From assembly GCA_963825005.1 (NCBI GenBank), contig CAWGRP010000019.1, positions 239,742 to 303,741 of the forward strand: 64,000 nt of DNA, in the 5' to 3' direction. The notes below the pieces were generated by a model. It had not been told where the DNA came from. It was given only the letters and a program-made list of their open reading frames with translations, and searched no databases. The translations under genes and the position numbers were made by a program. Below are positions 1 through 64,000 of the stretch, one piece after another. The stretch is from an uncultured delta proteobacterium (lineage in GTDB: Bacteria > Desulfobacterota > Syntrophorhabdia > Syntrophorhabdales > WCHB1-27). Numbering within the stretch: position 1 is the stretch's first letter; every line of letters begins with the position of its first letter.

Positions 1-583
1 GTTCCCAGATCACGACCGCATCGACGGAACTACTGACGAGCGCTTCCTCCATGGCCGAGGGTGCGAGGTCCACCATCTCCACGTTTGAAAGGGAGATGGT
101 GTTGTGCCTCAGATAGGAGCCGAGGAAGAATTCACAGATGCTCCCGCGCGGCAAGCCTACCTTTTTGCCTTTCAGGTCGGAGAGTTTCTCTATCCCACGG
201 TCTTTCCGCGCTACCAGCCCCATGGGATGAGTATTGGCGATCTGGGCGAAGGTTCTGAGGTTGTCGTTGTCAAAACTCTTCCGTACCATGACGAATTCGG
301 TAGCAGTGGCAACATCCACCGCTCCGGCAAGAAGAGCGTTGACGGCGGGCACACCCGTCTCGTAGGCATCGGTGGCCACCACGTTAATCCCGCGCTGTTT
401 GAAAAAGCCCTTCTCATCCGCTATGTGGACCAGGCCTGCTATCGGATGTGTTAGACCCCCGATCCTCACGGTCTCGAGTGAATCGGCCTTCTGCGCGCAG
501 CCTGTGAGCAGGCCGACAGCCATAGCGATCGCGGCAAGAAAGACCACGATTAGACCTGAGCGAATAACCCTTTTGTGCCTCAT
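1..583 (-). CDS. ABC-transporter periplasmic substrate-binding lipoprotein, NMT1/THI5 (SsuA/TauA-like) family; C-terminus lies beyond the window start
   Basis: Not in the ORF track because it is open to base 1. Manual minus-strand translation from ATG 583-581 gives MRHKRVIRSGLIVVFLAAIAMAVGLLTGCAQKADSLETVRIGG...DEKGFFKQRGINVV. Lipobox LLTGC. Clear paralog of ORFs 696..1544 and 1824..2819. Confidence 0.7.
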   Translation of the reverse strand, partial: MRHKRVIRSGLIVVFLAAIAMAVGLLTGCAQKADSLETVRIGGLTHPIAGLVHIADEKGFFKQRGINVVATDAYETGVPAVNALLAGAVDVATATEFVMVRKSFDNDNLRTFAQIANTHPMGLVARKDRGIEKLSDLKGKKVGLPRGSICEFFLGSYLRHNTISLSNVEMVDLAPSAMEEALVSSSVDAVVIWE

Positions 584-695
584 CCTACTGTTTCACTGAT
601 CGACATTCTTACGCAAACCTGAATCATGTCACTCGTAATGTCTGGACCCGGGACACCCGTGATCCGAGTGCAAGCCCAGGCCCCTGGACCCATAC

Positions 696-1544
696 TTAAT
701 GGACAATGCTCACCGCCTCCGGCTTCACCTTATCAAGCGCTTTGAAATAAAAGAAGTCGAGATAATTGGGCATCTCTTTGCTTTGTACAAGGTTGTTCCG
801 GATTGCCCACTTTGCCTCGCGCTCCATGAGGACGACCATATCCTGGCTCAGCTGAAGCTGGTAACGGGAACGGGACCACGCTGAAAGGAAGGACTCGCTA
901 TCGGCCTTGAACCTGTTGCGTACGATAGTTTGTGCCCGGTCCGGGTATTTCGAGACAAAGGCTTCTGCATCGGAAAGGGCAGCCAGGAACCGCTCCACCG
1001 TTTTTGGCTGCTTTCTTAAGAACCCTTCTTTTGCGAAGAGTACGAAATAGTAGTCCTGCCCGCTTTGAGCCGGCCAGAGGGCGCCGTTCGCGCCCAGTTG
1101 TTTCCGCATCTCGGTGGTGTGAGGCGGCCAGCAGAGCGCTGCGTCTATCGTCCCATCGGCCATCGCCCTGACCATTTCAGAAGGTGTGTGGTAGACGACT
1201 TGAACGCTCCCGGCCGGGATGCGGTTGAAGATGAGATAGTTGTAAAGAAAGAATTCGGGCCCACTGCCACGGGTGACGGCGACGCGCTTCCCCTTCAGGT
1301 CCTGCGGCTGGGCAATGCCGCGATCTTTTCTCACCACAAGCTCGTAGTCGGACGATATAGAGATGGTGGCCAGCATTCTTAGATCGGGGTGCTTAAAACT
1401 CTGCAAGACGAAGACAAAATCGCCGGCGGTGGCGATATCGATCTTGTCCGCTATGAGATCATTGGCCGCAAGGGTGCCCGCCTCGTACTCCTTTATGACG
1501 ACGTCAATGCCCTGTTTCTTGAAAAAGCCCTGACTTTCAGCCAC
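696..1544 (-). CDS. NMT1/THI5-like substrate-binding protein paralog. Its signal peptide (..KRKVPITIAAVVAGVLLLLGASVKQ) lies upstream in another frame (to about 1698), so there is an apparent 1-nt frameshift near 1605-1612.
   Basis: The 282-aa ORF aligns to both neighbours (..AESQGFFKKQGIDVV..IATAGDFVF..DLKGKRVAV). The in-frame upstream sequence NRPSAEPLRVGAGYRAVQSTLIYV has no start codon. A signal-peptide-like segment sits in the adjacent frame with GTG 1698 or TTG 1686. Confidence 0.7.
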   Translation of the reverse strand: MAESQGFFKKQGIDVVIKEYEAGTLAANDLIADKIDIATAGDFVFVLQSFKHPDLRMLATISISSDYELVVRKDRGIAQPQDLKGKRVAVTRGSGPEFFLYNYLIFNRIPAGSVQVVYHTPSEMVRAMADGTIDAALCWPPHTTEMRKQLGANGALWPAQSGQDYYFVLFAKEGFLRKQPKTVERFLAALSDAEAFVSKYPDRAQTIVRNRFKADSESFLSAWSRSRYQLQLSQDMVVLMEREAKWAIRNNLVQSKEMPNYLDFFYFKALDKVKPEAVSIVH

Positions 1545-1722
1545 ATAAATGAGGGTGGACTGAACAGCCCGATAACCCGCGCCAACCCGCAGCGGCTCCG
1601 CAGACGGCCTGTTTTACTGACGCCCCAAGCAACAGCAGCACTCCGGCAACTACGGCAGCGATGGTAATCGGAACCTTTCTTTTCAAAACCCCTTCCACGA
1701 ACCTCTCCAAAGCACTATTTCC

Positions 1723-1799
1723 GTCATTCCGGCGGAAGCCGGTATCCAGTCATGCAATCGTCTAATACACTCTGGATTCCGGCCTACGCCGGAATGACG
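1723..1799. repeat. Two inverted copies of a REP-like hairpin unit: GTCATTCCGGCGgaaGCCGGtATCCAG (1723-1749) and CTGGATTCCGGCctaCGCCGGAATGACG (1772-1799)
   Basis: Each unit is itself a hairpin (ATTCCGGC/GCCGGAAT). The two units are reverse complements of each other. The same unit recurs at 8573-8600. Confidence 0.8.
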
Positions 1800-1823
1800 A
1801 CAAAAGGCAGATCCTCCACAGGC

Positions 1824-2819
1824 TCAGTGAATCACCCCCACCGCATCGGACTTTACCGCCTTCAGCGGTTTCAAATCAATCATATCCAGATAGTTCGGCA
1901 TCTCTTTTCTTTCGGTCAGGTTGTTCCTGATCATCCATTGCGCCTCTGCTTCCATGAGCGTAATCAGGTCCTGGTCCAATCTCACCTCATACTTGTTCTC
2001 AGGCCATCCCCTGCGTACCTGGTCGATCGTCAATCCTGTTTCCTTCGCAATGATCTGCATCGCTTCGTCGGGATGCTGCCGCACAAAAGCCTCCGCATCA
2101 AGCATTGTTTTCAGGAGGCGCGTGATCACGTCAGGTTTGTCCCTGAGCACGTCATCGCGCGTAACAACGAGCCCGTAGTAGTCGGTCCTCCCATAGGACC
2201 GGAGAACTATGGCGTCATTCCCGAGATAATCCGTGATGCGATCTATGAAAGGAGATGTAACGCAGGCAGCATTCACGGTGCCCTTCTTCATGGCCTCCAC
2301 CACTTCTTCATGCGGAAGATAAACTATATTGAGCCTTTGATAGGCTACCCCGTTACGCTGGCAGTACGCCACAAGAAAGAATTCTGAAACCGTGCCTTTC
2401 GGGACTGCTACTTTCTTGCCTACCAGATCAGCGGGGTTCACGATTCCGGAGTCACGTCTGGCAATGATCTGCATGCCCCCGCCTTTTGCGATTGTTCCCA
2501 CCACTTTGAGATTCAGGTTTTTGACACTGTTGGCCACAAAAGCAAAATCACCGGCACTTGCTATATCGGCTTGGTGCGACACCAGGTCTCTCAGGCCAAG
2601 GGGCCCCGACTGGTACTTGCTGATTGAAGCCGAAAGACCGTTCTTCTGGTACAGATCCCGGCTGCCCGCTACAAAGATAAGGCCTGCCAAGTTCGCATAG
2701 GTAGCAGCGATTGTCACCTGCTCGCGCTTGGCAGGAGCGCACCGGGGCAAGATGATCAGCGGCACGCTCAGGCAAACCATCGCGACCGCTGCGAGGATAG
2801 TCTTTTGGCGTCGTATCAT
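1824..2819 (-). CDS. NMT1/THI5-like ABC-transporter substrate-binding protein with N-terminal signal anchor
   Basis: 331-aa ORF. Hydrophobic N-terminus ILAAVAMVCLSVPLIIL. Paralogous to the two downstream genes (..IASAGDFAFV..DLVGKKVAVPKGT..). Confidence 0.75.
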   Translation of the reverse strand: MIRRQKTILAAVAMVCLSVPLIILPRCAPAKREQVTIAATYANLAGLIFVAGSRDLYQKNGLSASISKYQSGPLGLRDLVSHQADIASAGDFAFVANSVKNLNLKVVGTIAKGGGMQIIARRDSGIVNPADLVGKKVAVPKGTVSEFFLVAYCQRNGVAYQRLNIVYLPHEEVVEAMKKGTVNAACVTSPFIDRITDYLGNDAIVLRSYGRTDYYGLVVTRDDVLRDKPDVITRLLKTMLDAEAFVRQHPDEAMQIIAKETGLTIDQVRRGWPENKYEVRLDQDLITLMEAEAQWMIRNNLTERKEMPNYLDMIDLKPLKAVKSDAVGVIH

Positions 2820-2887
2820 ACGATTTTCTTAGGGGTTTTCTAGTATAAGCACGAATATAAATGATGGCAAGCAGAAAGCGTCACCTG

Positions 2888-3631
2888 TCAAAACATCCCC
2901 GGTATCATTCGCCAGCGGACCTTTGCGCAATATTCAACGTACCCCGGCAGGTTCCTGGCGAGAAACGTCTCTTCGTCCAGAAGACGCCATATGAGGGCGG
3001 GCAGCACGGCCACGAATGCGAGAAGTCCCCAGTACGAGCCGAGCGCAAACGGTGTGCCGATGAATAAGAGCGAGCCTCCCGCGTACATCGGATGGCGCAC
3101 ATACGCATAAGGTCCCGTGGAGATGACTTTCTGATCTTCGGCGATCTCGATTGTCGCTGAACCGAAAGGGTTCTCCCTGAAGACTATAAACATGACATAG
3201 AAGCAGAGCGCCGTCAGCAGGTCGCCCGCGATGATCCCGAAGAGCGGCACGCGTGACCAGGCGAAGCGGTGATCGAGCGCCGGCACAACGAGCAAGGCAA
3301 TGAATCCGGCTGATGCAATGAGCATGATGATCTTTTGCGTCATCTCTTTCTCCGCAGTCGGCCCTCCACTCAAACGACGCTTGAGAAGTGCAGGATCTTT
3401 CTTCATGAGGTAGAGCGTGATCGCGAACGACGCCGTGAAATAGACGGCCAGGTACACCCATGCCTGCCAGTAGTGAACAGTCCCCGCCGTACCAAAAAGC
3501 AGGAGGCTCATGGCAAGAGCAAGAAAGATAAAGCCGAGCCAGGCCTTGGTATTGAGATAGGGTGTTGCGCTCACGTAGTGCCTCTCTTTAACAGAGCTAT
3601 TCACCTGCGTGCATCTGCGATGAAGATGCAA
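2888..3631 (-). CDS. Isoprenylcysteine carboxyl methyltransferase (ICMT)/phospholipid methyltransferase-family membrane protein
   Basis: Multi-TM ORF with the family-typical C-terminal block GPYAYVRHPMYAGGSLLFIGTPFALGSYWGLL. The true start may be an internal GTG (about 3574-3592). Confidence 0.7.
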   Translation of the reverse strand: MHLHRRCTQVNSSVKERHYVSATPYLNTKAWLGFIFLALAMSLLLFGTAGTVHYWQAWVYLAVYFTASFAITLYLMKKDPALLKRRLSGGPTAEKEMTQKIIMLIASAGFIALLVVPALDHRFAWSRVPLFGIIAGDLLTALCFYVMFIVFRENPFGSATIEIAEDQKVISTGPYAYVRHPMYAGGSLLFIGTPFALGSYWGLLAFVAVLPALIWRLLDEETFLARNLPGYVEYCAKVRWRMIPGMF

Positions 3632-3734
3632 TCCCTCATGCTAAAGATAGGTTTGATTTTGCGAAGCGCAAGGAAAATAAGACCGTTGAACACGAGGTTA
3701 TGCATTCAACCGCAGCAATCCGGTCAGGGTCGGA

Positions 3735-4916
3735 TCACGTAAGGAACGCGGCCGGCTCCTTCGAAAGAAACTCCTCGATGGGTATGCCCGGCCCACCCAC
3801 AAGCAGTGATCGCGCCCTGGGATAACGAGCACGGAACCGTTCCAACCCTGAGGTTTTTACGCTTCTTCCGCTTTTTACCTCAATTGCCCAGGTATCCTTA
3901 CCGCGGGAGACCACGAAATCAACCTCCTTATCTCCGACTCGCCAATACGTGAGGCTATATTCGACCGAGTTTAAATGATTGCAAAGGTGAGCGCCGACTG
4001 CATTCTCGACCAAGCGCCCCCACCAGATAGGATCGGCAAGCGACTCATTGAGTGTGCGTGTGGACAGAGCATTCACCAGGGCATTGTTCCAGAGAACAAG
4101 CTTTGGACTGCTTCCTCTCTTGCGCTGCATGCCGCGGGAATATAGCTCCAATCCGCTCAGCAAAAAGGCAGATTCCAGTATCCGGAGATAATGTGCCAGG
4201 GTGGTGGTATTTCCTGCATCGTGCAATTGCCCGAGCATCTTGGTGTACGACACTGACTGTGCTGGGAGCGTGGCCGCGAGCGCGAAGAGATGGCGGAGCA
4301 GAGCCGGCTTGGCGATTCTGGCCATTTGAAACACGTCGCGCGCAAGGACTGTCTCAATGAGGGAATCGGTAATGTAACGCTTCCACGTTGTTTCATCGTC
4401 TGCGAACGGGACAGCGCCCGGGTACCCGCCGAAGTAAAGCCACTGGTTCAGACTCCAGCCAAAGGCCTTCCGGCACTCCGGAAATCCCCAGTGGGTGCAA
4501 CGATGGAGAAAAAATCTGCCCGCAAGACTCTCGGTAAGCCCCTCCTGCATAAGAAGGGCCGACGAACCAAGAATCAGCACCCGGATCTCCGGTTTAGCAG
4601 CCCGGTTGTCCCATGCAAATTTAAGGGCTTCGCTCCAACCCTTCACCTTCTGCAGCTCGTCCAGAATGATAAGTACCGGTCCGCGCCCCGAGGACTCAGC
4701 GACAGCGCGCCGCCACTGAGTGTCAATCCAGGCAGCGTCAAGGGGGAGCGGGCTGTCTGCTGATGCGTATAAAACAGGGAAGGACAGGGAATCTTTAATC
4801 TGGAGAGCGATGGTGGTCTTTCCCACCTGCCGCGCGCCAATCAGGACATGAATCACTGGTGTGGGACGCGTAAGTACCGCCCGCAGTGTGCCCACAAGGG
4901 GACGCTCATACTTCAT
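3735..4916 (-). CDS. AAA+ ATPase with DUF4143-like C-terminal domain
   Basis: Walker A GARQVGKTT and Walker B ILDELQK. The overall layout is typical of the ATP-binding protein/DUF4143 family. Confidence 0.75.
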   Translation of the reverse strand: MKYERPLVGTLRAVLTRPTPVIHVLIGARQVGKTTIALQIKDSLSFPVLYASADSPLPLDAAWIDTQWRRAVAESSGRGPVLIILDELQKVKGWSEALKFAWDNRAAKPEIRVLILGSSALLMQEGLTESLAGRFFLHRCTHWGFPECRKAFGWSLNQWLYFGGYPGAVPFADDETTWKRYITDSLIETVLARDVFQMARIAKPALLRHLFALAATLPAQSVSYTKMLGQLHDAGNTTTLAHYLRILESAFLLSGLELYSRGMQRKRGSSPKLVLWNNALVNALSTRTLNESLADPIWWGRLVENAVGAHLCNHLNSVEYSLTYWRVGDKEVDFVVSRGKDTWAIEVKSGRSVKTSGLERFRARYPRARSLLVGGPGIPIEEFLSKEPAAFLT

Positions 4917-4956
4917 CTGCTTTTTATATCACATTGCATTCGATCATGCAAACAAA

Positions 4957-4995
4957 TTACTCAATGACTGAGTATTTTTACTCAATGACTGAGTA
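4957..4995. promoter_or_regulatory. Operator-like site: two tandem copies (period 21 nt) of TTACTCAATGACTGAGTA, each containing the inverted repeat TACTCA-N5-TGAGTA
   Basis: Exact 18-nt duplication at 4957-4974 and 4978-4995, 41-79 nt upstream of the AAA+ ATPase start at 4916. Confidence 0.45.
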
Positions 4996-5015
4996 GTACG
5001 GTATTGAGATTCGGA

Positions 5016-5456
5016 TCACCGGAGCGATGCGGGTCGGGCTTCGCCGACTGCAACGCCTGCGGGCATGGTGTAGGGTGCTATGCGTATCTCTTTTTCCCCT
5101 ATCATTCCTGAGAGACTGTCGTGAAGTCTTCCGAGTATAACAGGTGCTGCCGCATCGATGGAATCGCGCATGCTGCCGAATTCGCTGAAGAGGATACCCA
5201 GAACTTCACCCTCCATGTACCATCCCTTTGCGTCTATCTCCCTGGTTGAAGATGAGAGAACGGCTGAAATCTGTTCTACGGAGGCCGGCGGCGTTTCTCC
5301 CGATCCGCGGCCCGAGACGTCGACGAGAACGAGGAGAAAGGATGCCCCCGATCTCAGGCTCCTGAAATTTTCGCGTTGAATCGCTTCGTGAAACGTTCCC
5401 ATGTCGTGCAACGCATAACCGGATGAAGCCGGCCTTTGCGATATGTTTCCGTTCAT
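5016..5456 (-). CDS. Stand-alone degenerate GGDEF-like domain protein. The A-site GG(D/E)EF is replaced by MEGEV and an RxxD (REID) is retained five residues upstream.
   Basis: The ORF track runs to 5480, but ATG 5456 is preceded by AAGGAGGA (5461-5468). The GGDEF-fold pattern is FLLVLVDVSG...REIDAKGWYMEGEVLGILFSEF. Confidence 0.5.
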   Translation of the reverse strand: MNGNISQRPASSGYALHDMGTFHEAIQRENFRSLRSGASFLLVLVDVSGRGSGETPPASVEQISAVLSSSTREIDAKGWYMEGEVLGILFSEFGSMRDSIDAAAPVILGRLHDSLSGMIGEKEIRIAPYTMPAGVAVGEARPASLR

Positions 5457-5869
5457 GACATCCTCCTTAAAAATAACCATAAGGCTGCTTCACTTCAAGT
5501 TGCGTGCCGCACTTTCTATTTCAGGTCGATGACGCCAATCTTCAGAGTTGGAAAGGATTTACGTGACGGAACCGAGAAAGCGCAGGGTACGAGGCTGGCC
5601 TGTGCTTGCAGGACATGTCCTCTTTAGAGGACTCCTCCGTGAGCGTCTGAGACAGCGTCTGATGACTATTGACAAATGTGGAACGCGACAACATCTTTTA
5701 CTCAGGATTATTCCTTCACCCGTCCCGCTGCCCGCGCCGGCTGAAAGATCGTCGCTCGGATGTGCGACTGACCGGCAGGACATTCGGTTGCCTCCGGCGA
5801 GGCGAGCGGCGAATGCGAACGGTCTTGGCATTTTTTGACAGAACTCTGCTGTTTCATGGGAGGTCACCC

Positions 5870-6004
5870 ATGATAGTAGCGTACACTCATAGTGCGATCA
5901 TCTCTTTGCTGGCCGGGATCCTGATTCTTATCATGCCAAGACTGCTTAATTATATCGTTGCGCTCTACCTTATTATCACCGGGCTCCTGGCTTTAATCCG
6001 CTGA
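5870..6004 (+). CDS. DUF3096-like small membrane protein (44 aa)
   Basis: MIVAYTHSAIISLLAGILILIMPRLLNYIVALYLIITGLLALIR. ATG 5870 is preceded by GGGAGG (5858-5863). The core ILILIMPRLLNYIVA is typical of this family. Confidence 0.65.
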   Translation: MIVAYTHSAIISLLAGILILIMPRLLNYIVALYLIITGLLALIR

Positions 6005-6081
6005 GCATTCGCTATTGCGGCTGTTCGCTCTGCGGAAGGTGTCTTTTGGGGAGCCCTACGCAAAAGCTTTGAGAGGTACGC

Positions 6082-7317
6082 ATGGATCGGTTCATATGCA
6101 TTCACGGTCATTTCTATCAGCCGCCCCGGGAGAATCCCTGGCTCGAGGCGATAGAAATCCAGGATTCGGCGTATCCGTACCACGACTGGAACGAGAGGAT
6201 CACGGCAGAATGCTATGCGCCCAACTCTGTTTCCAGAATCGTGGACAGCGACAACCGCATCGTTGACATCGTCGGGAACTACGCCAAGATAAGCTTCAAT
6301 TTCGGCCCCACGCTCCTTTCATGGATGCAGACGAACGCGCCGAATGCATATCAGGCTATCATCGATGCCGACCGCGATAGCAGTGAGGCGCGCTCGGGCC
6401 ACGGCAACGCACTTGCGCAGGCTTATGGCCATCTCATCATGCCTCTCGCAAACAAGCGGGACAAACGCACGCAGGTAAAATGGGGCCTTAGAGATTTCGA
6501 ATACCGGTTCGGCCACGCACCTGAGGGCATGTGGCTTCCGGAGACCGCCGTCGACTTAGAGACGCTCGACATCATGGCCGAGCACGGCATCAGGTTTACT
6601 ATCCTTGCTCCGCATCAGGCGGCCAAAATAAAAAGTCTCAAGGCGAAGCAATGGGAGGACGTCAGCGGCTCCCGCATCGATCCGACGAGGGCCTATCTGT
6701 GCAGGCTGCCGTCGGGTCGTAGTATCAACATCCTCTTTTACGACGGGCCGATATCAAAGGCAGTTGCATTCGAGAACATACTCAACTCCGGAGAAGATTT
6801 CGTCAATCGTCTGCTCACCGGTTTCTCGGATCAGAGAGGGTGGGCGCAAATCTGCCACATCGCGACAGACGGCGAGACCTACGGCCACCATCACAAGTTT
6901 GGGGACATGGCTCTCGCCTTTGCGCTTCACCAGATAGAAGCGAGAGGTATCGCCAAACTCACCAATTACGGCGAGTACCTGGAAAAATATCCTCCCGCGC
7001 ATGAGGTATGGATAATCGACAACACGTCATGGAGCTGCGCCCACGGTGTAGAACGATGGCGAGCCGATTGCGGATGTAATTCCGGAGGGCACGCAGGCTG
7101 GAACCAGGCGTGGAGAACGCCGCTTCGGGAAACATTCGATTGGCTGAGAGATAGATTGGTTGATCCGTTCGTCGCGAAATCGGAAGGTCTGCTCAAGGAC
7201 CCATGGGCGGCCAGAGACGATTACGTGGATGTCATACTCGACCGGACGGATGAGAACATAGAGAAGTTCTTGCAGGCGCATGCTGCAAAGGAACTCGACG
7301 CAAGCCGACAAGAATAG
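6082..7317 (+). CDS. Glycoside hydrolase family 57 (alpha-amylase/glucanotransferase-like), N-terminal catalytic part of a frameshifted gene
   Basis: GH57 signature ICIHGHFYQPPRENPW and ..ATDGETYGHHH... Ends at TAG 7315-7317 in the linker that normally continues into the part encoded by the next ORF. Confidence 0.8.
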   Translation: MDRFICIHGHFYQPPRENPWLEAIEIQDSAYPYHDWNERITAECYAPNSVSRIVDSDNRIVDIVGNYAKISFNFGPTLLSWMQTNAPNAYQAIIDADRDSSEARSGHGNALAQAYGHLIMPLANKRDKRTQVKWGLRDFEYRFGHAPEGMWLPETAVDLETLDIMAEHGIRFTILAPHQAAKIKSLKAKQWEDVSGSRIDPTRAYLCRLPSGRSINILFYDGPISKAVAFENILNSGEDFVNRLLTGFSDQRGWAQICHIATDGETYGHHHKFGDMALAFALHQIEARGIAKLTNYGEYLEKYPPAHEVWIIDNTSWSCAHGVERWRADCGCNSGGHAGWNQAWRTPLRETFDWLRDRLVDPFVAKSEGLLKDPWAARDDYVDVILDRTDENIEKFLQAHAAKELDASRQE

Positions 7318-8521
7318 TGTGCTCAAGCTCATGGAGATGCAGCGACATCTTATGTTGATGTACACGAGCTGCGGCTGGTTCTTTGATGAGCTTTCGGGCA
7401 TTGAGACTGTTCAGGTGATTCATTACGCGGGCAGGGCAATCCAGCTCGCCCGGGACCTATTCGGCCTGACGCTTGAGGATGAATTCAAGGTGAGGCTCGC
7501 GTCCGCAAAGAGCAACCTGAGTGAGGTGGGGGACGGCGCGCGCGTCTATGATAGATTTGTGAAGCCGGCAATGGTCGATCTCGGGAACGTAGCCGCGCAC
7601 TATGCGATCAGCTCTTTGATCGAAGAGTATGACAACCCCGCGCGGATTTACTGTTACAACGTCGACAGGGAGGATTACCAGAAACTGCAAACCGGTCAGG
7701 CACGACTTGCCCTGGGCCGCATCGGCGTCGCCTCGACGATTACCCGGGAGACAGAAGTTGCCGGTTTTTCCGTGCTTCATCTGGGTGGACATATCTTCAA
7801 CGGAGGGGTGGAGGCCCGCCTTGATGAGGGCGCCTATCAGTCGATGAAAGAGGAGATGGTCGCTGCTTTTGAAAAGGGGTCGTTTGCCGACATCATCAGG
7901 CTTATCGATCGCCGCTCCGGGATGCAGACGTACTCTCTCCTCAACCTTTTCAGAGACGAACAGAGAAAAATATTGCTCCACGTCATCGACGAGACGCTGG
8001 AAGGGTCAGAGCATGCGTATCGAATCATGTATGAGAATAGTCGTGTCTTGATGCTCTTTGTGCAGGACGCCGGAATGACTGTACCGAAGACGTTTCTCGC
8101 ATCAGCGGAGTTTGTCCTCAACCGGGAGATCAAACAGGCACTCGAGAAGGAGCCGATAGACCTGGAGCAGATCAGAAAGGCACTCGCTGAAATTACACGA
8201 TGGCGCCTTTCGCTGAACGAGGTTGAGGTTGAGTTCAACGTCAGACGAAAGCTGGACGAGATGGTTGACCGATTGCGCGAGTTTCACGCGGATCTTTCTT
8301 TGCTCTCGCAGATCCATGCACTGACAGCACTCTTGCCGTCGCTGCCTTTCCTGGTAAACACCTGGTACCTTCAGAATAGATATTTTGATTTGGTCAAAGA
8401 CGTTTACGGCGGCATGCTTTCAAAAGCGCAAACAGGCGATAGTGACGCGGCAAAATGGATAGAGACGTTTACCGCAATAGGCAAGGCGCTGAGCTTTAAC
8501 ACCGACGCAGTCCTGCACTAA
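7280..8521 (+). CDS. C-terminal (DUF3536-like) part of the same GH57 protein, in the next reading frame
   Basis: ..NSVLKLMEMQRHLMLMYTSCGWFFDELSGIETVQVIHYAGRAIQLA.. is the conserved continuation of long GH57 proteins. It overlaps the previous ORF by 38 nt in another frame. Confidence 0.75.
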   Translation: MLQRNSTQADKNSVLKLMEMQRHLMLMYTSCGWFFDELSGIETVQVIHYAGRAIQLARDLFGLTLEDEFKVRLASAKSNLSEVGDGARVYDRFVKPAMVDLGNVAAHYAISSLIEEYDNPARIYCYNVDREDYQKLQTGQARLALGRIGVASTITRETEVAGFSVLHLGGHIFNGGVEARLDEGAYQSMKEEMVAAFEKGSFADIIRLIDRRSGMQTYSLLNLFRDEQRKILLHVIDETLEGSEHAYRIMYENSRVLMLFVQDAGMTVPKTFLASAEFVLNREIKQALEKEPIDLEQIRKALAEITRWRLSLNEVEVEFNVRRKLDEMVDRLREFHADLSLLSQIHALTALLPSLPFLVNTWYLQNRYFDLVKDVYGGMLSKAQTGDSDAAKWIETFTAIGKALSFNTDAVLH

Positions 8522-8572
8522 TTGGTCTTTTAGACTTACTAACGAGGTCATGATTGTTTAGACATGTGAGAC

Positions 8573-8738
8573 CTGGATTCCGGCGTCCGCCGGAATGACG
8601 GGAAGACCTGAAAGATGTTCATCTATTTTCGCAAGCAACCAGTACCAACTTGCAAATGTTCCAGTGCGTCACCCCGGCGGACGCCGGGGTCCAAAGTTAC
8701 TGCAAGACACGGGATTCCGGGCGGACGCGGAGTCCCAG
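8573..8738. repeat. Cluster of three REP-like hairpin units: 8573-8600 CTGGATTCCGGCgtcCGCCGGAATGACG, 8668-8695 GTCACCCCGGCggaCGCCGGGGTCCAAAG, 8711-8738 GGGATTCCGGGCggaCGCGGAGTCCCAG
   Basis: Same architecture as 1723-1799. Stem sequences differ between units but keep their complementarity. The cluster lies between the convergent GH57 and glgB genes. Confidence 0.7.
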
Positions 8739-8821
8739 GTGAGATCCTAATGTCTACCCAATAGTGGACTCCATAATAAACCGGTTATTTAATTTAAGGG
8801 TGACCCACGACCCATGACCGG

Positions 8822-10726
8822 TCATGTACTGCTCCTGAAAAATAGAACAGAGAGCGGGGGCAACGTCAGCGAGAGAGAGTAGGCTCTTCCGTGGAAGGCA
8901 ACCGGAGTGGCTTCCACACCGCCCATATTTCCATACCCGCTTCCTCCGTATATTTTTGCATCGCTGTTGAGAATCTCCGGCCAGAAGCCGGCTCGCGGCG
9001 CGCCTACCCGGTAATTCTTTCTCGGAACAGGGGTCAGGTTGCAGACCACGAGGATGATATCGCCGCCTCTATTCCTTCGTATGAAGCTGATCACGCTCAA
9101 ATCGGTGTCCCGGAAATCGATCCACTCAAAACCTTCCCGCGTGAAGTCGATTGCATAGAGCGCAGGCTCGCCTCTGTAGAGATGGTTAAGGTCCTTGACC
9201 CATCGTTGCATTCCTTGATGGAGAGGATACCCGAGCAGGTGCCAGTCCAGGCTCTTCTCATGGTACCACTCATCCCACTGGCCGAATTCGCCTCCCATGA
9301 AAAGAAGTTTCTTCCCCGGATGGCCGTACATGTAGCCTAACAAGAGCCTGAGATTTGCGAACCTCTGCCAATCGTCTCCGGCCATTCTTCTGATAAGTGA
9401 GCCTTTCCCGAACACGACTTCATCGTGGGAGAGGGGAAGGAGGAAATTTTCGGAGAAAGCGTACCAGATGCTGAAGGCCAACTGGTTCTGGTTGTATTTT
9501 CTGAAGATGGGATCTTGAGAGAAATAGGCTAACGTATCGTGCATCCATCCCATATTCCATTTCAAGCCGAAGCCGAGCCCCCCGGCATACGTGGGTCTTG
9601 AGACCATGGGCCAGTCGGTCGATTCTTCCGCGATAGTCTGCACATCAGGATAATCTCTGTAGACAGCTTCGTTGAACTTCTTGATGCAGGCGATTGCTTC
9701 GAGGTTCTCCCTGCCTCCGTATTTGTTGGGGATCCACTCTCCGGGTTTTCTCGCGAAATCCAGGTAAAGCATCGAGGCGACGGCATCGACTCTCAAACCG
9801 TCGACATGGTAGCGGTCGAGCCAGAAAAGGGCGCTGCTGATCAGAAACGCCTTCACCTCGGATCTGCCATAGTTAAAGACGTGGCTCTTCCACTCGGGCT
9901 GAAATCCCTGCTTGGGATCGGCATGGTCGTAAAGATGCGTGCCGTCGAAATAGACCAACCCGTATTCGTTGTCAGGGAAGTGAGACGGGACCCAATCGAG
10001 GATCACGCCGATATCATTCTGGTGAAGAGTGTCTATCAGGAACATGAAATCCTGAGGGCTCCCATACCTGGTTGTCGGCGCAAAATAACCTAAGGGCTCG
10101 TACCCCCACGAACCGTAAAAGGGGTGCTCCATCACGGGGAGGAATTCAACGTGGGTGAATCCGAGTTCCTTGACATAATCGACGAGGTACACGGCCATCT
10201 CCCGATAGGTGAGGAAACGATTGCCCTCCTCGGGTACCCTTCTCCAGGAGCCGAGATGCACCTCGTACGTCGCCATGGGTGCATCGAGGGCGTTTGATTT
10301 GTGCCTCTGCTTCATCCATGTTCCGTCCCCCCATGTGTAGGCCAGGTCCCAGACTCTGGATGCTGTTTCGGGAGGAGACTCCCATCGAAACGCGAAAGGA
10401 TCGCCCTTATCAACGCTGTAATTATTATATCTGGAGACGAGGTGATACTTGTAAGAGGCTCCCTGCGCGATGCCGGGGAGAAAGCCTTCCCATATCCCTG
10501 AGTCGTCTTCTCTCCTTTGGAGGTAATGCGATTTTTTGTTCCAGTTGTTGAAGTCTCCCACCACCGAAACGCTCTTGGCATTAGGGGCCCAGAGAGCGAA
10601 GTATGCGCCTTGCGTATTGCCGGCGGTGACGATATGTGAACCAAGCTTATTGTAGAGTCTGAAATGGTTGCCCTGCTTGAAGAGGTAGATATCCTGATCA
10701 GAAAACAGCGTCACGTTCTCGGCCAT
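8822..10726 (-). CDS. glgB: 1,4-alpha-glucan branching enzyme
   Basis: GH13 blocks DGLRVDAVASMLY and EESTDWP. The N-terminus MAENVTLFSDQDIYLFKQGNH starts at ATG 10726, which overlaps the TAA of the upstream gene (TAATG). The ORF track extends to 10777. Confidence 0.9.
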   Translation of the reverse strand: MAENVTLFSDQDIYLFKQGNHFRLYNKLGSHIVTAGNTQGAYFALWAPNAKSVSVVGDFNNWNKKSHYLQRREDDSGIWEGFLPGIAQGASYKYHLVSRYNNYSVDKGDPFAFRWESPPETASRVWDLAYTWGDGTWMKQRHKSNALDAPMATYEVHLGSWRRVPEEGNRFLTYREMAVYLVDYVKELGFTHVEFLPVMEHPFYGSWGYEPLGYFAPTTRYGSPQDFMFLIDTLHQNDIGVILDWVPSHFPDNEYGLVYFDGTHLYDHADPKQGFQPEWKSHVFNYGRSEVKAFLISSALFWLDRYHVDGLRVDAVASMLYLDFARKPGEWIPNKYGGRENLEAIACIKKFNEAVYRDYPDVQTIAEESTDWPMVSRPTYAGGLGFGLKWNMGWMHDTLAYFSQDPIFRKYNQNQLAFSIWYAFSENFLLPLSHDEVVFGKGSLIRRMAGDDWQRFANLRLLLGYMYGHPGKKLLFMGGEFGQWDEWYHEKSLDWHLLGYPLHQGMQRWVKDLNHLYRGEPALYAIDFTREGFEWIDFRDTDLSVISFIRRNRGGDIILVVCNLTPVPRKNYRVGAPRAGFWPEILNSDAKIYGGSGYGNMGGVEATPVAFHGRAYSLSLTLPPLSVLFFRSST

Positions 10727-12366
10727 TATTCGCCTTCTATGAGATCCTTTACGCCTTGCAGCGGAATGGCCACCCACTCCGGACGATTGTTCAACTCGTA
10801 CCCGAGCTCGTAAACCGCTTTTTCCAGAAGATAGGCTTTGAGCATGATCTCCAGATCATTCTGGTCGCTCGCCATAAAGAGTGTATCTTTCACCGTCTGA
10901 AGGTAGGCCCCGATAAAAATTCCCGACACATAACGGTACCATAAATCGGTCCACGGCTGTAAAGAAGGTGTGTCCTCAGGTCTGACCGAGGCTTCTTTGA
11001 GGAGAGCGCTGTAGCCCACATAGTGAAAAGATCTTATCATACCTGCCGCATCCTTGAATGGTGATTGTTTGAGGCGTCTCTCGGTCAAAGGCCTCGCGGG
11101 CTCGCCCTCAAAATCGATGATAACAAAATCTTTTCCGGTATAGAGGACCTGACCCAGGTGATAATCGCCGTGTATCCGCATACGGATCGCGGAAAACTTA
11201 CGGTTCAGGAACTCTTGAAAAAAGGCCAGTATCTTCTGCTCTGATTGGAGGATGAGAAGGGCGTCATCTTTGAGAGCGTCCGGAATTTTCTTGATATTAT
11301 TCTTCAGAAGCTGCAGATTTCTCCTGAGAAGGGTGCGCATCGACTGGAAGACGGAACGCTGATACAATGTCGAGAACGATTCCGGAGTGAAGTCCGGCTG
11401 ATCCTGCATTGACGCCAGAGCGAGGTGCATCTCGCCCGTGCGTCTACCGAGCAGAGCGCTCATCTCCAGAAAATGACCTTCTATCAGTTCCTGCATTACC
11501 TGCGGAATACGGGATGAGTCGATTTCAAAAAGAGATGACGGGGGCTTTGGAATCTCTTTGATCTCTTTCGATTTGGCTAAGACACTTTCGAAGTACCGCA
11601 GGATAGCGTCCTGCGTATAGGTCCAGCCGTCGCCCTGACTGGGAATGAAGCCCTGGAGCAAACCGATTGTGGCCGGGACTCCGGCGAAGCTCCTGTATTC
11701 GACGGCGCCCGCGAAAGGCGCGATCGATCCGAAACCCGCCTGCTCGGTCAAGAGCCTGACGATTTCCTCATCAGGGTTGATCCCCTCGCTCAGCTTACGG
11801 AAAAGCTTGAAATAGAATGTATCCTCATAGAGGAAAGAAGTGTTACTCTGCTCCGCTTTAACCCTCTGAGAACTCAATTGGAGGCTTTTCCCGCCGATGA
11901 GTTTTCTGAAGAGCCTGCCCTGGTAGCCGATCAGTTCGCCTTTTTTCCCCCTGATCTTTTTCCTTCGCGCTATCATCGCGAGAAGGGACTCACGGAACGT
12001 ATTATCGTAGGATGCGTCGTACAGGATTCCTTCATCCTTCCCCGGCGTAGAGCCGCGCGATGATGCTTTCGGGTTGCGCTTCAGTGATCGATTTAGAACG
12101 TACGGTCGCCTCCCCGCTGGAGGACGTGGGGGACGATCCTCCCGATGCAGCGGCTTCTGCTCCCTGCTCTGATTTTTTTGAGAGGACAAATGAAACCGGC
12201 AGGAGGTAGAGCTCCTGCTGACCTTCGATGTAGGATACCTCAAGGAAAAGCAGATACGGCGAATCCGTATTCCCCACGGGTATGGACTCAACAATTTTGA
12301 TTTCCCGGATAGTGCTTGCTTTACCCCCGAACCACCGGCATTGCCGCAGGTAGCCCGGCAGGACAT
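10726..12366 (-). CDS. mak: Maltokinase (Mak/Pep2) catalytic part. This is the 3' half of a treS-mak fusion interrupted by a frameshift; the real coding part starts at about 12043.
   Basis: Kinase motif RIHGDYHLGQVLYTGKDFVIIDFEGEP. The sequence upstream of 12043 in this frame is low-complexity and overlaps treS. Confidence 0.8.
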   Translation of the reverse strand: MSCRATCGNAGGSGVKQALSGKSKLLSPYPWGIRIRRICFSLRYPTSKVSRSSTSCRFHLSSQKNQSREQKPLHREDRPPRPPAGRRPYVLNRSLKRNPKASSRGSTPGKDEGILYDASYDNTFRESLLAMIARRKKIRGKKGELIGYQGRLFRKLIGGKSLQLSSQRVKAEQSNTSFLYEDTFYFKLFRKLSEGINPDEEIVRLLTEQAGFGSIAPFAGAVEYRSFAGVPATIGLLQGFIPSQGDGWTYTQDAILRYFESVLAKSKEIKEIPKPPSSLFEIDSSRIPQVMQELIEGHFLEMSALLGRRTGEMHLALASMQDQPDFTPESFSTLYQRSVFQSMRTLLRRNLQLLKNNIKKIPDALKDDALLILQSEQKILAFFQEFLNRKFSAIRMRIHGDYHLGQVLYTGKDFVIIDFEGEPARPLTERRLKQSPFKDAAGMIRSFHYVGYSALLKEASVRPEDTPSLQPWTDLWYRYVSGIFIGAYLQTVKDTLFMASDQNDLEIMLKAYLLEKAVYELGYELNNRPEWVAIPLQGVKDLIEGE

Positions 12367-14131
12367 CGGCCTCCAGTTTTTCGCGAGCAGTCCCCTGGAA
12401 CACCTGTGACCAGTCAGTCAAGAATGTGCGCAACTCAGGAACGCTCCTTTCTTCGCGAACCGCGGCTGTCTCGTCGATCTTCCTGAGATATAACCAGATG
12501 TAATTGTAAGGCCCCATCGTGAGTACGTAAGGGGTTTCCCGGATAACCGGGAATTTTATCAGGCTGTACGTTGTTTGCGGCGTGAAGCCGGCATACTTCG
12601 AAAGGTCGAGCTCCACCACTTGAAAGAGCTTTGACAAATTGGCAACGATCAGGATCGTTTCCTCTTTAAACGTGCGGATGAAGACAAGGACTTTCGCATT
12701 GTCGGGGAAGAGGAATTCGGTCGTTCCCCTGCCGAGGGATGTGAGCCTTTTTCTCATGTGGATTACGCGTTTAAACCACCAGAGGAGCGAGGAGAGATTT
12801 CGCTGTTGATTCTCGACATTGATAGATTCGTAGTGGTATTCAGGGTCTATGACGACGGGCAGATAAAGCTGCTGGGGGTTTGCCATGGAAAACCCGGCAT
12901 TCCTGTCAGGGCTCCATTGCATCGGCGTCCTGACGCCGTTCCTGTCGCCGAGATAGTAGTTGTCGCCCATGCCTATTTCATTGCCATAATAGATGAACGG
13001 CGTGCCGGGGAGGGAAAAGAGGATCGCATAAATCAGCTCAAGTCGTCTTCTGTCATTTTCAAGGAGCGGAGCCAGGCGGCGCCGGATGCCAAGGTTGATC
13101 CTTGCGCGCGGGTCTCTCGCGTAGACGCGGTACATATAATCCCTCTCTTCGTCGGTAACCATCTCGAGCGTCAGTTCGTCATGGTTGCGCAGAAAGAGCG
13201 CCCATTGGCACGTCTCGGCGCAGATCTCGTCAATATTCGGGGTCTGCTGCAGAATATCGACGATCGGAAATCGATCTTCCATCTGAAGACCGATGAACAT
13301 CCTCGGCATGAGCGGGAAGTGGAAAGCCATGTGGCACATATCACCGGCGCCGAAGTAGGCGGCAGCGTCCTCAGGCCATTGGTTTGCTTCCGCAAGAAGT
13401 ATGCGCGCCTTGAACTTACCGTCTATGTGCTTCCTCATTTCTCTCAGGAATGCAAACGTTTCAGGCAGGTTTTCGCAATTGGTTCCCTCTCGTTTGAAGA
13501 GATAGGGAACCGCATCCAGCCTGAGACCGTCGACACCCATGCCCAGCCAGAAATCGACAACCTGGAATATCGCCTCCCGCACACGGGGGTTATCGTAGTT
13601 CAGATCGGGTTGGTGCGAGTAGAAACGGTGAAAATAATAGGCGCCCGCCACCGGGTCCCAGGCCCAGTTCGACGTTTCAAAATCCTTGAAAATGACCCTG
13701 GCATCTTTGTATCGATCCGGCGTGTCGCTCCAGATGTAAAAGTCGCGCGAGGACGACCCGGGCTTCGATCTTCGCGATTTCCTGAACCAGAGGTGCTGAT
13801 CCGACGTATGGTTGAGGATAAGCTCGGTGATCACGCGGATGCGTCGCCGGTGGGCCTCTCTCAGGAATCCTTTGAAGTCATGCAGCCGTCCGTAATCCGG
13901 ATGGACATCGAAATAATTTGAAATATCGTAGCCGTCATCCTTGAGCGGAGAAGGGTAGAAGGGCAAAAGCCAGATGGCGGTAATGCCGAGGTCCTCCAGG
14001 TAAGGGAGCCGTTCGGTCAGGCCCTTGAAGTCCCCTATGCCGTCGCCATTGCTGTCGCGATAAGCTTTTACGTGCGTTTCATAAATGATGGCATCCTTGA
14101 ACCAGAGCGGATCGTCTTCAAGTACAGGCAT
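12032..14131 (-). CDS. treS: Trehalose synthase (maltose alpha-D-glucosyltransferase) plus the N-terminal cap of maltokinase
   Basis: GH13 blocks GDFKGLTERLPYLEDLGITAIWLLPF, DGLRLDAVPYL, LAEANQWPED and FLRNHDELTLEMV. The C-terminal LPGYLRQCRWFGGK is the maltokinase N-terminal motif. Confidence 0.9.
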   Translation of the reverse strand: MPVLEDDPLWFKDAIIYETHVKAYRDSNGDGIGDFKGLTERLPYLEDLGITAIWLLPFYPSPLKDDGYDISNYFDVHPDYGRLHDFKGFLREAHRRRIRVITELILNHTSDQHLWFRKSRRSKPGSSSRDFYIWSDTPDRYKDARVIFKDFETSNWAWDPVAGAYYFHRFYSHQPDLNYDNPRVREAIFQVVDFWLGMGVDGLRLDAVPYLFKREGTNCENLPETFAFLREMRKHIDGKFKARILLAEANQWPEDAAAYFGAGDMCHMAFHFPLMPRMFIGLQMEDRFPIVDILQQTPNIDEICAETCQWALFLRNHDELTLEMVTDEERDYMYRVYARDPRARINLGIRRRLAPLLENDRRRLELIYAILFSLPGTPFIYYGNEIGMGDNYYLGDRNGVRTPMQWSPDRNAGFSMANPQQLYLPVVIDPEYHYESINVENQQRNLSSLLWWFKRVIHMRKRLTSLGRGTTEFLFPDNAKVLVFIRTFKEETILIVANLSKLFQVVELDLSKYAGFTPQTTYSLIKFPVIRETPYVLTMGPYNYIWLYLRKIDETAAVREERSVPELRTFLTDWSQVFQGTAREKLEADVLPGYLRQCRWFGGKASTIREIKIVESIPVGNTDSPYLLFLEVSYIEGQQELYLLPVSFVLSKKSEQGAEAAASGGSSPTSSSGEATVRSKSITEAQPESIIARLYAGEG

Positions 14132-14155
14132 CTTTTTCTCCAGGCATAGACATCC

Positions 14156-16153
14156 TCACATGAAATAATCGAAATCGACTTCCCGTTTGAGTCTCTTTCT
14201 TAACCTAAATATATTCGCCGGCAGGAATTGGGGATTCAGTTCCACAAAATTGCGCTCTCCCTGCCAGATGTATTTGTCATCGCTCAGGAGGTTGTGCACC
14301 AGAAAAGGCCGTAGAGGATCGATCTCCAGTTGAGCAAGAGGCACGCTCAACCAGCCTGACTGCGTGTGAAACGGATCGAGATTCACAACAACCAGCACGA
14401 TATCGGAGAGATCATCGGTGGTCTTCGTATAGAAAAGCAGATACTCGTTCGTCACCGGATGGAAGCTCAGATGCGACGTCGTCTGGAGCGCCGGATTCTC
14501 CCTCCTGATCCTGTTTACCCGTGCGATAAAATCTTTCAGATTGCCGGGAGCATCCCGGTCCCAGTGTTTCAGCTCGTATTTTTCCGAATTGAGATACTCC
14601 TCCGTTCCCGGCAGAGCATCGGTGACGCAGAGCTCAAAAGCGGGTCCGTAGATACCGTAATTGGAGGCGAGGGTTGCGGCGAGAACGAGACGTATCATGA
14701 AGGCAGGCCTGCCTCCGTATTGCAGATATTCGGTGATGATGTCAGGAGTGTTCGGCCAGAAATTGGGCCTGAAATATTCTTCCTCGTCCGTCTGCGTCAA
14801 TGAGGTCAGGTACTCTGTCAATTCGTTTTTCGTATTTCTCCACGTGAAGTAGGTGTACGATTGGGTGAATCCCGATTTGGCCAGACGGTACATGACCTTG
14901 GGCCGCGTGAATGCCTCGCAGAAAAAAATGACTTCGGGATATTCTTGCTTTATCTCCTTAACCAGCCATTCCCAGAAGGCAAAAGGTTTGGTGTGAGGAT
15001 TATCAACGCGGAATATCCGTACGTCTCTGCCGATCCAGAAAAGGACAATGCTCTTCAGTTCTTGCCAGAGTTCTTGCCAGTTGTCCGATTCGAAATTGAA
15101 GGGGATGATGTCTTCGTATTTCTTGGGAGGGTTCTCCGCATACTGGATCGTGCCGTCGGGCCTCCACGAGAACCACTCGGGATGCTCTTTTACATACGGA
15201 TGGTCGGGGGCGCACTGGAAGGCAAGGTCCATGGCAACATCGATCCCGTACTCTTTTGCACTCTTGACCAGCTTGTCGAAATCTTCCAGGGTTCCGAGTT
15301 GAGGATGAATTGCCTTGTGGCCGCCCTCATCGCTGCCGATGGCCCAGGGACTGCCGACATCATCGGGTCGTACCTGCAGGCTGTTATTCTTTCCTTTCCG
15401 GTTGGTCTTTCCGATCGGATGAATGGGAGGAAGATAGAGCGTGTCAAAACCCATTCCTGCGATCTCGGGAAGCAGCCTTTCGCAATCTCCGAAGGTTCCG
15501 TGTCTGCCCTCATCGGGGGAACACGACCTCGGGAAAATCTCATACCATGAACTGAGCACTGCCTTGCGTGCGTCGACGGTAACCTCAAATTCCTGCTCGC
15601 TACGAACGGCAGAAGCCTTGTCTGCATACGTTGCCATGAGCGCGCTCAGCTCATCGTTGAGTGCAGCCGAGGCAGCCTCTTGCCAGCTGTTTCTCAGAAG
15701 TGCGGCGTATCCGGCGAGGTTGCTCCTCTCTTCAGCCGCTGTTTTTTCCGATACTCTCTCCGATGCTGCTTCGATAAGGCGGGCGCCGATCAACATATCG
15801 GCGGCTGAGGCCGAGCCCGCGTTCAATCGTTTCTTGAGGTCGAGCTGCCACGTTCTGAAATGATCGATCCATCCCTGCACGACGTATCGATAGGTACCGA
15901 TCTCCTCGACGACAAATTCTGCTCTCCACATGTCGTTTTCGATCAACGTCGCGGGCGCTTCCCGCCATTCTTTGTTATCTGCTTTTCGGTACAAGAGGCT
16001 CGCTGCAACAACATCGTGGCCATCGGCAAAAATATCGGCTGTCACCACTACCTTGTCTCCCACGACTCTCTTGATGGGGAAAGCGCCGGAGCCGATCTGC
16101 GGTTTGATGTTTTCGATAACGACTCGTTTCTTACCGTCAGCCTGAGATATCAT
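14156..16153 (-). CDS. glgE: Alpha-1,4-glucan:maltose-1-phosphate maltosyltransferase
   Basis: N-terminal IENIKPQIGSGAFPIKRVVGD (DUF3416-type), then FRVDNPHTKPFAFWEWL and FRPNFWPNTPDI. Confidence 0.9.
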   Translation of the reverse strand: MISQADGKKRVVIENIKPQIGSGAFPIKRVVGDKVVVTADIFADGHDVVAASLLYRKADNKEWREAPATLIENDMWRAEFVVEEIGTYRYVVQGWIDHFRTWQLDLKKRLNAGSASAADMLIGARLIEAASERVSEKTAAEERSNLAGYAALLRNSWQEAASAALNDELSALMATYADKASAVRSEQEFEVTVDARKAVLSSWYEIFPRSCSPDEGRHGTFGDCERLLPEIAGMGFDTLYLPPIHPIGKTNRKGKNNSLQVRPDDVGSPWAIGSDEGGHKAIHPQLGTLEDFDKLVKSAKEYGIDVAMDLAFQCAPDHPYVKEHPEWFSWRPDGTIQYAENPPKKYEDIIPFNFESDNWQELWQELKSIVLFWIGRDVRIFRVDNPHTKPFAFWEWLVKEIKQEYPEVIFFCEAFTRPKVMYRLAKSGFTQSYTYFTWRNTKNELTEYLTSLTQTDEEEYFRPNFWPNTPDIITEYLQYGGRPAFMIRLVLAATLASNYGIYGPAFELCVTDALPGTEEYLNSEKYELKHWDRDAPGNLKDFIARVNRIRRENPALQTTSHLSFHPVTNEYLLFYTKTTDDLSDIVLVVVNLDPFHTQSGWLSVPLAQLEIDPLRPFLVHNLLSDDKYIWQGERNFVELNPQFLPANIFRLRKRLKREVDFDYFM

Positions 16154-16407
16154 GCCTCTCCGTCATAACGCGATGCCCGCATCCGCGCAGTAAAATGCTT
16201 TCTCCCCTTCGGCAACTCCTTGCGATGATCGGCTTGAAAGCGATGACGTAACGTCCGGATTATCGGTAAGGTAAATAAAAGACTCTTGTTTTTTGTTGTC
16301 AAGACTCTCACAAATGGCCCTCGGGCGCAGAATGACACTTTACAGGTGGTGAGGAGATCGTTATGTTTGTTTTATGGCGGGCGCGATTCCGTTAATGTGA
16401 GGATTGC

Positions 16408-18036
16408 ATGCGTATCAAAAAGAGAGATTCCCGTGCACGCAGATGGCGATTGCGGATCTTCATCGTCATTGCGGCGATACTCGTCACGGCCGGCGCCATA
16501 TCTTACTTCGTAAGTAACGACGCTTTGCGACGCTACATGGAACATCAGATGAACAGCCGTCTGAAAGGATACACGGTCCATGTCGGACGCGCCTATTTTC
16601 ATCCCATCACCTTCGCCTTGAATCTGTACGACCTGAAACTGACGCAGGATGCCAACCCGAATCCGGCGGTCGCCGATATCAGGCGTATGCGCGCAAGGGT
16701 GCACTGGGGAGCACTGCTGCGTGCCCGCCTGGTGGGTGATTTTCTTATAGACCGGCCGAAACTCTACATCAATCTCAACAACATCGTCGAAGAAGAGAAA
16801 AGCAAGATCCCTTTCGAACAGAAGGGATGGCAGCAGGCCCTGGAATCGATCTATCCCCTCAAGATCGACGTGTTTACGATCCGCGACGGGGACGTAGCCT
16901 ACGTTGAGGAGGGTCCTTACAAGCCGCTCCAGCTGAGCCAGGTATCGTTCAGTGCCTGGAACATCCGCAACATCAGCACTCCGGAGCGCGTCTATCCTTC
17001 AATCATCCGGCTGGAGGCAAAGATCTTCGACACGGGAAGGCTCACCCTGAACGGGAATGCAAATTTTCTGCAGGAGCCTTACTTCGGGATCAAGGCGAAC
17101 GTCGATGTGGTTGATATGGACTTGAGCTATTTTGCGCCTGTGGCCAGTCGCGCTAATATCCTGGTACGGAAAGGAACACTGTCGGCAAAGGGGAACGTGG
17201 AATACGCCCCTCGCATCACTGAAATTAACCTGGAAAACCTCGATATCAAAGGGGCCGATGCTGATTATCTCCATCTTCCCGAGACTGTCGTTGCGGAACG
17301 GCGGCGGGTCGAGGAGGCCGGGCGCGCAGCGAAGAGGCTCGGCAATGAGCCCGAGGCAAAGGTCAGGGCAAAGGTCTTCACGATCAAAGAGAGCACCTTC
17401 GGTTACGTGAACAAGGTAGCTAAGCCCAACTATCGCGTCTTTATAGACCATATGGATGCGACACTCAATCATTTCAGCAATCAATCCCGGGAAGGCGCGG
17501 CTACCCTGGAGCTGAAAGGGAAGTTCATGGGAACGGGTGCGACGCGCATAAGCGGCACGTTTCAACCGGAGATGAAGAACGCCGATTTCACTCTCAATGT
17601 CACCATTGAGAATACGGACATGGTGCCGATGAGCGATCTCTTCAGGTCTTTTGGAGATTTCGATATCAAGAGAGGTCTCTTCTCTTTCTATTCAGAGCTG
17701 ACGATCAAGAATAATAGGGTGGACGGCTACGTCAAACCTTTGTTCAAGGATATGCAGGTCTATGACAAGCGCACAACCGAGCAAAAGGGGATCTTCCATA
17801 AGCTCTACGTGGGCATCGTGAGCGGTTTATCCAAGCTTCTTGAAAACAGGTCCCGCAAGGAGGTGGCCACCAAAGCCGCTATCTCCGGGTCGCTTGAGAG
17901 CCCTAATACCAATATTTGGGAGGTCATTGTCAACCTGATCCGCAACGCGTTCATCGAGTCGATCCTGCCCGGTTTCGAACAAGAAGTCAATCCGCCGAAA
18001 TCTCATCCCCCTGCCGGTGGCGCAGGACGTCGGTGA
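16408..18036 (+). CDS. DUF748-like (AsmA-like) membrane-anchored protein
   Basis: N-terminal TM segment LRIFIVIAAILVTAGAISYF followed by a long beta-rich region. Resembles DUF748 proteins; this call is from memory. Confidence 0.5.
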   Translation: MRIKKRDSRARRWRLRIFIVIAAILVTAGAISYFVSNDALRRYMEHQMNSRLKGYTVHVGRAYFHPITFALNLYDLKLTQDANPNPAVADIRRMRARVHWGALLRARLVGDFLIDRPKLYINLNNIVEEEKSKIPFEQKGWQQALESIYPLKIDVFTIRDGDVAYVEEGPYKPLQLSQVSFSAWNIRNISTPERVYPSIIRLEAKIFDTGRLTLNGNANFLQEPYFGIKANVDVVDMDLSYFAPVASRANILVRKGTLSAKGNVEYAPRITEINLENLDIKGADADYLHLPETVVAERRRVEEAGRAAKRLGNEPEAKVRAKVFTIKESTFGYVNKVAKPNYRVFIDHMDATLNHFSNQSREGAATLELKGKFMGTGATRISGTFQPEMKNADFTLNVTIENTDMVPMSDLFRSFGDFDIKRGLFSFYSELTIKNNRVDGYVKPLFKDMQVYDKRTTEQKGIFHKLYVGIVSGLSKLLENRSRKEVATKAAISGSLESPNTNIWEVIVNLIRNAFIESILPGFEQEVNPPKSHPPAGGAGRR

Positions 18037-18336
18037 AATGTTGACACGTCGGGAATCCCTTCGCTCTACGTGCAACAGTGCACGGCGGATCTCGTGCGCA
18101 CGGAGAACACGCCTACCCTTGGTAGCTACCTTGCTCACTGCGGAGCGCGCGAGATGTAGCTAACAAATGCAATTGTGTCGGGTGATCAGGGTTCTGTCAA
18201 CGATTAAAGAAAAGCTTCTGTGTCCCGACTATGGTAAAATATAAAAGAATATATTCAAGAGAAAACGCAGATCGTGCAGATACTCGATGCCTTTCTGGAG
18301 AGTGAGAAGTTCAAGAGGACCGGGCAGATTTAGGGG

Positions 18337-18552
18337 GTGATTATAATGACAACCGTAGACGCAACGTCCGAAGTATTCATGACGGCCTTTCGAGCATTGC
18401 CAAAGAAGGCGCGAGAGGCGGTGGTCGGCAAAATGCTCGGTGATAGAGAATTTCGGGAAGACCTGGTGGATATTGCGATTATTGAACAGCGTCGCAAGGA
18501 GCCATCACGCCCCTTGGAGGAGTATATTTCAGGCAGACGAAAAAAAGGCTGA
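18337..18552 (+). CDS. Putative type II antitoxin, partner of the downstream RelE/ParE toxin
   Basis: 71-aa ORF ending 2 nt before the toxin ATG. Charged C-terminus. No family recognised. Confidence 0.5.
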   Translation: MIIMTTVDATSEVFMTAFRALPKKAREAVVGKMLGDREFREDLVDIAIIEQRRKEPSRPLEEYISGRRKKG

Positions 18553-18554
18553 CG

Positions 18555-18809
18555 ATGGCATATACCGTCTACCTGAAGAGATCGGCAGAAAAGGAGCTGG
18601 AAGAGCTACCTACAAAGATACACGACAAAATCATCGCAGTCCTTCTTTCTTTAAGAGACAATCCTTTCCCCCGCAATGTCAGAAAGCTTCACGGCCGCGA
18701 AGGTCTCAGAATACGGGTCGGCAATTATCGGATCCTCTACATCATTGACGACGCGAATGAGAAGATAGAGGTCATCTCCGTGGCTGATAGAAAAGACGTG
18801 TACCGGTGA
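18555..18809 (+). CDS. Type II toxin, RelE/ParE family
   Basis: MAYTVYLKRSAEKELEELP..I..L..NPFPRNVRKLHG..GLRIRVGNYRILYIIDD..EKIEVISVADRKDVYR is a canonical RelE/StbE-like pattern. Confidence 0.85.
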   Translation: MAYTVYLKRSAEKELEELPTKIHDKIIAVLLSLRDNPFPRNVRKLHGREGLRIRVGNYRILYIIDDANEKIEVISVADRKDVYR

Positions 18810-18869
18810 TCCCGTTAAGGTTGTCGCCTGTCCCTTGTCAGTGCCGGACCCCCTCTATTCCCTTCCTGC

Positions 18870-20609
18870 CTATCTACTGCGGAGCAGCTTCTTCACATCG
18901 GGCCAGCTTCGCGTATTGATCACGTCTTCGGCCTCCAGCCAGCCCCGCCTGGCCTGGGCAACGCCGAACCGCATGAACAGAAGGTCTGTTCTGCTGTGCG
19001 CATCGGTGGAGATGGAAACCTTTACGCCGAAATCTTTTGCCATCTTGCAAAATCTGTCGGAGAGATCGAGGCGATCCGGATTGCCGTTTACCTCCATGAA
19101 GCAGCCCTTGGCGCGCGCTGCTTTCATCAGTTGCTCCATGTCCACGTCGTACGGCTGCCGTTCGTCTATCAGCCGGCCGGTAGGATGAGCGAGGATGTGG
19201 AAATAAGGATTCTCCATTGCCTTCAGGATTCGTTCCGTCTGTTGTGATTTCGAAAGATTAAACTTTGAATGGATCGAGCAAACGGTTATGTCCAGTTCTT
19301 TGAGGATGTTGTCAGGAAGATCCAGAGAGCCGTCCTCGTGAATGTCCACCTCGATCGATTTTAAGATGTGAATCGATTTCAGCCTCTTGTTCAGTTGATC
19401 GATCTCCTGGTTTCGCGCGGCAAGACGGACAGCGTCGAAGCCGCGTGTCATGGCGAGCCGTTGTGTGTGATCGGTAATCGCGATGTATGCATAACCCAGC
19501 TTGGCGGCGGCTTCAGCCATCTCCAGCGGCGTATTCCGACCGTCGGTTGTTTCCTTGGTGTGCGTGTGGAGGTCCCCCTTGATATCCTTTTGTTCAACAA
19601 GTCTTGGAAGGCGTCCTTCGCGGGCTGCCTCGATCTCGCCCCAGTTTTCCCTCAGCTCTGGTTCAATGTAAGGAAGACCCACCTGCCGGTAGACCTCTTC
19701 TTCGGTCTTGCCGGCAATCTGCTTCTCATCCCTGAAGACGCCGTACTCGTTGATTTTCAAGCCGGCCTTCATGCCAAGCTTGCGGATTGCTATGTTGTGC
19801 TCTTTGCAGCCGGTGAAGTAGTGGAGTGCTGCCCCGTAGCTCACCTGGGGCACAAGACGAAGATCGACCTGCAAGCCGGAGCGCAATATCACGCTGGAGC
19901 GGGTCGATCCATGCGAGATGACCTTTTTCACATTCTCATACTGTGTGAAATGCTCCATGATGGGACATTCGGCGCTGCAGGTTGCGAGAATATCGAGGTC
20001 GCCCACTGTCTCTTTCTTGCGGCGGTAGCTTCCGGCGACCTCGATATTCTGTATGCCCTTCACGGCCTGGAGGTAATGAACCAGGGATTCGGCTATCTCC
20101 TCGGCGACCGGAAGCTTGACGCGATCCTTTTTTTGTTCCGTTCCCTCCTCAGGCGTGCCGCCCAATTCTTCCACTATTGCCTGCTCGGTCTTCTTGCCAA
20201 AACCGGGAAGTTCGCTGATCGCGCCTTTGCTCGCCGCCTCTTTCAACTGCTGCATGGTGCTGATGCCCAATGTTTCGTAAAGGGCATGAACGCGTTTGGG
20301 ACCGAGGCCGGCTACCCTCATGAGCTTACCTAATTCGCCGGGCATGCGCGCTTCCATTTCCTGCAGTTCAGGAAACGTTCCGGTCTTCACCATCTGTGCA
20401 ATCTTGTTGGCGAGATCTTTACCAATGCCGGAAAACTGGGTGAGATCTTCGTTCCTGCCGACCATCTCGGCTACACTTTGCGGAAGGCTGGCGATAATAC
20501 GGGCAGCATTTCTGTACGCACGCACCCTGAACTGATTGGCTCCCTCTATTTCGAGCAGGTCCGCCATTTCATTGAAGCGATCAATTATCTCTGCGTTATG
20601 AACGGGCAT
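18870..20609 (-). CDS. polX: Family X DNA polymerase with C-terminal PHP phosphoesterase domain
   Basis: N-terminal ...LLEIEGANQFRVRAYRNAAR, HhH motifs, and the PHP block IKGDLHTHTKETTDG...ITDH. Confidence 0.9.
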   Translation of the reverse strand: MPVHNAEIIDRFNEMADLLEIEGANQFRVRAYRNAARIIASLPQSVAEMVGRNEDLTQFSGIGKDLANKIAQMVKTGTFPELQEMEARMPGELGKLMRVAGLGPKRVHALYETLGISTMQQLKEAASKGAISELPGFGKKTEQAIVEELGGTPEEGTEQKKDRVKLPVAEEIAESLVHYLQAVKGIQNIEVAGSYRRKKETVGDLDILATCSAECPIMEHFTQYENVKKVISHGSTRSSVILRSGLQVDLRLVPQVSYGAALHYFTGCKEHNIAIRKLGMKAGLKINEYGVFRDEKQIAGKTEEEVYRQVGLPYIEPELRENWGEIEAAREGRLPRLVEQKDIKGDLHTHTKETTDGRNTPLEMAEAAAKLGYAYIAITDHTQRLAMTRGFDAVRLAARNQEIDQLNKRLKSIHILKSIEVDIHEDGSLDLPDNILKELDITVCSIHSKFNLSKSQQTERILKAMENPYFHILAHPTGRLIDERQPYDVDMEQLMKAARAKGCFMEVNGNPDRLDLSDRFCKMAKDFGVKVSISTDAHSRTDLLFMRFGVAQARRGWLEAEDVINTRSWPDVKKLLRSR

Positions 20610-20842
20610 GGCTAGCTAGCGCCTCCATTAACCAAATCTAATACCAATTCGTGGTCAAGGGTGTAGGCCGGGGGGCACTCCGGGCCACACGAACAAATGT
20701 GCATGAGAAAATGGAAAGGCAAAGGCCGGTTAGTTCAGGGGCACGTGAGAAATGCGTATAAAAAAGGAAGGGGCGGGGAAGACCGTTTTCTCCGCTCTCT
20801 CAATAGATTGCAGGTTCTATTTAGTGCACGCGAGAAGTGGAT

Positions 20843-21107
20843 GGCCAGCCGGAAGAACTGTTCGTTCCACGAGTTAGGCGCTGCAGGTCTGACCCGCGCT
20901 ACACTCCGCCTCCTTCGATGCTCATTGCGAACTCCTCTTTTCAGGCTTCCTGTATTGGCAGCTCGCAAAATATAGGATTTGCGTCTGCTCGGCCTCGGAG
21001 TCAGGCGCATCGTGCCGCGCCAATCACATGCGCGGCAACAGTCGTCTCCGCTGCCGGGTCCCCAGACCTTCCGCGATACTCGTTCCACGAACAGTTCTTC
21101 CGGCCGG
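20843..21107 (-). repeat. Family-1 repeat, subtype 1, copy A1 (about 265 nt, rod-forming)
   Basis: The reverse complement aligns end to end with 25881-26143 and 44330-44597. Terminal arms are GGCCAGCCGGAAGAAC / GTTCTTCCGGCCGG. Confidence 0.85.
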
Positions 21108-21169
21108 TCATTATGTGCGTTGTTGTGTCTGACAAAATTTTAAAACAATACCGTAGAGCCCGGTGGGCT

Positions 21170-21417
21170 GGGAGGACCTTTTTCGGAGCGAACATCGCGG
21201 AAGGGCTGGGGACCCGTAAACGCAGGCGAGTGGTGCTGCACATCGTGAGGTGCAGCACGATGCGTCCGACTCCGAGGCCTCGCAGCTCTGAACAATCTGG
21301 TTTGCGAGCTGCCATGGTAATCTACGGTACCCGAGGGGTTCGCAGTCAAAAAGCATCGAACTCGCCGGAGTGTCCAACGGGTCAGACCTGGAGCGTCTAG
21401 AGAGCGGAGAAAACGGT
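21170..21417 (+). repeat. Family-1 repeat, subtype 2, copy A2
   Basis: By eye, the reverse complement of 25527-25775 differs from this copy at only scattered positions. It shares conserved blocks with subtype 1 (ATCGCGGAAGGGCTGGGGACCCG, GACTCCGAGGCC, GTTTGCGAGCTGCC, GTTCGCA, CGGGTCAGACCTGGAGCG). Confidence 0.85.
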
Positions 21418-21532
21418 GCGAGCAGCCCGCCCTTTCCCGCGGCGTGGATTTCTTGCTCTTCCGTGTTTAGTGTATAGTTAGCGCCGTTGCGATGACCATT
21501 GCTGTGGTGAATGCGGACACACCGGGCGTCAT

Positions 21533-23704
21533 GTGAGCATGAAAGAATCGCGGTTTCAATTCGGCCTCTATTTCTTGCCCTTCGTCATATGGGTTCCGCT
21601 CATCATTTTTCTTCTCTGGTTTGTCTTCCATTACGTTGACCTGAAGCCGCAGGTAAACGAGAACTTCTTCTTCGCGAGCAGTGATCCGCAACTGCAGACA
21701 GACCGGTTGATCTCGAAGCTCTTTATACAGGAAGATCAACTCGTCGTGGCTGCAACGGGTGACATCCGTTCTCCTCGATATCTCGAGAAATTACACCGCC
21801 TGACGGAAGAGCTCTCGGCTATTCCGCAGATTGACACGGTGGAATCCCTGGTAAAAGGACCCAAGGACACTGATGAGGCCCTGAAGAGCCCTCTCTGGAA
21901 ACGGGTCCTCTTTTCCGAAGATCACAAGGCTTCTTTTGTCTACGTCTGGGTAAAGCGGCAAGCTTCGTTGGATAAAGCGGTCGCGGGGATTGAACATGTT
22001 GTGCTCCGTCTGAATACGCCCGATTTTCCACTCAGGATATCCGGCGCCCCGTACATCATGCATCTCATCGAGCGCAATCTTTTGCGAGACCTGAAGATAT
22101 TCAGCATTGGGGCCTTTTGTGTCTTCGGACTCTGCGGCCTCGCAATATCGCGCTCAATTCCCATGGTCCTTGGAACGCTGATCGCCTGCACCATCGCAAG
22201 CGCCGTCACTCTGATGCTGACGCACAAATTCGCCATACCGGTCGGGCCTCTCACTGCCAACCTTTCCACGATCGTCTTCGTGCTCACGCTCACCCACATG
22301 GTATTCATGACCTACAATTTCCGGCACATCATCCAGAAGAAAGAGGCAGCTCTCGATGAAGCGTGGCGCCGGGCGGTAAGGGTCACGATACTGCCGTCGT
22401 CTTTGAGCATGCTCACCGCGCTTTTCGGTTTTTTGAGCCTTCTTATCGTTCCTGCAACACCGCTGCGCCAACTGGGAATCTCCGGTGCCATCGGGACGGT
22501 TATCGCTTTCGTATCAGCTTATGTTGTCTATCCTTTATTTCTGAGGGCACAAAGATCAGGCCTCGCTCCTCAACATAAGAAGACGGCGGATGCGCGCACC
22601 GAATCGACAGACGTAGCGCCATTCTTCAGAAAGAGGCACGGCAGGATTGTTGCGCTCATTCTCATCGCTGCAGCGGGTGCTTCGATAGGCCTCTGGACGC
22701 TGAACACGGAGCCGAGTATCTTTTCCTATTTCAAGAAAGGGAGCGAACTGAGAACGAGTCTCGAATATTTCGACCGGAACGGCGGGAGCATCCCGCTCAA
22801 TATGGTGGTGGCGAATCCCAATAAGGCGCCGTTCAAGATCGGTGAAGACTACCAGAGGCTCTGGAACCTTCAGACGGCACTGGAGAAGGATCCTGCCGTA
22901 GGAACCGTAATGTCTCTGGCGCTCCTTCTCGCCGAGGCCAAGACCAGGCACCCGGTACTCACCTTTTTTATTCCGCTGAAATGGGTGCTGAAAGCGTTGG
23001 AAAGCAGCCGCTTCGAGAACGCGGCAAAGTATTACATATCAAATGATGAATCGAAAACGCTCCTCGTGCTGAGAATGAAAGAGGAGTCGCAGCAATCCGA
23101 TCGGCTGGCAAACGTTGAGCGGCTGAAGAAAATAGTCCGCAAAGAAGGGTTTGAGCCGGTGCTCATAGGAGGCACGTACGTGCTGTATGGGAAACTTTCA
23201 AAGCTCGTGGGATCGAGTCTCATCGAAGGTCTCGGGCTTCTGGTCCTGATGTTCACGATCATGGGCGGTATCATCTCCCGCTCCTTCAGAGTGACTGTGG
23301 CGGTCTTCATCGGTTTGGCTGATATTCCTCTCCTGCTGCTTGGCCTGATAGGTCTTTTCCGTATTCCTATAGATATCATTTCAGCTCCCGGCGCCAATAT
23401 CGCCATCGGGATCGGCGTGGATGCGATGATCCACATGCTTATCTGGGTGAGACGCCACCCGGCCGGCATGCGCTCCTGGGAGGCGTGGTCTCCCGTCAGC
23501 TCGAGATTGCGAAAGCCGATTCTTTATTCCATGAGCGTCGTCTGTGCCGGATTCGGAATCTTCATGCTGTCCGGTTTCCCTCCCACGCAGCGTTTTGGTT
23601 TCTCGGTCGTACTGGGAACATTGCTGACGCCGCTCTCGGCGCTCTTCATCCTGCCATGGTTCAGCACGATGCAACTGGGTTGGCATCGTTCAAAGGTTTC
23701 ATGA
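21533..23704 (+). CDS. MMPL/RND-superfamily membrane transporter
   Basis: 723 aa with two blocks of about 6 TM helices separated by soluble loops, the typical MMPL/SSD architecture. Confidence 0.75.
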   Translation: MSMKESRFQFGLYFLPFVIWVPLIIFLLWFVFHYVDLKPQVNENFFFASSDPQLQTDRLISKLFIQEDQLVVAATGDIRSPRYLEKLHRLTEELSAIPQIDTVESLVKGPKDTDEALKSPLWKRVLFSEDHKASFVYVWVKRQASLDKAVAGIEHVVLRLNTPDFPLRISGAPYIMHLIERNLLRDLKIFSIGAFCVFGLCGLAISRSIPMVLGTLIACTIASAVTLMLTHKFAIPVGPLTANLSTIVFVLTLTHMVFMTYNFRHIIQKKEAALDEAWRRAVRVTILPSSLSMLTALFGFLSLLIVPATPLRQLGISGAIGTVIAFVSAYVVYPLFLRAQRSGLAPQHKKTADARTESTDVAPFFRKRHGRIVALILIAAAGASIGLWTLNTEPSIFSYFKKGSELRTSLEYFDRNGGSIPLNMVVANPNKAPFKIGEDYQRLWNLQTALEKDPAVGTVMSLALLLAEAKTRHPVLTFFIPLKWVLKALESSRFENAAKYYISNDESKTLLVLRMKEESQQSDRLANVERLKKIVRKEGFEPVLIGGTYVLYGKLSKLVGSSLIEGLGLLVLMFTIMGGIISRSFRVTVAVFIGLADIPLLLLGLIGLFRIPIDIISAPGANIAIGIGVDAMIHMLIWVRRHPAGMRSWEAWSPVSSRLRKPILYSMSVVCAGFGIFMLSGFPPTQRFGFSVVLGTLLTPLSALFILPWFSTMQLGWHRSKVS

Positions 23705-23724
23705 AGAAGAATATAAATAGAATT

Positions 23725-23963
23725 TCATCGCAGATGAACGCAGATAAGGAAAAGAGAGATGTTCACAGATGATATGCCGGTGGACAGCATTGAGATAGAG
23801 CGACAATGCTGTCCACACTTCAGCGCTCCGCGGGTCAGGTCTCACCCCACCGGAGGTGCTGGGGTTGACCGGCTGTGACGCTCTATCACACAGGCGGTCA
23901 AGAAATAATCATCAGCGTTCATCATAGCCCTTATCCGCTCTTATCTGCGATGAAGAAAGCGGG
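23725..23963. repeat. Family-4 MITE-like repeat, long copy 1
   Basis: Termini TCATCGCAGATgaacGCAGATAAGG / CCCTTATCCGCTCTTATCTGCGATGA. Internal 13-bp hairpin GTGGACAGCATTG...CAATGCTGTCCAC. Homologous to 32652-32914. Confidence 0.8.
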
Positions 23964-24021
23964 CTGTGAGTGATATCTGTCGCAGTATTGCGACATAAAC
24001 CTGACTGAAGGAGTCAGACCC

Positions 24022-25260
24022 ATGAAGATCACGATTTTAACCAACGAATATCCGCCACACGTGTATGGAGGAGCAGGTGTGCACGTCGAACACCTTGCGC
24101 GAGAACTTTCCAGGCTGCGCGAAGAAGATCTCTCGGTGCAGGTGCTTTGTTTCGGCGACCAGAGAGAAGAGTCACCTCCACTGCATGTACAGGGGATAGA
24201 AAAACCGTGCGATATACGGTCGAGCGATGAGCGCGACGCCAAATTGCTCGAGACGTTTCTCAGAGACGTGATGATGGTCGGTGCTGCGCAGGATACCGAT
24301 ATTGTTCATTGTCACACCTGGTATACGCACCTGGCGGGTTGTCTCGTGAGGCAACTGCGGCAGTGTCCTCTGGTGCTCACCACGCATTCTCTGGAACCTC
24401 AGCGCCCGTGGAAGGAGGAGCAACTCGGGTCGGGCTATGCAGTCAGCACATGGGTCGAGAAGACCGCCTACCACAGTGCCGATGGAGTGGTCGCAGTCTC
24501 TCAATCGATGAAACAGGCTGTGCATGATCTGTATGGCGTCCCGTTTGAGAAGGTGCAAGTGATTCCGAACGGCGTTGACACCGAGGTCTACAAACCAACG
24601 CCTGACCCTGCGCTTCTTGCATCCTTTGGTATCGATCCGGCCAAACCGTACCTGCTCTTCGTGGGAAGGGTTACACGGCAGAAAGGTATCATCCACCTCG
24701 TGAATGCAATCAAGCATCTCGCATCAAATGTGCAGGTCGTACTCTGCGCCGGGGCGCCGGACACGCCTGAGATCGGACGCGAGATGGCTGAAAAGGTCGA
24801 ATCCGTGCGGGCGCAAACGCAGAACCCGATCATCTGGATAGAGCGCTGGGTTCCGCGTGACCAGATCGTCACGCTCTACACGCACGCTTCTTTGTTTGTC
24901 TGCCCGTCAGTCTATGAGCCGTTCGGTATTATCAACCTTGAGGCGATGGCCTGCGGCACGCCGGTCGTTGCATCCGCAGTGGGCGGTATCCCGGAAGTGG
25001 TGGTTCAGGGGAAAACCGGTCTGCTGGTGCCGTTCGAGAGCAAGGCTGAGAATGATCCGGAACCTCGGGAACCGGAACGATTTGCCGCAGACCTGGCTGG
25101 CGCGATCGATCGCATTTTCAGCTTGTCTGCTGATATGGACCTCATGCGCCGAAGCTGCCGCGAATGGGTAGAGGAGCGCTTCAGCTGGAAAACCGTGGCG
25201 AGCGAGACGTACCGGTTCTACAGTGACCTGATAAAGACCGACCGCTCCGCGAAGACGTAG
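24022..25260 (+). CDS. GT4 glycosyltransferase of the actinobacterial glycogen-synthase type, a likely GlgM-like alpha-maltose-1-phosphate synthase
   Basis: MKITILTNEYPPHVYGGAGVHVEHLAREL.., HTWYT.LAG, THSLEP.RPWK.EQLG.GY, FVGR.TRQKG, CAGAPDTPEI and VCPSVYEPFGIINLEAMACGTPVVAS. By recollection it aligns along the whole length with mycobacterial GlgM. Confidence 0.8.
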   Translation: MKITILTNEYPPHVYGGAGVHVEHLARELSRLREEDLSVQVLCFGDQREESPPLHVQGIEKPCDIRSSDERDAKLLETFLRDVMMVGAAQDTDIVHCHTWYTHLAGCLVRQLRQCPLVLTTHSLEPQRPWKEEQLGSGYAVSTWVEKTAYHSADGVVAVSQSMKQAVHDLYGVPFEKVQVIPNGVDTEVYKPTPDPALLASFGIDPAKPYLLFVGRVTRQKGIIHLVNAIKHLASNVQVVLCAGAPDTPEIGREMAEKVESVRAQTQNPIIWIERWVPRDQIVTLYTHASLFVCPSVYEPFGIINLEAMACGTPVVASAVGGIPEVVVQGKTGLLVPFESKAENDPEPREPERFAADLAGAIDRIFSLSADMDLMRRSCREWVEERFSWKTVASETYRFYSDLIKTDRSAKT

Positions 25261-25307
25261 GACGCTAGGACGACCGTCATGCTGACCGGGGCAGGTCGGG
25301 CCGCTCG

Positions 25308-25440
25308 GACCGTTTTCTCCGCGAACTAGGCGCTCCGAAAAGGCTCCTCCCCGCCCGCCAGGCCAGTGCAGTATTGTCTTAAAATGTTGTCAGACACAAT
25401 AACGCAACACAATGGCCGGCCGGAAGAACTTTCGTTCCAC
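25308..25440 (-). repeat. Family-1 partial composite copy B1: internally deleted subtype 2, the central spacer, and only the terminal arm of subtype 1
   Basis: The reverse complement matches 21085-21190 (..GAACGAAAGTTCTTCCGGCCGGCCATTGTGTTGCGTTATTGTGTCTGACAACATTTTAAGACAATAC..). It then jumps from GGAGCG to the subtype-2 3' end CCTAGTTCGCGGAGAAAACGGTC. Confidence 0.7.
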
Positions 25441-25526
25441 TCTCCATTCGAGTAGGTAGGAGCGATCAGAAAGGCATCCGACGAGTTGAGTCGACTAGAA
25501 CCGTACCGAAGGGGGGGGCGGGGAGG

Positions 25527-25775
25527 ACCGTTTTCTGCACTCTCTAGGCGCTCCAGGTCTGACCCGTTGGACACTCCGGCGAGTTCGATGCTTTTTGACT
25601 GCGAACCCCTCGGGTACCGTAGATCACCATGGCAGCTCGCAAACCTGCATTGTTCTGACCTGCTAGGCCTCGGAGTCGGACGCATCGTGCTGCACCTCGC
25701 GATGTGCAGCACCACTCGCCTGCATTTACGGGTCCCCAGCCCCTCCGCGATGTTCGCTCCGAAAAAGGTCCTCCC
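25527..25775 (-). repeat. Family-1 repeat, subtype 2, copy B2
   Basis: Reverse complement of A2 (21170-21417). Confidence 0.85.
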
Positions 25776-25880
25776 CGCCCTCACCCGGTCGATGATAAAT
25801 TGAACACGACGAAAATTTAATCGTCAGACATAAATCGTGCAGGGTATTGGCATTTACAAGAAAAGTAACGACTATGGTAT

Positions 25881-26143
25881 GGCCAGACGGAAGACTTTCG
25901 TGGAACGAGTATCGCGGGAGGTCTGGGGACCCGGCAGCGCAGACGACTGGTGCCGCGTATCTGATTGGCGCGGCACGACGCGCCTGACTCCGAGGCTTGA
26001 GTGAGCGTCAGAGGTTAGTTTGCGAGCTGCCGATCTCGGAAGATTGGAGAAAGGTGTTCGCAATGAGCGTCGAAGGAGGCGGAGCGTAGCACGGGTCAGA
26101 CCGGGAGCGCCTAACTCGTGGAATGAAAGTGTTCCGGCTGGCC
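25881..26143 (+). repeat. Family-1 repeat, subtype 1, copy B3
   Basis: GGCCAGACGGAAGACTTTCGTGGAACGAGTATCGCGGGAGGTCTGGGGACCCGG...CGGGTCAGACCGGGAGCGCCTAACTCGTGGAATGAAAGTGTTCCGGCTGGCC. Confidence 0.85.
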
Positions 26144-26213
26144 ATTCCTTTATGCAGCGGTAGTTTGTCTGTTTTGCAGGGCGAACTGGTAAAAAGATGA
26201 AGGCTTGTAGATT

Positions 26214-26453
26214 TTACAGCGAGAAATTGGAGAGCTGGTACGGGATCTCTTTCTCTTCGAGGATCTGTTTTTTCTCGAAGTAGATCTCGCCTGCTGCGAT
26301 CTCTCTCAAGGCGGTCACTACTTCCTTGTTGGCTGATTTGACCAGGGGGCGGGCGCCTTTAACTAACTGCTTGGTCCTCTTGGCTGCAAGATGTACGAGC
26401 TCGAAGCGGTTTTCTACATGCGCCATGCAGTCTTCAACAGTTATTCTTGCCAT
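26214..26453 (-). CDS. rpoZ: DNA-directed RNA polymerase subunit omega
   Basis: [30 protein letters not shown] is the canonical RpoZ N-terminus. Confidence 0.9.
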
Positions 26454-27015
26454 TCTCTTGCCCCCCTAAGGACACAATAATCGACTGGAATTGCTGATAT
26501 GCTGTCTCCAAGGTATCATTTTTTACCGTGAAAGTAAAGAGAGGCCTCTTTTCCATCTCCTCCTGCACCCGTTGCATCCTTTTTTCGATCTCTTTTTCTC
26601 CTCGCAAAGAAAGGCGTCGTATCAGCTCATCGACGGATGGCGGTTCAATAAATATGAGGCAGGCTGCGGAACACTTCTCTCTTACCTTCAGAGCGCCTTT
26701 TACATCGACATCCAGAATGACGTCGCGTCCCTCCTCGATCGGTTCGAATATCTCCTTGATCGGTGTTCCGTAGAGGTATCCGTGGACAGACTCCCATTCG
26801 AGAAAGCCGTTATCGTGAATCATTTTCTGAAAAGTCGGCTCATCGGTAAAGTAGTAATCCTTGCCGTCCACCTCATTTTGCCTCTTATTGCGGGTGGTGT
26901 AGGACACAGAAAAGAGGAGATTCCTCTCCTCTCTCAGTACACGTTCAATCAGCGTCGATTTTCCGACGCCTGAAGGCCCCGACACCACAATCAAATGCCC
27001 TTTTTTCCCCGACAC
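26434..27015 (-). CDS. gmk: Guanylate kinase
   Basis: P-loop [12 protein letters not shown], ..SVSYTTR..R..E.DG.DYYF.., and the gmk-rpoZ synteny. Confidence 0.9.
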
Positions 27016-27095
27016 CTCAGCCCCGCATCAATCTGTTCTGTTTTATCCGTGACCCTGACGGGTACCCGCTTGCGGGTGCCCGTGACCCCGTCTTG

Positions 27096-27962
27096 TCATT
27101 CAACGTTCTGCACCTGCTCGCGCATCTTTTCTATTTCTACTTTTATTTTTATGACCCGCTCGCTGATGTACAGATCGCTTGACTTGCTGCCTATGGTATT
27201 CGACTCCCGGACCATCTCCTGTATGATGAAATCCAGTTTGCGTCCCATTTCATCAGGAGCGTCGAGCGTTTGCCGGAAGTGGCCGAGATGTCCATTGAGC
27301 CGCGTGATCTCTTCGGCTATGTCGGCTCTTTCCATGTAGATGGCGATCTCCTGGAGTATGCGTGACTCGTCGATCGATGACGCCTCGATAGCCTTCCGCA
27401 CCTTTTCCCGCAGATTCTCCTCATGCTTTTTTACGACCGAAGGCCATCGCTCCTCAATCTGGGAAAGGTCGGCTCGTATCTTTTCAAGGCGATCGGAAAG
27501 GTCCTGCTTTATCAGCTCCCCTTCGCGCTCGCGCTCCTGGTTCAACTTTGCGAGCAGCTCATCGAAACAGCTATACAGCGCTGCTTCGGGCAGGCTTGCT
27601 TCCTCGTACACGATGATATCTCTCGCACCCAGAATATTCTCAAGGGTCAGATCTCCCTTGAGGCCATAGGTCTGTTTCAGATGACCGGCGACATTGATGT
27701 ACCATTTGATTGCTTCCTCGTTCAACGTCGGTAAGGTCAGGCTCTCGTTCGTTTTTTCCCATTTCATCGTAACATCGAGCCTGCCTCTCTTGATCTGTTT
27801 TTTTGCCAGCTCCCGCAAGCGCTGCTCGTAGACTGAAGCGCTCTTCGGCAGTTTAAGCGAGACTTCCAGGTAGCGGCTGTTGAGGGAGCGCGCTTCTCCC
27901 GAGCATTTGCCGTCACTTGTTTCCGATTCAGCCCTTGAAAAGCCCGTCATGCTTCTTGGCAT
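27096..27962 (-). CDS. yicC: YicC/YloC-family stress-induced protein (endoribonuclease)
   Basis: N-terminal SMTGFSRAE and C-terminal EEITRLNGHL..F...LDFIIQEMVRESNTIGSKS. Confidence 0.85.
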   Translation of the reverse strand: MPRSMTGFSRAESETSDGKCSGEARSLNSRYLEVSLKLPKSASVYEQRLRELAKKQIKRGRLDVTMKWEKTNESLTLPTLNEEAIKWYINVAGHLKQTYGLKGDLTLENILGARDIIVYEEASLPEAALYSCFDELLAKLNQEREREGELIKQDLSDRLEKIRADLSQIEERWPSVVKKHEENLREKVRKAIEASSIDESRILQEIAIYMERADIAEEITRLNGHLGHFRQTLDAPDEMGRKLDFIIQEMVRESNTIGSKSSDLYISERVIKIKVEIEKMREQVQNVE

Positions 27963-28480
27963 CGCAGCGTCTCCTTATACTGTTGTTTCCAGTCATTGCA
28001 AAGTGCAATGATCTCTTCACTTCCGTAATCCGGGTACGTCCAGGGCAGACCACGATAACTGCCGTTCTCGAACATAAGGGTCAGATCCCCGTATATGCCG
28101 TTCCCCAGATAGAGCCGGTGCGCGAACCCTTTTGTCGTGGCGAGCACGACGTGCTCGGAGGCAATATACCCGGGATCGATGTTTACCGTCCGGTGGCCCT
28201 GACGCGCGTGGCGCATCTCGATATCGTTCGTCCGTAATTTTACCTCAGGAAGCTGCTCGCGCGAAACCAATGATGCAAATAGAAGAAAATAACGGCTCAG
28301 GTTCTTGCCCATCTCTTTCTCGTAGTAGTCTGAATGAAAAAAAGGCTTAGTCACAGTCCTGTCGAGGACCGGGCCCAGGACGTCGCCAAGCTCCTTTTCA
28401 ACGTCGTCCATCTGCGCACTATCGTTGAATATGACGCTCGCAAAACAGAGCACAGAGGGCGGTCTCTTTACAGTTCCCAC
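27947..28480 (-). CDS. DUF4416-like protein
   Basis: 177-aa ORF with FFHSDYYEKEMG..L.RYF..F.. pattern. Its position between tlyA and yicC is common for this family. The call is from memory. Confidence 0.55.
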   Translation of the reverse strand: MGTVKRPPSVLCFASVIFNDSAQMDDVEKELGDVLGPVLDRTVTKPFFHSDYYEKEMGKNLSRYFLLFASLVSREQLPEVKLRTNDIEMRHARQGHRTVNIDPGYIASEHVVLATTKGFAHRLYLGNGIYGDLTLMFENGSYRGLPWTYPDYGSEEIIALCNDWKQQYKETLRCQEA

Positions 28481-29199
28481 AGGATAAAATACTCCCGGTT
28501 CTTTCTCTCTTTGTCTCTGGGCGCTTCCGTCACGCCCACAGGTCGCAGCCCGAGGCCCATACCGAATTCCTTTATATCCTCGATGACGGCCCGGACCCTT
28601 TCCTGATCCTTGACAATGCCGCCTTTTCCGACCTGGTACCGGCCCACCTCAAATTGAGGCTTTACCAGGGTGACGAGCTGCGATCCCTGATGCATAATCG
28701 GCAGCAGGGCAGGCAGAATCTTTTTGAGAGATATGAAAGAGACATCGACCGTGATTATGTCCACAGCCTCGCCGATCTGCTCGGCCGTGAGGTATCTGGC
28801 GTTGACCCCTTCCAGCAGAACAACGCGCGCATCCTTCCTCACCTTCTCGTGGAGCTGATGCGCGCCCACGTCAACCGCAAAGATGCGCTCTGCTCCGTGC
28901 TGCAGCATATAGTCTACGAAGCCGCCGGTTGATGAGCCGACATCAAGCGCTTTTTTCCCTTTGATGTCCAGCTCGAATGCTTCGAAAGCCTTCTTAAGCT
29001 TGCTCCCGCCAAAACTGACGAACGGCAAACCTCCCGACCTTACCTCCAGGTGTGCATCTACATCGATCTGTTGATCGGGCTTGAGAGCTCTCTGCCCCTC
29101 AACGTAGACTACGCCGGCCATCACAAGGATCTTGGCTTTTTCTCTCGATTCAACGAGTGCCTTTTGGGCGAGGAGGACGTCTAGCCTTTGCTTAGCCAA
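28468..29199 (-). CDS. tlyA: TlyA-family rRNA (cytidine-2'-O)-methyltransferase
   Basis: S4-like N-terminus RLDVLLAQKALVESREKAKILVMAGVVYV and the FtsJ SAM motif ALDVGSSTGGFVDYMLQHGA. Confidence 0.85.
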   Translation of the reverse strand: MAKQRLDVLLAQKALVESREKAKILVMAGVVYVEGQRALKPDQQIDVDAHLEVRSGGLPFVSFGGSKLKKAFEAFELDIKGKKALDVGSSTGGFVDYMLQHGAERIFAVDVGAHQLHEKVRKDARVVLLEGVNARYLTAEQIGEAVDIITVDVSFISLKKILPALLPIMHQGSQLVTLVKPQFEVGRYQVGKGGIVKDQERVRAVIEDIKEFGMGLGLRPVGVTEAPRDKERKNREYFILWEL

Positions 29200-31046
29200 A
29201 GCCTGACTGTCTTCTTTATACCTTCTTGATCGAGGCCGAGGAGTTCCCGCAGCGTCTTCTGCGTGCCGTGAGCAAGGAACCTGTCAGGAAGCCCGATTCT
29301 TCGCACCGGGACCTGTATGCCTTCCTCCGACAGGACCTCCATCACGCCGCTGCCGAAACCGCCGATGAGGGTATTTTCCTCGATCGTAAGCACCTTTCCC
29401 GTGTGTGTGGCCAGGTTGATTATGACCTCGCGGTCCATCGGCTTGATAAATCGCGCATTCACCACTGCGCAGCTTATACCTTCTTTTTCGAGGTCGAGAG
29501 CAGCATCAAGCGAGGTATACACGAGGGGGCCGCATGCCATCAGCGTGATGTCCGTGCCTTCTTTCAACACTTCCCACGTGCCGATCGGGATCTCTCTGAA
29601 GTCGGGCTCTATGGGGATGCCGATGCCCTCACCTCGCGGGTAGCGAATGGAGGCGGGTTTTCCGTAACAGGATGCCGAATAGAGCATCTGTTTCAGCTCG
29701 TTCTCATCCTTAGGGCACATGACGACCATGTTCGGGATATGTCGCAGATACGAGAAATCGAAGCTTCCGTTGTGCGTCGGGCCGTCCTGCCCGACCAGGC
29801 CGGCGCGGTCCAGGGCGAAAACAACGGGAAGCTGCTGCAGGCAGACATCTTCAATAACCTGGTCGTACGCGCGCTGCAGGAACGTCGAATAGATGGCGAC
29901 GAACGGCTTCAAGCCCTGGCACGCAAGACCCGCGGCAAACGTCACCCCGTGCTGTTCTGCGATGCCTATATCGTAGAACCGGTCGGGAAAGAGCGTGGAG
30001 AACTTCTCGAGGCCCGTCCCGAGGCACATGGCGGCCGTTACCGCAACCACCTTGCTGTCCGTCTGAGCCAGTTGAATCACCGCATCGCCGAAGGCATCGG
30101 TAAAGGTCGAGCGGCCATTCTGCGTGGCGGCGCCCGTTGCTATGTCAAACTTTGAGACCCCGTGAAAACGGGCGGGATCTGCCTCCGCAGGTGCATACCC
30201 CTTGCCCTTCTTGGTGATGACATGCACCATGCGAGGACCTTTCAGGCGCTTCACATTCTTAAACGTGTCTATCAGGTGGGTAAGATTATGTCCATCGACC
30301 GGGCCGATATACGTGAAACCCAGCTCTTCAAAGAGTATGCCCGGTGTAACCATCCCTTTGATTGATTCCTCCAGTTGGCGGGCGGCTTTGTACACCTTGT
30401 CGCCTATCCCCGGCCACTGTTTAAGCCTGTTCTTGATCTCTTCCCTCAGGTTGCTGACGAACTCACCGGTCATGATACGGTTGAGGTGGGCTGAAAGCGC
30501 TCCGACGTTTTTGGATATGGACATCTCGTTGTCGTTGAGGATCACGATAACATCGGTCTTAAGATGGCCTGCGTGATTGAGCGCCTCGAAAGCCATGCCG
30601 CCTGTGAGAGAGCCGTCTCCGATAACCGCGATAACGCTCTGCGTCTGGCCGAGTTTCCTCGCTGCTTCAGCGAGTCCCACGGCCACGGAGATTGAATTAC
30701 TCGCATGGCCCGTATCGAAGGTATCGTAGCAGCTTTCTTTTCTGCAGGGAAAACCGCTCAATCCGCCGGTCTGTCGGATTGTCCAGAGCTTCTCCTTACG
30801 CTCTGTCAGGATCTTGTGCGTATAGCACTGGTGGCCGACGTCCCACACTATCTGGGAGTTGGGCGTGTCAAATACATGGTGGAGTGCCAGGGTCAATTCG
30901 ACCACGCCAAGATTTGACGAGAGATGACCACCTGTCTTGGAGACGGTCTGGATGATAAGTTCGCGCATCTCATCGGCAAGCGTCTGCATCTCCGCAACGG
31001 TGAGGTTCCGTATATCTTCGGGGTTCTTGATCGTGTCCAGAAGCAT
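29181..31046 (-). CDS. dxs: 1-deoxy-D-xylulose-5-phosphate synthase
   Basis: GGHLSSNLGVVELTLALHHVF..P.D.IVWDVGHQCYTHKILT, the ThDP motif GDGSLTGGMAFEALN, and the xseB-ispA-dxs gene order. Confidence 0.95.
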   Translation of the reverse strand: MLLDTIKNPEDIRNLTVAEMQTLADEMRELIIQTVSKTGGHLSSNLGVVELTLALHHVFDTPNSQIVWDVGHQCYTHKILTERKEKLWTIRQTGGLSGFPCRKESCYDTFDTGHASNSISVAVGLAEAARKLGQTQSVIAVIGDGSLTGGMAFEALNHAGHLKTDVIVILNDNEMSISKNVGALSAHLNRIMTGEFVSNLREEIKNRLKQWPGIGDKVYKAARQLEESIKGMVTPGILFEELGFTYIGPVDGHNLTHLIDTFKNVKRLKGPRMVHVITKKGKGYAPAEADPARFHGVSKFDIATGAATQNGRSTFTDAFGDAVIQLAQTDSKVVAVTAAMCLGTGLEKFSTLFPDRFYDIGIAEQHGVTFAAGLACQGLKPFVAIYSTFLQRAYDQVIEDVCLQQLPVVFALDRAGLVGQDGPTHNGSFDFSYLRHIPNMVVMCPKDENELKQMLYSASCYGKPASIRYPRGEGIGIPIEPDFREIPIGTWEVLKEGTDITLMACGPLVYTSLDAALDLEKEGISCAVVNARFIKPMDREVIINLATHTGKVLTIEENTLIGGFGSGVMEVLSEEGIQVPVRRIGLPDRFLAHGTQKTLRELLGLDQEGIKKTVRLWLSKG

Positions 31047-31930
31047 CAGGAGGACCTCTTGCCCACGAACACGGCGAGCCCGGTGAGTACCTCGCCCGCA
31101 GAACCAAGAAAAGCCAGGGCCTGTACGGCTTCGCTGACCAGTTCGTTTAACCGCTCTCTTGATTGCGCGCTGCCGTAATGTTTTATGTAGGTTTGCTTGC
31201 CGATATCTTTTCTCAATTTTTTGCCGACCAGCTTCTCATCGCCTTCAGCATCGAGAAGGTCGTCTCCGACCTGGAATGCCAACCCGAGCGATTCTCCGTA
31301 TCTCGTGAACTGCTCCAATTCCGCGGCGCTGGCGTTGCCGGCTAGAGCCCCGACGCGCACCGACGCCCGGATCAACGCAGCCGTCTTGTTCCGGTGTATA
31401 TAGTCAAGAATTGTCTTGGTCCCTTCTTTTCCGTCGTAGAGCACATCTACTACCTGTCCGGCGATCATTCCTTCTGCGCCCGCTGCCAGGGCTATTTCAT
31501 GAATCATCTGTCCGGCAACGTCCGGTGGAGTATGCGCATTGAAGCGGTGATCCGTCATCACCCGGAAGGCTTCAGTCAGCAGCGCGTCTCCTGCAAGCAG
31601 TGCGGTTGCCTCCCCGTAAACCTTATGGCACGTGGGTTTCCCACGGCGCAGATCGTCATCATCCATACAGGGAAGATCATCGTGGATAAGTGAATACGTA
31701 TGAATCATCTCCAGGGCACAGGCAAAAGGAAGCACGCTCGCTGCATCGCCCCGTTTCGCTTCACACGCGGCAAGCGCCAGTATAGGCCTGATCCTCTTGC
31801 CCTCCGCGAAGAGACTGTGCTCCATTGCCTGTTTGAGAACGTCGGGAATCGTGGTAAAGGACGCAAAGATCGCATGGAGAAAATCCTCGACCACGAGCCG
31901 CTTTTCGTTAAGAAAGGTACGGGCGTCCAT
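31046..31930 (-). CDS. ispA: (2E,6E)-farnesyl diphosphate synthase / polyprenyl synthetase
   Basis: FARM motif LIHDDLPCMDDDDLRRGKPT and SARM motif FQVGDDLLD. Confidence 0.9.
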   Translation of the reverse strand: MDARTFLNEKRLVVEDFLHAIFASFTTIPDVLKQAMEHSLFAEGKRIRPILALAACEAKRGDAASVLPFACALEMIHTYSLIHDDLPCMDDDDLRRGKPTCHKVYGEATALLAGDALLTEAFRVMTDHRFNAHTPPDVAGQMIHEIALAAGAEGMIAGQVVDVLYDGKEGTKTILDYIHRNKTAALIRASVRVGALAGNASAAELEQFTRYGESLGLAFQVGDDLLDAEGDEKLVGKKLRKDIGKQTYIKHYGSAQSRERLNELVSEAVQALAFLGSAGEVLTGLAVFVGKRSS

Positions 31931-32190
31931 TACGACTCTTCCTGCGGGAAAGGCTTTTTCTCGACGGAACCATCCTCTTTTTTTATGAGGATCTCCACTT
32001 TTTTCTCAATCTCGTCCAGTCTTTTGGAGAGGTCCTTGGTGAGAAGAAGACCTTCTTTGAAAAGATCCAATGCGGCGTCCAGAGACACCTGGCCTTCGTC
32101 GAGAATACCTACAATCTCTTCCAGCCTCTTTAATCCCTCTTCGAATTTCACGCAGCTATTATTATATAGATTGCAGGGTACGTTTTGCAA
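31930..32190 (-). CDS. xseB: Exodeoxyribonuclease VII small subunit
   Basis: ..FEEGLKRLEEIVGILDEGQVSLDAALDLFKEGLLL.. The start is probably GTG 32151 rather than ATG 32190. Confidence 0.8.
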   Translation of the reverse strand: MQNVPCNLYNNSCVKFEEGLKRLEEIVGILDEGQVSLDAALDLFKEGLLLTKDLSKRLDEIEKKVEILIKKEDGSVEKKPFPQEES

Positions 32191-32245
32191 GGGCTACTCC
32201 ACTTTTACTGTTGCCATACCTGTTGCGGGTGTGTAGAATTAACAT

Positions 32246-32632
32246 ATGCTGGAGATCACGTTAAAAACCGCGAGCCGCATCGAGGCCAGGGATATAACCG
32301 ATGAAGTGGCCCGGGCCGTGAAGGATAAGGAGGGGGCACTGGTTTATGTTTTCACCCCCCATACGACATGCGGGCTCCTGATCAACGAAAATGCAGATCC
32401 TGCGGTGATGAGCGATATCATGGACGGTCTGAACAGGCTTGTGCCGCGAAATCACCCCTATAAGCATGCGGAGGGAAATGCCGACGCCCACATCAAGTCT
32501 TCTTTGATGGGACACTCTGTGCTTGTGCCGTTTGCGGCCGGGAAGCTGGTGCTGGGCACGTGGCAGGGTATTTTTCTCATGGAATTTGACGGGCCGAGAG
32601 ACCGCAAAGTGCAGATCGCGGTGCTGCACTAG
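32246..32632 (+). CDS. YjbQ/UPF0047-family protein (secondary thiamine-phosphate synthase-like)
   Basis: ..VFTPHTTCGLLINENADPAV..D........HAEGNADAHIKSSLMGHS. Confidence 0.8.
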   Translation: MLEITLKTASRIEARDITDEVARAVKDKEGALVYVFTPHTTCGLLINENADPAVMSDIMDGLNRLVPRNHPYKHAEGNADAHIKSSLMGHSVLVPFAAGKLVLGTWQGIFLMEFDGPRDRKVQIAVLH

Positions 32633-32651
32633 GCGTAGAAAGGACAGAATC

Positions 32652-32914
32652 TCATCGCAGATTTACGCAGATGAATAAAAGAGATATTCGCAGAGTGCGC
32701 AGCCTCCTGTAAGGGTGACCAAGCTTGTGTCCAGCATTGTGATACAGCGTCAATGCTGTCCATCCACCCGCAAGCGGGTACCCGAGCGCTCCGCGCAGGG
32801 GTGTCACCTCACCGGAGGTGCTGCAGGTTGACCGGCTGTGCCGCCCTATCGCACAGGCGGTCAAGAATGAATCATCCGCAGTTATCAGAGCCTTTATCCG
32901 CTCTTATCTGCGAT
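32652..32914. repeat. Family-4 MITE-like repeat, long copy 2
   Basis: Termini TCATCGCAGATttacGCAGATGAAT / GCCTTTATCCGCTCTTATCTGCGAT. The interior is collinear with 23725-23963 (..CACCGGAGGTGCTG..GTTGACCGGCTGTG..CACAGGCGGTCAAGAA..). Confidence 0.8.
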
Positions 32915-32992
32915 AAAATGCTCTGTCTTAATGAACTGGACGGTGAAAAGGTTCAAAAAGTTTGACAACCTATAAGAAATAAGGAGATCAAT

Positions 32993-33448
32993 ATGAAGAA
33001 ATTCGTCGCCGGGCTTGCCCTGGCAACGTTACTGGTTCTGCTCGGCACCGCTGCTTTTCCTGCGAAGGATGATGTGACACAGCCGAAGGAGTACGGCGTC
33101 TACATCAAGGGCCCGAAAGGGCTCAAAAGATTGCTGCCGAATATTGTCTTCGACGAGAAGGGTGTGCTTTATGTAGAGAGTAACAACCCTCAGAGGTTTC
33201 CGCTCGCCGAGATAGAGCAGTTCATTATATACGGAAAATACGACACAAAATACCTTACGCTGAACCCTATGCTTTTTGTGAGCGAAACAGCCCTGCACAA
33301 GTCACGCTTTCTTTTCGGCAAAGAGATCCAACTGGAAGTGACCAAAAAAAGCGATGTTCTTTCTGGAGTCAAGCCGAAGGGCCTCCTTGGAAGAGGCTAC
33401 TACAGCCTCTGGATTAATGACTCCGCATGGGATTTTGTAGTTGAGTAA
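32993..33448 (+). CDS. Hypothetical exported protein
   Basis: Signal peptide MKKFVAGLALATLLVLLGTAAFPA. GGAG lies 8 nt upstream of the start. No family recognised. Confidence 0.6.
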   Translation: MKKFVAGLALATLLVLLGTAAFPAKDDVTQPKEYGVYIKGPKGLKRLLPNIVFDEKGVLYVESNNPQRFPLAEIEQFIIYGKYDTKYLTLNPMLFVSETALHKSRFLFGKEIQLEVTKKSDVLSGVKPKGLLGRGYYSLWINDSAWDFVVE

Positions 33449-33504
33449 TAGATAGTTCTCGCCGTCTTACATTGCTACGTCCACACGCGCTGCATACGAA
33501 CTTC

Positions 33505-33556
33505 TTGACAACCGATTACGGGCTTCACTATACTGGACATATGGTATACCGTATAC
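33505..33556 (+). promoter_or_regulatory. Sigma70-like promoter TTGACA-N18-TATACT (33505-33534), followed by the palindromic element GGTATACCGTATAC (33543-33556)
   Basis: Near-consensus hexamers about 110 nt upstream of meaB. GGTATACC and GTATAC palindromes lie directly downstream of the -10. Confidence 0.4.
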
Positions 33557-33642
33557 AATATATCGCCCACGAAAGATGTTTGTGAAAGCCTGAAGTCCTT
33601 TGAGCCTTCCGCAAGGGGTTCATAGGGACAAAAAAAGCGGGA

Positions 33643-34608
33643 GTGGCGCCCTTGAATGTTGGTGGACTCGCACAAAAAGTAATGGAGGGCGATGAAAAGA
33701 GCGCTGCCCGTCTCATCTCGCTCATCGAAAATGGAAAACCGGAAGGCTACGCCGAACTGTCACTGCTCCTTCCGCACACAGGCAAAGCCCACGTCATAGG
33801 CGTCACGGGTCCGCCGGGAGCGGGCAAGAGCACGATAACGGGCCGGCTCGCCGTCTCTTTGTCGGATAAGGGCAAGAAGGTAGGCGTCGTAGCGGTCGAC
33901 CCCACAAGCGTGCGAGGCGGCGCACTTCTTGCCGACAGGCTTCGGATGAAAGATGCTGAAAAAAAGTCCATCTTCATCCGTTCCATGGCGCACAGGGGCC
34001 ACCCCGGCGGCATTGCGCGAGCAGCCGCAGGCGCGGCCTATGTGCTCGAAGGCCTCGGAAAAGAGGTCATCATCATAGAAAGTCTGGGGGCGGGGCAGAC
34101 GGAGAAGGATCTCTTCCACCTGTGCGATACCGTGATTATTCTCTTCACTCCCGATTATGGCGATGAGATCCAATTGCTGAAGGCAGGACTCATGGAGATA
34201 GGCGATATACTGGTTGTCAACAAAGGGGATCGCCCGGGAGCCATGGAAGCAGAACAAGAGTTGGCGAGGTGTTCTTCCTGCCGGACGGGGACTGATGACT
34301 GGGTTGCTCCGATAGTGATGACGCGGGCTGACAAGGGCGGGGGTATTGCCGAACTCACAGAAGCGATTAACCGGCACTGGCTCTTCATTTTGGCGGATGG
34401 AAGAAGGGCAAAAAGGAAGGAAACAAGAACTTCGGCTTTGCTTATGGGTCTCCTGAAAGAAGAGGTGTGGAAGCGCTTTGCGGCTGGAATCGGTCATAAT
34501 AAAGAGTGTACCCGCATTGCTGAAGACGCCGGCCACGGGAAGATAGACCCCTATAGTGCGGTTGAAAAGATACTGGAACAAACGGCGTTCGGAAGCGGCG
34601 GCTGGTAG
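33643..34608 (+). CDS. meaB: Methylmalonyl-CoA-mutase-associated G3E GTPase (MeaB/ArgK)
   Basis: P-loop GVTGPPGAGKST and NKxD VVNKGD. The N-terminus ..AARLISLIENG is typical. The true start may be ATG at about 33682. Confidence 0.85.
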   Translation: MAPLNVGGLAQKVMEGDEKSAARLISLIENGKPEGYAELSLLLPHTGKAHVIGVTGPPGAGKSTITGRLAVSLSDKGKKVGVVAVDPTSVRGGALLADRLRMKDAEKKSIFIRSMAHRGHPGGIARAAAGAAYVLEGLGKEVIIIESLGAGQTEKDLFHLCDTVIILFTPDYGDEIQLLKAGLMEIGDILVVNKGDRPGAMEAEQELARCSSCRTGTDDWVAPIVMTRADKGGGIAELTEAINRHWLFILADGRRAKRKETRTSALLMGLLKEEVWKRFAAGIGHNKECTRIAEDAGHGKIDPYSAVEKILEQTAFGSGGW

Positions 34609-34625
34609 GGGATGGGGATAGCGGG

Positions 34626-35786
34626 ATGGATTTTAGATTAAGAGAGGATCAGCAGTTTTTTAAAGATCAATTCTCGGAGGCACTCCAGAGATTGGCGCTC
34701 CCTCAGGCGGAAACGCTGGACAGGGATGATATATTCCCTACCGCCCTGTTTGAGGAGTTGGGGCGGTTAGGCTACTACGGCATCAGGTACCCAGTCGAGA
34801 TCGGCGGTATGGGAGCCGATTGTGTCACGTTCACGCTTCTCGCTGAAGAGCTTGCAAAGATCTCGATAGGTCTTGCTGCAATCGTGACTATGCAGTGTCT
34901 GATGGGGACTGATTTTATCCATCGTTTCGGCACGAAGGAACAAAAAGAACGCTGCCTGATACCTGCCATCAAAGGGCAGAGGATCGGGACCATCGCATTT
35001 ACGGAACCCGATTGCGGCTCAGACCTGGGCAGCATCAAAACCCGCGCTGTCAAAATCGGCGAGGAGTATGTCATTACCGGCAGGAAGCTTTGGATTACCA
35101 ACGGCAAGGTTGCCGACTTTGTCACGGTGGCCGCGACCACGGACCCTGCAAAACGGATTGACGGCCTCGGTTTCTTTCTGGTGGAGAAGGGAACGCCTGG
35201 ATTTTCGGTAGGCCAGAAAATCAATAAAATCTCGGCGCGAGGAGCGAGCACGTCCGAGCTTATTTTTGAGGAGTGCCGTGTGCCGAAAGAGAATCTTCTC
35301 GGGCAGGAGGGAAAAGGCGCCCAACAGCTTGACTCCATATTGAGCGAGATCCGGACGATGATCGCAGGACTCGGTTTGGGATTAGCGAAAAGTGCTTTCG
35401 CTGCGGGTCTCAGGTATGCAACCGAACGCGAGGCATTCGGTCGAACCATCGGGAATTTTCAACTCATCCAGGAAAAGATTGCTGAAATGGAGATGCGCAT
35501 CAAGGCATCCGAATTCCTTACCTACTACGCAGCCTGGTTGAAGGATACGGGCGTGGCAACCGGCAAAGAGGCTGCGATGGCCAAGCTTTATGCCACTGAG
35601 TCGGCCTGCTTTGTTGCGGACGAGGTCACGCGCATCCATGGCGCATACGGGCTGGCGGAAGAATACCCGGCGCAGAGATTTTTCCGGGACGCACGCTTTC
35701 TGCTTTTCGGCGGCGGCACATCTGAAATTTTGAAGACGATTATCGCAAAGGATACGCTCAGGAAACCTGAGCAGTACTACAAATAG
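34626..35786 (+). CDS. Acyl-CoA dehydrogenase
   Basis: ACAD blocks AFTEPDCGSDLGSIKTRA, ITGRKLWITNG, and C-terminal ..RDARFLLFGGGTSEILK. Confidence 0.9.
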   Translation: MDFRLREDQQFFKDQFSEALQRLALPQAETLDRDDIFPTALFEELGRLGYYGIRYPVEIGGMGADCVTFTLLAEELAKISIGLAAIVTMQCLMGTDFIHRFGTKEQKERCLIPAIKGQRIGTIAFTEPDCGSDLGSIKTRAVKIGEEYVITGRKLWITNGKVADFVTVAATTDPAKRIDGLGFFLVEKGTPGFSVGQKINKISARGASTSELIFEECRVPKENLLGQEGKGAQQLDSILSEIRTMIAGLGLGLAKSAFAAGLRYATEREAFGRTIGNFQLIQEKIAEMEMRIKASEFLTYYAAWLKDTGVATGKEAAMAKLYATESACFVADEVTRIHGAYGLAEEYPAQRFFRDARFLLFGGGTSEILKTIIAKDTLRKPEQYYK

Positions 35787-35797
35787 AGGAGGGGTTG

Positions 35798-36946
35798 ATG
35801 GATTTTGCCTTGACTGAGGAACAGGAATTTTTCAAAAAGATGATTACCGACACCATCGACCGCATGGTCATACCGAAGGCGCGCGAGATCGATGAGAAGG
35901 ATGAATTTCCCTGGGAATTATGGCGCGAGTTCGGCAAGCTCGGGTACCTGGGGCTGCGCTATCCTGAAGAGATAGGTGGCATGAATGCCGACCCTGTGAC
36001 CGCCATGATCTTTTATGAGCAGATAGCGAGAGGCTCGGTCGGTTTTGCGCAAAGCGTCATCATGAACATACTCATGGGTACCTATTTTATCTTTCGCTTT
36101 GGCTCTGATGAGATAAAGAAGCGCTGCCTGTACCCTGCGATGAAGGGTGAGAAGGTCGCTACCATGTGTTTCACGGAAGACCAATCGGGATCCGATTTAT
36201 CCGCGACAAAGACCACAGCGGTTAAGGACGGCAAGGAATGGGTCTTAAACGGAACGAAGATGTGGATAACAAACGGCCCGCTTGCTGACATGGCTACCGT
36301 GCTTGCCACGACCGATCCCAAGCTGGGCAACAAGGGGCTCAATTTCTTCCTCGTTGAAAAGGGGACGCCGGGTTTTTCGCCGGGGCAGATTCTCGATAAA
36401 CTTGGCTGCCGCGGAACGGTGACCGGAGAGCTGGTGCTCGATAATGTGCGGCTTCCCGAGGAGAATCTTCTGGGTACTGAGATAAACAGGGGCATTGATT
36501 ACCTGGGTGAGATCCTGGACGAAGTGAGGGTAATGACCGGAGCCATGGCCATGGGCATCGCGCAGGCGGCATTCGATGAGGGCCTGGAATATGCCAAGAA
36601 ACGCGTAGCTTTCGGGAAGCCGATCGGCAGCTATCAGCTCATCAGGGCGAAATTTGCCGACATGGCTACCGAGATGGAGGCGAGCCGTCTCATGGTTTAT
36701 TACGCGGCGTGGAGAATTAAAGAAAAGCTGTCCAGCCGCAAGGAATCAGCCATGGCGAAGATGTTTGCTACCGAGACATGCCTGAAGGTGGTTGACGAGG
36801 TCACGCGGATCTGGGGAGCAAATGGCTTTGCCCGTGAATATGATCCGCAGCGCCATTTCAGGGACGCGCGCTTTCTGCTTTACGGCGGCGGCACGCACGA
36901 AATAATAAAAGATTTTCTGGGCAGGCTGATAATCGGAAAGATGTGA
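35798..36946 (+). CDS. Acyl-CoA dehydrogenase (second paralog)
   Basis: CFTEDQSGSDLSATKTTA, LNGTKMWITNG and RDARFLLYGGGTHEII. ATG 35798 follows GAGGAGGGG. The ORF track starts at TTG 35795. Confidence 0.9.
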   Translation: MDFALTEEQEFFKKMITDTIDRMVIPKAREIDEKDEFPWELWREFGKLGYLGLRYPEEIGGMNADPVTAMIFYEQIARGSVGFAQSVIMNILMGTYFIFRFGSDEIKKRCLYPAMKGEKVATMCFTEDQSGSDLSATKTTAVKDGKEWVLNGTKMWITNGPLADMATVLATTDPKLGNKGLNFFLVEKGTPGFSPGQILDKLGCRGTVTGELVLDNVRLPEENLLGTEINRGIDYLGEILDEVRVMTGAMAMGIAQAAFDEGLEYAKKRVAFGKPIGSYQLIRAKFADMATEMEASRLMVYYAAWRIKEKLSSRKESAMAKMFATETCLKVVDEVTRIWGANGFAREYDPQRHFRDARFLLYGGGTHEIIKDFLGRLIIGKM

Positions 36947-36960
36947 AGGGGTAACAATTT

Positions 36961-37052
36961 ATGCAGATGAAAGCTGATAAGAGCCAAGAGAGATGTTCGC
37001 AGATGCGTATGATCGTTCATCAAGGCTTTTATCCGCTCTTATCGGCGATGAA
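36961..37052. repeat. Family-4 repeat, short (termini-only) copy
   Basis: GCAGATGAAAGCTGATAAGAGCC...GGCTTTTATCCGCTCTTATCGGCGATGA. It creates the spurious N-terminal extension of ORF 36961..37509. Confidence 0.7.
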
Positions 37053-37104
37053 AAGCAGTGTCTTGCGAAAAGGGTTTGACACTGAAGCGAGGAGGGAGGA
37101 GATT

Positions 37105-37509
37105 TTGGAAAATCAAAGGGAAATAAAAATAATGGTTGCCAAACCTGGACTCGACGGCCACGACAGGGGCGCCAAAGTAGTGGCCCACGCGCTCAAGGAA
37201 GCCGGCCTGGAAGTGATCTATACAGGACTTCATAAGACGGTCGATCAGATTGTGAGAATCGCCATCCAGGAGGACGTGGACATTATCGGACTTTCGATCA
37301 TGAGCGGCGCGCACATTCCGATTGTCGAAAAGCTGATGAAGAAAGTGGAGCAGGAAGGGATACAGGACAAGATGGTAATCGTGGGAGGCGTGATCCCGAA
37401 TAAAGATATTGCCCGGCTCAAGGAGCTCGGCGTCTCCGGTGTCTTTCCCGGCGGCACGCCCTTTTCGGAAATCGTGACGTTCATAAAGGAACAGGTGAAA
37501 CCGGCGTAG
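37105..37509 (+). CDS. Acyl-CoA mutase small subunit (cobalamin-binding domain)
   Basis: B12-binding DxHxxG motif in VAKPGLDGHDRGAKVVA. TTG 37105 follows GGAGGGAGGA (37091-37100); ATG 37132 is an alternative start. Confidence 0.85.
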   Translation: MENQREIKIMVAKPGLDGHDRGAKVVAHALKEAGLEVIYTGLHKTVDQIVRIAIQEDVDIIGLSIMSGAHIPIVEKLMKKVEQEGIQDKMVIVGGVIPNKDIARLKELGVSGVFPGGTPFSEIVTFIKEQVKPA

Positions 37510-37548
37510 AAGAGCGGCCAAAAGGTCTTGTGACAAGCAAAGGACGAT

Positions 37549-37775
37549 TTCACCACAGAGGCACAGAGGTCACAGAGAAGTGCTCCACGGAGAACCGAAA
37601 TTATTCGTGTCCGAAACAGTGGAGATTCTGTTCCGGACACACACCGACGCTCCGCGTAGGTGTGGAAGGCATCTCGCCTCCCGCAGGGATGCGAGTGACC
37701 GGATATGGTCGTCTCCCCATATCCGGTCGAAACTACTTAGGGCTTCCTCTGTGTACTCTGTGCCTCCGTGGTGAA
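37549..37775 (+). repeat. Family-2 repeat, copy 1 (about 227 nt)
   Basis: Terminal inverted repeats CACCACAGAGGCACAGAG / CTCTGTGCCTCCGTGGTG and four internal hairpins. Collinear with 41261-41488. Confidence 0.85.
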
Positions 37776-37828
37776 TACAAGTAGTTTTCGAAGCCTGGCG
37801 AAAAGTCGGGCACGAGTAGGAGGATTGA

Positions 37829-39457
37829 ATGGGAGTTGCAAAATATACTAAGGATGAGAAAGATCAGATAGTCGATGTGACGCTTCAGTCGGGCATCCAT
37901 GTGAAGCCGCTCTACGGGCCCGAGGATCTGGAAAAGATCGGTTTTTCCTATGAGCGCGATCTCGCGGACCCCGGCACGTATCCGTTTACGAGGGGCATAC
38001 ACCGTCAAGGGTATCGCAGCCGCGCCTGGACAACGAGGCAGTACACGGGCTTCGGCACACCCTACGAGACGAATGAACGGTTCAAGCTGATGATCGCGCA
38101 TGGTCAGACCGGATTGAATGTGGCGTTCGATCTGCCTACCCAAATGGGCTATGACTCCGACGACCCGATCGCCGAAGGCGAAGTAGGCCGCGTAGGGATG
38201 GCAGTCGACTCGCTCAGGGATTTTGAAGTGGCATTCAAAGATATCAACCTGGCGAAGATAGGATCAGGGCTGACGATCAATGCGGTAGCATCCATCATGC
38301 TCGCGATGTACCAGGCTGTTGCCGAGAAATTCGGTTATAGTCGCGACGCAATATCGGCCACACCGCAGAATGATATCCTGAAAGAGATGATCGGACGCGG
38401 CTCGTGGATCTTCCCGGTAGAACCGGCGGTGAAGCTGATCGGCGACACCATTGAATATTCGATTGAGGCCCTTCCTCGCACAAACCCGGTCAGCGTCTGC
38501 GGCTACCACATCAGGGAATCGGGGGCAACGCCCGCGCAGGAGATCGGATACGCCATACTGATCGCCAACGCGTACATAGACAATGTGATCGCCAGAGGCT
38601 ACGACGTGGATGCGTTTGTCGGCCGCTTCTCTTTCAACTTCAACGTGTTCGGCAATATCTGGGAACAGGTGGCGAAATTCAGGGCAGGACGCAAACTCTG
38701 GGCGAGAAATCTCAAGGAAAAATACGGCGTCAAGAAAGATTCGAACATGTACTTACGGGGCCTCTTCGGCGGCGGAGGATACGGCCTCACGAAAGCTCAG
38801 CCCGAGAACAACATCATGCGCGGAGCCTATTACGCGCTTTCTGCCGCGCTCGCAGGAGCGCAGACTATAGCGCTCTGCAGCTATGATGAAGCCTACACCA
38901 TACCGACGCCGCATTCAGCCATCATTTCTCTGCGCACGCTGCAGCTTCTCATGGATGAGATAGGCCTGCGCGACACAGTCGATCCTCTGGCCGGAAGCTA
39001 CTTCATAGAGACGCTCACCAAAGAGATGGAGCAGAAGATCGAAGAAGAGATGGCTCAGATAGAGAAAGCGGGAGGAATCACACAGGCTGTGGCGACCGGT
39101 TACATTCAGAGGCTGGTTGCACGACAGGCCTACGAGTTCGAGAAAGGCATCCAATCAGGAGAGCTCCTCAAGGTCGGCGTGAACATCTATACCGACGAAC
39201 AACCGATGGACGTCGAACTGCACGAATACAACTGGGAATCGGCGGAAAAGCAGATGGAAGGGCTCAAGCAGGTGAAGCGGGAGAGGAATAACCGGGAAGT
39301 AACGCGCACGCTTGCAGCGCTGGAGCAGGCAACAAAAGAGGGTAAGAACGTCATGCCTTATCTCGTGGAATGCTGCAAAGCGTATGCAACGGTCGGCGAA
39401 ATGACGTCGATCTTCAGAAACATCTACGGAGAATTCGACGAGCCGAGTCTGTTCTGA
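37829..39457 (+). CDS. Methylmalonyl-CoA-mutase-family large (catalytic) subunit
   Basis: YPFTRGIH..GYRSRAWTTRQYTGFGTPYETNERFK....GQTGLNVAFDLPTQMGYDSDDPIAEGEVGRVGMAVDSL. Confidence 0.9.
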   Translation: MGVAKYTKDEKDQIVDVTLQSGIHVKPLYGPEDLEKIGFSYERDLADPGTYPFTRGIHRQGYRSRAWTTRQYTGFGTPYETNERFKLMIAHGQTGLNVAFDLPTQMGYDSDDPIAEGEVGRVGMAVDSLRDFEVAFKDINLAKIGSGLTINAVASIMLAMYQAVAEKFGYSRDAISATPQNDILKEMIGRGSWIFPVEPAVKLIGDTIEYSIEALPRTNPVSVCGYHIRESGATPAQEIGYAILIANAYIDNVIARGYDVDAFVGRFSFNFNVFGNIWEQVAKFRAGRKLWARNLKEKYGVKKDSNMYLRGLFGGGGYGLTKAQPENNIMRGAYYALSAALAGAQTIALCSYDEAYTIPTPHSAIISLRTLQLLMDEIGLRDTVDPLAGSYFIETLTKEMEQKIEEEMAQIEKAGGITQAVATGYIQRLVARQAYEFEKGIQSGELLKVGVNIYTDEQPMDVELHEYNWESAEKQMEGLKQVKRERNNREVTRTLAALEQATKEGKNVMPYLVECCKAYATVGEMTSIFRNIYGEFDEPSLF

Positions 39458-39463
39458 GAACTA

Positions 39464-39491
39464 CAGGGTCCAGGGTCCAGGGTCCAGGGTC
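39464..39491. repeat. Tandem heptamer array (CAGGGTC)x4
   Basis: Read directly from the sequence. It sits just after the mutase stop and is followed by GCTAGTAA/GCTGGCAA word repeats up to about 39570. Confidence 0.8.
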
Positions 39492-39575
39492 CGGGAATAG
39501 AAGAAGAAAGTATTAAGCTGGCAAGCCGGATAGCTAGTAAGCTAGTAAGCTGGCAAGCTAAGAGCTGAGGGCTGA

Positions 39576-40013
39576 ATGAAAATTCAAAAGATCGACCACA
39601 TCTGTTTTGCGGTAAAGGACCTCGAAAGAACAAAACAGATGTACAGCGATAACTTCGGTCTCCTGCCGGAAGTGGAGTACGTCGCCGAAGCGGAGCACAT
39701 AAAGGTGGCTCGTTACTACATCGGCGATGTGGCTGTGGAGCTGATGGAATCTACATCACCGGAGGGAGAGGTAGCAAAATTCATCAAGAAGAGAGGTGAG
39801 GGCGTCTTTCTCATCTCTTATAGGGTGGACGATCTCAAAGCGGCATTGACCGAACTCAAGGCGAAAGGTGCAGACCTGATCGATCAGGAACCGAGGGAGC
39901 TATTCGGCAATCGCTATGCATTCGTGCAGCGGCCGGACAAGCTTTGCGGCGTGCTCACCGAGCTTCTCGATGGAGAATTCGACAAGAGCAAAGTTCCGTT
40001 ACTGAAGAAGTAG
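39576..40013 (+). CDS. Methylmalonyl-CoA epimerase (VOC/glyoxalase-fold)
   Basis: MKIQKIDHICFAVKDLE...VELMESTSPEG.V.KFI.KRGEG..H..Y.V.D. Supported by the genomic context with the mutase. Confidence 0.8.
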   Translation: MKIQKIDHICFAVKDLERTKQMYSDNFGLLPEVEYVAEAEHIKVARYYIGDVAVELMESTSPEGEVAKFIKKRGEGVFLISYRVDDLKAALTELKAKGADLIDQEPRELFGNRYAFVQRPDKLCGVLTELLDGEFDKSKVPLLKK

Positions 40014-40072
40014 TTGATGTGTTTGCGGAAAAAGCATCGCACAAAAAAATTTGAACCGGCAAGGGGGTTACC

Positions 40073-41215
40073 ATGCGCGCGCTAGTGGTCGGCGGAACGG
40101 GAGGTATGGGTCAGGGTGTCGCCCGGGACCTCATCAAACAGGAGCAGATCAAGGACGTCATTCTGGGTGATATAAATATAGATCAGTCTCGCGTGCAGGA
40201 TAAGCTGCGCGATAGCAAAAAAGTATCGCTCAAGAAGATCGATGTAAACGATCATGGCGGCATGGTGGACGCAATCCGCGGGGCTGACGTTGTCATCAAC
40301 TGCGCAGGGCCATTCTACAAGACTGCGGTGGCGGTTGCCAGAGCGGCAATCGATGCGAAGGTCAACTACATAGATATTTGCGACGACTACGAAGCGACTG
40401 ACATTCTTTTCGCTTCTGACATTAATGATGCGGCCAGGAAAGCAGGGATCACCGTGCTGACGGGCATGGGATCGGATCCGGGAACCAACAACGTAATAGT
40501 CAAATGGTATGCGGATCATCTGGATAGCGTGGACGAGATTGCTTTGTTCTGGGTGGTGAGTATAGCCGAGCTCCGGGGCGCAGCCTGGGATCATGGCCTC
40601 CATATGATCATAGGTAAGATCCCCCAGTACCTGGATGGTAAACTGGAATATGTGGAAGGGGGAACCGGCGAGGAGACGGCGAAATTTCTCGAACCCCTGG
40701 GCGTCTGTGAGGTTCGCTACGTGGGTCATCCTCAGCCGCTCACGATACCCCGCTATATACCGGGTGTAAAAAGTGTTGTTATCAAGGGTGCCCTTATCCC
40801 GCTATGGGTGGACCAGCTGATTAAGGAGCAGAAAGAGACAGGCTTTCTCGGTAAAGAGCCGGTAGACGTGAAGGGTGCGCAGGTGACACCCTATGATCTG
40901 ACCCTGCGGCTCTGGGAAACTATTCCGATCGGCAGGGATAACGGGCCCGCAGCCTCCGGTCTCAAGGTCATCGTAAGAGGTAAGAGAAAAGGAGTGCAGG
41001 TAACCTACACCGCAGACATAGTGGGCAGGATGGCGCCCGGGACGGGTCTTCCCGCCTCTATCGCGGCTCTCATGATGGATGCGGGCGATGTCAAGGCGAA
41101 GGGCGTGGTGGCCCCGGAAGGCTGTATCGATCCCGGGAAATTCCTTACCGCATTGCTCCAGAGGGGTGCAAGGATACATCAAACGGAAACGATAACGTCC
41201 ATGCTCAGTGTGTAG
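40073..41215 (+). CDS. Saccharopine-dehydrogenase-family NAD(P)-binding protein
   Basis: Rossmann N-terminus ALVVGGTGGMGQGVARDL and ..VVINCAGPFYKT...YIDICDD. Confidence 0.75.
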   Translation: MRALVVGGTGGMGQGVARDLIKQEQIKDVILGDINIDQSRVQDKLRDSKKVSLKKIDVNDHGGMVDAIRGADVVINCAGPFYKTAVAVARAAIDAKVNYIDICDDYEATDILFASDINDAARKAGITVLTGMGSDPGTNNVIVKWYADHLDSVDEIALFWVVSIAELRGAAWDHGLHMIIGKIPQYLDGKLEYVEGGTGEETAKFLEPLGVCEVRYVGHPQPLTIPRYIPGVKSVVIKGALIPLWVDQLIKEQKETGFLGKEPVDVKGAQVTPYDLTLRLWETIPIGRDNGPAASGLKVIVRGKRKGVQVTYTADIVGRMAPGTGLPASIAALMMDAGDVKAKGVVAPEGCIDPGKFLTALLQRGARIHQTETITSMLSV

Positions 41216-41260
41216 TGGCCGGTGAATTTGTTAAACGTTTTATGAAAAAGGAAATGAAAA

Positions 41261-41488
41261 TTCTACCACAGAGGCACAGAGGGCACAGAGAAGTGCTCCA
41301 CGGAGAAAGAATAATTTCGTGTCCGGAACAGTGGAGATTCTGTTCCGGACACACACCGACGCTCCGCGTAGGTGTAGTAAGTACCTGTGCCCCGCAGGGG
41401 TGCAGGTGACCGGATATGGCCGTCTCCCCATATCCGGTCAGAAACTACTTAAGGCTTTCCTCTGTGTCCTCTGTGCCTCCGTGGTGAA
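41261..41488 (+). repeat. Family-2 repeat, copy 2
   Basis: Same orientation as copy 1 and collinear with it. Confidence 0.85.
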
Positions 41489-41526
41489 TGAAAATAACTG
41501 ACATGCCTTAGTCAAAGGAGCATGCT

Positions 41527-42786
41527 ATGAAAAGTGCTGAGAAACTGAACATTACACGAAGCCTCAAATTCTTCGACGATGCAACGAAACTGGTTCCCGG
41601 CGGAGTGCTCGGCGCCCGCAAGCCGGGCGATTTTATTCAGGGGGAATACCCGATATTTCTTGAATTCGGCAAGGGCGCCCATTTGACCGATGTTGACGGC
41701 AATGAGTTCATCGATTTCCTCTGCGGCTACGGCCCGATTATCCTGGGCTATAGAGAAGACGAGGTCGATGATGCCGTGATCAGGCAGATAAAAGAGAAGG
41801 GCTTCTGCTTTACCCTGACGCAGCCCTACCAGAATCAGCTCGCGCAAAGACTGACCGAACTCGTTCCCTGTTCGGAGATGACCATCTTTCTGAAGACCGG
41901 GTCGGACGCCACGACGGCGAGCGTCCGCATTGCACGTGCATTTACGAACCGCATCAAGGTGATGCGTTGCGGCTACCACGGGTGGCATGACTGGTCAGTA
42001 GAGATGAAGGGGGGCATTCCGGCGAAGCTGTACGAAGATGTGTACGAGTTCCGTTACAACAAGCTCGATCAGCTCGAAGAGCTGATGACAAAGCACGGCA
42101 CTGAGACCGCCGCCATCATCATGACTCCCTTCGGCCATCCGAACCATCAGAAAATGGAAGAGCCGAAACCCGGATTCCTGGAAGGGGTGAGGGCGATCGC
42201 CGACAGGTACGGAGCCGTTCTGGTCTACGATGAGATCCGCACCAACTTCAGGCTCAGCATGGGCGGCGCGCAAAAGCTCTATGGCGTCACTCCGGACCTG
42301 TCAGTCCTGGGGAAGGGCATGGCCAACGGCTACGCCATAAGCGCCGTCACCGGGAAAAGAGACGTTATGATGGCTGCAGCAAGCAAGCTTTTCATTTCTT
42401 CCACCTTCTTCCCCAACAGTGACGGTTACATCGCCGCGCTCAAGACGCTTGAGATCCTGGAGCGTGAGAAGGTAATTGACAATATATGGGAGAAAGGCGG
42501 CCGGTTCCTGCAGAAAATAAGGGCTATCATCGACAAATATGATGCTGCCGGAGCCGAACTGACCGGTGTTGCGCCCATGTTTTACATTACCTTCAAGAAG
42601 GATGAAGCCGATACGCACAAGGCCAGGCGTGATGCGTTCTACACGCAGCTCATCCGCAGGGGCATCTTCCTGCACCCGCACCACCATGGGTATATCTGTT
42701 ACAGGCACACCGAGAAGGATCTCGATACGACCATCGCGGCAATAGACGAATCCATGGCCTACGTGCAGGAAACGTACGCCAAGTGA
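41527..42786 (+). CDS. Class-III (GSA-aminomutase-like) PLP-dependent aminotransferase
   Basis: ..VPGGV.......G.YP.F...GKGAHL.DVDGNEFIDF..GYGP.ILGY, GSDAT..A.R.AR, and the PLP-Lys context VLGKGMANGY. Confidence 0.85.
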   Translation: MKSAEKLNITRSLKFFDDATKLVPGGVLGARKPGDFIQGEYPIFLEFGKGAHLTDVDGNEFIDFLCGYGPIILGYREDEVDDAVIRQIKEKGFCFTLTQPYQNQLAQRLTELVPCSEMTIFLKTGSDATTASVRIARAFTNRIKVMRCGYHGWHDWSVEMKGGIPAKLYEDVYEFRYNKLDQLEELMTKHGTETAAIIMTPFGHPNHQKMEEPKPGFLEGVRAIADRYGAVLVYDEIRTNFRLSMGGAQKLYGVTPDLSVLGKGMANGYAISAVTGKRDVMMAAASKLFISSTFFPNSDGYIAALKTLEILEREKVIDNIWEKGGRFLQKIRAIIDKYDAAGAELTGVAPMFYITFKKDEADTHKARRDAFYTQLIRRGIFLHPHHHGYICYRHTEKDLDTTIAAIDESMAYVQETYAK

Positions 42787-42789
42787 CCA

Positions 42790-43030
42790 GAGGGAAGACC
42801 GCCGCGGGCTAGGAAGATCGTTCGCGATGCTCACTAGGAAGACCGCCTTCGGCTAGGAAGATGGAAGAGAGAAACCTATATCTACTGAGACGGTACCAGC
42901 GGATGTTCGCTTTTGCTTCCTAGTCACGCCAAGGCGTGACGGTCTTCCTGGCGCGTAGCGCGATCTTCCCCCCTTCGGGGACTTCGCCTCTTCCTAGCCC
43001 TCCAGGTCCCCGCAAGGGGGGCAGCGGTCT
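42790..43030. repeat. Family-3 word repeat element, copy 1
   Basis: Multiple CTAGGAAGA(C/T)CG words in both orientations around the core GGAAGAGAGAAACCTATATCTACTG..ACCAGCGGATGTTCGCTTTTGCTTCCTAGTCACGCC. Collinear with 49056-49298. Confidence 0.8.
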
Positions 43031-43095
43031 TTTTCCATTTGACATCGGATATTGGTTCTATCTATAATAGGTCAGACCTATTAGCGGAGGTGTCT

Positions 43096-44262
43096 ATGAG
43101 CGGCTATCACAAAAGGGATTTTGACAATTTCCCGATGCATACGATCACAAGGGTCGACCGGCCCACGACGATCATACATGACAACGAGGTAAAGAGAGTC
43201 GATGAGCGCGACAGCGGCTTCAATAAAGCATCCGCGGGCCTGTACGGTCCCATCCTAGCCAAGGAGAGACCGCGCTTCGTCATGAAGCATCCCCTCTCAG
43301 GGGCACTCGGACAGATGCAGCTTTTTCTCAGGGATATCGTCGACGGCATGGTGGCGAAGCAAAAGGCTCCGATCCCGGAAGATCCTTCGATTCTGGCTCG
43401 CCACATCAAGGAGACGGCCTACTTCTTGAGGTCGGATGCCGTCGGTATCTGCGAGCTTCCCCCGTATGCAGTCTACACCCACAGCTTTCCTGACGGCGAG
43501 CCGGTGGAGTGCAATCACAAATATGCCATAGGCATTCTTATCGATCAGGACTATAGAACATCACATGCCACGAACGGTCATAACTGGATCAGCAACTCGA
43601 TGAGCTTCGTAGCCTATTCCGCATCCGGTTTTATCGCGTGTATTCTCGCCGAGTATATCCGGAGACTCGGTTATCCTGCAAGGGCGCATCACGCCCGTAA
43701 CTATCAGGTAGTCGTCCCCCCGATCCTTCTGTGGGCAGGCCTGGGCGAGATGAGCCGGATCGGCGACAGTGTGCTCCATCCTTTCATGGGGCCCCGTTTC
43801 AAGGCAGCGGTTGTGACGACCGATCTGCCCATGGCTATCGACAAGCCGATCGATTTCGGATTGCAGGATTTTTGCTCCAAGTGTAAGAAGTGCGCCCGCG
43901 AATGCCCGTCCGGTGCGCTCACCGATGGCGGCAAAGAGATATACAACGGCTACGAACACTGGCCGAGTAACATTCGCAAATGCACTACCATGCGCGTGGG
44001 GAACCAGCACGGCTCGGGCTGCGGCACCTGTATCAAGGCCTGTCCCTGGAATAAGCCCTATACGCCGTTTCACCGCGCGGTGGGCTGGGCCATGCGCCAT
44101 TCAGGCGCAGCGCGAAGCCTCGCCATCTGGGGTGACGATCTGATGGGTTACGGCAAGGCCCATCCGGAGGAGCAGTGGTGGCTCGATCTCGAAGAGATCG
44201 ACGGGGTGGTGCAATTACCAAGGAAGCACACAGGCAAACATCTATGGGCAGCGGACGAATAA
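43096..44262 (+). CDS. Reductive-dehalogenase (RdhA)-family protein, cytoplasmic type with no Tat signal
   Basis: Two Fe-S motifs, CSKCKKCARECP and C..(x11)..CGTCIKACPW. The start MSGYHKRD at ATG 43096 follows GGAGG. The ORF track starts at 43039. Confidence 0.75.
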   Translation: MSGYHKRDFDNFPMHTITRVDRPTTIIHDNEVKRVDERDSGFNKASAGLYGPILAKERPRFVMKHPLSGALGQMQLFLRDIVDGMVAKQKAPIPEDPSILARHIKETAYFLRSDAVGICELPPYAVYTHSFPDGEPVECNHKYAIGILIDQDYRTSHATNGHNWISNSMSFVAYSASGFIACILAEYIRRLGYPARAHHARNYQVVVPPILLWAGLGEMSRIGDSVLHPFMGPRFKAAVVTTDLPMAIDKPIDFGLQDFCSKCKKCARECPSGALTDGGKEIYNGYEHWPSNIRKCTTMRVGNQHGSGCGTCIKACPWNKPYTPFHRAVGWAMRHSGAARSLAIWGDDLMGYGKAHPEEQWWLDLEEIDGVVQLPRKHTGKHLWAADE

Positions 44263-44329
44263 TAACGGTTCGTTCTGAACACCTTCGTTATCGAGCTTTC
44301 TGGTAATTAGATGGGGACGAATAATCAAT

Positions 44330-44597
44330 GGACAGCCGGAAGAACTTTCGTGGAACGAGCATCGCGGGAGGTCTGGGGACCCGGCAGCGGAGATGACTGG
44401 TGCCGCGTATCCGTATGGGCGCGGCACGACGCGTTCTGACTCCGAGGCTTGAGTAAACGTAAAGAGAATAGTTTGCGAAGTGCCAGAGGGCAAATGATCA
44501 TGGGCAACGTTCGCAATGAGCGTCGAAGGAGTCGGAGCGTAGCACGGGTCAGACCGGGAGCGCCTCGCTCGTGGAACGAACAGTCTTCCGGCTGGCC
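44330..44597 (+). repeat. Family-1 repeat, subtype 1, solitary copy C
   Basis: Collinear with B3 and with the reverse complement of A1. Confidence 0.85.
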
Positions 44598-44621
44598 ATT
44601 TCCTTAACCGAAGGGGTGTTG

Positions 44622-45377
44622 ATGTTCGAACCGCTTGAAAAGAGGCGCTACTCTGAACAGATTGCTCATCTGATCCGGCAGCGCATACTGACCGAGAATC
44701 TTGAGAACGGCGCAAAGCTTCCCGCAGAACGGCAGCTCGCCACGGAACTGGGCGTGAGCCGCTCCGTGGTCAGGGAGGCCCTGTGCATGCTTGATGTCTC
44801 TGGCTACGTGAGCATGAAGAAGGGGCCGGGCGGCGGTATATTCGTGTCGCAGGTCTACCATAAACCGATCAGTGATTCTCTGAAAAACCTCGCTGTTAAC
44901 GGCCAGATCACCGTGGATCATCTCTTTGACGTGCGCCTCCAGATCGAGCCGTTCATGGCGTATGACGCGGCCCGCCATGCAACGAAGGCACACATCAGAG
45001 GTCTGCAGGAGCTGATGGCTGAGGCACGTCAGTGCCTCGATGACGCAGCATCGCTGAAGCAGAAGAACATACTCTTTCACATCCTTCTCGGTGAAGCCTC
45101 GGCCAATCCGGTCTCTGAGATGTTCATGAAATCAATCGCGGAGATCCTCAACGACGTTGCTTACAAGTTTTTGGATCTCTCGTGCGAGCGCATTTTCTTT
45201 AACACACACGGAAAAATTCTGAAGCTCGTTGCCGACCGGAAGGCACGGGAGGCTATGAGACTGGTGAAGGAAGACATTCTCGACGTCAGAAAAAGGCTGA
45301 GCAGAGCCTTGAAAAAAGGCGACACGGTGCGGACCCTGTCGACCACTTCACTCACTAAGGGGGCTGAGATCGTATGA
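44622..45377 (+). CDS. GntR-family transcriptional regulator (FadR/FCD subfamily)
   Basis: wHTH LPAERQLATELGVSRSVVREAL plus a helical FCD-like C-terminal domain. ATG 44622; the ORF-track N-terminal extension runs into repeat C. Confidence 0.85.
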   Translation: MFEPLEKRRYSEQIAHLIRQRILTENLENGAKLPAERQLATELGVSRSVVREALCMLDVSGYVSMKKGPGGGIFVSQVYHKPISDSLKNLAVNGQITVDHLFDVRLQIEPFMAYDAARHATKAHIRGLQELMAEARQCLDDAASLKQKNILFHILLGEASANPVSEMFMKSIAEILNDVAYKFLDLSCERIFFNTHGKILKLVADRKAREAMRLVKEDILDVRKRLSRALKKGDTVRTLSTTSLTKGAEIV

Positions 45378-46396
45378 AAGATCGCGTCTGGTTACAACTG
45401 ATCGTCCTGACCTTTATCGCAAGCTTCGCATTCAGTGTGCATCCTGTTTTCGCTCAAGAGGTGATCACGCTCCGGTATGCGCATTTCATGCCGCCGCCTA
45501 CAGCACAGGCTATCAATTCAGCAGAGTGGTGCAAGGAGGTGGAGAAAAGGACCAACGGGAAAGTGAAGATAACCTTTTACCCGGGCTCCACCCTGATGCC
45601 TGCGCCCCAGACGTACGACTCGGTTGTAAAAGGGATCGCCGATATCGGCTGGTCCATCATGAGTTACACAAGGGGCAAATTCCCCCTCACCGAAGTGATC
45701 GATCTTCCTCTCGGCTACAAGAGCGGCTACGTTGCAACAAAGCTTATCAATGCCTATTACGACAAATTCAAACCGAAGGAGTTCGATGAGACAAAGGTGC
45801 TGTATCTCCATGCCCATGGCCCCGGCATCCTGACAACAAAGAAAGCCGTAAATAAACTTGATGACCTGAAGGGAATGAAGATACGGTCTACCGGCTTGAG
45901 CGCAAAAATAGTGCAGGCGCTCGGCGCGGCACCGGTCGGCTTGCCGATCACCGAAACGTATGACGCTCTTTCAAAAGGCGTGGCCGAGGGTGTGTTGATG
46001 CCGGTAGAAGGGCTTCACCAGTGGAAGCTTGCCGAGGTAACCAAATTCACAACGGAGAACTACGGCTCGGCCTACTCGACCGGCTTTTTCTGCGTCATGA
46101 ACAAGAGCAAGTGGAACGCTCTGCCTCCGGATATTCAGAAGACCATCGAGGCGATCAATCTGGAGTGGATAGAGAAGACAGGCAAGCTCTGGGATACCAT
46201 CGATGTTGAAGGCAAGGATTGGGCAATAAAGCAGGGGCACAAATTCATTCAGCTGCCGAAGGAAGAAGACGCGCGCTGGAGCGAGAGAATGCGTCCTATC
46301 CTGGATGACTACGTGAAAGCGATGAAGGAGAAAGGTCTGCCCGGAGAGCAGTCTTTGAAATTCTGCATGGATTATTTGAAGGCTAACCAGAAATAG
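45374..46396 (+). CDS. TRAP-transporter solute-binding protein (DctP family)
   Basis: Signal peptide, then LRYAHFMPP......W...VEK.TNGKVKITFYPG..L. No DctQ or DctM gene is present anywhere in the window. Confidence 0.8.
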   Translation: MKDRVWLQLIVLTFIASFAFSVHPVFAQEVITLRYAHFMPPPTAQAINSAEWCKEVEKRTNGKVKITFYPGSTLMPAPQTYDSVVKGIADIGWSIMSYTRGKFPLTEVIDLPLGYKSGYVATKLINAYYDKFKPKEFDETKVLYLHAHGPGILTTKKAVNKLDDLKGMKIRSTGLSAKIVQALGAAPVGLPITETYDALSKGVAEGVLMPVEGLHQWKLAEVTKFTTENYGSAYSTGFFCVMNKSKWNALPPDIQKTIEAINLEWIEKTGKLWDTIDVEGKDWAIKQGHKFIQLPKEEDARWSERMRPILDDYVKAMKEKGLPGEQSLKFCMDYLKANQK

Positions 46397-46418
46397 CGAT
46401 GTGAGGGAGGAGGAAGCT

Positions 46419-47600
46419 ATGAGCGGCTATCATAAACGGGATTGGGAAACATTCCCGATGCACAAGCTCAAGAGAGTCGATAGACCGACGACCTTGATCA
46501 ACGATGAGAAGGTCGCCCGGGTGCGGGAGCGGGAAAGCGGCTTTCATAAAGCCGCTGCGGGTGATTATGGTCCCGTGCTCGTAAGGGAGTTCAGACGCTT
46601 TGTGCCGAAGCAGCCGATATCGGGCGCGCTCACGTGGATGAGGAATGCAATGAGACCTCTGGTCGACGGCATGGTCGCTGCCCAGAAGGCTCCTATTCCA
46701 ACGGACCCGGCAGCGCTCACCCGTCACGTCAAAGAAACCGCCTATTTCCTGAGGGCGGACGCAGTGGGCGTGTGTGAACTGCCGCGTTATGCTATTTACA
46801 GCCATAAGTTCGACTTCATGAAACCGGAAGCAGGAGAGCAACCGGTCGAGCTGGATCATAAGTATGCCATTACCGTGCTCATCGATCAGGACTACAGAAC
46901 ATCGCAGGCCTATTCAGGCAGCGATTGGATCAGCAACGCGATGAGCATGATGTCGTATGCCACCTCAGGTTTCATCGCGATCATCCTCGCCGACTACATC
47001 AGGAGGCTCGGCTATCCCGCTAAAGCGCACTACGCGCCCTTCTATGATGTGGTGCTGCCGCCTCTCATACTGCTCTCCGGCCTCGGCGAGATGAGCAGAA
47101 TCGGCGATTCGGTGCTCCACCCCTTTCTCGGGCCGCGATTCAAAGGGGCTGTGGTGACGACCGATCTTCCGCTTCTTGCGGACAAGCCTATCGATTTCGG
47201 CCTTCAGGATTTCTGTTCGAAGTGTAAGAAGTGCGCCCGTGAGTGTCCGAGCGGCGCCATAAGCGACGGCGGCAAGGAGATGTTCAACGGCTACGAGAAA
47301 TGGCCGATGGACAAAAAGAAGTGTACCGGTATGCGCGTCGGCAATCAGAGAGGTTCAGGCTGCGGCACGTGCATCAAGGTCTGTCCCTGGAGCAAGCCGT
47401 ACACGCCATTCCACAGGGCGGTAGGATGGAGCATGCGACACTCAGGGCTGGCCAGGAGCCTTGCGATCTGGGGAGACGACCTGATGGGCTACGGCAAGCC
47501 TGACTACAGCAGAAAGTGGTGGTTCGATCTCGAAGATGTGGCAGGAGACGGCATCTTAAAGATCCCCGCGAACAGGAAAAGCGAGTTCGAAGAGAGGTGA
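46419..47600 (+). CDS. Reductive-dehalogenase (RdhA)-family protein, cytoplasmic type; paralog of 43096..44262
   Basis: Same N-terminus MSGYHKRDW and the same Fe-S motifs CSKCKKCARECP and CGTCIKVCPW. By eye it is similar to paralog 1 along the whole length. Confidence 0.75.
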   Translation: MSGYHKRDWETFPMHKLKRVDRPTTLINDEKVARVRERESGFHKAAAGDYGPVLVREFRRFVPKQPISGALTWMRNAMRPLVDGMVAAQKAPIPTDPAALTRHVKETAYFLRADAVGVCELPRYAIYSHKFDFMKPEAGEQPVELDHKYAITVLIDQDYRTSQAYSGSDWISNAMSMMSYATSGFIAIILADYIRRLGYPAKAHYAPFYDVVLPPLILLSGLGEMSRIGDSVLHPFLGPRFKGAVVTTDLPLLADKPIDFGLQDFCSKCKKCARECPSGAISDGGKEMFNGYEKWPMDKKKCTGMRVGNQRGSGCGTCIKVCPWSKPYTPFHRAVGWSMRHSGLARSLAIWGDDLMGYGKPDYSRKWWFDLEDVAGDGILKIPANRKSEFEER

Positions 47601-47612
47601 GCGCTGCGCTCG

Positions 47613-48026
47613 CTATCTCTCTTCAGGTTGAATCGTATCCGACTGCTCCAGGTCCAGAGTTTCTTCTTCCTGCGGCGCCAACTCGGATGATATCTCGTCG
47701 ATTGTCTTCAACCCGCAGGCCCTGTCCGAACGTTCCCAGGGCAGGGAGCTGATAACAATCTCATCGGTGATGTTTGCAAGGCCGATGTGGTCTTCCACGA
47801 TCTCACGGAGCCTGCGGTGCTGTGCCTCGGTAGGCAGGAAACCCTCCAGGTGCACAGAGCCTGCCTCTACGGATATGCTTAACTCCTCCACATCGACGAC
47901 ACCATCCTCACGGAGCTCGTCAAAGATGGCTTTTGTGTCCAGCGCGTCGTGAAGCTCTGCCCGTTCTGCAGGCGTCGGCCCGGCTTCCTCGATTACCGGG
48001 GACCTCGTTCCTGTTGCTTTGCGCAT
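47613..48026 (-). CDS. Hypothetical acidic protein with a BON-like segment
   Basis: ..ISVEAGSVHLEGFLPTEAQHRRLREIVEDHIGLANITDEIVI resembles a BON domain. The start is taken at ATG 48026; the ORF track runs to 48089 and overlaps the dksA-like gene. Confidence 0.4.
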   Translation of the reverse strand: MRKATGTRSPVIEEAGPTPAERAELHDALDTKAIFDELREDGVVDVEELSISVEAGSVHLEGFLPTEAQHRRLREIVEDHIGLANITDEIVISSLPWERSDRACGLKTIDEISSELAPQEEETLDLEQSDTIQPEER

Positions 48027-48346
48027 CGCGTGCAGTATGCCGTCCAGGGAATAGCTTCGAGCCTTCTCGCAGAAATCCTCTTGCCGCACGATTGGCAGAC
48101 CGGATAATCGCCTGTCTCTACTCGGGCGAGAGCATTGTTTATCGCTTCGACTTCCTTTTCCTCCTGTTCGTCGAGTGATGCCATTACATCGCCGAGGCTC
48201 TCTTTCTGGGAGGCCTCCTCGAACTCGATCTCCGGTTCCAATAAGGTGCGCCGGGCTTCTTCAGTACGACGGTGTGCGTCGAAGATGGCGTCACGCCTTC
48301 TGACAAGTACCGAGCGAAGCTTAGTGGGATTCATTTTTTCAGTCAT
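47993..48346 (-). CDS. DksA/TraR-family C4 zinc-finger protein
   Basis: CQSCGKRISARRLEAIPWTAYCTRC preceded by a coiled-coil region. Confidence 0.8.
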   Translation of the reverse strand: MTEKMNPTKLRSVLVRRRDAIFDAHRRTEEARRTLLEPEIEFEEASQKESLGDVMASLDEQEEKEVEAINNALARVETGDYPVCQSCGKRISARRLEAIPWTAYCTRCAKQQERGPR

Positions 48347-48385
48347 GGATACCTCCTTAAACGGTGCTGCTTTGCGCCTTCACCG

Positions 48386-49003
48386 CTATTTGGCTTTGCC
48401 CCCGATCGGCTTGTAGAACACGTGATGGGCGATAGTCGCGGTCCTGATATATTTTTTTGACCAGGCCGGAGCCGGAGCTGATTTGTTGTCGTGGAAATAG
48501 AGTGCGCCGCCGGTGAGATCTGTCAGTTCGTGATTGAGAGCCTTGCGGGCCATTTCTTTGGCAGCTGCGTAGGGTTCCTCCTCCTGTGCCGAATCCGGTT
48601 TCCCATCACACCACCAGGAGAATTGGCAGGTATGTTGCTCCTGTCCCTGCTTGACGATTCCGCAGATCGTGCTCGGGAATCCCTCATGGCCCAGGCGGTT
48701 CATGACCACATTGGCTATGGCTTGCATATCGGCAGCATTTGAGCTCCTGGCTTCCCAATATATGGTGCGGGCAAGGCAGGTGATTGCATCATTCAGGCCC
48801 TCCTTGCCGGTTGGATCGACCGCCTGAGCCTCCGAATGCGTTATGGCGTCGGCCGCCGGTGGGTCGACCCCTTTGACTGTAGCTTTCTCCTCAACAACAG
48901 CCTTGCTTTTGGCAGTCTTCTCTTTCTCGGGCTGTTCGCTCGTGGTTGCCTGGCAGGCAAAAAAGAGAATGAGACAGACTGTAACAAGAATACTCTTGCC
49001 CAT
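48386..49003 (-). CDS. SleB-like cell-wall hydrolase (Hydrolase_2 family), secreted
   Basis: Signal peptide, then CLARTIYWEARSS...QAIANVVMNRL.....FP.TICGVV.Q....CQFSWWCDG. Confidence 0.8.
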   Translation of the reverse strand: MGKSILVTVCLILFFACQATTSEQPEKEKTAKSKAVVEEKATVKGVDPPAADAITHSEAQAVDPTGKEGLNDAITCLARTIYWEARSSNAADMQAIANVVMNRLGHEGFPSTICGIVKQGQEQHTCQFSWWCDGKPDSAQEEEPYAAAKEMARKALNHELTDLTGGALYFHDNKSAPAPAWSKKYIRTATIAHHVFYKPIGGKAK

Positions 49004-49055
49004 ATTGAATCGTAGTTACTAAAAGTCTATTGAGCAAGGGGGCGCGTGAAAGACA

Positions 49056-49298
49056 GACCGCTGCGCTAGGAAGACCGTTCGCGATGCTCACTAGGAAGAC
49101 CGCCTTCGGCTAGGAAGATGGAAGAGAGAAACCTATATCTACTGGACGGACCAGCGGATGTTCGCTTTGCTTCCTAATCACGCCAGAGGCGTGATGGTCT
49201 TCCTAGCGAACGTAGTGAGCGGTCTTCCTAGCGCGCAGCGCGGTCTTCCCTCTTCCTAGCGAACGTAGTGAGCGATCTTCCTAGCGAAGCGATCTTCC
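49056..49298. repeat. Family-3 word repeat element, copy 2
   Basis: Collinear with 42790-43030, with extra CTAGCGAACGTAGTGAGCG(G/A)TCTTCCTAG words at the right end. Confidence 0.8.
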
Positions 49299-49324
49299 AT
49301 CGTGTATTCAGAAAGGGGTTGGTA

Positions 49325-49399
49325 TGGAGGCGGCATCCGGATTTGAACCGGAGAATAACGGTTTTGCAGACCGCTGCCTTACCACTTGGCTATGCCGCC
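49325..49399 (-). tRNA. tRNA-Cys (GCA), CCA-encoded
   Basis: Manual fold of GGCGGCA-TA-GCC..GGC-A-GCGGT CTGCAAA ACCGT-TATTC-TCCGG TTCAAAT CCGGA-TGCCGCC-T-CCA. Confidence 0.9.
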
Positions 49400-49480
49400 A
49401 GGCAAAGGGGAAGGGTTTGTTGACCCGCCTATTTGTAGATTTCAAGGCAGGCAAGTCATCTCACCGTTGTTATTACGTAT

Positions 49481-49555
<75 letters not shown>

Positions 49556-49608
49556 GCCGTCTTAAGTTTATAATATAATCCCGTATCCATGTCAATGCCT
49601 GCTGCCGG

Positions 49609-49871
49609 GCTGCCTTCAAGCGCATACCTTCGTTGTCGCAGCGTCGCTTTCGTCGACGTACCTCAAGGTACGCCTTCCTCGGCTCCTCGCTGCCGCCTCG
49701 GCCTGCACTCGAATGCAGCCCGGCAGGGATCATCAGGCTGCCTTCAAGCGCATACCTTCGTTGTCGCAGCGTCGCGCTCCTTCGACGTACTTATAGTACG
49801 CCTCGGGTACCCGCTTGCGGGTGTGCGCTCCTCGCTGCCGCCTCGGCCTGCACTCGAATGCAGCCCGGCAG
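49609..49871 (+). repeat. Two tandem units of 118 and 135 nt (49609-49726, 49737-49871)
   Basis: Shared blocks GCTGCCTTCAAGCGCATACCTTCGTTGTCGCAGCGTCGC and CTCCTCGCTGCCGCCTCGGCCTGCACTCGAATGCAGCCCGGCAG. Unit 2 carries an inserted GGGTACCCGCTTGCGGGTG hairpin. Confidence 0.8.
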
Positions 49872-49965
49872 CGAGGATCGCTGCAGGATCAGGAAGCCTG
49901 TCCTACTGCTGTGGATTTCTCTTGGTGACGAAATAGTATGGACGCGCAAGGAAAAATATGACTAT

Positions 49966-50778
49966 ATGATGGGCATGCTTCAATCCGTGATGGATCTGCT
50001 GCCTCACCACTCGATTCTCTTCTGGATCTCCGCGAGCTGCGCTGTGACAATGGTCGGCATTTCCAAAGCGGGATTCGGCGCCGGCGTGGGTGTAATCTCA
50101 ACGCCGCTCATGGCCCTGACGATTTCCGTGTCGGATGCAGCGGCATTGCTGCTGCCACTGCTCGTGCTCTGTGATATTGTGGCTGTCTACGCTTACGGGA
50201 CGGGCTTTCATCGGCGAAGCATCAAGGTTCTCCTTCCCGGGGCGATAGTCGGCATTGCCATAGGAGGAATCTTCTTCGGCTACTTCATCGGGATGGATCG
50301 CAGTATGCGTGTCGGCATCGGCGTGCTTGCCATTCTCTTTGTCATTTTTCAGGCTGCCCGGGCCTATATTATGGGCGCGCTGAAAGAGCACCGTCCTCAC
50401 GCCGCGGAAGGGCTGCTCATGGGGGCTATCTCGGGTTTCACCTCCACGCTTGCCCATGCCGGAGGTCCTCCGCTGGCCGTCTACCTCCTTCCGCAAAAGC
50501 TGAGCCCGTCACTTTATGTAGGCACCTCGGTGATATTCTTCGCTGTCACAAACGCACTCAAGTTGATCCCTTACGGGGTGCTCGGTATGCTCAAAGTGGG
50601 CAACATTACCACCATCGCCTTGCTTGCCCCTTTAACTTACGTCGGTGTACAACTCGGCCTCTACCTGAACAACCGTGTTTCTCCGAAGTGGTTTAACCGC
50701 GTGGTATACGGAGTGCTCTTTGTCAGCGGGCTGGATTTAATCGGGATACCGAAACTTGTTTCGGGGCTGTTCCACTAA
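49966..50778 (+). CDS. TauE/SafE-family (sulfite exporter-like) membrane protein
   Basis: Multi-TM with ..GISKAGFGAG.G....P and ..GFTS..AHAGGPP..VYLL. ATG 49966; the ORF-track N-terminus is translated repeat DNA. Confidence 0.8.
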   Translation: MMGMLQSVMDLLPHHSILFWISASCAVTMVGISKAGFGAGVGVISTPLMALTISVSDAAALLLPLLVLCDIVAVYAYGTGFHRRSIKVLLPGAIVGIAIGGIFFGYFIGMDRSMRVGIGVLAILFVIFQAARAYIMGALKEHRPHAAEGLLMGAISGFTSTLAHAGGPPLAVYLLPQKLSPSLYVGTSVIFFAVTNALKLIPYGVLGMLKVGNITTIALLAPLTYVGVQLGLYLNNRVSPKWFNRVVYGVLFVSGLDLIGIPKLVSGLFH

Positions 50779-51191
50779 TACTCGGACAGATCCGGCTTGG
50801 TTCCGCGTGATCGTTTCTTCTGCGATGTGATGTGCTTAAACTCCAGCACTTTTTCTTTCGCGCGGCGAGAGCGGCGTCGTTTCTGACGCTTCAGTTTTTC
50901 GATGCGCTGCTGTTGCTCGCTCTTTTTTCCGAGGATTATGTTCTCGATCTTTTCAGCGAGTATGCGCCGGGCGAAAAACCGGTTCAGGGCCTGTGAACGC
51001 TCCTGCTGGCACTTGACCTCAACCCCTGTCGGCACATGTTTCAGGTAAACGCAGGTGGATACTTTGTTCACATTTTGGCCGCCGTGACCGCGGGATCGGA
51101 TGAACCGTTCGATCAGATCCTCTTCGCGGATCCCGAGCTTCGCCATCTTTTCTTGAAGCGCTTTTTCTTTTTCCGGGCTGACAGCGTACAT
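50775..51191 (-). CDS. RF-1-domain (GGQ) peptidyl-tRNA hydrolase, ArfB-like ribosome rescue factor
   Basis: SRGHGGQNVNKVSTCVYLKH plus a basic C-terminal tail KLKRQKRRRSRRAKEK. Confidence 0.7.
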   Translation of the reverse strand: MYAVSPEKEKALQEKMAKLGIREEDLIERFIRSRGHGGQNVNKVSTCVYLKHVPTGVEVKCQQERSQALNRFFARRILAEKIENIILGKKSEQQQRIEKLKRQKRRRSRRAKEKVLEFKHITSQKKRSRGTKPDLSEY

Positions 51192-51218
51192 GGACAGTAG
51201 TATAGCACGGAAAGGACA

Positions 51219-51413
51219 GGGTCACGGGGTCACGGGTCACGTAGAAACCCGAATACAATTATGTGAAACACCTGCAGAACGCACCGTTTAACTGCAACTG
51301 ATACTCGCACATAATTGGTTAGCTCTTCTCGCCGTGACAAGCGAAGGCTTTTTGGCGGGTTCTAGCTTTCATTTCATTGACTGGCCCCGTGACCCGTGAC
51401 CCAGGACCCGGTC
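51219..51413. repeat. About 195-nt element bounded by inverted heptamer arrays: (GGGTCAC)n at 51219-51241 and (GTGACCC)n-like at 51385-51413
   Basis: GGGTCACGGGGTCACGGGTCACG ... CCCCGTGACCCGTGACCCAGGACCCGGTC, read directly from the sequence. Confidence 0.7.
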
Positions 51414-52043
51414 AGCTATGTGTTATACTTGCACCGATGGTTCGCGACCCTTTCCATCGGCAATCTTCGCCTGCCTCAGCCGTTTTTTCTTGCGCCGCTT
51501 GCGGGCGTGAGTGATCTGACTTACAGGCTCATCAGCCGCTCTTTCGGCGTTACGCTGGCATTCACGGAGATGGTCAGCGCCCGGGCTTTGAAGTATGGCA
51601 ACAAGAGGTGCCGGGATATGCTCGTAAGCGCTGATGCGGACCGGCCGCTCGGAATACAATTGGTTGCCGGAGATCAGGAGGACATCCTTTCTGCTCTTGA
51701 AGTGCTCGAACAATACCGGTTCGACGTGATCGACCTTAATGCCGCCTGCCCTGTATCGAAGATCGTTCGCAGAGGGGAAGGGGCAGGCCTTCTCAAAGAG
51801 CCTCAACGACTCCAGAAGCTCGCGAGCGCTCTGGTTCACAAGTCAGGTAAGCCTGTCACGCTGAAGATACGGGCCGGTTGGGATGCGGCTTCCATCAATG
51901 CGCCGGAAGTCGCAAAGATGGCTGAGGACGCGGGCGTGGCTGCGGTTTGCGTTCACGGACGGACTAAGGCCCAGGGCTATGACGGGAGAGTCGATTACGG
52001 AGTGATCAGAAAAGTGAAAGAAGCCGTGGCATCCCGGTCATAG
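51396..52043 (+). CDS. dus: tRNA-dihydrouridine synthase, N-terminal part (frameshifted gene)
   Basis: ..FFLAPLAGVSDLTYRLISRSFG.....EMVSA.AL, DLNAACP, and C..VHGRT..Q.Y.G..DY. The frame is lost after VKEAV near 52027. Confidence 0.8.
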   Translation: MTQDPVSYVLYLHRWFATLSIGNLRLPQPFFLAPLAGVSDLTYRLISRSFGVTLAFTEMVSARALKYGNKRCRDMLVSADADRPLGIQLVAGDQEDILSALEVLEQYRFDVIDLNAACPVSKIVRRGEGAGLLKEPQRLQKLASALVHKSGKPVTLKIRAGWDAASINAPEVAKMAEDAGVAAVCVHGRTKAQGYDGRVDYGVIRKVKEAVASRS

Positions 52044-52107
52044 GCACAGGCGACGTATTTTCAGGTGAACTTGCCATGAAAATGTTCGCGAGACAGGGTG
52101 CGACGGG

Positions 52108-52461
52108 GTGGCAGTCGCCCGCGGTTCTATGGGTAACCCCTGGATCTTCAGAGAGATAGCCGAGTTGCTGCATGATGGAACTGCGCCGGCGAGGCCGAGC
52201 AAGGATGAAGTCATTTCTACGATGAGAGACCATCTTAATCTATCAATGACTCTTCTCGGGGAAACGCTGGCGGTTCTGACCTTCCGCAAGTTCTTTGTCT
52301 GGTATAGCCATGGTTTCGCCAAGGTGAGGCCGTTGCGTACCAAAGCCTTGCAAGCACGATCTCTTGAAGAGATGCTGGGCGTGATCGAAGAGCTGCGCGC
52401 CTTAGGACATTTCATATATCGCAGATCAGGACGGATAACGGCTTGTCGATCAAGATCGTAA
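52108..52461 (+). CDS. dus: tRNA-dihydrouridine synthase, C-terminal part
   Basis: ..VARGSMGNPWIFREI... The missing IPVIGTGDVFSGELAMKMFARQGA segment is encoded at 52030-52100 in the third frame, so two frameshifts separate the parts. Confidence 0.75.
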   Translation: MAVARGSMGNPWIFREIAELLHDGTAPARPSKDEVISTMRDHLNLSMTLLGETLAVLTFRKFFVWYSHGFAKVRPLRTKALQARSLEEMLGVIEELRALGHFIYRRSGRITACRSRS

Positions 52462-52666
52462 ATTAATATTTGACCTCCTAAACAATAGAGTCACACAGTT
52501 CAACGGGGACTCCAATGACGAAGTGACAGTTTTTGCGGATTCTCGATTTGAGAATTCACGCGGCGTACCAGGTGTCGGTCGATAATGCTGAAGGATAAAT
52601 GTTCGATATTCGAATTTGGAGTCTTTACCAGTTCTGTCTTGGATGCGCACGTGACTAAACTCACGT

Positions 52667-52900
52667 CTAACTACACCTTCTTCTTCTTTCTTGTACAGCA
52701 GCATCTCGGGAAGCGGGATCCGCAAGCTGATGGCGTCTCACGGGGCATTCCTCAACGCAGCAGTTGCAATGAAAACAGAATTCGGGATACGTGACTACGG
52801 GTAGCTTCCCTGCCTCCGAGCCGAAGTAGACATCCTCGGCACAAACCTCACTGCAGGTCCCGCACTGAATGCATTTCGTTGTATCTATGACAGGTGGCAT
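52667..52900 (-). CDS. 2x[4Fe-4S] ferredoxin, AprB-like; 3' end frameshifted near 52735-52741
   Basis: CIQCGTCSEVC and CFHCNCCVEECP. The expected continuation (V)DAISLRIPLPEMLL.. is in the frame of ORF 52450..52725. Confidence 0.75.
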   Translation of the reverse strand: MPPVIDTTKCIQCGTCSEVCAEDVYFGSEAGKLPVVTYPEFCFHCNCCVEECPVRRHQLADPASRDAAVQERRRRCS

Positions 52901-52916
52901 TTGGCTCTCCTTGGTT

Positions 52917-53996
52917 TTACTCTACTTTTTTCCATTCCATCACGGGTTTGCCGTCTACCCGCTTAACAAAAATTGCCTTACCGTCAAGCACCGGATCAGT
53001 CAGAGGATAATCCGGCCTGTTGTGGAGTGCCCGCGTTTCTTTCCGTTCCCTCGCTGCCAGAAAGACAAGCTCTCCCAAGTCAAGCAGGTTCAGTGTTTCG
53101 AGCGCTCGGGTGAGCTCCCAGCGATTTCGCGCAACCATCGATGACGCTGCTTTCTCTTTCAGCCGCCTCACGTAGCTCAGGCCGGCTGACATCAGTGTCT
53201 CGGTCCGGACGAGCCCGACATAGTCCTGCATGATCTGCTGTAGCGCAATGTTTGTCTCTTTCCAGTCCGGACCTTGCTGGCGGCTGAGCATGTCCTGGAT
53301 CATACTGCCTTTTTCCTCGACATACGCCCCTGGTATCGCTTCCGGAGCGGCGACGCCCCGTGCAAACGTCGCGGCGCTATGGCCGGCAATCCAGCCGTAT
53401 GTGGCCGCGGGCCCTATACTCACGATCGACTCGTCACCGGCGGCGTAGAGACCTTTAACCGATGTCTCGGCCTTCTCGTTAATCCATATCTTTGCCTCAG
53501 GATAGATGTGATACGTGCCGAATTCAACGGGATGCTTACGCAGGTCGACCTTCTCGTCTTTCAGGTAGTTTATCATTGCCGTGAGTCCCTCGTGGACAAA
53601 GGCTTCCATCATATACGCGTAATCCTCCTCGGATATACCGCGGCAGTCCATGTAGACCGGCCCTCTGCCTGATTTGAGATAATCTTCGAGGATGGTGCTC
53701 CTTGCCTCCATCGTCATGTCGCCATACCTTCGGTCAGGCTTTGTCACGTAGGGTCCGATCGGTTTTCCCTGCGGATCCCTCAAGACGCCGACCCAGGTAG
53801 CCTGTCCGTATCGGCCAAAATAGCGGGGACCCATGTGACGTTTTGGGCTTTCGGGGCCCACGAGGGTGGCTCCGGCCCTGTAGGTCATAGCTCGACCATC
53901 GCCTGTAAGTGAAAGGCACCCGGGAGTGCTTGCCATCCAGCCCGGCACCGGCGAGGGATAGAGCCGCTCGACCACTCCCGTGCGCCACAATGACAC
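52917..53996 (-). CDS. FAD-dependent oxidoreductase (AprA / fumarate-reductase-flavoprotein-like), C-terminal part
   Basis: ..LTGDGRAMTYRAGATLVGPE......GP.....YG... and ..GLYAAGDES.. are typical of AprA/FrdA-like flavoproteins. Confidence 0.7.
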   Translation of the reverse strand: MSLWRTGVVERLYPSPVPGWMASTPGCLSLTGDGRAMTYRAGATLVGPESPKRHMGPRYFGRYGQATWVGVLRDPQGKPIGPYVTKPDRRYGDMTMEARSTILEDYLKSGRGPVYMDCRGISEEDYAYMMEAFVHEGLTAMINYLKDEKVDLRKHPVEFGTYHIYPEAKIWINEKAETSVKGLYAAGDESIVSIGPAATYGWIAGHSAATFARGVAAPEAIPGAYVEEKGSMIQDMLSRQQGPDWKETNIALQQIMQDYVGLVRTETLMSAGLSYVRRLKEKAASSMVARNRWELTRALETLNLLDLGELVFLAARERKETRALHNRPDYPLTDPVLDGKAIFVKRVDGKPVMEWKKVE

Positions 53997-54004
53997 TCTT
54001 TGCT

Positions 54005-54598
54005 TTAAACAGGAACATCCTGTTTCTCACGGGTGTCCACGCCCAGGGCGCCACACACACCGCTCTCATCGCGCAGCAGATCAAAGATCATCACCCTGTT
54101 GACTATCCTCGCACCCTTTTCCAGGGCCTTGTTGGTCAGTACGCGTTTCTGCGAGTGCCCTTTGTATTTCAGATGAGTGAAAATGTCTCCCGGGAATGAG
54201 TGGCCTGAAAACTCCCATTTTCCGTCATGTTTCATCGGGATGCCCCAGCTATCCCAGAGCTTGACCACGTCGAAAGAATTTTCAAGAAAGGTTCTCATCA
54301 CTTTCATGCTGGTTCCGGCTTGCATGATGCGGAGTTTCGGTCCCTTGAGGCATTCTTTGAGGAATGAATCCATATCCGAGCCATGAACCTCAGGTATGTA
54401 GCACCAGAAATGGTCATTACCGGCGCGGCCACGACCGCTATAAAGTGCATTGCCTTTTTCAGCCACAACAACCGTTGCGCCGACCTCTCTTGCGCTGATT
54501 GCTGCCATCAAGCCGGCAATCCCTCCGCCCACGCAGAGCACATCAGACTCGATAGTTTCTATTTCCTGCCTCCCTGCCGCTTCCATTATTACCTCCAC
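54005..54598 (-). CDS. FAD-dependent oxidoreductase, N-terminal part (dinucleotide-binding)
   Basis: DVLCVGGGIAGLMAAISA (GxGxxG). The linking segment FLFKAKSVIVAHGSG is in a third frame (about 53975-54015). Confidence 0.7.
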   Translation of the reverse strand: MEVIMEAAGRQEIETIESDVLCVGGGIAGLMAAISAREVGATVVVAEKGNALYSGRGRAGNDHFWCYIPEVHGSDMDSFLKECLKGPKLRIMQAGTSMKVMRTFLENSFDVVKLWDSWGIPMKHDGKWEFSGHSFPGDIFTHLKYKGHSQKRVLTNKALEKGARIVNRVMIFDLLRDESGVCGALGVDTREKQDVPV

Positions 54599-54642
54599 GA
54601 GCTCTGTTGGTCAGGGCTTTACCTCTGCTGTTCCCCGACTCT

Positions 54643-55398
54643 TTACTGCTTACTGTCCATTCCTCGCCGGTTCTCAGTTACAAATGCTTCAATCGCACGA
54701 TTCACCGGGGCCGGCTTTTCGATCATGAGAAGGTGTCCCGCATCAGGAATCCGCACAAGCTTTGAGTCCGGTATCTCGGCGTGAAGGAACTCCGAGTATT
54801 TGGGCGGCGTAAGGAGATCGTCCCCTCCACGCAGAATTAAGGTAGGTACGGTGATTCTCCCGACCCTGTCCATGACGTTGAACTGTTCGCAACTGGAAAA
54901 GTCTCTGTGAATCACCTCTTTCCTGCACTTCATCATCTCGTTGAAGCCGGACTCTGTGACGGATGCATCTGTCTTCCCGGAAAAGGCCAGCTCCGCTATC
55001 TTGCGAACCGTGCCCTCCTTGTCTCTGAGCAAGCCCTGCAATATCTCGGGGAAGACGCGCAGCTTGGCCCCCGTGCCCAGGAGAACCAATCCTTCCAGAA
55101 GCTCAGGATAGGTGAGCGCAAAGAGCATGGCGATTGCCCCGCCCATCGAGTGTCCCACCAGGTAGAACCTGTCAAGCCCCAGGCTCGTCAGGGCCTCATG
55201 CACGGCGTCTGTGCACTCCTCGAGCCGCTCGAAGCCGTCTCCCGAAGACTTTCCGTGGCCGGGCAGGTCAAGAAGGATCACCTCCATGAACCGGGTCAGG
55301 TACTCCTTCTGGAAATACCATGATAAAGAGCTTCCGCTGGCGCCGTGTATGAAGACCGCCGGCTTTCCCGCACCGTACCGCTCCACGTGCAGGTCCAT
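54643..55398 (-). CDS. Alpha/beta-fold hydrolase
   Basis: Nucleophile elbow LVGHSMGGAIAM, HG oxyanion motif VFIHGASGS, and C-terminal ..DAGHLLMIEKP. ATG 55398 follows GGAGGAG. Confidence 0.85.
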   Translation of the reverse strand: MDLHVERYGAGKPAVFIHGASGSSLSWYFQKEYLTRFMEVILLDLPGHGKSSGDGFERLEECTDAVHEALTSLGLDRFYLVGHSMGGAIAMLFALTYPELLEGLVLLGTGAKLRVFPEILQGLLRDKEGTVRKIAELAFSGKTDASVTESGFNEMMKCRKEVIHRDFSSCEQFNVMDRVGRITVPTLILRGGDDLLTPPKYSEFLHAEIPDSKLVRIPDAGHLLMIEKPAPVNRAIEAFVTENRRGMDSKQ

Positions 55399-55454
55399 AG
55401 CTCCTCCCGCACAAATATATTGAAAAGGCTGGATATGCATAATAGTATGATAGT

Positions 55455-55726
55455 ATGCGGTTTTTTGCAACGATAGCAATAGTTATCTTCCTCGCAGGAT
55501 GCACGGGTCCGGCGGATGTCACCCCCGCGAAGAAAGTCGATGATGAGTGCGGAAGGATGCGACGTATCAAAAGGAGATGGACGAGGTAAGGCAATCGATC
55601 AAGTCAGAGGTAAAGATCAAATTGAAGAAGGACGGAAAGGGTACCTACAGCTGGGAGATACAGGGTAAAGACCCGCAGGAAATCCTGAAAGCAAACGAAG
55701 CCCTCCGCAAGAAACTCGGCGACTGA
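55455..55726 (+). CDS. Possible small lipoprotein, split over two frames
   Basis: MRFFATIAIVIFLAGCTGPADVTPAKKVDDE.. (lipobox LAGC), then in another frame ..KDATYQKEMDEVRQSIKSEVKIKLKKDGKGTYSWEIQGKDPQEILKANEALRKKLGD*. Neither piece reaches the ORF-track length cutoff. Confidence 0.35.
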
Positions 55727-56029
55727 TACCAACTAAAACCAGACGCGCTCCGCACAGAGGCGAAGAAGGCTTTCTGAAAGGATCATCCCAAATGCCGTTG
55801 AGGATGCCCTGCGGGCGTGCATGAGCTTGAGGTGCAGTGACTGGATACCGGGGCTTCGCTGCTCGGTGTTGAGCGAAGTAGCTAAGCAGGAAGTCATTCT
55901 CGTTGTTCGTGGCAGCGCCGTCACGGGACACCTATCACCGGCAGTGGGGTAGGGTGCCGGGGGATTCCAGGGAGCGAACGGGAAAAGGCAGCCAGTGGGC
56001 AATGCACAGGCGCACCATAAGATGGAACG

Positions 56030-56407
56030 AGTGTTGAGGCCGCTCTCAGGGCAAGGGACCTCGTGAAGCAGATCCTCGATTTCAGGAAGAGCGAAGCGGA
56101 ACGAAAAGAGATCAGATTTCTGATGGTCAAAGAAAACCTACGTGCTGCTAGGTCATCTTTGCCGACGATCCAGATGAACCTGGTCACGAGCGTGATAGGA
56201 TGCTGGCGAGATGGCGCGGGGTATGCTTGAAAGGGTTGAACGGAAGCCTGGAATTTGTTTTTGAAGAGCTTGGGTTTGATCGTGTGAGACCGTATCAGCC
56301 GAAACGGCAAAAGAGGCTGGTATTTCTGCCTTTGTCATGAACCTGTCGTGAGGAAGGAATTGGCCGAGACGGTGCGGAGGTTATTGGACGGGAAAGGCGG
56401 AGCTTGA
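56030..56407 (+). pseudogene. Remnant of a hybrid sensor kinase: a DHp-proximal fragment joined to a receiver C-terminal tail
   Basis: ..[43 protein letters not shown].. parallels [46 protein letters not shown] of the intact kinase downstream. It then reads ..EAGISAFVMN / (K)PVVRKELAETVRRLLDGKGGA* with a frame break. The HATPase domain and most of the REC domain are missing. Confidence 0.5.
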
Positions 56408-56623
56408 CCTCCAGTTAGCGCTTCCCGGCGGGGGAGGGTTAAGGAGGGGGTGATGTCGCGGTATTGACAATGGCTGTCCACGACCCGATATTGTCTTGAG
56501 AGCTATACACGAGATCTTGAACTCGGTGCGGCAGTGAAAGGATGGTAATTCATTTCTTTACAGTTCCTTGCCGTTCTGCTAGGCTCTGCTAGTATTTCTA
56601 ACAATTTCCCGAAGGGGTGATCG

Positions 56624-58681
56624 TTGCCGAATCGGCGATCCAGACACGGAAAACCGGTTTCCGAAAAAGAGATTCCGGGGGGGGTCTTTCCCCCTTATTC
56701 AACGAATGAAGGGGATGACCAGATCGAGGATTTGAAGGCTCTTCTCAAAGAGCGGACCGATACGCTCCGTGAACTGTTCGACACGCTAAAGACGTGCAGG
56801 GAAGAACACTCCGAAATCCTCGAAGCCATGCCGCTCGCCTTTCTCTCCCTGGACGAAAGCCTGCACGTGCTTTCCTGTAACAGGACCGCCGAGCAATTTC
56901 TGGGCGCGACGCAGGAAGAACTCGTGGGCAAGAAACTCTGGCCGTCGCATCAGAAGGAGCAAGCCGATGCAGTCTTCAAAAGAAAGTATAGCGAGGCGCT
57001 TTCAGAGAACAAATCAGTCTCGTTTCAAGCCTTCTCCTCAGTCGCCGGCAGATGGCTGGATGCGTACGCCCATCCGTTAGACAGCGGTGGGCTCTTTGTC
57101 TATCTTCGGGATATCACGAAGGAGAAGACGTTCGAACTGATGTCCGCTAAACTCTGGAAGGAGTACCGGTCGCTCGCCGACAACGCACCGGACGTGATCT
57201 CCCGCTTCAACGAAGCGCTTCAGTGTACCTTCGCGAACAAAGAGTTCCAGCGCTTTATGGGCATCGATCAGGATAAATGCATCGGAAAGAGCCACGAGCA
57301 ATTAGGGATGCCCAGCCACACGGCTGAGCGGCTCGATGCCGCGATGAAAGAAGCGTTCAGAACGAGGAACGTGGTGTCGGTTGATTTCGAGATCGCCACG
57401 AAGGAAGGCAGAAAATACTTCTCGTGGAGAGCGGCGCCGGAGATCGACGTCAGCGGGCACGTCACATCCGTTCTCGTCATTGCCACGGATGTCACGCGGC
57501 AAAGAGAGCAGGAAGCGACGCGCCTGAAGCTCGCGGCGGCGATCCAGGCTGCGCAAGAAGGGATCGCGCTGGTGGAGCCGGACGGCGCATTGACGTATGC
57601 GAACAGCGCTTTTTACGCGATAACGGGATATGAGCAGGCCGAATTGGAGGGGAAAAGGATCGGCGATCTTGCGGATCAGAGCCCTGACTCCTCCCTGATG
57701 CGTTCCATCTTTGAGTCGGTCGCCGCGGGTAAGACCCGGTCAGGCCGCATGACCACGCGATGCAGGGAAGACGCGGAGTTCCAGTGCGACTTGCGGGTGT
57801 CACCCGTCGAAGACGCGTCAGGGCGCGTGACGGAATGCGTCGTCCTCGTGCGGGATGTTACCCGCGAAGCGCAACTCGAGCAGCAGCTCCGGGAATCGCA
57901 GCGGCTCGAGGCCGTAGGCACGTTATCCGGCGGCATAGCCCATGACTTCAACAACCTCCTTGCCGTTATCATCGGCAACATAGAGCTGGCCCTCGACGAG
58001 ATACCGCAAGAATCTACCGCGTCCCGCAACTTGAAGCGCGTCTTCACCGCGGCGATACGCGGACGCGATCTCGTCAAACAGATACTCGCCTTCAGCCGCA
58101 AATCGGCACAACACGCGAAGCCCATCAGTCTTACGCCACTCGTGAAAGAGACGGCAAAGCTCCTGCGCAGCACTATCAGTACCACCATCGAGATACGACT
58201 CGATCTGGAGGTCGAGGATGCTATCGTGACGGCAGACCCCGCGCAGATGCAGCAGGTGCTTCTGAACCTCACAACGAACGCAGCCCAGGCGATGGCCGCC
58301 GAGGGAGGGGTAATGACGATTGCGCTGCGCGAGATCATGCTTGATACGCAGAATCTGCTCCCCGATCCTGATCTGCGTCCCGGCGATTATCTCGTTCTGT
58401 CAGTCACCGACACAGGCGACGGGATGGACGACGCGGTCAAGAAGAAGATCTTCGAACCCTTCTTTACGACCAAGGGCGTCGGAAAGGGCTCGGGCCTCGG
58501 GCTTTCCGTAGTTTACGGCATCGCCAAGTCTCATGAAGGAACGGTTACAGTGGCGAGCACAAAGGGGAAGGGCTCTACGTTCAGGGTCTTCCTTCCTAAA
58601 GGGCCGAAGGGTGCCCGGGGAGCCGATACAACAGGGGCCGCACCCTTCCGTCGGCAACGGCAGGATACTCGCCGTCGATGA
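56624..58681 (+). CDS. PAS-domain sensor histidine kinase; kinase part of a hybrid HK whose receiver is in the next frame
   Basis: At least three PAS-like segments, the H-box [11 protein letters not shown], the N-box [12 protein letters not shown], and G-boxes DTGDGMD...[24 protein letters not shown]. Confidence 0.85.
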
Positions 58682-59117
58682 TGAAGAAGCCCGTTGCTTC
58701 CATGGTGCAGGGTCGCTCTCCCGGCTGGGCTACGAGGTGCACACGGAGACAGACCCTGAGGCGGCGCTGGAGCTTTTCACGCGCGACCCGGCCCGATTCG
58801 ACCTTGTGATCACGGACCAGGCGATGCCCCGTATGTCGGGCGTTACCCTTGCCCGGCGCGTACTTGCGGTGCGGCCGGAGATCCCCATACTGCTCTGCAC
58901 GGGTTACAGCGCGACTGTCGATGAGGATATCGCGAGAACGGAGGGTATCAAGGGTTTCCTGATGAAGCCCCTCACGCGCGAACAGATGGCCGTCATGGTG
59001 AAGAAGACACTCGCAAAGGGCGGACGACGGACGACGGAGACGACGGATGACGGACGCGAGGACCGATGGACGATGAGGACCGATGGACGATGGACGACCG
59101 GTCGCTCCGCTCCCTAG
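58533..59117 (+). CDS. Response-regulator receiver domain. The real part begins at about 58655 and is probably fused to the preceding kinase.
   Basis: [32 protein letters not shown] and GFLMKPL. The C-terminal tail GGRRTTETTDDGREDRW.. is translated word-repeat DNA. Confidence 0.7.
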   Translation: MKERLQWRAQRGRALRSGSSFLKGRRVPGEPIQQGPHPSVGNGRILAVDDEEARCFHGAGSLSRLGYEVHTETDPEAALELFTRDPARFDLVITDQAMPRMSGVTLARRVLAVRPEIPILLCTGYSATVDEDIARTEGIKGFLMKPLTREQMAVMVKKTLAKGGRRTTETTDDGREDRWTMRTDGRWTTGRSAP

Positions 59118-59264
59118 GACGATGGACGCGAAAAACGAATGACGAGGGACGAAAAAGCTTTTGCGTCCTAGTCCCGCGAGGCGGGACGATCTCCTAGCGG
59201 AGCGGTCGTCCTAGCGCAAGCGATCGTCCGAGCGAAGCGGTCAGAAAAAAAAAGGGAGAATGAG

Positions 59265-59695
59265 ATGAAAGAGGAAACAAACCAGAAAAGCCCGACCGCA
59301 CCACCTTTCCGGTCGTCGGCATCGGCTCGTCCGCGGGCGGCGTCGAGGCCCTCCAGGGAGTCTTTTCCACTCTTTCTCCCAAGTTGAAGGCGGCATTCCT
59401 CCTTGTCCAGCACCTCCAGCCCGATCGACCGAGCATGCTCGTCGATATCCTCTCGATGGTCACGAAAATGCCTGTCTTGGAGGCGAAAGAGGGAACACAG
59501 ATCGAAGCCGGCCACGCGTACCTGATCCCGCCGGGTAAGTTCCTTTCCCTCCAACAAGGAGCACTCAGTTTAACTTCCCCCGCTGCCGACGGCGTGCGTA
59601 TGCCGATTGACTTCCTCTTTCGCTCTTTGGCAAAGAAAAGGGCGAAGCGTCCATTGGCATCGTTCTTTCAGGTTCCGGCTCCGACGGTACCATAG
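59265..59695 (+). CDS. CheB-type methylesterase domain of a CheB-CheR-PAS fusion (frameshifted near 59300-59310 and 59631-59640)
   Basis: ATG 59265 follows AAGGGAGA (MKEETNQKSP..). The next frame reads FPVVGIGSSAGGVEALQGVFSTL......LLVQHL.P...S.L..IL...T.MPV.EA..G..I..GHAYLIPPG. Confidence 0.75.
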
Positions 59696-59766
59696 GCCTG
59701 CGTGAGATACACGGCGCGGGGGGCATCACCATCGTCCAGGAGCCATCCTCCGCCCAGTACGCACAG

Positions 59767-60165
59767 ATGCCGGAGAGCGCGATCAGCACGGGCATAGCCG
59801 ATCATGTCGTACCTCCCGGAAGGATAGGGGAACTCCTCGAACGGTACGTTCAGGACCTCCCCATGGCCCAACCCGAGGTGACTGCGGAGGATGTCGAGCC
59901 CGTGATGTCCCGGGTGTTCGCGGCTCTCAAGAGATCCACGGGACAGGACTTTTCATTCTACAAGATGAACACCGTCATGCGCAGGGTTCGCCGCCGGATG
60001 AACGTGCTTGATATCCGCGAGCCGCAGCAGTACCTGACCTATCTCGGCGAGCACCATCAGGAGGCAGCTCTTCTCTTCAGGGAACTCCTTATCAGGGTGA
60101 CGAGCTTTTTCAGGGACCCGGCGTTTACCAGGCGCTCGAAGAGGAGATTCTTCCGAAGCTGCTGA
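59767..60165 (+). CDS. End of the CheB domain and start of the CheR (all-alpha N-terminal) domain of the same fusion
   Basis: This frame is open from about 59634: ..IGIVLSGSGSDGTIGLREIHGAGGITIVQEP.SAQYAQMPESAI, then ..TGQDFSFYKMNTVMRRVRRRM.......YL.YL..........ELLIRVTSFFRDP. Confidence 0.75.
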   Translation: MPESAISTGIADHVVPPGRIGELLERYVQDLPMAQPEVTAEDVEPVMSRVFAALKRSTGQDFSFYKMNTVMRRVRRRMNVLDIREPQQYLTYLGEHHQEAALLFRELLIRVTSFFRDPAFTRRSKRRFFRSC

Positions 60166-60291
60166 TGAAGCGGCAGGATGAGGATGTGATCCGGGTCTGG
60201 GTGGCGGGCTGCTCGACCGGGAGGAGGCCTATTCCCTCGCGATGCTGCTCGACGAGTTCAACCGCGGTCACGGAAACACTTTACCATCCAG

Positions 60292-62160
60292 ATGTTCGCG
60301 ACCGACCTCGACGAACCCTCGGTGGAGCAGGCCGGCACCGGCTTCTATCCCCTGGATATCTCGGCGGACGTAAACGACGAGCGGCTGCATCGGTTCTTCA
60401 CGGCCGAAGATAAAGGTTACAGGATAAAGAAGGAGCTGCGGGAAAAGATTGTCTTCGCCGTGCAGAACGTGCTCAAGGATCCGCCCTTTACCAAGCTCGA
60501 CCTCGTCTCCTGCCGGAACCTTATGATCTATCTCCGGACGGAGGCTCAAAAGAGACTGATCGAAACGTTCCACTACAGTCTTAACCCGGGAGGGATCCTG
60601 TTCCTTGGCTCATCCGAGACGATAGGGAACCGGAACGATCTCTTTGAGGTGGGCGGACGTAAGTGGAAATTCTGCGAAGCGAAACCGAGGCAAGGGTATC
60701 CCGTCTTTCAGACGGATACCGCGACCGGTGCATACCGGCGCCGCGCCCCGGTACCCATTGAGGGGCAGCAGAAGGAGTTCACGGCGAAAGAGGCGGCCAG
60801 GAACGAGATCCTCGATTATTTCTCCCCTCCGTGCGTCGTGGTCGATGAGGTAGGAAGCATCGTTTACATCCACGGGCAGACGGTGCGCTTTCTCGAACCG
60901 GCTCCCGGCGGCCCCCGCTTCAACATATACGACATGGCGAAGAAGGGGGTACGGACCGGACTCCACGCAGTCCTCCACAGGGCCATTGCTCAGAAAGCGG
61001 AAGCCGTATCGCCCGACATTGCGATCAACATGGAAGGCGGGCGCGTCGGGCTCAGGATGAGGGCAAAACCGCTGTCCGGCGTTGAAGGCCTTTTTATAGT
61101 CGTTTTCGAAGAGGTGAGCCTGCCGAAAGAGAAAGCCGCGGGCGGGAAAGCGGGACGTCCGGGCGATGACAAACGGGCGGCCGAGCTGGAAGAGGAACTG
61201 CGGCGCACCAGGGAAGACTTCCAGACCGCCATAGAGGAGTTGCAGACGGCAATCGAAGAGCAGAAGTCGACGAGCGAAGAGCTCCAGTCGTCCAATGAAG
61301 AGCTCCAGTCCACCAACGAGGAGCTTGAGACGTCCAAAGAAGAGCTGCAATCGATCAACGAAGAGCTGGTGACGGTCAACGCGGAACTCGAAGAGAAGGT
61401 CCGGCAACTGGCCCGCGCGGAATCCGACATAAAGAACCTTCTCGACAGCGTGAACGTGGGGGCAATCTTCGTCGATACCGAATTGAGGATCAGGAGCTAC
61501 ACCGCGGACATCAAGACAGTCGCCAATCTCCTTCCATCGGATGTCGGCCGCCCGGTCCGGGACATCGCGACCACCCTGCTCGATGCCGATTTTACGGAAG
61601 ACGCACGGAAGGTGCTCGACACACTGCAGGCCAGGGAGAAAGACGTCCAGGCTGAGACCGGCGAATGGTACCTGATGCGGGTCAGGCCCTACAGAACGAA
61701 TGAAAACGTGATCGGCGGCGTCGTCATCACCTTTAACAACGTCACGACAATCAAAAAGGCCTCAGAAGAGGCAGCCTCGAAAGAAAGGGTTAAAGTGGCT
61801 CGCGATTTCGCTCAGGCCACAGTTGACACGGTGAAGCAGCCGCTCCTCACCCTTTCGGAAGACCTGCGGATCGTTACTGCCAACCGCTCGTTCTACCGGC
61901 TTCTGGGCGTGGACGATCGTACGGCGGAAGGCAAGCTCATCTATGAGATAGCAGGCATCCAGCTCAATATGCCGGAATTGCGGCGCCTCCTGGAGCAGGT
62001 TCTTCCCAAAGACTCGTTTATCGAGAACTATGCGCTAACCTACAATCTTCCGGGCGGGCAGCAAAAGAAACTCTTGCTGAATGCGCGCGCCGTGGTGACC
62101 TCCGAAGGCGCGAAGCTCCCCTTCATCCTCATCGGCATAGAGGAAGCGGAGAGCAAGTAA
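60292..62160 (+). CDS. CheR SAM-methyltransferase domain, NEELQS coiled coil and two PAS domains (3' part of the fusion)
   Basis: ..MFATDLDE.....A..G.YP, FAVQNVLKDPPFTKLDLVSCRNLMIYL, ILFLGSSE, and EELQSSNEELQSTNEELETSKEELQSINEEL. Confidence 0.85.
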   Translation: MFATDLDEPSVEQAGTGFYPLDISADVNDERLHRFFTAEDKGYRIKKELREKIVFAVQNVLKDPPFTKLDLVSCRNLMIYLRTEAQKRLIETFHYSLNPGGILFLGSSETIGNRNDLFEVGGRKWKFCEAKPRQGYPVFQTDTATGAYRRRAPVPIEGQQKEFTAKEAARNEILDYFSPPCVVVDEVGSIVYIHGQTVRFLEPAPGGPRFNIYDMAKKGVRTGLHAVLHRAIAQKAEAVSPDIAINMEGGRVGLRMRAKPLSGVEGLFIVVFEEVSLPKEKAAGGKAGRPGDDKRAAELEEELRRTREDFQTAIEELQTAIEEQKSTSEELQSSNEELQSTNEELETSKEELQSINEELVTVNAELEEKVRQLARAESDIKNLLDSVNVGAIFVDTELRIRSYTADIKTVANLLPSDVGRPVRDIATTLLDADFTEDARKVLDTLQAREKDVQAETGEWYLMRVRPYRTNENVIGGVVITFNNVTTIKKASEEAASKERVKVARDFAQATVDTVKQPLLTLSEDLRIVTANRSFYRLLGVDDRTAEGKLIYEIAGIQLNMPELRRLLEQVLPKDSFIENYALTYNLPGGQQKKLLLNARAVVTSEGAKLPFILIGIEEAESK

Positions 62161-62175
62161 GCAAAGACTTCTCCA

Positions 62176-62355
62176 TTGGCAAAAGAGGCAATCAGCCAGT
62201 ATCTCGACCGGGAAGAAGCGATAGAGCGCTTTAAACAGGAAACCCTCGGTCGATGGGAACAGTATCGCCAAACCGGCAAGAGCGTCCCGAATGATGTTGT
62301 GATGGACTGGCTTGACTCCTGGGGAACCGATAAAGAGTCTAAGCCGCCTGTATGA
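62176..62355 (+). pseudogene. C-terminal remnant of a CopG/RHH-type antitoxin; the N-terminal ribbon-helix part is missing
   Basis: ..AKEAISQYLDREEAIERFKQETLGRWEQYRQTGKSVPNDVVMDWLDSWGTDKESKPPV*. The tail is homologous to that of antitoxin 63046..63321. There is no ATG (only TTG 62176). Its stop overlaps the toxin ATG (ATGA). Confidence 0.5.
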
Positions 62356-62666
62356 AAAATCGAGTGGCTGCCCGAGTAGCTATTTACAGATCTGCCAACC
62401 GACTGAGAGAATTCAATAGGCTCTCTTCCATGAAATCTCATAACAGGGAGGCTGCTAGTAACAAGGTTATCAAAAGCTCGGTGAAGATGTTGACGCGCTA
62501 TGAATATGTCGGCAAACCAGCAGAAGATCTGCCGGGCTACTATGACCTGGTGATTCCCTTCGGTGTGTCGGGCTACGTGCTCCGCTACAGGGTCGAAGAA
62601 GGCATTCTATATATTGTTGCCGTAAAGCATGGCAAAGAAGCCGGATTCCCGGACGAAGGCCGATGA
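62352..62666 (+). CDS. RelE/ParE-family toxin with a disrupted N-terminus
   Basis: ..RLREF......VKMLTRYEYVGKPAEDLPGYYDLVIPFGVSGYVLRYRVEEGILYIVAVKHGKEAGF. The family-typical start KIEWLPE is readable only in another frame and runs into TAG 62377-62379. Confidence 0.65.
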   Translation: MKNRVAARVAIYRSANRLREFNRLSSMKSHNREAASNKVIKSSVKMLTRYEYVGKPAEDLPGYYDLVIPFGVSGYVLRYRVEEGILYIVAVKHGKEAGFPDEGR

Positions 62667-62728
62667 AGTAGCAAACCTGCCTCAACAAGAACGCGAACAG
62701 AGAAAACCCTCGTGGAACAGTCAATTGA

Positions 62729-63049
62729 CTATCCTACTACCGAAGGTGGTAAGGGAAGGCTGAGCGTTCGATTACCGATCCTCCTTTGTATGCCAAAGAC
62801 GCAACACATAGATGGTGGACCCTTGGATCTCGTAGCGTATCTCGAATGATTTACGAGCAGCCGGCGAATCTCACGTGGCTCGAATTCGTTGAGTTTTTCT
62901 CCAATACGCGGATATTCCTTGAGACGGGTAGGGGCGGCAGCCAGCGACTGCACAATGCCGGCGGCGGCTTGCTTGCTTACGGGAGCCAGGAATTCGTAGA
63001 GGCGCGCCAAATCAGAAAGCGCCTTGCTCGTCCACTTTAGTCGCATCAT
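62729..63049 (-). CDS. RelE/ParE-family toxin, frameshifted near 62845-62851. The authentic end ..EIRYEIQGSTIYVLRLWHTKEDR* stops at 62772.
   Basis: MMRLKWTSKALSDLARLYEFLAPVSKQAAAGIVQSL......LKEYPRIGEKL..FEPREIRRLLVNH, then the conserved C-terminus appears in the adjacent frame. Confidence 0.7.
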   Translation of the reverse strand: MMRLKWTSKALSDLARLYEFLAPVSKQAAAGIVQSLAAAPTRLKEYPRIGEKLNEFEPREIRRLLVNHSRYATRSKGPPSMCCVFGIQRRIGNRTLSLPLPPSVVG

Positions 63050-63321
63050 TGTGGCAGCGGCAGCGGCTTTTCCGTGCTAAGACTTTCCGCCCACTCTTGC
63101 ACAGCCTCGTGAGCAATAACGCGGCCGGCATCAACATCGCCCATTGCTTCTAGTGTCATGCGTTGGCGCTCCTCTTCCTGCTCTATCCATGCGGTCAACG
63201 CTTGCTTAACAATCCAGCCACGAGAACGCTCTCGGCGAGTCGCCAACTGGTCTATCTTCTCGGCCAACGGTAATGGTATGTGTGCAGTGAGTACTTTAGT
63301 CGTCATGGATAACCTCCTCAC
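63046..63321 (-). CDS. CopG/ribbon-helix-helix antitoxin
   Basis: MTTKVLTAHIPLPLAEKIDQLATRRERSRGWIVKQALTAWIEQEEE.. The probable start is ATG 63306. Its stop overlaps the toxin start (ATGA). Confidence 0.8.
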   Translation of the reverse strand: MRRLSMTTKVLTAHIPLPLAEKIDQLATRRERSRGWIVKQALTAWIEQEEERQRMTLEAMGDVDAGRVIAHEAVQEWAESLSTEKPLPLPQ

Positions 63322-63464
63322 AATCGTTATTAATCATAACGATTAATTATGATTAAGTAAAACACTTTTCTTCGTCCGTTGTAACATTTCAATCCGTAGC
63401 TCTCGCTTTTCATACAGGCAGGACCCTATCTTGACCTTTCTGTAATCCCACTGTAATATAATGG

Positions 63465-63911
63465 GTGACAATGACATTCACAAGGAGACAACCCATGGGT
63501 GCTGTTCAAAAGAGTCTCCGTCTTCCTGAGGAGACCGTAAAAGAAATCGAAAAGCTTGCCGAAGAACGGGGAGAGGATTTTTCCGCAACGGCAAAACATC
63601 TGCTGGAAGAAGCCATTAAAACGAGGAGATGTCCCGGCATCATTTTCGCCCCTGGCGTGTCTGGCCGCCGGGCCCGGGTGGCTGGCACGGGTATCGAGGT
63701 ATGGGAGATTATCGTTCAGTACCAGAGCTTGAATCGTGATCAGAAACGGCTCCAGCAAGCCTTCCATTGGCTCACACCCGGGCAGATCAAAGCAGCGCTC
63801 GGCTACTATGCCGTCTATCCGGCTGAAATTAACGCACTCATAGCGCGCAACGAGCAGTGGACGGAAGAGACCCTGGAAAAGCGCTACCCAGCCTTGAGCC
63901 CGAGGATATGA
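63465..63911 (+). CDS. DUF433-like antitoxin with an N-terminal RHH-like segment
   Basis: ..CPGIIFAPGVSGRRARVAGTGIEVWEIIVQYQSL......L...F.WLTPGQIKAALGYY. The probable start is ATG 63495. Confidence 0.7.
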   Translation: MTMTFTRRQPMGAVQKSLRLPEETVKEIEKLAEERGEDFSATAKHLLEEAIKTRRCPGIIFAPGVSGRRARVAGTGIEVWEIIVQYQSLNRDQKRLQQAFHWLTPGQIKAALGYYAVYPAEINALIARNEQWTEETLEKRYPALSPRI

Positions 63912-64000
63912 AGTTCTATCTAGACGAAAACATGAGCCCCAAGATAGCCCAGATCGCGAGAAGGCTCGGGATAGATGCGGTCAGTGCCCACGATGTGAAC
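63908..64000 (+). CDS. DUF5615-like PIN-fold putative toxin, 5' partial (runs off the window end)
   Basis: MKFYLDENMSPKIAQIARRLGIDAVSAHDVN... The ATG overlaps the upstream stop (ATGA). This is the usual partner of DUF433 proteins. Confidence 0.65.
   Translation, partial: MKFYLDENMSPKIAQIARRLGIDAVSAHDVN

What the first reader, a model, noticed from the sequence alone, without database searches (positions are those of the whole stretch)
20776..26143. Composite family-1 loci are mutually inverted and bracket the MMPL transporter and GlgM-like genes
Locus A (20776-21420) is [subtype 1 reverse]-AT-rich spacer-[subtype 2 forward]. Locus B (25527-26143) is [subtype 2 reverse]-spacer-[subtype 1 forward], which is the reverse complement of locus A.

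The two subtypes therefore always sit head to head around a spacer containing ..TGTCTGACA(A/G)..ATTTT... The two ~600-bp composites form inverted repeats flanking 21533-25260 (the MMPL and GT4 genes).

Locus A is itself bounded by GACCGTTTTCTCCGCTCTCT (20781-20800) and AGAGAGCGGAGAAAACGGT (21399-21417). B1 (25308-25440) is a third composite, internally deleted between two GGAGCG repeats.

This geometry allows inversion of the 4-kb segment by homologous recombination. Alternatively, the head-to-head pair could be a divergently transcribed unit driven from the AT-rich spacer.
Basis: partly seen in the sequence, partly recalled or inferred. Interest (0 to 1): 0.65.

Follow-up and report, generated by a model that had tools for sequence, protein, structure and literature searches.

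The report
Paired structured repeats flanking two genes
Two mirror-image copies of a ~650-base module, each made of two head-to-head ~280-base elements that fold into a conserved RNA-like structure not found in Rfam, flank a transporter gene and a glycogen-pathway gene. They look like dispersed copies of a repeat family, not a switch that flips the genes.

Summary
Locus A (20764-21441) and locus B (25503-26154) are reverse complements (80.6% over 644 nt). Each holds a subtype-1 unit and a subtype-2 unit head to head around an AT-rich spacer. A decayed third composite lies at 25293-25446 and a solo subtype-1 copy at 44324-44608.

The unit is a ~275-nt non-coding element with no Rfam match. Homologues occur in Syntrophorhabdus aromaticivorans, other Syntrophorhabdia and related MAGs, and soil or wetland contigs. 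Its fold has strong covariation support: 35 of 64 pairs carry compensatory changes, and 90% of cells pair against 34-41% in slid controls. G-U pairs mark the sense strand, so the two units of each composite point away from the spacer.

Head-to-head pairs recur at about 11 independent places in other genomes, so the pair is a conserved module.

A related contig (L031) has PolX next to the MMPL leader in the same orientation, without locus A. No recombinase or transposase lies nearby. Crossover between A and B would rebuild the same layout. Available reads cannot test orientation.

Best reading: duplicated copies of a novel structured repeat or RNA family, with incidental inverted geometry. Function is unknown.

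The parts
20764..20800 (-). Solo fragment of the subtype-2 3' arm. It forms the left inverted terminal repeat of composite A and pairs in inverted orientation with 21399-21437.
   Evidence: D3, I22; B2rev 246-282 at 86%.
20832..21116 (-). Unit A1, subtype 1. Sense strand is minus, pointing towards PolX.
   Evidence: nhmmer E 8e-85. Fold z-score -7.1. Strand from G-U counts.
21117..21157 (.). AT-rich spacer A with the palindrome TGTCTGACA at 21126-21134. Putative shared control region for the divergent pair.
   Evidence: No strict sigma-70 match.
21158..21441 (+). Unit A2, subtype 2. Sense strand is plus, pointing towards MMPL.
   Evidence: nhmmer E 2e-80. 93-95% identical to B2.
21444..21532 (+). 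MMPL leader. Its orthologue in L031 lies directly beside the PolX upstream region, with no composite between.
21533..23704 (+). MMPL/RND-superfamily transporter gene.
   Evidence: Pfam PF03176; weak HAE3/MMPL hits in NCBIfam. Orthologues sit next to DUF748, GT4 and alpha-amylase genes in relatives.
23722..23958 (+). A separate structured repeat ('family 2') in the MMPL-GT4 intergenic region, closed by a 26-bp stem. Not part of family 1.
   Evidence: I17. Second copy at 32673-32920. Fold z-score -6.9. Raised depth in runs X1 and X5.
24022..25260 (+). GT4 glycosyltransferase of the GlgM ('glgA_Coryne') type.
   Evidence: TIGR02149 at 486 bits against a cutoff of 302. Pfam GT4/GT1. GlgE-pathway genes at 6-16 kb.
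25293..25363 (-). 'Mini' subtype-2 unit of the remnant composite: 5' arm fused to 3' arm at GGAGCG, with the core deleted.
   Evidence: (I10, I13, D9). The same mini form appears in metatranscriptome contigs.
25364..25446 (.). Remnant spacer (TGTCAGACA at 25388-25396; 84% like spacer A) plus a single subtype-1 arm at 25407-25446.
   Evidence: (I7, I16).
25503..25788 (-). Unit B2, subtype 2. Sense strand is minus, pointing towards the GT4 3' end.
   Evidence: nhmmer E 7e-78.
25789..25875 (.). Spacer B, longer than spacer A, with TGTCTGACG (reverse complement) at 25822-25830.
25876..26154 (+). Unit B1, subtype 1. Sense strand is plus, pointing towards the rpoZ 3' end.
   Evidence: nhmmer E 3e-81.
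44324..44608 (+). Solo subtype-1 unit (wC). It ends 15 nt before the GntR-family gene start at 44623. It is 90% identical to the subtype-1 unit of metagenome contig L030.

Best explanation
Family 1 is an undescribed family of ~215-290-nt non-coding elements found in Syntrophorhabdia and related Desulfobacterota.

Structure (shown). One strand folds into a conserved structure. A long closing stem pairs the 5' and 3' ends. Along this stem, GGA on one strand repeatedly lies opposite GGA on the other, forming symmetric purine-rich internal loops. The stem leads to a branched core with invariant stretches: CUGGGGACCCG, GACUCCGAGG, UUUGCG...UUCGCA and CGGGUCAG.

Arrangement (shown). The elements occur as solo copies, as 'mini' hairpins that have lost the core, and as head-to-head pairs of two diverged subtypes around a short AT-rich spacer. 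The ~650-700-nt pair is itself a repeated module. It usually ends in inverted copies of one unit's 3' arm.

In this window (inferred). Two such modules (A and B), a decayed third and a solo copy are the products of duplicative spread. Locus A probably arrived after the split from the lineage of contig L031. Its inverted orientation relative to B is incidental.

Mechanism (inferred, not shown). The sense strand of each unit is transcribed outward from the spacer, or by read-through from neighbouring genes. It acts as RNA, for example as a protein-binding or RNase III-processed rod that insulates or processes neighbouring transcripts.

Recombination (inferred). Exchange between A2 and B2 has probably produced gene conversion. 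The segment is not a programmed invertible switch.
For: Family and structure:
- Five full copies lie in the window.
- Homologues occur in S. aromaticivorans UI, Syntrophorhabdus PtaB.Bin006, four other MAGs and six metagenome contigs.
- No Rfam family matches and there is no conserved ORF.
- On a sequence-only alignment of 22 copies, 64 pairs are 89.7% paired against 34-41% when partners are slid. 35 pairs carry double changes, and 0 of 500 shuffles reach this.
- In a hold-out test, the structure from the 5 window copies alone gives 75.8% pairing in 17 foreign copies against 33-41% slid.
- Strand: 85 G-U cells vs 22 A-C cells, and the sense strand folds better in 18 of 22 copies.

Module:
- L029 and L030 hold the same subtype-1/subtype-2 composite in unrelated flanks.
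- Seven further loci (L012, L019, L009, L010, L024, L028, L033; six independent places, since L028 and L033 are the same place) pair a main unit head to head with a ~215-240-nt 'subtype 3' unit.
- 7 of 10 composites carry the main unit's 3'-arm fragment beyond the partner.

Repeat-like behaviour:
- Fragments and mini forms occur.
- Family-1 pieces have roughly 4-25 times the depth of flanking sequence in runs X1 and X24.
- Locus A is absent from the orthologous site in L031.
- The window holds four more closed-stem repeat families.

Against a switch:
- No recombinase was found.
- L031 has the same orientation as the window.
- MMPL, GT4 and DUF748 are native neighbours in relatives that lack the composites.
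Against: - No transcript ends were mapped. The metatranscriptome evidence is only a few low-depth contigs at 80-90% identity.
- The strict sigma-70 scan finds no promoter in any spacer.
- No target-site duplication was seen and no transposase association was found, so mobility is inferred only from distribution.
- The termini are the least conserved part and the core the most conserved. This is the reverse of a classical MITE and fits a functional RNA gene equally well.
- L031 is a single 1.5-kb metagenome contig that also carries a deletion of MMPL-GT4. It could be misassembled, or it could have lost locus A secondarily.
- Within-window copies are 81-95% identical, so there has been no recent burst of copying.
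- The covariation structure was predicted from the same family of sequences. The hold-out test eases this concern only in part.
Confidence: 0.55

Rival explanations
1. The units are ordinary trans-acting small RNA genes. Paralogue pairs are transcribed divergently from a shared control region, and each ends at its closing stem plus a U-rich tail. The many copies are gene-family expansion, not selfish spread.
For: - Invariant single-stranded core motifs and strong covariation hold across genera.
- Subtypes are older than the species splits: wC is 90% identical to the L030 unit, but subtypes 1 and 2 are only 70% alike within the window.
- -10-like hexamers (TATGGT, TATGAT, TATCGT, CATAAT) lie just upstream of subtype-1 units, and U-rich tails (UCCUUUAU, CCCCUUUUUUU) follow the closing stem.
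- The palindrome TGTCTGACA in the three window spacers could be an operator.
Against: - Decayed copies, solo arms and mini forms are frequent.
- Depth implies several to tens of copies per genome.
- Several copies end 18-40 nt before a co-directional ORF start (wC, L012, L009, L021). Those copies must be transcribed through, so the closing stem cannot be an efficient terminator there.
- Spacers of ~35-45 nt in the subtype-3 pairs barely hold two promoters.
- No strict promoter was found.
- The extra 3'-arm fragment that bounds the composites is unexplained by this model.
Confidence: 0.25
2. The two inverted composites make MMPL-glgM an invertible segment. Homologous recombination between them flips the 4-kb block, giving population heterogeneity.
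For: Inverted repeats of 644 nt include a 76-nt identical run and 95% identity over the subtype-2 halves. The higher identity of the subtype-2 halves than of the subtype-1 halves suggests past exchange between A and B.
Against: - No site-specific recombinase lies nearby.
- Crossover would reproduce the same layout, so there would be no regulatory consequence (inference from geometry).
- Overall divergence of 20% argues against frequent exchange.
- L031 shows the same gene orientation without locus A.
- No read evidence exists either way.
Confidence: 0.07
3. The composites act like the arms of a composite transposon and brought MMPL-glgM in as cargo.
For: Two inverted copies of a repeat bracket two genes. 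Locus A is absent in L031.
Against: - The repeats encode no transposase and none was found among the window ORFs checked.
- MMPL, GT4, DUF748 and alpha-glucan genes are neighbours in relatives without the composites.
- glgM belongs with the GlgE-pathway cluster at 6-16 kb.
- L031 keeps the MMPL leader and GT4 tail in place without locus A.
- Base composition is not distinct.
Confidence: 0.03
4. The units are cis-regulatory leaders (riboswitch-like) of the genes downstream of them, for example A2 for MMPL and wC for the GntR-family gene.
For: A2 lies 95 nt upstream of MMPL, wC 15 nt upstream of the GntR gene, and three foreign copies 24-38 nt upstream of ORFs.
Against: - Downstream genes are unrelated to one another.
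- Many copies face the 3' ends of convergent genes: B1, B2, L022, L010, L019 and L036.
- The MMPL leader exists without A2 in L031.
Confidence: 0.03

Closest known systems
REPIN / BIME elements (REP doublets of Pseudomonas and enterobacteria; PMC3116915, PMC3337134)
   Same: Two structured units in inverted orientation, separated by a short spacer, form the repeated module. Distinct unit subtypes alternate, as Y and Z REPs do in BIMEs (from my own knowledge). The elements are intergenic, non-coding and multi-copy, persist vertically, and also occur as solo units.
   Different: Units here are 215-290 nt with a branched, covarying core, not 20-40-nt simple palindromes. The module is ~700 nt, not ~100 nt. 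No RAYT transposase was seen. No population of near-identical copies is evident.
MITEs with RNA-level effects, e.g. Neisseria Correia elements and ERIC (reviewed in PMC3184786)
   Same: Terminal inverted repeats give a long hairpin when transcribed. The elements are intergenic and often co-transcribed with neighbouring genes. Presence/absence differs between relatives, and internally deleted variants occur.
   Different: No target-site duplication was found and no parent IS is known. The termini vary between subtypes, with compensatory changes, while the interior is strongly conserved across genera.
Multi-copy structured RNAs tied to mobile elements, e.g. HEARO / IscB omega-RNA (Rfam RF02033)
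   Same: A large, covariation-supported RNA fold present in many copies per genome, often without an adjacent ORF.
   Different: There is no Rfam hit to HEARO or any other family, even at E<=10. No IscB- or TnpB-like ORF was found among the ten neighbouring ORFs checked by Pfam.
'Multicopy nucleotide sequences' catalogued in Geobacter genomes (PMC2700814, PMC2996986)
   Same: Families of intergenic repeats of unknown function in Desulfobacterota-related genomes.
   Different: No sequence relationship was established. Those papers surfaced in a literature search but were not read, and the comparison rests on my own knowledge.
Invertible DNA segments (Hin/Gin, fim switch, shufflons)
   Same: A segment bracketed by inverted repeats.
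   Different: The repeats are long and diverged, there is no invertase, and inversion would have no predictable effect on expression.

Membership tests
Programmed DNA inversion switch | Inverted repeats flank the invertible segment | tested here: met
   644 nt at 80.6% in reverse complement. These are far longer and more diverged than typical 10-30-bp switch sites.
Programmed DNA inversion switch | Site-specific recombinase gene adjacent | tested here: not met
   Pfam on 29 of the larger ORFs between 6 and 47 kb found no serine or tyrosine recombinase and no transposase.
Programmed DNA inversion switch | Both orientations present in sequencing reads | tested here: inconclusive
   Only four soil-metagenome runs hold 5-15% of the sampled words, as contigs of 60-270 nt. 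None spans a repeat.
Programmed DNA inversion switch | Inversion changes which promoter drives which gene | tested here: not met
   The MMPL leader and the GT4 upstream region lie inside the segment, and the repeats are symmetric. Crossover within the subtype-2 units therefore rebuilds the same layout (inference).
REPIN / BIME | Two units in inverted orientation around a short spacer as the repeated module | tested here: met
   Seen in window loci A and B and the remnant, and in L029, L030, L012, L019, L009, L010, L024 and L028/L033.
REPIN / BIME | Unit is a short (20-40 nt) imperfect palindrome | tested here: not met
   Units are 215-290 nt with about 15 helices.
REPIN / BIME | Cognate RAYT (Y1 transposase) in the genome, flanked by the repeats | not tested
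   None was found among the window ORFs checked.
MITE | Terminal inverted repeats, non-coding, under ~1 kb | tested here: met
   Closing stems of 20-34 bp (I12 and I15), a composite bounded by inverted 3'-arm copies, and no conserved ORF.
MITE | Target-site duplication at the ends | tested here: not met
   No direct repeat was seen at the ends of solo units or at the locus A / L031 junctions. The junctions are only known to about +/-10 nt.
MITE | Presence/absence polymorphism at orthologous sites | tested here: met
   Window 20681-21443 has no counterpart in L031, where the PolX upstream region joins the MMPL leader directly. This rests on a single contig.
MITE | Parent autonomous IS sharing the termini | not tested
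   No transposase was seen in the window, or among the ten flanking ORFs checked in the loci. Whole genomes were not scanned.
Any Rfam 15 RNA family | Match to a curated covariance model | tested here: not met
   At gathering threshold the whole window gives only two tRNAs. At E<=10, locus A and L012 give only chance miRNA-like hairpin hits.
Independent small RNA gene | Conserved secondary structure with covariation on one strand | tested here: met
Independent small RNA gene | Own promoter and terminator, and a discrete transcript | tested here: inconclusive
   -10-like hexamers and U-rich tails were seen by eye, but the strict scan was negative. The RNA runs give only fragmentary, unstranded contigs.

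The most novel reading that the evidence does not exclude
The head-to-head pair could be a new kind of vertically persistent genomic replicator. It would be a REPIN-like module an order of magnitude larger than known ones, whose propagation or host function depends on a conserved complex fold. That fold is a rod with repeated GGA/GGA loops and a branched core, formed in RNA or single-stranded DNA. The partner's 3' extension, which copies the main unit's 3' arm, would let the two products, or the two DNA ends, interact. If so, Syntrophorhabdia genomes carry a previously unseen class of structured mobile or semi-domesticated elements. The several other closed-stem repeat families in this window may belong to the same class.
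Probability: 0.2. Interest if true: 0.8.

Novelty: new member of a known kind. Interest (0 to 1): 0.5.

Why it matters
If the fold is functional, this is a new, well-supported structured RNA family in a poorly studied group of syntrophic anaerobes. It has an unusual conserved two-unit divergent architecture and repeated purine-rich internal loops that suggest a protein partner.

If the family is selfish, it extends the REPIN/BIME idea (inverted doublets as the unit of persistence) to much larger and more complex units.

There are practical consequences too. These repeats break short-read assemblies, and they create inverted homology that could rearrange the alpha-glucan, MMPL and PolX neighbourhood.

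Tried and rejected
- Rfam at gathering threshold and at E<=10 on locus A and L012 gave nothing beyond tRNAs and chance hairpin hits.
- Two viral-collection scans found no true homologue. All 42 hits to the loose pattern failed the profile check.
- Exact-protein look-ups of the window's GT4 and MMPL proteins returned nothing on record, so no sister contigs were found.
- The read-orientation test failed. Runs X1-X4 hold only short contigs at depth ~2-4, and the 'joints' reported are other family copies mapping in pieces.
- RNA evidence is weak. X5, X30 and X31 give only scattered, low-depth, unstranded contigs.
- Strict sigma-70 and terminator scans of the three loci gave no promoter, and terminator counts at chance level.
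- A coding test found no conserved ORF.
- Synteny around MMPL and PolX in relatives at 64-76% protein identity is too scrambled to call an ancestral orientation. DUF748 is divergent from MMPL in two relatives and co-directional in one, as it is in the window.
- GC content and skew show nothing distinctive for the bracketed segment.
- Literature searches by sequence motif and by organism found no description of the family.
- A covariance model was not built.

Full report
**1. What is there**

A ~280-nt unit occurs five times in the 64 kb:
- A1: 20832-21116 (-)
- A2: 21156-21439 (+)
- B2: 25503-25783 (-)
- B1: 25872-26154 (+)
- a solo copy, wC: 44321-44608 (+)

A1, B1 and wC form subtype 1 and are 81-85% identical to each other. 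A2 and B2 form subtype 2 and are 93-95% identical. The two subtypes are about 70% alike.

Locus A is therefore [subtype 1, minus] - spacer - [subtype 2, plus]. Locus B is its reverse complement, at 80.6% over 644 nt. A global alignment shows that the subtype-2 halves share identical runs of 76, 34 and 32 nt. The subtype-1 halves are about 87% identical, and the spacers differ by indels.

A third, decayed composite lies at 25293-25446. It consists of a subtype-2 unit that has lost everything between two GGAGCG, a spacer 84% like spacer A, and one subtype-1 arm.

TGTCTGACR occurs only in these three spacers.

**2. Gene context**

- PolX: 18870-20609 (-)
- MMPL/RND transporter: 21533-23704 (+)
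- GT4 enzyme: 24022-25260 (+). It passes the NCBIfam cutoff for the GlgM-type 'glgA_Coryne' family.
- rpoZ, gmk and yicC, all (-)
- Upstream: DUF748, glgE, treS and maltokinase, glgB and GH57

None of the 29 larger ORFs checked by Pfam between 6 and 47 kb is a recombinase or transposase. The best named PolX relatives are Syntrophorhabdaceae and Syntrophorhabdales, so the organism belongs to Syntrophorhabdia.

**3. What the unit is**

It matches no Rfam family, at gathering threshold or at E<=10. It contains no conserved ORF.

A pattern built from two invariant blocks found true homologues in these genomes:
- Syntrophorhabdus aromaticivorans UI
- Syntrophorhabdus sp. PtaB.Bin006
- two 'delta proteobacterium' MAGs
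- a Syntrophobacterales MAG

The remaining hits to the pattern, mostly in Actinobacteria, were chance matches. Six metagenome contigs also carry it. The viral collection holds none.

A sequence-only MAFFT alignment of 22 copies (A3) shows invariant blocks separated by helices that vary in sequence and length. The blocks are CTGGGGACCCG, GACTCCGAGG, TTTGCG...TTCGCA and CGGGTCAG.

Support for the RNAalifold structure:
- It has 64 pairs, and 89.7% of cells pair, against 34-41% when partners are slid by 1-3 columns.
- 35 pairs carry double (compensatory) changes, and 0 of 500 shuffles reach this.
- A structure derived from the five window copies alone still pairs 75.8% of cells in the 17 foreign copies, against 33-41% slid. 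19 of its pairs are fully compensated.

G-U cells outnumber A-C cells 85 to 22, and the aligned strand folds better in 18 of 22 copies. This fixes the sense strand.

Reading the alignment directly, the 5' and 3' ends form a long closing stem. GGA on one strand repeatedly lies opposite GGA on the other, giving symmetric purine-rich internal loops. This stem leads to a branched core.

**4. The head-to-head pair is a conserved module**

With the sense strand fixed, A1 and B2 read on the minus strand and A2 and B1 on the plus strand. In both composites the two units therefore point away from the spacer.

The same subtype-1/subtype-2 composite, 75-77% identical over ~650 nt, occurs in metagenome contigs L029 and L030. 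The flanks of those two contigs are unrelated to each other and to the window.

In L012, L019, L009, L010, L024 and L028/L033, the main unit is paired head to head with a shorter 'subtype 3' relative of ~215-240 nt. This relative is itself 78-84% conserved between genomes and is also absent from Rfam.

Counting orthologous contigs once, about 11 places hold pairs and about 9 hold solo units.

In 7 of 10 composites, a 17-37-nt copy of the main unit's 3' arm lies just beyond the partner's 3' end, matched to the local subtype. The ~700-nt module therefore ends in inverted repeats.

**5. Repeat-like behaviour**

- Solo arms, decayed copies and 'mini' hairpins recur. A mini form is in the window at 25293-25363, and the same form appears in contigs of a wetland metatranscriptome.
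- Family-1 pieces reach up to 10-25 times the depth of flanking sequence in a soil metagenome. In a run holding S. aromaticivorans-like sequence they reach roughly 4-20 times.
- The window holds at least four more families of 140-280-nt closed-stem intergenic repeats. One of them lies in the MMPL-glgM intergenic region at 23722-23958.
- Several family-1 copies end only 15-40 nt before a co-directional ORF start (wC, L012, L009, L021). Those copies must be transcribed through.
- Neighbouring genes are unrelated from locus to locus.
- One possible recurrence: a family copy lies convergent to the 3' end of the glgM-type gene in the window, in L031 and in L036. The L036 GT4 is 75% identical in protein to the window's.

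**6. Is the segment invertible?**

Contig L031 (1,554 bp) carries a PolX 5' region 84% nt identical to the window's. Its upstream sequence follows the window to about 20680 and then continues directly with the MMPL leader (window 21444-21492). It then jumps to the last ~75 nt of the GT4 gene, translated as ...ETYRFYKDLIRTDRSTSK*.

That lineage therefore lacks locus A, has deleted MMPL-GT4, and keeps PolX(-), leader(+) and GT4 tail(+) in the window's orientation.

Relatives at 64-76% protein identity show MMPL beside DUF748, GT4 and alpha-amylase genes without composites. This argues that MMPL and glgM are native to the neighbourhood, not imported cargo. At that distance gene order is too scrambled to infer an ancestral orientation.

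The geometry is symmetric. Crossover within the subtype-2 units would still leave a subtype-2 unit ahead of MMPL and one facing glgM, so no regulatory change is expected (inference).

The higher identity of the subtype-2 halves suggests past gene conversion. Recombination between A and B is therefore plausible as an occasional event.

The direct test failed. Only four soil-metagenome runs hold part of the region, as contigs of 60-270 nt.

**7. Conclusion**

The two composites are copies of a conserved two-unit module that belongs to an undescribed family of structured, non-coding elements in Syntrophorhabdia.

Shown:
- homology and conservation across genera
- covariation and strand bias
- the recurrent head-to-head architecture
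- fragments, and the indel at locus A

Inferred:
- transcription outward from the spacer
- action at the RNA level
- spread by duplication
- an incidental, not programmed, inverted arrangement

Whether the family is a set of genuine sRNA genes or a REPIN/MITE-like persistent repeat is open. I favour the repeat reading because of the fragments, the copy number, the inverted terminal arms and the sibling repeat families. The strongly conserved core keeps the sRNA reading alive.

Transcript mapping, long-read orientation counts and a genome-wide census would settle these points.

Noticed in passing
window 23722-23958 and 32673-32920: 'Family 2': a ~235-250-nt structured intergenic repeat closed by a 26-bp stem (TTCATCGCAGATGAACGCAGATAAGG / CCTTATCCGCTCTTATCTGCGATGAA). 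The two copies are 78% identical. The fold z-score is -6.9 for the 317-nt intergenic stretch 23705-24021 that holds the first copy. One copy lies between MMPL and glgM, inside the bracketed segment. Its depth is 5-10 times that of the flanks in soil metagenome X1, and it also appears in metatranscriptome X5.
   Followed up: partly
window 37521-37776 and 41233-41489: 'Family 3': a 259-nt repeat at 86% identity, with a long closing stem (CACCACAGAGGCACAGAGG...CCUCUGUGCCUCCGUGGUG) and internal hairpins. The copies lie downstream of the B12-binding and saccharopine-dehydrogenase-like genes.
   Followed up: partly
window 42796-42998 and 49055-49260: 'Family 4': a ~210-nt repeat at 87% identity, built from nested CUAGGAAGACCG-type arms that fold into one long rod.
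   Followed up: partly
window 49608-49741 and 49736-49884: A tandem pair of ~135-150-nt units (79% alike) next to tRNA-Gly and tRNA-Cys. Homologues lie in L003:3369-3484 (86%), in L029:1794-1869 (91%, just beside the family-1 composite) and in L013:582-657.
   Followed up: no
L031:581-960 (Ga0187779_10127429): A related lineage has deleted about 3.7 kb, covering MMPL and most of glgM (window ~21493-25183). It keeps the MMPL leader and the last ~25 codons of glgM. A subtype-1-like unit lies ~170 nt further on, convergent to the glgM tail.
   Followed up: yes
L036:5853-6091 (ERZ25039512 contig_17548): A solo 'subtype 3' unit lies immediately downstream of, and convergent to, a glgM orthologue (75% aa identity). 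It is 2 kb from an MMPL orthologue (72%), and the gene order there is GT4...MMPL, not MMPL-GT4.
   Followed up: partly
window 6082-7317 / 7280-8521 and 10726-12366 / 12032-14131: The GH57/DUF3536 gene appears split into two overlapping ORFs. The treS-type amylase ORF overlaps a maltokinase ORF by ~335 nt. These may be frameshifts, sequencing errors or genuine overlaps within the GlgE-pathway cluster.
   Followed up: no
window 43086-44195 and 46409-47536: Two paralogous 4Fe-4S-cluster protein genes (69% nt identity over 1.1 kb) flank the solo family-1 copy, the GntR-family gene and a DctP-type solute-binding-protein gene.
   Followed up: no
L028:2002-2511 and L033:588-1141: These are the same locus in two related metagenome contigs (a flanking stretch is 96% identical). 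Each carries a subtype-3/main pair. The 3'-arm fragment beyond the partner keeps even the T-run of the main unit's tail.
   Followed up: partly

Follow-up and report, generated by a model that had tools for sequence, protein, structure and literature searches.

Gene neighbourhood and copies of the repeat

The window (the whole 64-kb stretch of DNA analysed here) contains five full copies and one gutted remnant of an intergenic repeat of about 270 bases (Table 1). The full copies score 253-289 bits against R1, a covariance model built from these five sequences. All six copy sites claimed in the initial annotation are present, with shifts of a few bases at their ends; the alignment of the copies also bears out the two subtypes and the ordered sequence blocks described there. 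The genes beside the copies are housekeeping genes without a common function.

Table 1. The repeat copies, their spacers and the adjoining genes in the window
Feature	Position	Strand	R1 score (bits)	Remarks
PolX gene	18870-20609	-		Beside A1
A1, subtype 1, full length	20838-21112	-	285.8	Model positions 1-274; alignment
Pair A spacer	21113-21158	.		A+T-rich; near-palindrome TGTCTGACA; -10-like boxes toward both arms (CATAAT for A1)
A2, subtype 2, full length	21159-21432	+	253.3	
MMPL gene	21533-23704	+		Beside A2
Glycosyltransferase gene	24022-25260	+		Pfam
B1, decayed pair unit	25287-25440	-	29	Score of 25294-25362, over model positions 1-274 with a large deletion
B2, subtype 2, full length	25508-25786	-	254.2	
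Pair B spacer	25787-25877	.		A+T-rich; GTCAGACA; weak -35/-10-like boxes on both strands
B3, subtype 1, full length	25878-26148	+	289	
rpoZ	26214-26453	-		3' end faces B3
4Fe-4S protein gene	43039-44262	+		Pfam; upstream of C
C, subtype 1, solo copy	44327-44602	+	280.3	MFE -124.9 kcal/mol, z -5.4
GntR-family regulator gene	ATG at 44623	+		Pfam; downstream of C

A1 and A2 are the left and right arms of pair A, with their 3' ends toward the PolX and MMPL genes respectively. B2 and B3 are the corresponding arms of pair B; the 3' end of B2 is directed at B1 and at the end (3') of the glycosyltransferase gene, while that of B3 faces the 3' end of rpoZ. A2 matches B2 (92-95% identity) and A1 matches B3 (85-94%), in each case in inverted orientation. 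The two pairs are the same divergent unit in opposite orientations, and they flank the 4-kb MMPL/glycosyltransferase segment as 600-bp inverted repeats. C lies alone between the 4Fe-4S protein gene and the GntR-family regulator gene.

B1 had been taken for a partial copy (25308-25440). It is a remnant, but of a whole pair: a subtype-2 copy reduced to its two ends by an internal deletion (25294-25362), a spacer that resembles the one in pair A (25350-25406; 77%), and a terminal fragment of about 30 nt from subtype 1 (25407-25440). An nhmmer match to the 3' end and inverted matches support these parts.

A second family of about 246 nt, unrelated to the first and with a near-perfect 33-bp closing stem, is also present in the window.

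Divergent pairs

The usual unit of the repeat is a divergent pair: two copies of different subtypes, 5' end to 5' end, with a spacer of roughly 20-95 nt. Ten such pairs were found, namely A, B and B1 in the window and L003, L004, L006, L009, L012, L031 and L037 elsewhere; no tandem or convergent pair was seen. Solo copies also occur. The arms within one pair are only 54-66% alike. Some pairs contain a distant partner, type 'P', which has the same outer architecture and, read on the divergent strand, many G-U pairs; in that orientation R1 detects it weakly.

As one strand, pair A can form an inter-arm hairpin of about 210 bp that is far more stable than two separate rods (-336 vs -254 kcal/mol with RNA parameters; -172 vs -131 with DNA parameters). 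Inter-arm pairs number 209-214 in the window pairs and 13-147 in P/F pairs, whose arm identity is 54-58%.

A conserved, strand-specific fold

Arms are 255-337 nt long and fold into 12 helices with two branch points. The initial annotation described a rod. A rod of eight helices is indeed formed, but the description was incomplete: over the inner third, helices 9-12 form a multi-branch head. P1, a G+C-rich closing stem, pairs the two ends, and seven further helices complete the rod. The head carries three invariant strands, GACUCCGAGGC, UUUGCGAGCUGC and GUUCGCA, together with a hairpin that varies. Optional inserts repeat a core module, GGGUACCCG...CGGGU, and are capped by CUUG or GAGA tetraloops. 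Pseudoknot candidates for GACUCCGAGGC (CGGAG-type stretches) were considered; the block is invariant, and its candidate partners vary without compensation.

The rod carries conserved purine-rich loops: GGA opposite GGA, GGRA opposite NGGA, and a GGG bulge beside ACCCG/CGGGU. The terminal arm and its GGA/GGA loop hold up in an alignment of copies from several genomes, in which GGA is found on the 5' side in 16 of 20 copies and on the 3' side in 17 of 20. A second loop, GGGAG opposite GGGAG, was said to be kept in every copy; it is exact in B3 and C only and elsewhere is purine-rich (e.g. GGAAG opposite UGGAG).

Pairing is maintained by compensatory change. In 21 copies, aligned by fitting to the model's own structure, 85.3% of cells are paired, compared with 30-41% when partners are slid; double compensatory changes occur in 40 of 78 pairs, compared with 11-15 for slid partners. 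None of 500 shuffles reached the observed values. An alignment that is independent of model fitting still gives 14 compensatory pairs. P1 has double changes in 12 of its 13 pairs, so that its sequence differs between subfamilies while pairing is retained. The hairpin that distinguishes the subtypes stays paired, as first described, through double changes from C-G to U-A and from G-C to A-U. This covariation joins positions inside one arm and does not link the two arms of a pair.

The functional strand is fixed by the excess of G-U/U-G over A-C/C-A oppositions (98 vs 33 in the aligned copies). This strand is 58% purine, and its A.G and G.A oppositions (103 in total) are concentrated in the conserved loops. 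On the opposite strand, A1 scores only 30.6 bits against R1; C has an MFE of -106.9 kcal/mol there, compared with -124.9 in the sense direction. Each window copy folds far better than its shuffles, and for A1 the MFE and consensus folds agree. The pairing, compensatory and G-U counts support the proposed strand-specific structure: it is conserved, and its covariation is genuine.

The GGA-rich loops had also been suggested as sites for CsrA. GGA occurs 9.0 times per copy, compared with 7.5 expected from base composition, and only about 10% of occurrences are in hairpin loops: of 188 GGAs, helices hold 58 and internal loops or junctions 112, which leaves 18 for hairpin loops. On these counts and positions, a CsrA sponge of the CsrB/RsmZ type is not supported.

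Relatives and dispersal

R1 finds about 19 further copies beyond the window, in uncultured Syntrophobacterales-type genomes and in wetland and peat metagenomes; they are spread over three MAGs (CAWGEZ, CAWIHO and JADGQN) and about nine metagenome contigs. A protein-database search with an antisense-frame translation gave two matches, L037 (a pair) and L038 (a solo copy). Both are real copies and again lie among housekeeping genes. In public data, spurious ORFs have already been called across the element. A protein-coding reading was rejected: most copies have stops in all six frames, and length differences are not multiples of three.

Exact-pattern matches in Actinobacteria, in Dormiibacterota and in several metagenome contigs (L002, L005, L008, L011, L014, L015, L018-L021, L023, L025, L027 and L032) are missed by both profile and model. 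They fall in unrelated, mostly G+C-rich sequence and are probably due to chance. Viral, plasmid and phage collections gave no match.

The Rfam searches agree with the initial annotation, which did not recognise a known RNA family. With Rfam 15, whose families include 6S, HEARO, IS605-orfB, T-box and Y RNA, the window yields two tRNAs and nothing else at the gathering threshold. At E up to 10, the region 20700-21500 matches only two sub-threshold miRNA hairpin models, across the A1/A2 junction; the loci of five relatives give no match at E up to 1. No description of the repeat family was found in the literature, which offers analogies only.

Conservation differs between the two site comparisons available. 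At an orthologous site (L007/L026) the element is 97.3% identical, compared with 87.5-87.7% for the flanking intergenic DNA and 90.6% for the ferritin gene. In the homologous pair L001/L013 the element is 79.7% identical and third codon positions 73-80%; here, the element is no better conserved. Across genomes, the best-conserved parts are the internal helices and the unpaired blocks.

The repeat has several traits of a selfish mobile element: copies are locally numerous and sharply bounded, some have decayed, and rearrangement breakpoints fall at their ends. Homology between two loci stops exactly where an element ends. No target-site duplications were found, and no direct repeats flank single copies or pairs. 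The 5' flanks show only a loose A-rich tendency, without a fixed motif.

Inverted-repeat termini, a length of 260-300 bp, multiple copies and intergenic sites are all features of an ordinary cut-and-paste MITE. On that view a DDE transposase would act on P1 as a double-stranded TIR, and the internal structure would be a by-product; the unrelated ~246-nt family shows that the genome is rich in such elements. We nevertheless hold this reading to be very improbable. Although P1 is TIR-like, there is no target-site duplication, and P1 keeps its pairing by covariation instead of conserving its sequence. G-U outnumbers A-C three to one, a strand asymmetry which already counts against this reading; identical non-complementary loops are retained on one strand, and it is the interior that is best conserved. 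As first argued, a plain double-stranded terminal inverted repeat fails to explain the data.

Gene context and transcription signals

About ten copies lie upstream of a gene and in the same direction, as do A1 with PolX, A2 with MMPL and C with the GntR-family regulator. This placement would suit a leader that acts in cis on the adjacent gene, be it a riboswitch, an attenuator or an mRNA-stability element. Other gene contexts leave that reading close to refuted: about 13 copies point toward the 3' end of a convergent gene, the neighbours share no function, and in wB and L012 neither arm precedes a co-directional gene. The closest PolX homologues (70-76% amino acid identity) have different neighbours and lack the element; this shows that the element is not tied to PolX, and nothing more.

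Since both arms in wB and L012 face the 3' ends of convergent genes, any sense transcript would have to begin in the spacer. Strict scans for sigma-70 promoters and intrinsic terminators around the window copies gave nothing above chance. Hexamers resembling a -10 box lie just upstream of P1 in 30% of copies, compared with 4% of random positions (p = 2e-5), but part of this signal is plain A+T-rich intergenic sequence, because the control includes coding DNA. In the pair B spacer, the -35/-10-like boxes are TTGGCA-N17-GACTAT toward B3 and TTAAAT-N17-TATCAT toward B2. Such boxes suggest that the spacer may act as a promoter in both directions. Where the arms lie closest, a spacer of only about 31 nt separates them, so promoters would have to overlap the P1 of the partner arm. 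T is mildly enriched after P1 (p = 0.004), and a reading of the 3' flanks finds a T-rich run there in roughly half of the copies.

Comparison with known repeats and RNAs

A REPIN is an inverted doublet of imperfect palindromes with a short spacer, and singlets are its remnants (PMC3116915, PMC3337134). Like REPINs and BIMEs, the present repeat is intergenic and multi-copy and is built from imperfect palindromes with strand-specific irregularities (PMC3116915, PMC3337134). It also shares with them the inverted two-unit doublets with a short spacer, the single leftovers and the absence of target-site duplications. E. coli BIMEs combine two inverted units of different subtypes, Y and Z; subtypes 1 and 2 are paired here in the same manner. 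There are also differences. Firstly, a REP is a simple hairpin of 20-40 nt (about 100 nt for a doublet), whereas the arm here, of about 270 nt, combines 12 helices with a branched head and with single-stranded blocks that do not vary. Secondly, the arms of a pair are only distantly alike and covary internally. Thirdly, no RAYT gene was seen among the scanned ORFs, and there is no GTAG-type head motif.

These likenesses raise the prospect that the repeat is a giant REPIN- or BIME-like folded single-stranded DNA. The inverted doublet would replicate through a single-copy Y1 (HUH) transposase of the RAYT or IS200-IS605 TnpA type acting in trans; the enzyme would recognise strand-specific bulges and loops, and single arms would be immobile leftovers. 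Ten doublets fit the REPIN definition, and the lack of target-site duplications is as HUH transposition predicts. Intergenic sites, often no more than 20 nt from a convergent gene's stop codon, strand-asymmetric conservation, the decayed copy B1 and the stable inter-arm hairpin of pair A are also consistent with it. We consider this unlikely, if still a serious contender. In size and complexity an arm exceeds every REP and every IS200/IS605 end hairpin roughly tenfold. The covariation lies within the arm, the inter-arm pairing is not conserved in P/F pairs, and inserts carry tetraloops of RNA type. Furthermore, neither a Y1 transposase nor TnpB was found among 40 of the 63 window ORFs (at least 80 aa; outside 34.6-43 kb) or in the ORFs flanking copies at nine other loci. 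For the specific suggestion of IS200/IS605-PATE hairpins there is no positive evidence: PATEs likewise lack target-site duplications, but their left- and right-end hairpins share one strand and they insert 3' of a fixed tetra- or pentanucleotide, whereas the arms of the usual unit here are on opposite strands.

One genome can carry numerous HEARO RNA copies, many of which lack the ORF. The repeat resembles them (the omega-RNAs of IscB) and the IS605-orfB motifs in its length of a few hundred nucleotides, its elaborate conserved fold, its discrete boundaries and its many copies without an adjacent ORF. It could accordingly be pictured as a stand-alone scaffold or guide RNA of a mobile-element enzyme encoded elsewhere, such as IscB, TnpB or another RNA-guided recombinase; strand specificity, a conserved core, dispersal among unrelated genes and the ORF-less habit of HEARO would suit such a role. 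It is nonetheless improbable. There is no Rfam sequence or structure match to HEARO or IS605-orfB even at E up to 10, and no IscB, TnpB or recombinase gene lies beside copies in the scanned loci. Both ends are locked in P1 with no obvious free guide segment, the flanks have no conserved target motif, and divergent hetero-pairs are foreign to those systems.

ERIC, Correia/NEMIS, RUP and BOX are transcribed palindromic repeats and MITEs. In Geobacter genomes, 'multicopy nucleotide sequences' have been described (PMC2996986). Both groups resemble the repeat in being intergenic imperfect palindromes over their whole length, in related (delta-proteobacterial-type) genomes, that lie in either orientation beside unrelated genes and often more than once per intergenic region. 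They differ in being simple hairpins of 100-170 nt, usually with target-site duplications or a TA target, and with little cross-genus conservation of unpaired nucleotides; in the branched fold described here, the unpaired blocks are the most conserved.

The large RNAs OLE, ROOL, GOLLD and raiA share with the repeat a complex conserved fold, invariant junction and loop nucleotides, the lack of a known function and discovery by comparative analysis in uncultured bacteria. They are larger (about 200-800 nt), occur as single copies or linked to prophages, do not form dispersed divergent pairs and have no sequence or model match to it.

A candidate structured RNA module

Our tentative preference, held at a little under even confidence, is that the repeat encodes stable structured RNAs of a new family and that these are transcribed outward from a dispersed, self-contained module of REPIN-like layout. 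Strand asymmetry alone cannot separate RNA from single-stranded DNA, because folded DNA also tolerates G.T wobbles and G.A mismatches. RNA is favoured because the conserved branched fold is complex, because the optional inserts carry CUUG and GAGA tetraloops typical of RNA, and because the arms of divergent pairs face the 3' ends of convergent genes.

In the proposed RNA module, each copy would be a gene-sized unit for a highly structured RNA of about 270 nt. The short A+T-rich spacer would drive outward transcription into both arms; P1 would help to set the 3' end, together with the T-rich run that comes after it in about half of the copies. A protein partner, or tertiary or quaternary RNA contacts, would probably use the invariant loops and junction strands as surfaces, and the RNA may act in trans. 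The pair or a single arm has reached many unrelated intergenic sites as a discrete unit whose limits coincide exactly with the P1 stems; the mobilising enzyme is presumably encoded away from the module, as none lies beside copies in the scanned loci. Copies act as sites of recombination and are subject to decay.

A bolder form of the RNA reading is possible but doubtful: that this is a new large bacterial RNA class with two distinct, homologous RNAs per tiny self-contained bidirectional module. The symmetric purine loops, the recurring GGGNACCCG/CGGGU module and the invariant junction strands would bind a dedicated protein or take part in RNA-RNA assembly, and the product would be an RNP or RNA-only machine without a described counterpart. 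The module would have spread through uncultured Syntrophobacterales/Syntrophorhabdia-type anaerobes. Some ornate large RNAs assemble through RNA-RNA contacts (PMC12286853); here, the two arm types could possibly assemble as a hetero-dimer.

If the arms are transcribed, they are a well-supported candidate for the short list of large bacterial RNAs with no known function, given the 12 helices, 40 covarying pairs and invariant loops; their genetic layout, in which divergent hetero-pairs spread as a unit, would be unusual. If they act as folded DNA, the REPIN/RAYT idea would be stretched to elements with ten times the length of any known and a much more elaborate build. Either way, the copies mark recombination breakpoints, as seen in the inverted repeats around the 4-kb segment and in the homology that ends at an element end. 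The family therefore matters for genome plasticity, assembly and annotation in uncultured syntrophs, which are environmentally important.

Copies of the repeat family in the window

Repeat finding gives cross-matches among 20.8-21.4, 25.3-26.1 and 44.3-44.6 kb, which bears out the initial annotation of an intergenic repeat family and its placement. The ordered blocks described there are also present in a multiple alignment of the five full copies (mean column identity 79%). A covariance model built from these copies (R1; 274 positions, 78 pairs) assigns them 253-289 bits; A1 read on its opposite strand reaches 30.6 bits. For copy C, the minimum free energy (MFE) is -124.9 kcal/mol (z -5.4), and that of its complement is -106.9 kcal/mol. 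No Rfam family matches the window copies or their relatives, as had been supposed; the family is genuine and previously undescribed.

Both public gene calls and the ORF list contain 'hypothetical proteins' of 146-157 aa in open antisense frames across the element; these are annotation artefacts.

Repeats and associated features (window coordinates unless a locus is named)
Feature	Position	Strand	Remarks
A1	20838-21112	-	full copy, R1 match
A2	21159-21432	+	full copy, R1 match
B1	25294-25362	-	R1 29 bits; just two ends of a subtype-2 copy left
B2	25508-25786	-	full copy, R1 match
B3	25878-26148	+	full copy, R1 match
C	44327-44602	+	full copy, R1 match
Spurious antisense ORF	44242-44715	-	over element
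Spurious antisense ORF	L037 10001-10474		over element
Spurious antisense ORF	L038 3131-3571		over element
Second repeat family	37545-37790, 41248-41496	+	no Rfam match; R1 silent
Third repeat	23863-23966, 32826-32929, 37019-37064		
CTAGGAAGACC repeats	42808-42887, 49050-49247, 49608-49879		

A ~600-bp unit occurs twice, inverted relative to each other: A1-spacer-A2 (20838-21432) and B2-spacer-B3 (25508-26148). Each holds a subtype-1 and a subtype-2 arm back to back, 5' end to 5' end, around an A+T-rich spacer of 46 or 91 nt; A1 and B3 are 85-94% identical, A2 and B2 92-95%. The identity of A and B as one inverted unit was absent from the initial annotation. A third unit in tandem with B, B1, has decayed to both ends of a subtype-2 arm that has lost its interior, a spacer 77% similar to the pair A spacer and a subtype-1 terminal fragment of ~30 nt. 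Units A and B bracket a 4-kb segment with an MMPL-family gene and a GT4 glycosyltransferase gene; beyond unit A comes PolX, and beyond unit B comes rpoZ-gmk-yicC. The solo arm C lies between the gene of a 4Fe-4S protein and that of a GntR regulator, which a TRAP transporter gene follows.

Conserved fold

Pair counts were made on 21 copies aligned to R1, an alignment that is thus fitted to the model. Standard pairs fill 85.3% of cells, compared with 30-41% when partners are slid by 1-3 columns; 40 of 78 pairs have changed on both sides, compared with 11-15 after sliding. None of 500 column shuffles attains the observed value on any measure. Because of this fitting, a plain MAFFT alignment of 22 copies was also used; here RNAalifold finds 38 pairs, 14 with compensatory changes. 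P1, the closing stem, has double changes in 12 of its 13 pairs.

The rod proposed earlier is present, but it is not plain. P1 and seven further helices build the rod, and a branched head tops it. In this multi-branch head, helix 9 is a hairpin of variable length and helix 10 a short stem; the head also has a region with invariant GACUCCGAGGC. A further hairpin, with a variable loop, is closed by UUUGCGAG/(G)UUCGCAA. As for the symmetric purine loops described as constant, GGA opposite GGA is largely kept (16/20 copies on the 5' side, 17/20 on the 3' side; variants GUA, GCA, AGA and GAA); the second is purine-rich but not fixed. The GGG(N) bulge adjoining ACCCG/CGGGU is almost invariant. Judged by GGA counts and positions, the suggested binding by CsrA-type proteins fails.

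Two copies from different sources, L009 (~3270-3330) and L031 (~640-680), have an insertion of ~22 nt (CCUUACAGGAUGCUCC...) in common, identically placed within the CGGGU-CAGAC strand; L009 carries it as a tandem duplicate.

Helices contain 98 G-U and U-G wobbles versus 33 A-C and C-A oppositions, the latter being what wobble pairs of the opposite strand would look like; A.G and G.A oppositions (103) cluster in conserved loops. Optional inserts in distant copies repeat the GGGUACCCG-loop-CGGGU module and are capped by a CUUG (L030) or GAGA (L022) tetraloop, both classic RNA tetraloop families. On its own, the strand asymmetry would fit folded ssDNA too; the inserts' tetraloops, the strand wobble and loop features and the elaborate conserved fold favour RNA. 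Of the earlier proposal, structured RNA or PATE-type ssDNA, the strand-specific conserved fold holds; there is no positive evidence for PATE.

Relatives and the divergent pair

An exact-pattern scan (one genome per species) finds the family at nine loci in three MAGs, labelled 'uncultured delta proteobacterium' (two Microflora Danica bins) and 'Syntrophobacterales bacterium' (Chersky permafrost). A second exact pattern finds it on ~9 metagenome contigs, and spurious ORFs called over the element in public data led to two more copies (L037, L038). No member was found in the viral contigs, plasmids and phages searched. The window PolX has at most 76% identity to any other PolX; its named homologues (63-70%) are from Syntrophorhabdaceae, Syntrophorhabdales and Syntrophobacteria, which puts the host in an uncultured lineage close to these groups.

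In L003, L004, L006, L009, L012, L031 and L037, a divergent ~275-nt partner, P, lies upstream of the element. It has the main family's outer architecture (P1, GAGCG-type loops, the GGGUACCCG/CGGGU module, and the CCGAGG and GCGAGYU blocks), and its sense strand has a helix rich in G-U; R1 picks it up weakly in divergent orientation. Including the window, ten pairs are divergent, none tandem and none convergent, and no pair joins two arms of one type. With the spacer counted in, whole pairs show 76-88% similarity across unrelated loci of one MAG and between MAGs; the pair is therefore a dispersal unit, whose boundaries are the outer (3') end of either P1 stem. Solo arms include C, L001, L007/L026, L010, L013 and L038. 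By type the family belongs with known intergenic structured repeats, from which arm size and elaboration, invariant unpaired blocks and the heterotypic divergent-pair layout set it apart.

As one strand, pair A can form a ~210-bp inter-arm hairpin, with -336 versus -254 kcal/mol for two separate rods under RNA parameters and -172 versus -131 kcal/mol (z -12) under DNA parameters. This parallels the REP-doublet hairpin of REPINs, described as 'REP doublets forming hairpins' (PMC3116915, PMC3337134). A giant REPIN-like element, as folded ssDNA served by a RAYT or TnpA-type enzyme encoded elsewhere, is the second-ranked and less probable reading. Pairs holding one P arm have arms with just 54-58% similarity and form anything from 13 to 147 inter-arm pairs, which indicates that the predicted whole-pair hairpin is not conserved; the intra-arm fold is. 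The leading reading, held tentatively, is that a self-contained module, dispersed and usually a divergent hetero-pair, expresses a structured RNA; this and the REPIN-like reading do not exclude each other.

Weak, putative transcription signals and genomic context

Sequences resembling -10 hexamers (such as CATAAT, TATCAT, TGTAAT, GATAAT) occur in the ~20 nt before P1 in 30% of copies versus 4% at random control positions, which include coding DNA (p = 2e-5). The 12 nt after P1 are mildly enriched in T (p = 0.004). Window spacers have in common the near-palindrome TGTCAGACA, with -35-like TTGTCA or CTGACA on the two strands. No signal passes a strict consensus scan for promoters and terminators; a promoter role for the spacer and a terminator role after P1 are putative. 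Pair B and L012 lie between convergent genes, with each arm directed at a gene's 3' end; a sense transcript could therefore start only in the spacer.

Flanking genes are ordinary and mutually unrelated, including two-component systems, molybdopterin oxidoreductase, aconitase-family small subunit, ferritin, MazG, transporters and amidohydrolases. While ~10 copies lie upstream of and co-directional with a gene, ~13 aim at a convergent gene's stop codon, in many cases from <20 nt away; a riboswitch or cis-regulatory leader is therefore effectively excluded.

The ORFs scanned in the flanks of nine other loci and in the window (here 40 of 63 of at least 80 aa, outside the 34.6-43 kb stretch) include no gene for a transposase, integrase, reverse transcriptase or RNA-guided nuclease. 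That the family is the RNA partner of an RNA-guided mobile-element enzyme encoded far away is improbable. The flanks of single copies and pairs have no target-site duplication or fixed target motif; an ordinary DDE MITE is a still poorer candidate.

The orthologous loci L007 and L026 share 97.3% identity in the element, against 87.5-87.7% in the intergenic DNA to either side and 90.6% in the adjacent ferritin gene. This excess conservation indicates that the element is under purifying selection or is converted from a master copy that is itself conserved. In L001/L013, 4 kb of homology (81-90%) reaches the element. The 38 bases with which L001 ends, past the element's 3' end, are only 47% identical; the element is 79.7% identical with subfamily-specific segments swapped, a pattern that points to recombination among copies. 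Taken with the decay of B1 and the 600-bp inverted repeats enclosing the MMPL and GT4 genes, L001/L013 shows that the copies recombine and decay as dispersed repeats do.

Other repeats and gene irregularities in the window

Genes are seemingly split or truncated at 6082-8521, 52917-54598 and 10778-12031. A GH57/DUF3536 gene is spread over two overlapping ORFs and a fumarate-reductase-like flavoprotein over two ORFs; a 1.25-kb ORF-free gap adjoins a TreS/maltokinase-like gene. The split or truncated genes may be long-read assembly indel errors or pseudogenes. Paralogous 4Fe-4S protein genes (43039-44262 and 46401-47600; ~72% DNA identity over >800 nt) enclose copy C and the GntR and TRAP-transporter genes.

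A second, unrelated repeat family (~246 nt) has two copies, 86-92% alike; its fold has a ~33-bp near-perfect closing stem around five hairpins (MFE -125 kcal/mol, z -10.2). A third, short repeat has the motif TTATCCGCTCTTATC(T/G)GCGAT(G/A)AA; its first two copies have in common a ~60-nt upstream part that includes the hairpin GGTTGACCGGCTGTG...CACAGGCGGTCAA. One copy sits between the MMPL and glycosyltransferase genes, within the segment bracketed by A and B. The CTAGGAAGACC-based repeats comprise an 80-nt copy pair (99% identical) and a local inverted repeat; tandem 128-145-nt repeats adjoin tRNA-Cys (49325-49399, -) and tRNA-Gly (49481-49555, -).

Follow-up and report, generated by a model that had tools for sequence, protein, structure and literature searches.

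Two separate insertions of a small, hairpin-rich, putatively mobile element in a methylmalonyl-CoA mutase operon of a Syntrophorhabdales bacterium

Introduction

The closest described relatives in kind of the sequence analysed here are REPINs, MITEs and the Correia/NEMIS and ERIC elements. REPINs are REP doublets mobilised by RAYT transposases (PMC3116915, PMC3337134); their architecture is that of two inverted units forming one hairpin, the REP unit being a 20–40-nt imperfect palindrome with a conserved 5′ GTAG-like tetranucleotide (PMC3116915). MITEs are shorter than about 600 bp, have no coding capacity, carry the terminal inverted repeats of an autonomous IS and occur as dispersed copies at filled and empty sites; their features, and RNase III cleavage at the inverted repeats of Correia elements, have been described (PMC10969869, PMC2649163). 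The Correia/NEMIS elements of Neisseria and the ERIC elements are small, bounded by inverted repeats and have no known cognate transposase (PMC2649163, PMC2229807, PMC10969869).

Here we describe two copies of a repeat, referred to as family 2, in a 64,000-nt stretch of DNA (the window) from an uncultured member of Syntrophorhabdales. Judged from the sequence comparisons below, a small mobile element that is non-coding and rich in hairpins has inserted twice, on separate occasions, between genes of an operon for methylmalonyl-CoA mutase.

Results

The two copies and their parts

The copies lie at 37549–37775 and 41261–41488 of the window, both on the + strand; they are collinear and 88.9% identical over 226 nt (BLAST), and their flanks are unrelated to each other. 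In the operon, the gene for the B12-binding small subunit is followed by copy 1, the MCM large subunit gene, a glyoxalase-type epimerase gene, a saccharopine-dehydrogenase-like (SDH-like) gene, copy 2 and a class-III aminotransferase gene. A preliminary description of this DNA had reported two direct repeats of ~227 nt, each with inverted termini and four hairpins, the first between the mutase subunit genes and the second between the SDH-like gene and the aminotransferase gene. All of this was recovered in both copies, in the same orientation and with an identity of ~89%.

A 19-mer of the terminus, CACCACAGAGGCACAGAGG, occurs four times in the window at up to three mismatches, as the two ends of each copy, versus 0.00 occurrences expected from shuffles. 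The inverted termini are ~30 nt long, ~90% complementary and built of three CACAGAG heptads, which are themselves non-palindromic, and the terminus is preceded by TTCACCAC. In copy 1 the left terminus, with its three heptads (TTCACCACAGAGGCACAGAGGTCACAGAGAAG), occupies 37549–37580 and the right one 37743–37775. Between them lie H1 (37607–37640), a 13-bp stem with one A.C mismatch (GTGTCCGAAACAG) and the loop TGGAGATT; H2 (37641–37663; ACACC.ACGC-TCC-GCGT.GGTGT); H3 (37673–37695; CTCGCCTCCC-GCA-GGGATGCGAG), whose variable stem carries the compensatory changes under a GNA loop; and H4 (37696–37729), a 12–13-bp stem with an 8-nt loop. Copy 2 is built likewise, with termini at 41261–41293 and 41455–41488, a perfect 13-bp stem in H1 (41319–41352), and H2, H3 (CCTGTGCCCC-GCA-GGGGTGCAGG) and H4 at 41353–41375, 41384–41406 and 41407–41440, respectively; all these parts were assigned to the + strand.

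The sequence conserved between the copies runs past the termini, so that each insertion measures ~300 nt and takes up the entire spacer. By alignment to the ortholog L148, the insertion in the B12-subunit/MCM large-subunit spacer extends over 37510–37816 (~304–307 nt), and comparison of the SDH-like/aminotransferase spacer with relatives places that of copy 2 at 41216–41513, with approximate outer limits. Outside the left terminus lies a short, A/T-rich leader, at 37510–37548 in copy 1 (ending in CAAAAGGTCTTGTGACAAGCAAAGGACGAT) and at 41216–41260 in copy 2 (with TGTTAAACGTTTTATGAAAAAG; consensus TGTCAAAAGTTTCATGAAAAAC). The leader of copy 1 is homologous to that of copy 2 and to the left flanks of copies in L138, L140 and L141, and such a leader is common to another repeat family too; on inspection, it resembles the IHF consensus only with two mismatches. 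As this leader is conserved although it lies beyond the inverted termini, the ends given here for the putative mobile unit are approximate. An 84-aa ORF in the element had no Pfam match, and family-2 copies differ from one another by 1–2-nt indels that break its frame, indicating that the element is non-coding.

Empty sites in related genomes

The same eight genes form an operon in related Syntrophorhabdales (L148, L149 and L150), at ~80% nucleotide identity; these relatives lack both copies and provide the empty sites for which a search had been proposed along with the preliminary description. In the window, the B12-subunit/mutase spacer is 319 nt long and the SDH-like/aminotransferase spacer 311 nt; the corresponding lengths in these relatives are 8 and 65 nt, and the second spacer measures 32 nt in L152. 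Alignment of the window with L148 holds as far as 37512 and resumes at 37817, and no family-2 sequence was found in L144–L152. The syntenic, element-free operon of the relatives indicates that both copies are insertions. The downstream genes have retained their ribosome-binding sites. In L151, the closest relative, which is 95% identical to the window over the SDH-like gene, an unrelated repeat family occupies the SDH/aminotransferase spacer. A third, different element lies at 36958–37055, in the next spacer upstream of copy 1.

The copies had also been presented as a pair bracketing the genes for mutase, epimerase and SDH. This view has to be given up: with two independent insertions in an operon otherwise collinear with its element-free ortholog, the bracketing is incidental. 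The 3.4-kb segment had further been said to be open to deletion or duplication. The direct repeats, 3.7 kb apart, share an identical run of at most 49 nt. A run of this length is in principle sufficient for RecA-dependent exchange. The event is therefore physically possible, and nothing in the present analysis shows that it has occurred. That the importance of the repeats lies chiefly in recombination that deletes or duplicates the mutase, epimerase and SDH genes seems highly improbable to us, despite their direct orientation, 89% identity and 49-nt run: no joint was seen in the metagenome that includes the organism (weak evidence, as contigs there break at repeats), loss of the segment, which encodes the catalytic mutase subunit, would disable the pathway, and the copies are independent insertions with other element families in neighbouring spacers.

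Palindrome architecture and hairpin covariation

The whole 227-nt element is a degenerate palindrome, its left half aligning with the reverse complement of its right half. It can be described as an inverted dimer of two half-units of ~113 nt, each beginning with a terminus of three CACAGAG heptads, after which come two local hairpins; H4 is a diverged reverse complement of H1, and H2 and H3 are related in the same sense. The TNC loop of H2 on the + strand reads GNA on the minus strand. Of 19 triloops, 13 are GNA or TNC. Predicted folds of the copies reach −124 and −135 kcal/mol (z-scores of −10 and −12 vs. shuffles), with a terminal duplex of ~30 bp, and the minus strand of the whole element folds as well as the + strand.

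Mean pairwise identity among six full copies is 0.91 for H1 and 0.95 for both H2 and H4, above that of the termini (0.57–0.75) and of the linkers, which are less conserved too. This higher conservation of H1, H2 and H4 suggests constraint on the core, and a functional structured core is to that extent conceivable. Core hairpins more conserved than termini are unusual for a selfish MITE. The three compensatory pair changes reported earlier for H3 between the two copies are correct. Compensation also holds across the five distinct H3 sequences of the six full-length copies: both partners vary in 3 of the 10 pairs, GNA is the loop throughout, 91.8% of the cells are paired, and only 12 of 500 shuffles reached the observed covariation score, so the change is compensatory and not random. 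This covariation does not show an RNA function, as both strands fold alike and the whole element is a DNA palindrome.

Dispersal and the CACAGAG-heptad family

Scans of public genomes and metagenomes revealed ~8 copies of the family-2 core, all between unrelated genes, a lower bound given that the scans required exact 18–22-mers. The genes beside the further copies include those for a cyclase, SurA-like, MotA/ExbB, UPF0182, GNAT and RraA-like proteins. The heptad termini are common to a very large family of palindromic elements of 56–400 nt whose cores are unrelated; its members occur in Gemmatirosa, in many IMG/VR contigs and across several phyla. In IMG/VR the terminus was found at >120 loci, and 90 distinct elements of 56–400 nt were delimited. 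The terminus may carry an optional 10-nt mini-hairpin insert. Gemmatirosa kalamazoonensis and L114 contain nested members, one sitting in the middle of another. We found no published description of the CACAGAG-heptad family.

None of the 90 distinct elements is flanked by direct repeats of ≥4 nt, and in the 50-nt flanks of 88 members direct repeats are not in excess over controls. The whole 304-nt insert at site 1 lies between the two halves of an imperfect 6-nt direct repeat (TAGAAG / TAGGAG); this could be a target duplication, contrary to a duplication-free mechanism. Neither a transposase nor another mobilising enzyme was found among the window ORFs tested. There was none between long-range terminus pairs in viral loci either, where such pairs are adjacent small elements, and neither the window ORFs examined nor the viral loci revealed an autonomous IS sharing these termini.

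Discussion

Empty sites, dispersed copies, spacer turnover, the palindrome, the heptad family, the GNA loops and nesting all point to the same reading, namely that each copy is a ~300-nt non-coding insertion of a non-autonomous MITE/REPIN-like mobile element, and we regard it as likely. What speaks against it is that no mobilising enzyme was found in the window ORFs tested or the viral loci, that the core exceeds the termini in conservation, that the leader reaches beyond the termini, that the scans gave only ~8 copies of the core (a lower bound) and that site 1 has its imperfect direct repeat. An enzyme encoded elsewhere would move the element, perhaps by recognising folded single-stranded or cruciform DNA, as HUH/RAYT-type or similar enzymes do. 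Recognition of folded DNA would fit the lack of target-site duplication, the central nesting and the common GNA triloops better than classical DDE cut-and-paste. The element landed independently in two spacers of the co-directional mutase operon. The hairpin covariation would reflect selection for, or self-templated upkeep of, palindromes needed for spread.

The four-hairpin core could, by another account that partly overlaps with this one, be a functional cis-acting RNA module for processing, stability or translation coupling in polycistronic mRNAs that a mobile vehicle disperses and the host retains. We consider it rather unlikely, although several observations agree with it. H1, H2 and H4 stay 0.91–0.95 identical across genomes while termini and linkers drift, and the H3 stem varies yet remains paired under an invariant GNA loop, with G.U pairs on the + strand, where 45 of 49 cells are paired vs. 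~40 of 49 on the minus strand. Downstream genes keep their ribosome-binding sites, and a family-2-like copy occurs in a metatranscriptome contig. The element follows the orientation of the neighbouring genes in 6 of 8 copies, but this bias is not significant, and fold energies of the whole element are the same on both strands. The A.C mismatches of the terminal stem on the + strand would be G.U on the minus strand, and covariation is equally expected of DNA palindromes needed for mobility. Moreover, the operon works without the element, as judged from the element-free ortholog. The Rfam search that had been proposed for the element gave no match at gathering score: with Rfam 15, only two tRNAs reach it in the window, and the best permissive match on the element is a Lysine riboswitch on the minus strand, at 16.3 bits vs. 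a gathering score of 30.

The same lack of an Rfam match bears on whether we are dealing with a small RNA gene transcribed on its own, or with a retron- or attC-like site marking gene-cassette boundaries, as a structured 227-nt unit with inverted ends at gene boundaries might suggest. This seems very improbable and is largely refuted already. No sigma-70-like promoter or intrinsic terminator was called at the element, and the neighbouring ORFs tested included neither a reverse transcriptase nor an integrase. The element-free ortholog has exactly the same gene order, which shows that the genes are not integron cassettes.

Returning to the MITE/REPIN-like insertion, the element would be co-transcribed with the operon, its RNA carrying a ~30-bp duplex and four hairpins. 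Such an RNA would be a likely determinant of RNase III cleavage or of stability at the junction of the two mutase subunit genes, as described for Correia and ERIC elements. Either cleavage of the element or stabilisation of the mRNA by it would alter subunit stoichiometry and operon expression in a syntrophic degrader that is difficult to investigate directly; the near-coupled 8-nt junction of the subunit genes has in any case become a strongly folded spacer of 319 nt. A bolder proposal, to which we give limited credence, is that heptad-terminus palindromes form an undescribed multi-phylum class, moved without target duplication via folded single-stranded DNA, with family 2 and its constrained four-hairpin core as a mobile RNA processing/stability cassette in operons, which here would split the two mutase subunit genes.

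Structured palindromic elements have repeatedly invaded operon spacers in this lineage: three insertions lie within a single operon of eight genes whose counterpart in a relative is compact. Elements with the CACAGAG-heptad terminus form a family, with no known mobilising enzyme, that is very abundant in soil, wetland and viral metagenomes, and finding its mobilising enzyme would enlarge the small set of mechanisms by which palindromic repeats spread. Repeats of such kind break metagenome assemblies and can pass wrongly for regulatory RNAs.

Compared with known systems, the element shares with REPINs the inverted dimer of half-units folding into one long hairpin, here with core hairpins included, and the intergenic, non-coding, dispersed occurrence with no enzyme encoded inside and, the imperfect hexamer at site 1 aside, no target-site duplication seen in the family. 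It differs in its half-unit of ~113 nt, made of heptads and two hairpins, which is not a 20–40-nt imperfect palindrome with a GTAG-type 5′ tetranucleotide, and in the spread of the heptad family over several phyla and viral contigs. Like Correia/NEMIS and ERIC elements, it is small, bounded by inverted repeats around a conserved core, inserted in an operon with which it is probably co-transcribed, and has no known cognate transposase, and its predicted repeat duplex is the kind of substrate that RNase III cleaves. Its termini and core are unrelated to theirs in sequence, and its core has four hairpins, one of them covarying. Correia elements have TA duplications, an IHF site and promoter elements, whereas no TA flanks were found at family elements and no promoter-like site was called in the element. 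IS-derived MITEs such as QMITE2 and Nezha (PMC10969869) are similar in size (below ~600 bp), in terminal inverted repeats, in non-coding, intergenic and dispersed copies, in a very stable predicted transcript structure and in filled and empty sites. In contrast to them, the element has tandem-heptad termini less conserved than the core, no target duplication was seen across the family, and a search of the window ORFs examined and the viral loci gave no parent IS with matching termini. It has no sequence relation to BIMEs or pneumococcal BOX elements and uses another module set, but resembles them in its modular build (leader, termini, optional 10-nt mini-hairpin, variable cores) from modules common to different families. 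The element is of an ordinary kind, and its very widespread family is apparently undescribed.

Sequence, fold and context of the two copies

As proposed in the preliminary description, the two family-2 copies (37549-37775 and 41261-41488) are collinear repeats in the same orientation; they share 88.9% identity over 226 nt, have unrelated outer flanks, and both carry hairpins H1-H4 at the expected positions. Their inverted termini were also recovered, with CACCACAGAGGCACAGAGG found at four sites in the window, the two ends of each copy (4 matches at ≤3 mismatches vs. 0.00 expected from shuffles). Each terminus is ~30 nt long and consists of three CACAGAG heptads. Predicted folds have energies of -124.3 (copy 1) and -135.4 kcal/mol (copy 2), with z-scores of -10 and -12, and the reverse strand of copy 1 folds equally well (-133.2 kcal/mol). 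Fold energy of the whole element and G·U counts were tried as indicators of the strand of action and set aside, as neither differed between strands in the six full-length copies known.

The gene context is the one described: MeaB and two acyl-CoA dehydrogenases (ACAD) precede the B12-binding small subunit, followed by copy 1, the MCM large subunit, a glyoxalase-type epimerase, a saccharopine-dehydrogenase-like (SDH-like) gene, copy 2 and a class-III aminotransferase. The mechanically called ORF of the small subunit (36961-37509, 182 aa) begins too far upstream and overlaps a repeat; alignment with 134-aa orthologs places the start at a TTG at 37105. Proteins of Syntrophorhabdaceae and Syntrophorhabdales MAGs share 84-90% identity with the window mutase; the source contig spans 525,838 bp.

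Beyond the termini, family-2 copies have in common a leader of ~35-45 nt to the left (consensus TGTCAAAAGTTTCATGAAAAAC...GGACGATT) and a short right extension, and some carry a 10-nt mini-hairpin inside the terminus (CACCAC/CCGCTTCGCT/AGAGG). The two halves of the element align once the right one is reverse-complemented, with H1 matching H4 and H2 matching H3, also in the loops; the family-2 element is therefore a degenerate inverted dimer. Kissing of the H1 and H4 loops (GGAGA/UCUCC) was rejected, because the loop variation is non-compensatory and the palindromic origin accounts for the complementarity. A promoter and terminator scan of the element called nothing convincing.

Copies of the core in other genomes

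One genome per species was searched with an 18-mer from the H1/H2 junction; the 19 matches are about as many as a random 18-mer is estimated to have in 596 billion bases. The element itself was present in only two of these loci, a Syntrophorhabdales MAG (L128) with one full and one truncated copy and an uncultured deltaproteobacterium (L138) with a copy truncated at the contig end. A 22-mer scan of metagenomes yielded four loci (L140, L141, L142 and L143), of which L142 duplicates L128. Together the core is represented by at least about eight copies, six of them full length, and this is a lower bound since both scans require exact words. The neighbouring genes are different at every site (cyclase, coiled-coil/SurA-like, DUF3739/MotA-ExbB, DctM/UPF0182, GNAT, RraA-like), so the family-2 element is dispersed. 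The orientation of adjacent genes matched in six of eight copies, which is not significant.

Scans of viral contigs with the H1/H2 junction and with H4 gave no match to the core, and a BLAST comparison of the element with 120 viral loci aligned the termini alone. Matches in the plasmid collection were likewise at the level of the termini, in Gemmatirosa plasmids, and there were none in the phage collection. In three Candidatus Eisenbacteria MAGs (L125, L129, L133) and locus L137, 26 nt resemble the H1/H2 junction TTCCGGACACACACCGACGCTCCGCG at 96% identity, and nothing else of the element is present; related genomes probably inherited a single chance match.

A search for RNA runs covering the locus gave none. 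Metagenome and metatranscriptome contigs aligned to copy 1 were mostly terminus-only matches from other elements. One 258-nt metatranscriptome contig (run X16) matches the left terminus (window 37594) and then runs on into an H1 that has diverged GTGTCCGGAACA, which shows a family-2-like copy in an RNA library, possibly through DNA carry-over. Read depth in metagenome X1 was 23-27 over H3 and H4 vs. ~3 over the flanking genes, so the H4 module may outnumber the complete element.

Covariation and conservation of the core

The compensatory exchange noticed earlier in the H3 stem extends to the additional copies. Among five distinct H3 sequences, three of ten pairs change on both sides and 91.8% of cells are paired; pairing falls to 33-53% when the partners are slid, and the covariation score was matched by only 12 of 500 shuffles. 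All H3 loops are of the GNA type (GCA, GCA, GAA, GAA, GTA, GGA), and the H2 loop is TNC, i.e. GNA on the opposite strand. H1 shows one compensatory change (G-C to A-U), and H2 and H4 are invariant. Mean pairwise identity is 0.95 for both H2 and H4, 0.91 for H1 and 0.71 for H3, vs. 0.60-0.73 for the linkers, 0.57 for the left terminus and 0.75 for the right terminus. These substitution patterns indicate that the family-2 structure is clearly maintained; they would be compatible with its action as RNA or as DNA.

Empty sites and turnover of the operon spacers

The preliminary description had pointed to related genomes as the place to look for empty sites, and such an operon was found. Three loci reached through homologs of the SDH-like protein (L148, L149 and L150) contain the same eight-gene operon, collinear and with ~80% nucleotide identity to the window. 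In L148 the spacer between the B12 subunit and MCM genes is 8 nt vs. 319 nt in the window, and that between the SDH-like and aminotransferase genes is 65 nt vs. 311 nt; both lack family-2 copies, and no family-2 sequence occurs in any of the relatives L144-L152. The ACAD2 to B12 subunit spacer also differs (41 nt vs. 158-160 nt in the window), and the remaining four operon spacers differ by at most 33 nt. L144-L147, the first relatives found with MCM, were set aside as an empty-site reference because their operon context differs, and L138 was rejected as an ortholog of the copy-2 site on account of an unrelated cyclase gene upstream.

At the copy-1 site the alignment of the window with L148 stops at 37512 and resumes at 37817. 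Both flanks align to one L148 hexamer, TAGGAG, which defines a 304-nt insert flanked by TAGAAG and TAGGAG; this pair may be a target duplication or due to chance. An 8-nt direct repeat around copy 2, ATGAAAAT, was not accepted as a target duplication, since the L140 copy and the L138 remnant are followed by the same right flank. The closest relative, L151 (95% nucleotide identity over the SDH-like gene), has its SDH to aminotransferase spacer, where the window carries copy 2, filled by an unrelated repeat with CTAGGAAGA-like subrepeats (1377-1593). These operon spacers turn over quickly.

Other repeats in the window

A second repeat family (family 1) is built like family 2, with inverted termini of CGCAGAT heptads (TCATCGCAGATGAACGCAGATAAGG...) and several hairpins in the core; copies lie at 23714-23955 and 32645-32917, and the ACAD2 to B12 spacer contains a short, coreless one (36958-37055). 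The family-2 leader motif also precedes the copy at 23714-23955, at 23688-23709. Two inverted segments of ~600 nt (20841-21440 and 25508-26127), 85-95% complementary, surround a 4-kb stretch encoding an MMPL-family protein and a GT4 glycosyltransferase, in which no transposase was seen; a partial third copy lies 18 kb off at 44344-44589. The CTAGGAAGA-subrepeat family occupies 42808-42887, 49065-49144 and 49196-49286, with two copies 99% identical, and inverted copies adjoin two tRNA genes (49328-49399 and 49484-49555). Paralogous 4Fe-4S-domain genes (43039-44262 and 46401-47600), 3.3 kb apart and with ~72% DNA identity, enclose GntR-family and DctP genes.

A wider family with heptad termini

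The terminus motif was found in more than 120 IMG/VR loci among the matches listed. Relaxed matching gave 132 terminus pairs, nearly all 56-400 nt apart. The 90 distinct elements have unrelated cores, the core often being just a GC-rich hairpin. The consensus is TTC/ACCAC, preceded by an A-rich stretch (-6 to -13); heptad variants (e.g. CACGAAG, CACAAAG) change in concert within one element, and triloops are GNA or TNC in 13 of 19. None of the 90 elements has direct flank repeats of ≥4 nt, and in the 50-nt flanks of 88 elements direct repeats were no commoner than in permuted controls.

Members are nested at the centre of other members, for example in L114 and in a Gemmatirosa kalamazoonensis plasmid, and in two viral loci (L027, L080) CACAGAG-type elements lie inside CGCAGAT-type ones. 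On plasmid 1 of G. kalamazoonensis (L153, 193.4 kb), a CACAGAG-type element is exactly central in a CCGCAGAG-type element at 316-480, which shows that a cultured soil bacterium from a different phylum also carries the superfamily. Examined for an autonomous element, the long-range terminus pairs in L005, L030, L063, L038 and L079 proved to be small elements lying side by side, and their ORFs are not arranged as around a transposase; nor did any terminus pair in the viral loci enclose a long transposase-bearing element. Pfam searches of the window ORFs near the repeats detected no transposase, integrase or reverse transcriptase.

Interpretation and comparison with known repeats

Our results fit two insertions into the operon of a palindromic mobile element that is non-autonomous and belongs with the MITEs and REPINs in kind. 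GNA triloops form unusually stable DNA mini-hairpins. Movement via folded DNA would be the likelier mechanism, given that members of the wider family lack target duplications, nest at the centres of palindromes and often have GNA hairpins. A purely selfish MITE does not explain why the core is conserved above the termini or why a leader is common to the copies; these features keep a functional role of the core in play, though as an unlikely reading. The earlier suggestion that the pair brackets a 3.4-kb mutase/epimerase/SDH segment liable to deletion or duplication did not gain support, as we found nothing beyond the physical possibility offered by a 49-nt identical run.

Rfam returned no family at gathering or permissive thresholds, a literature search for the terminus strings found no paper giving these sequences, and one combining MITE with Syntrophorhabdus or Deltaproteobacteria found nothing relevant. 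The kind is known, that of bacterial palindromic intergenic repeats, and family 2 and its superfamily appear undescribed. With its co-directional genes and short spacers, the operon would be expected to include the family-2 element in its transcript. The 30-bp duplex predicted for such an RNA would resemble the RNase III substrates formed by Correia elements (PMC10969869, PMC2649163).
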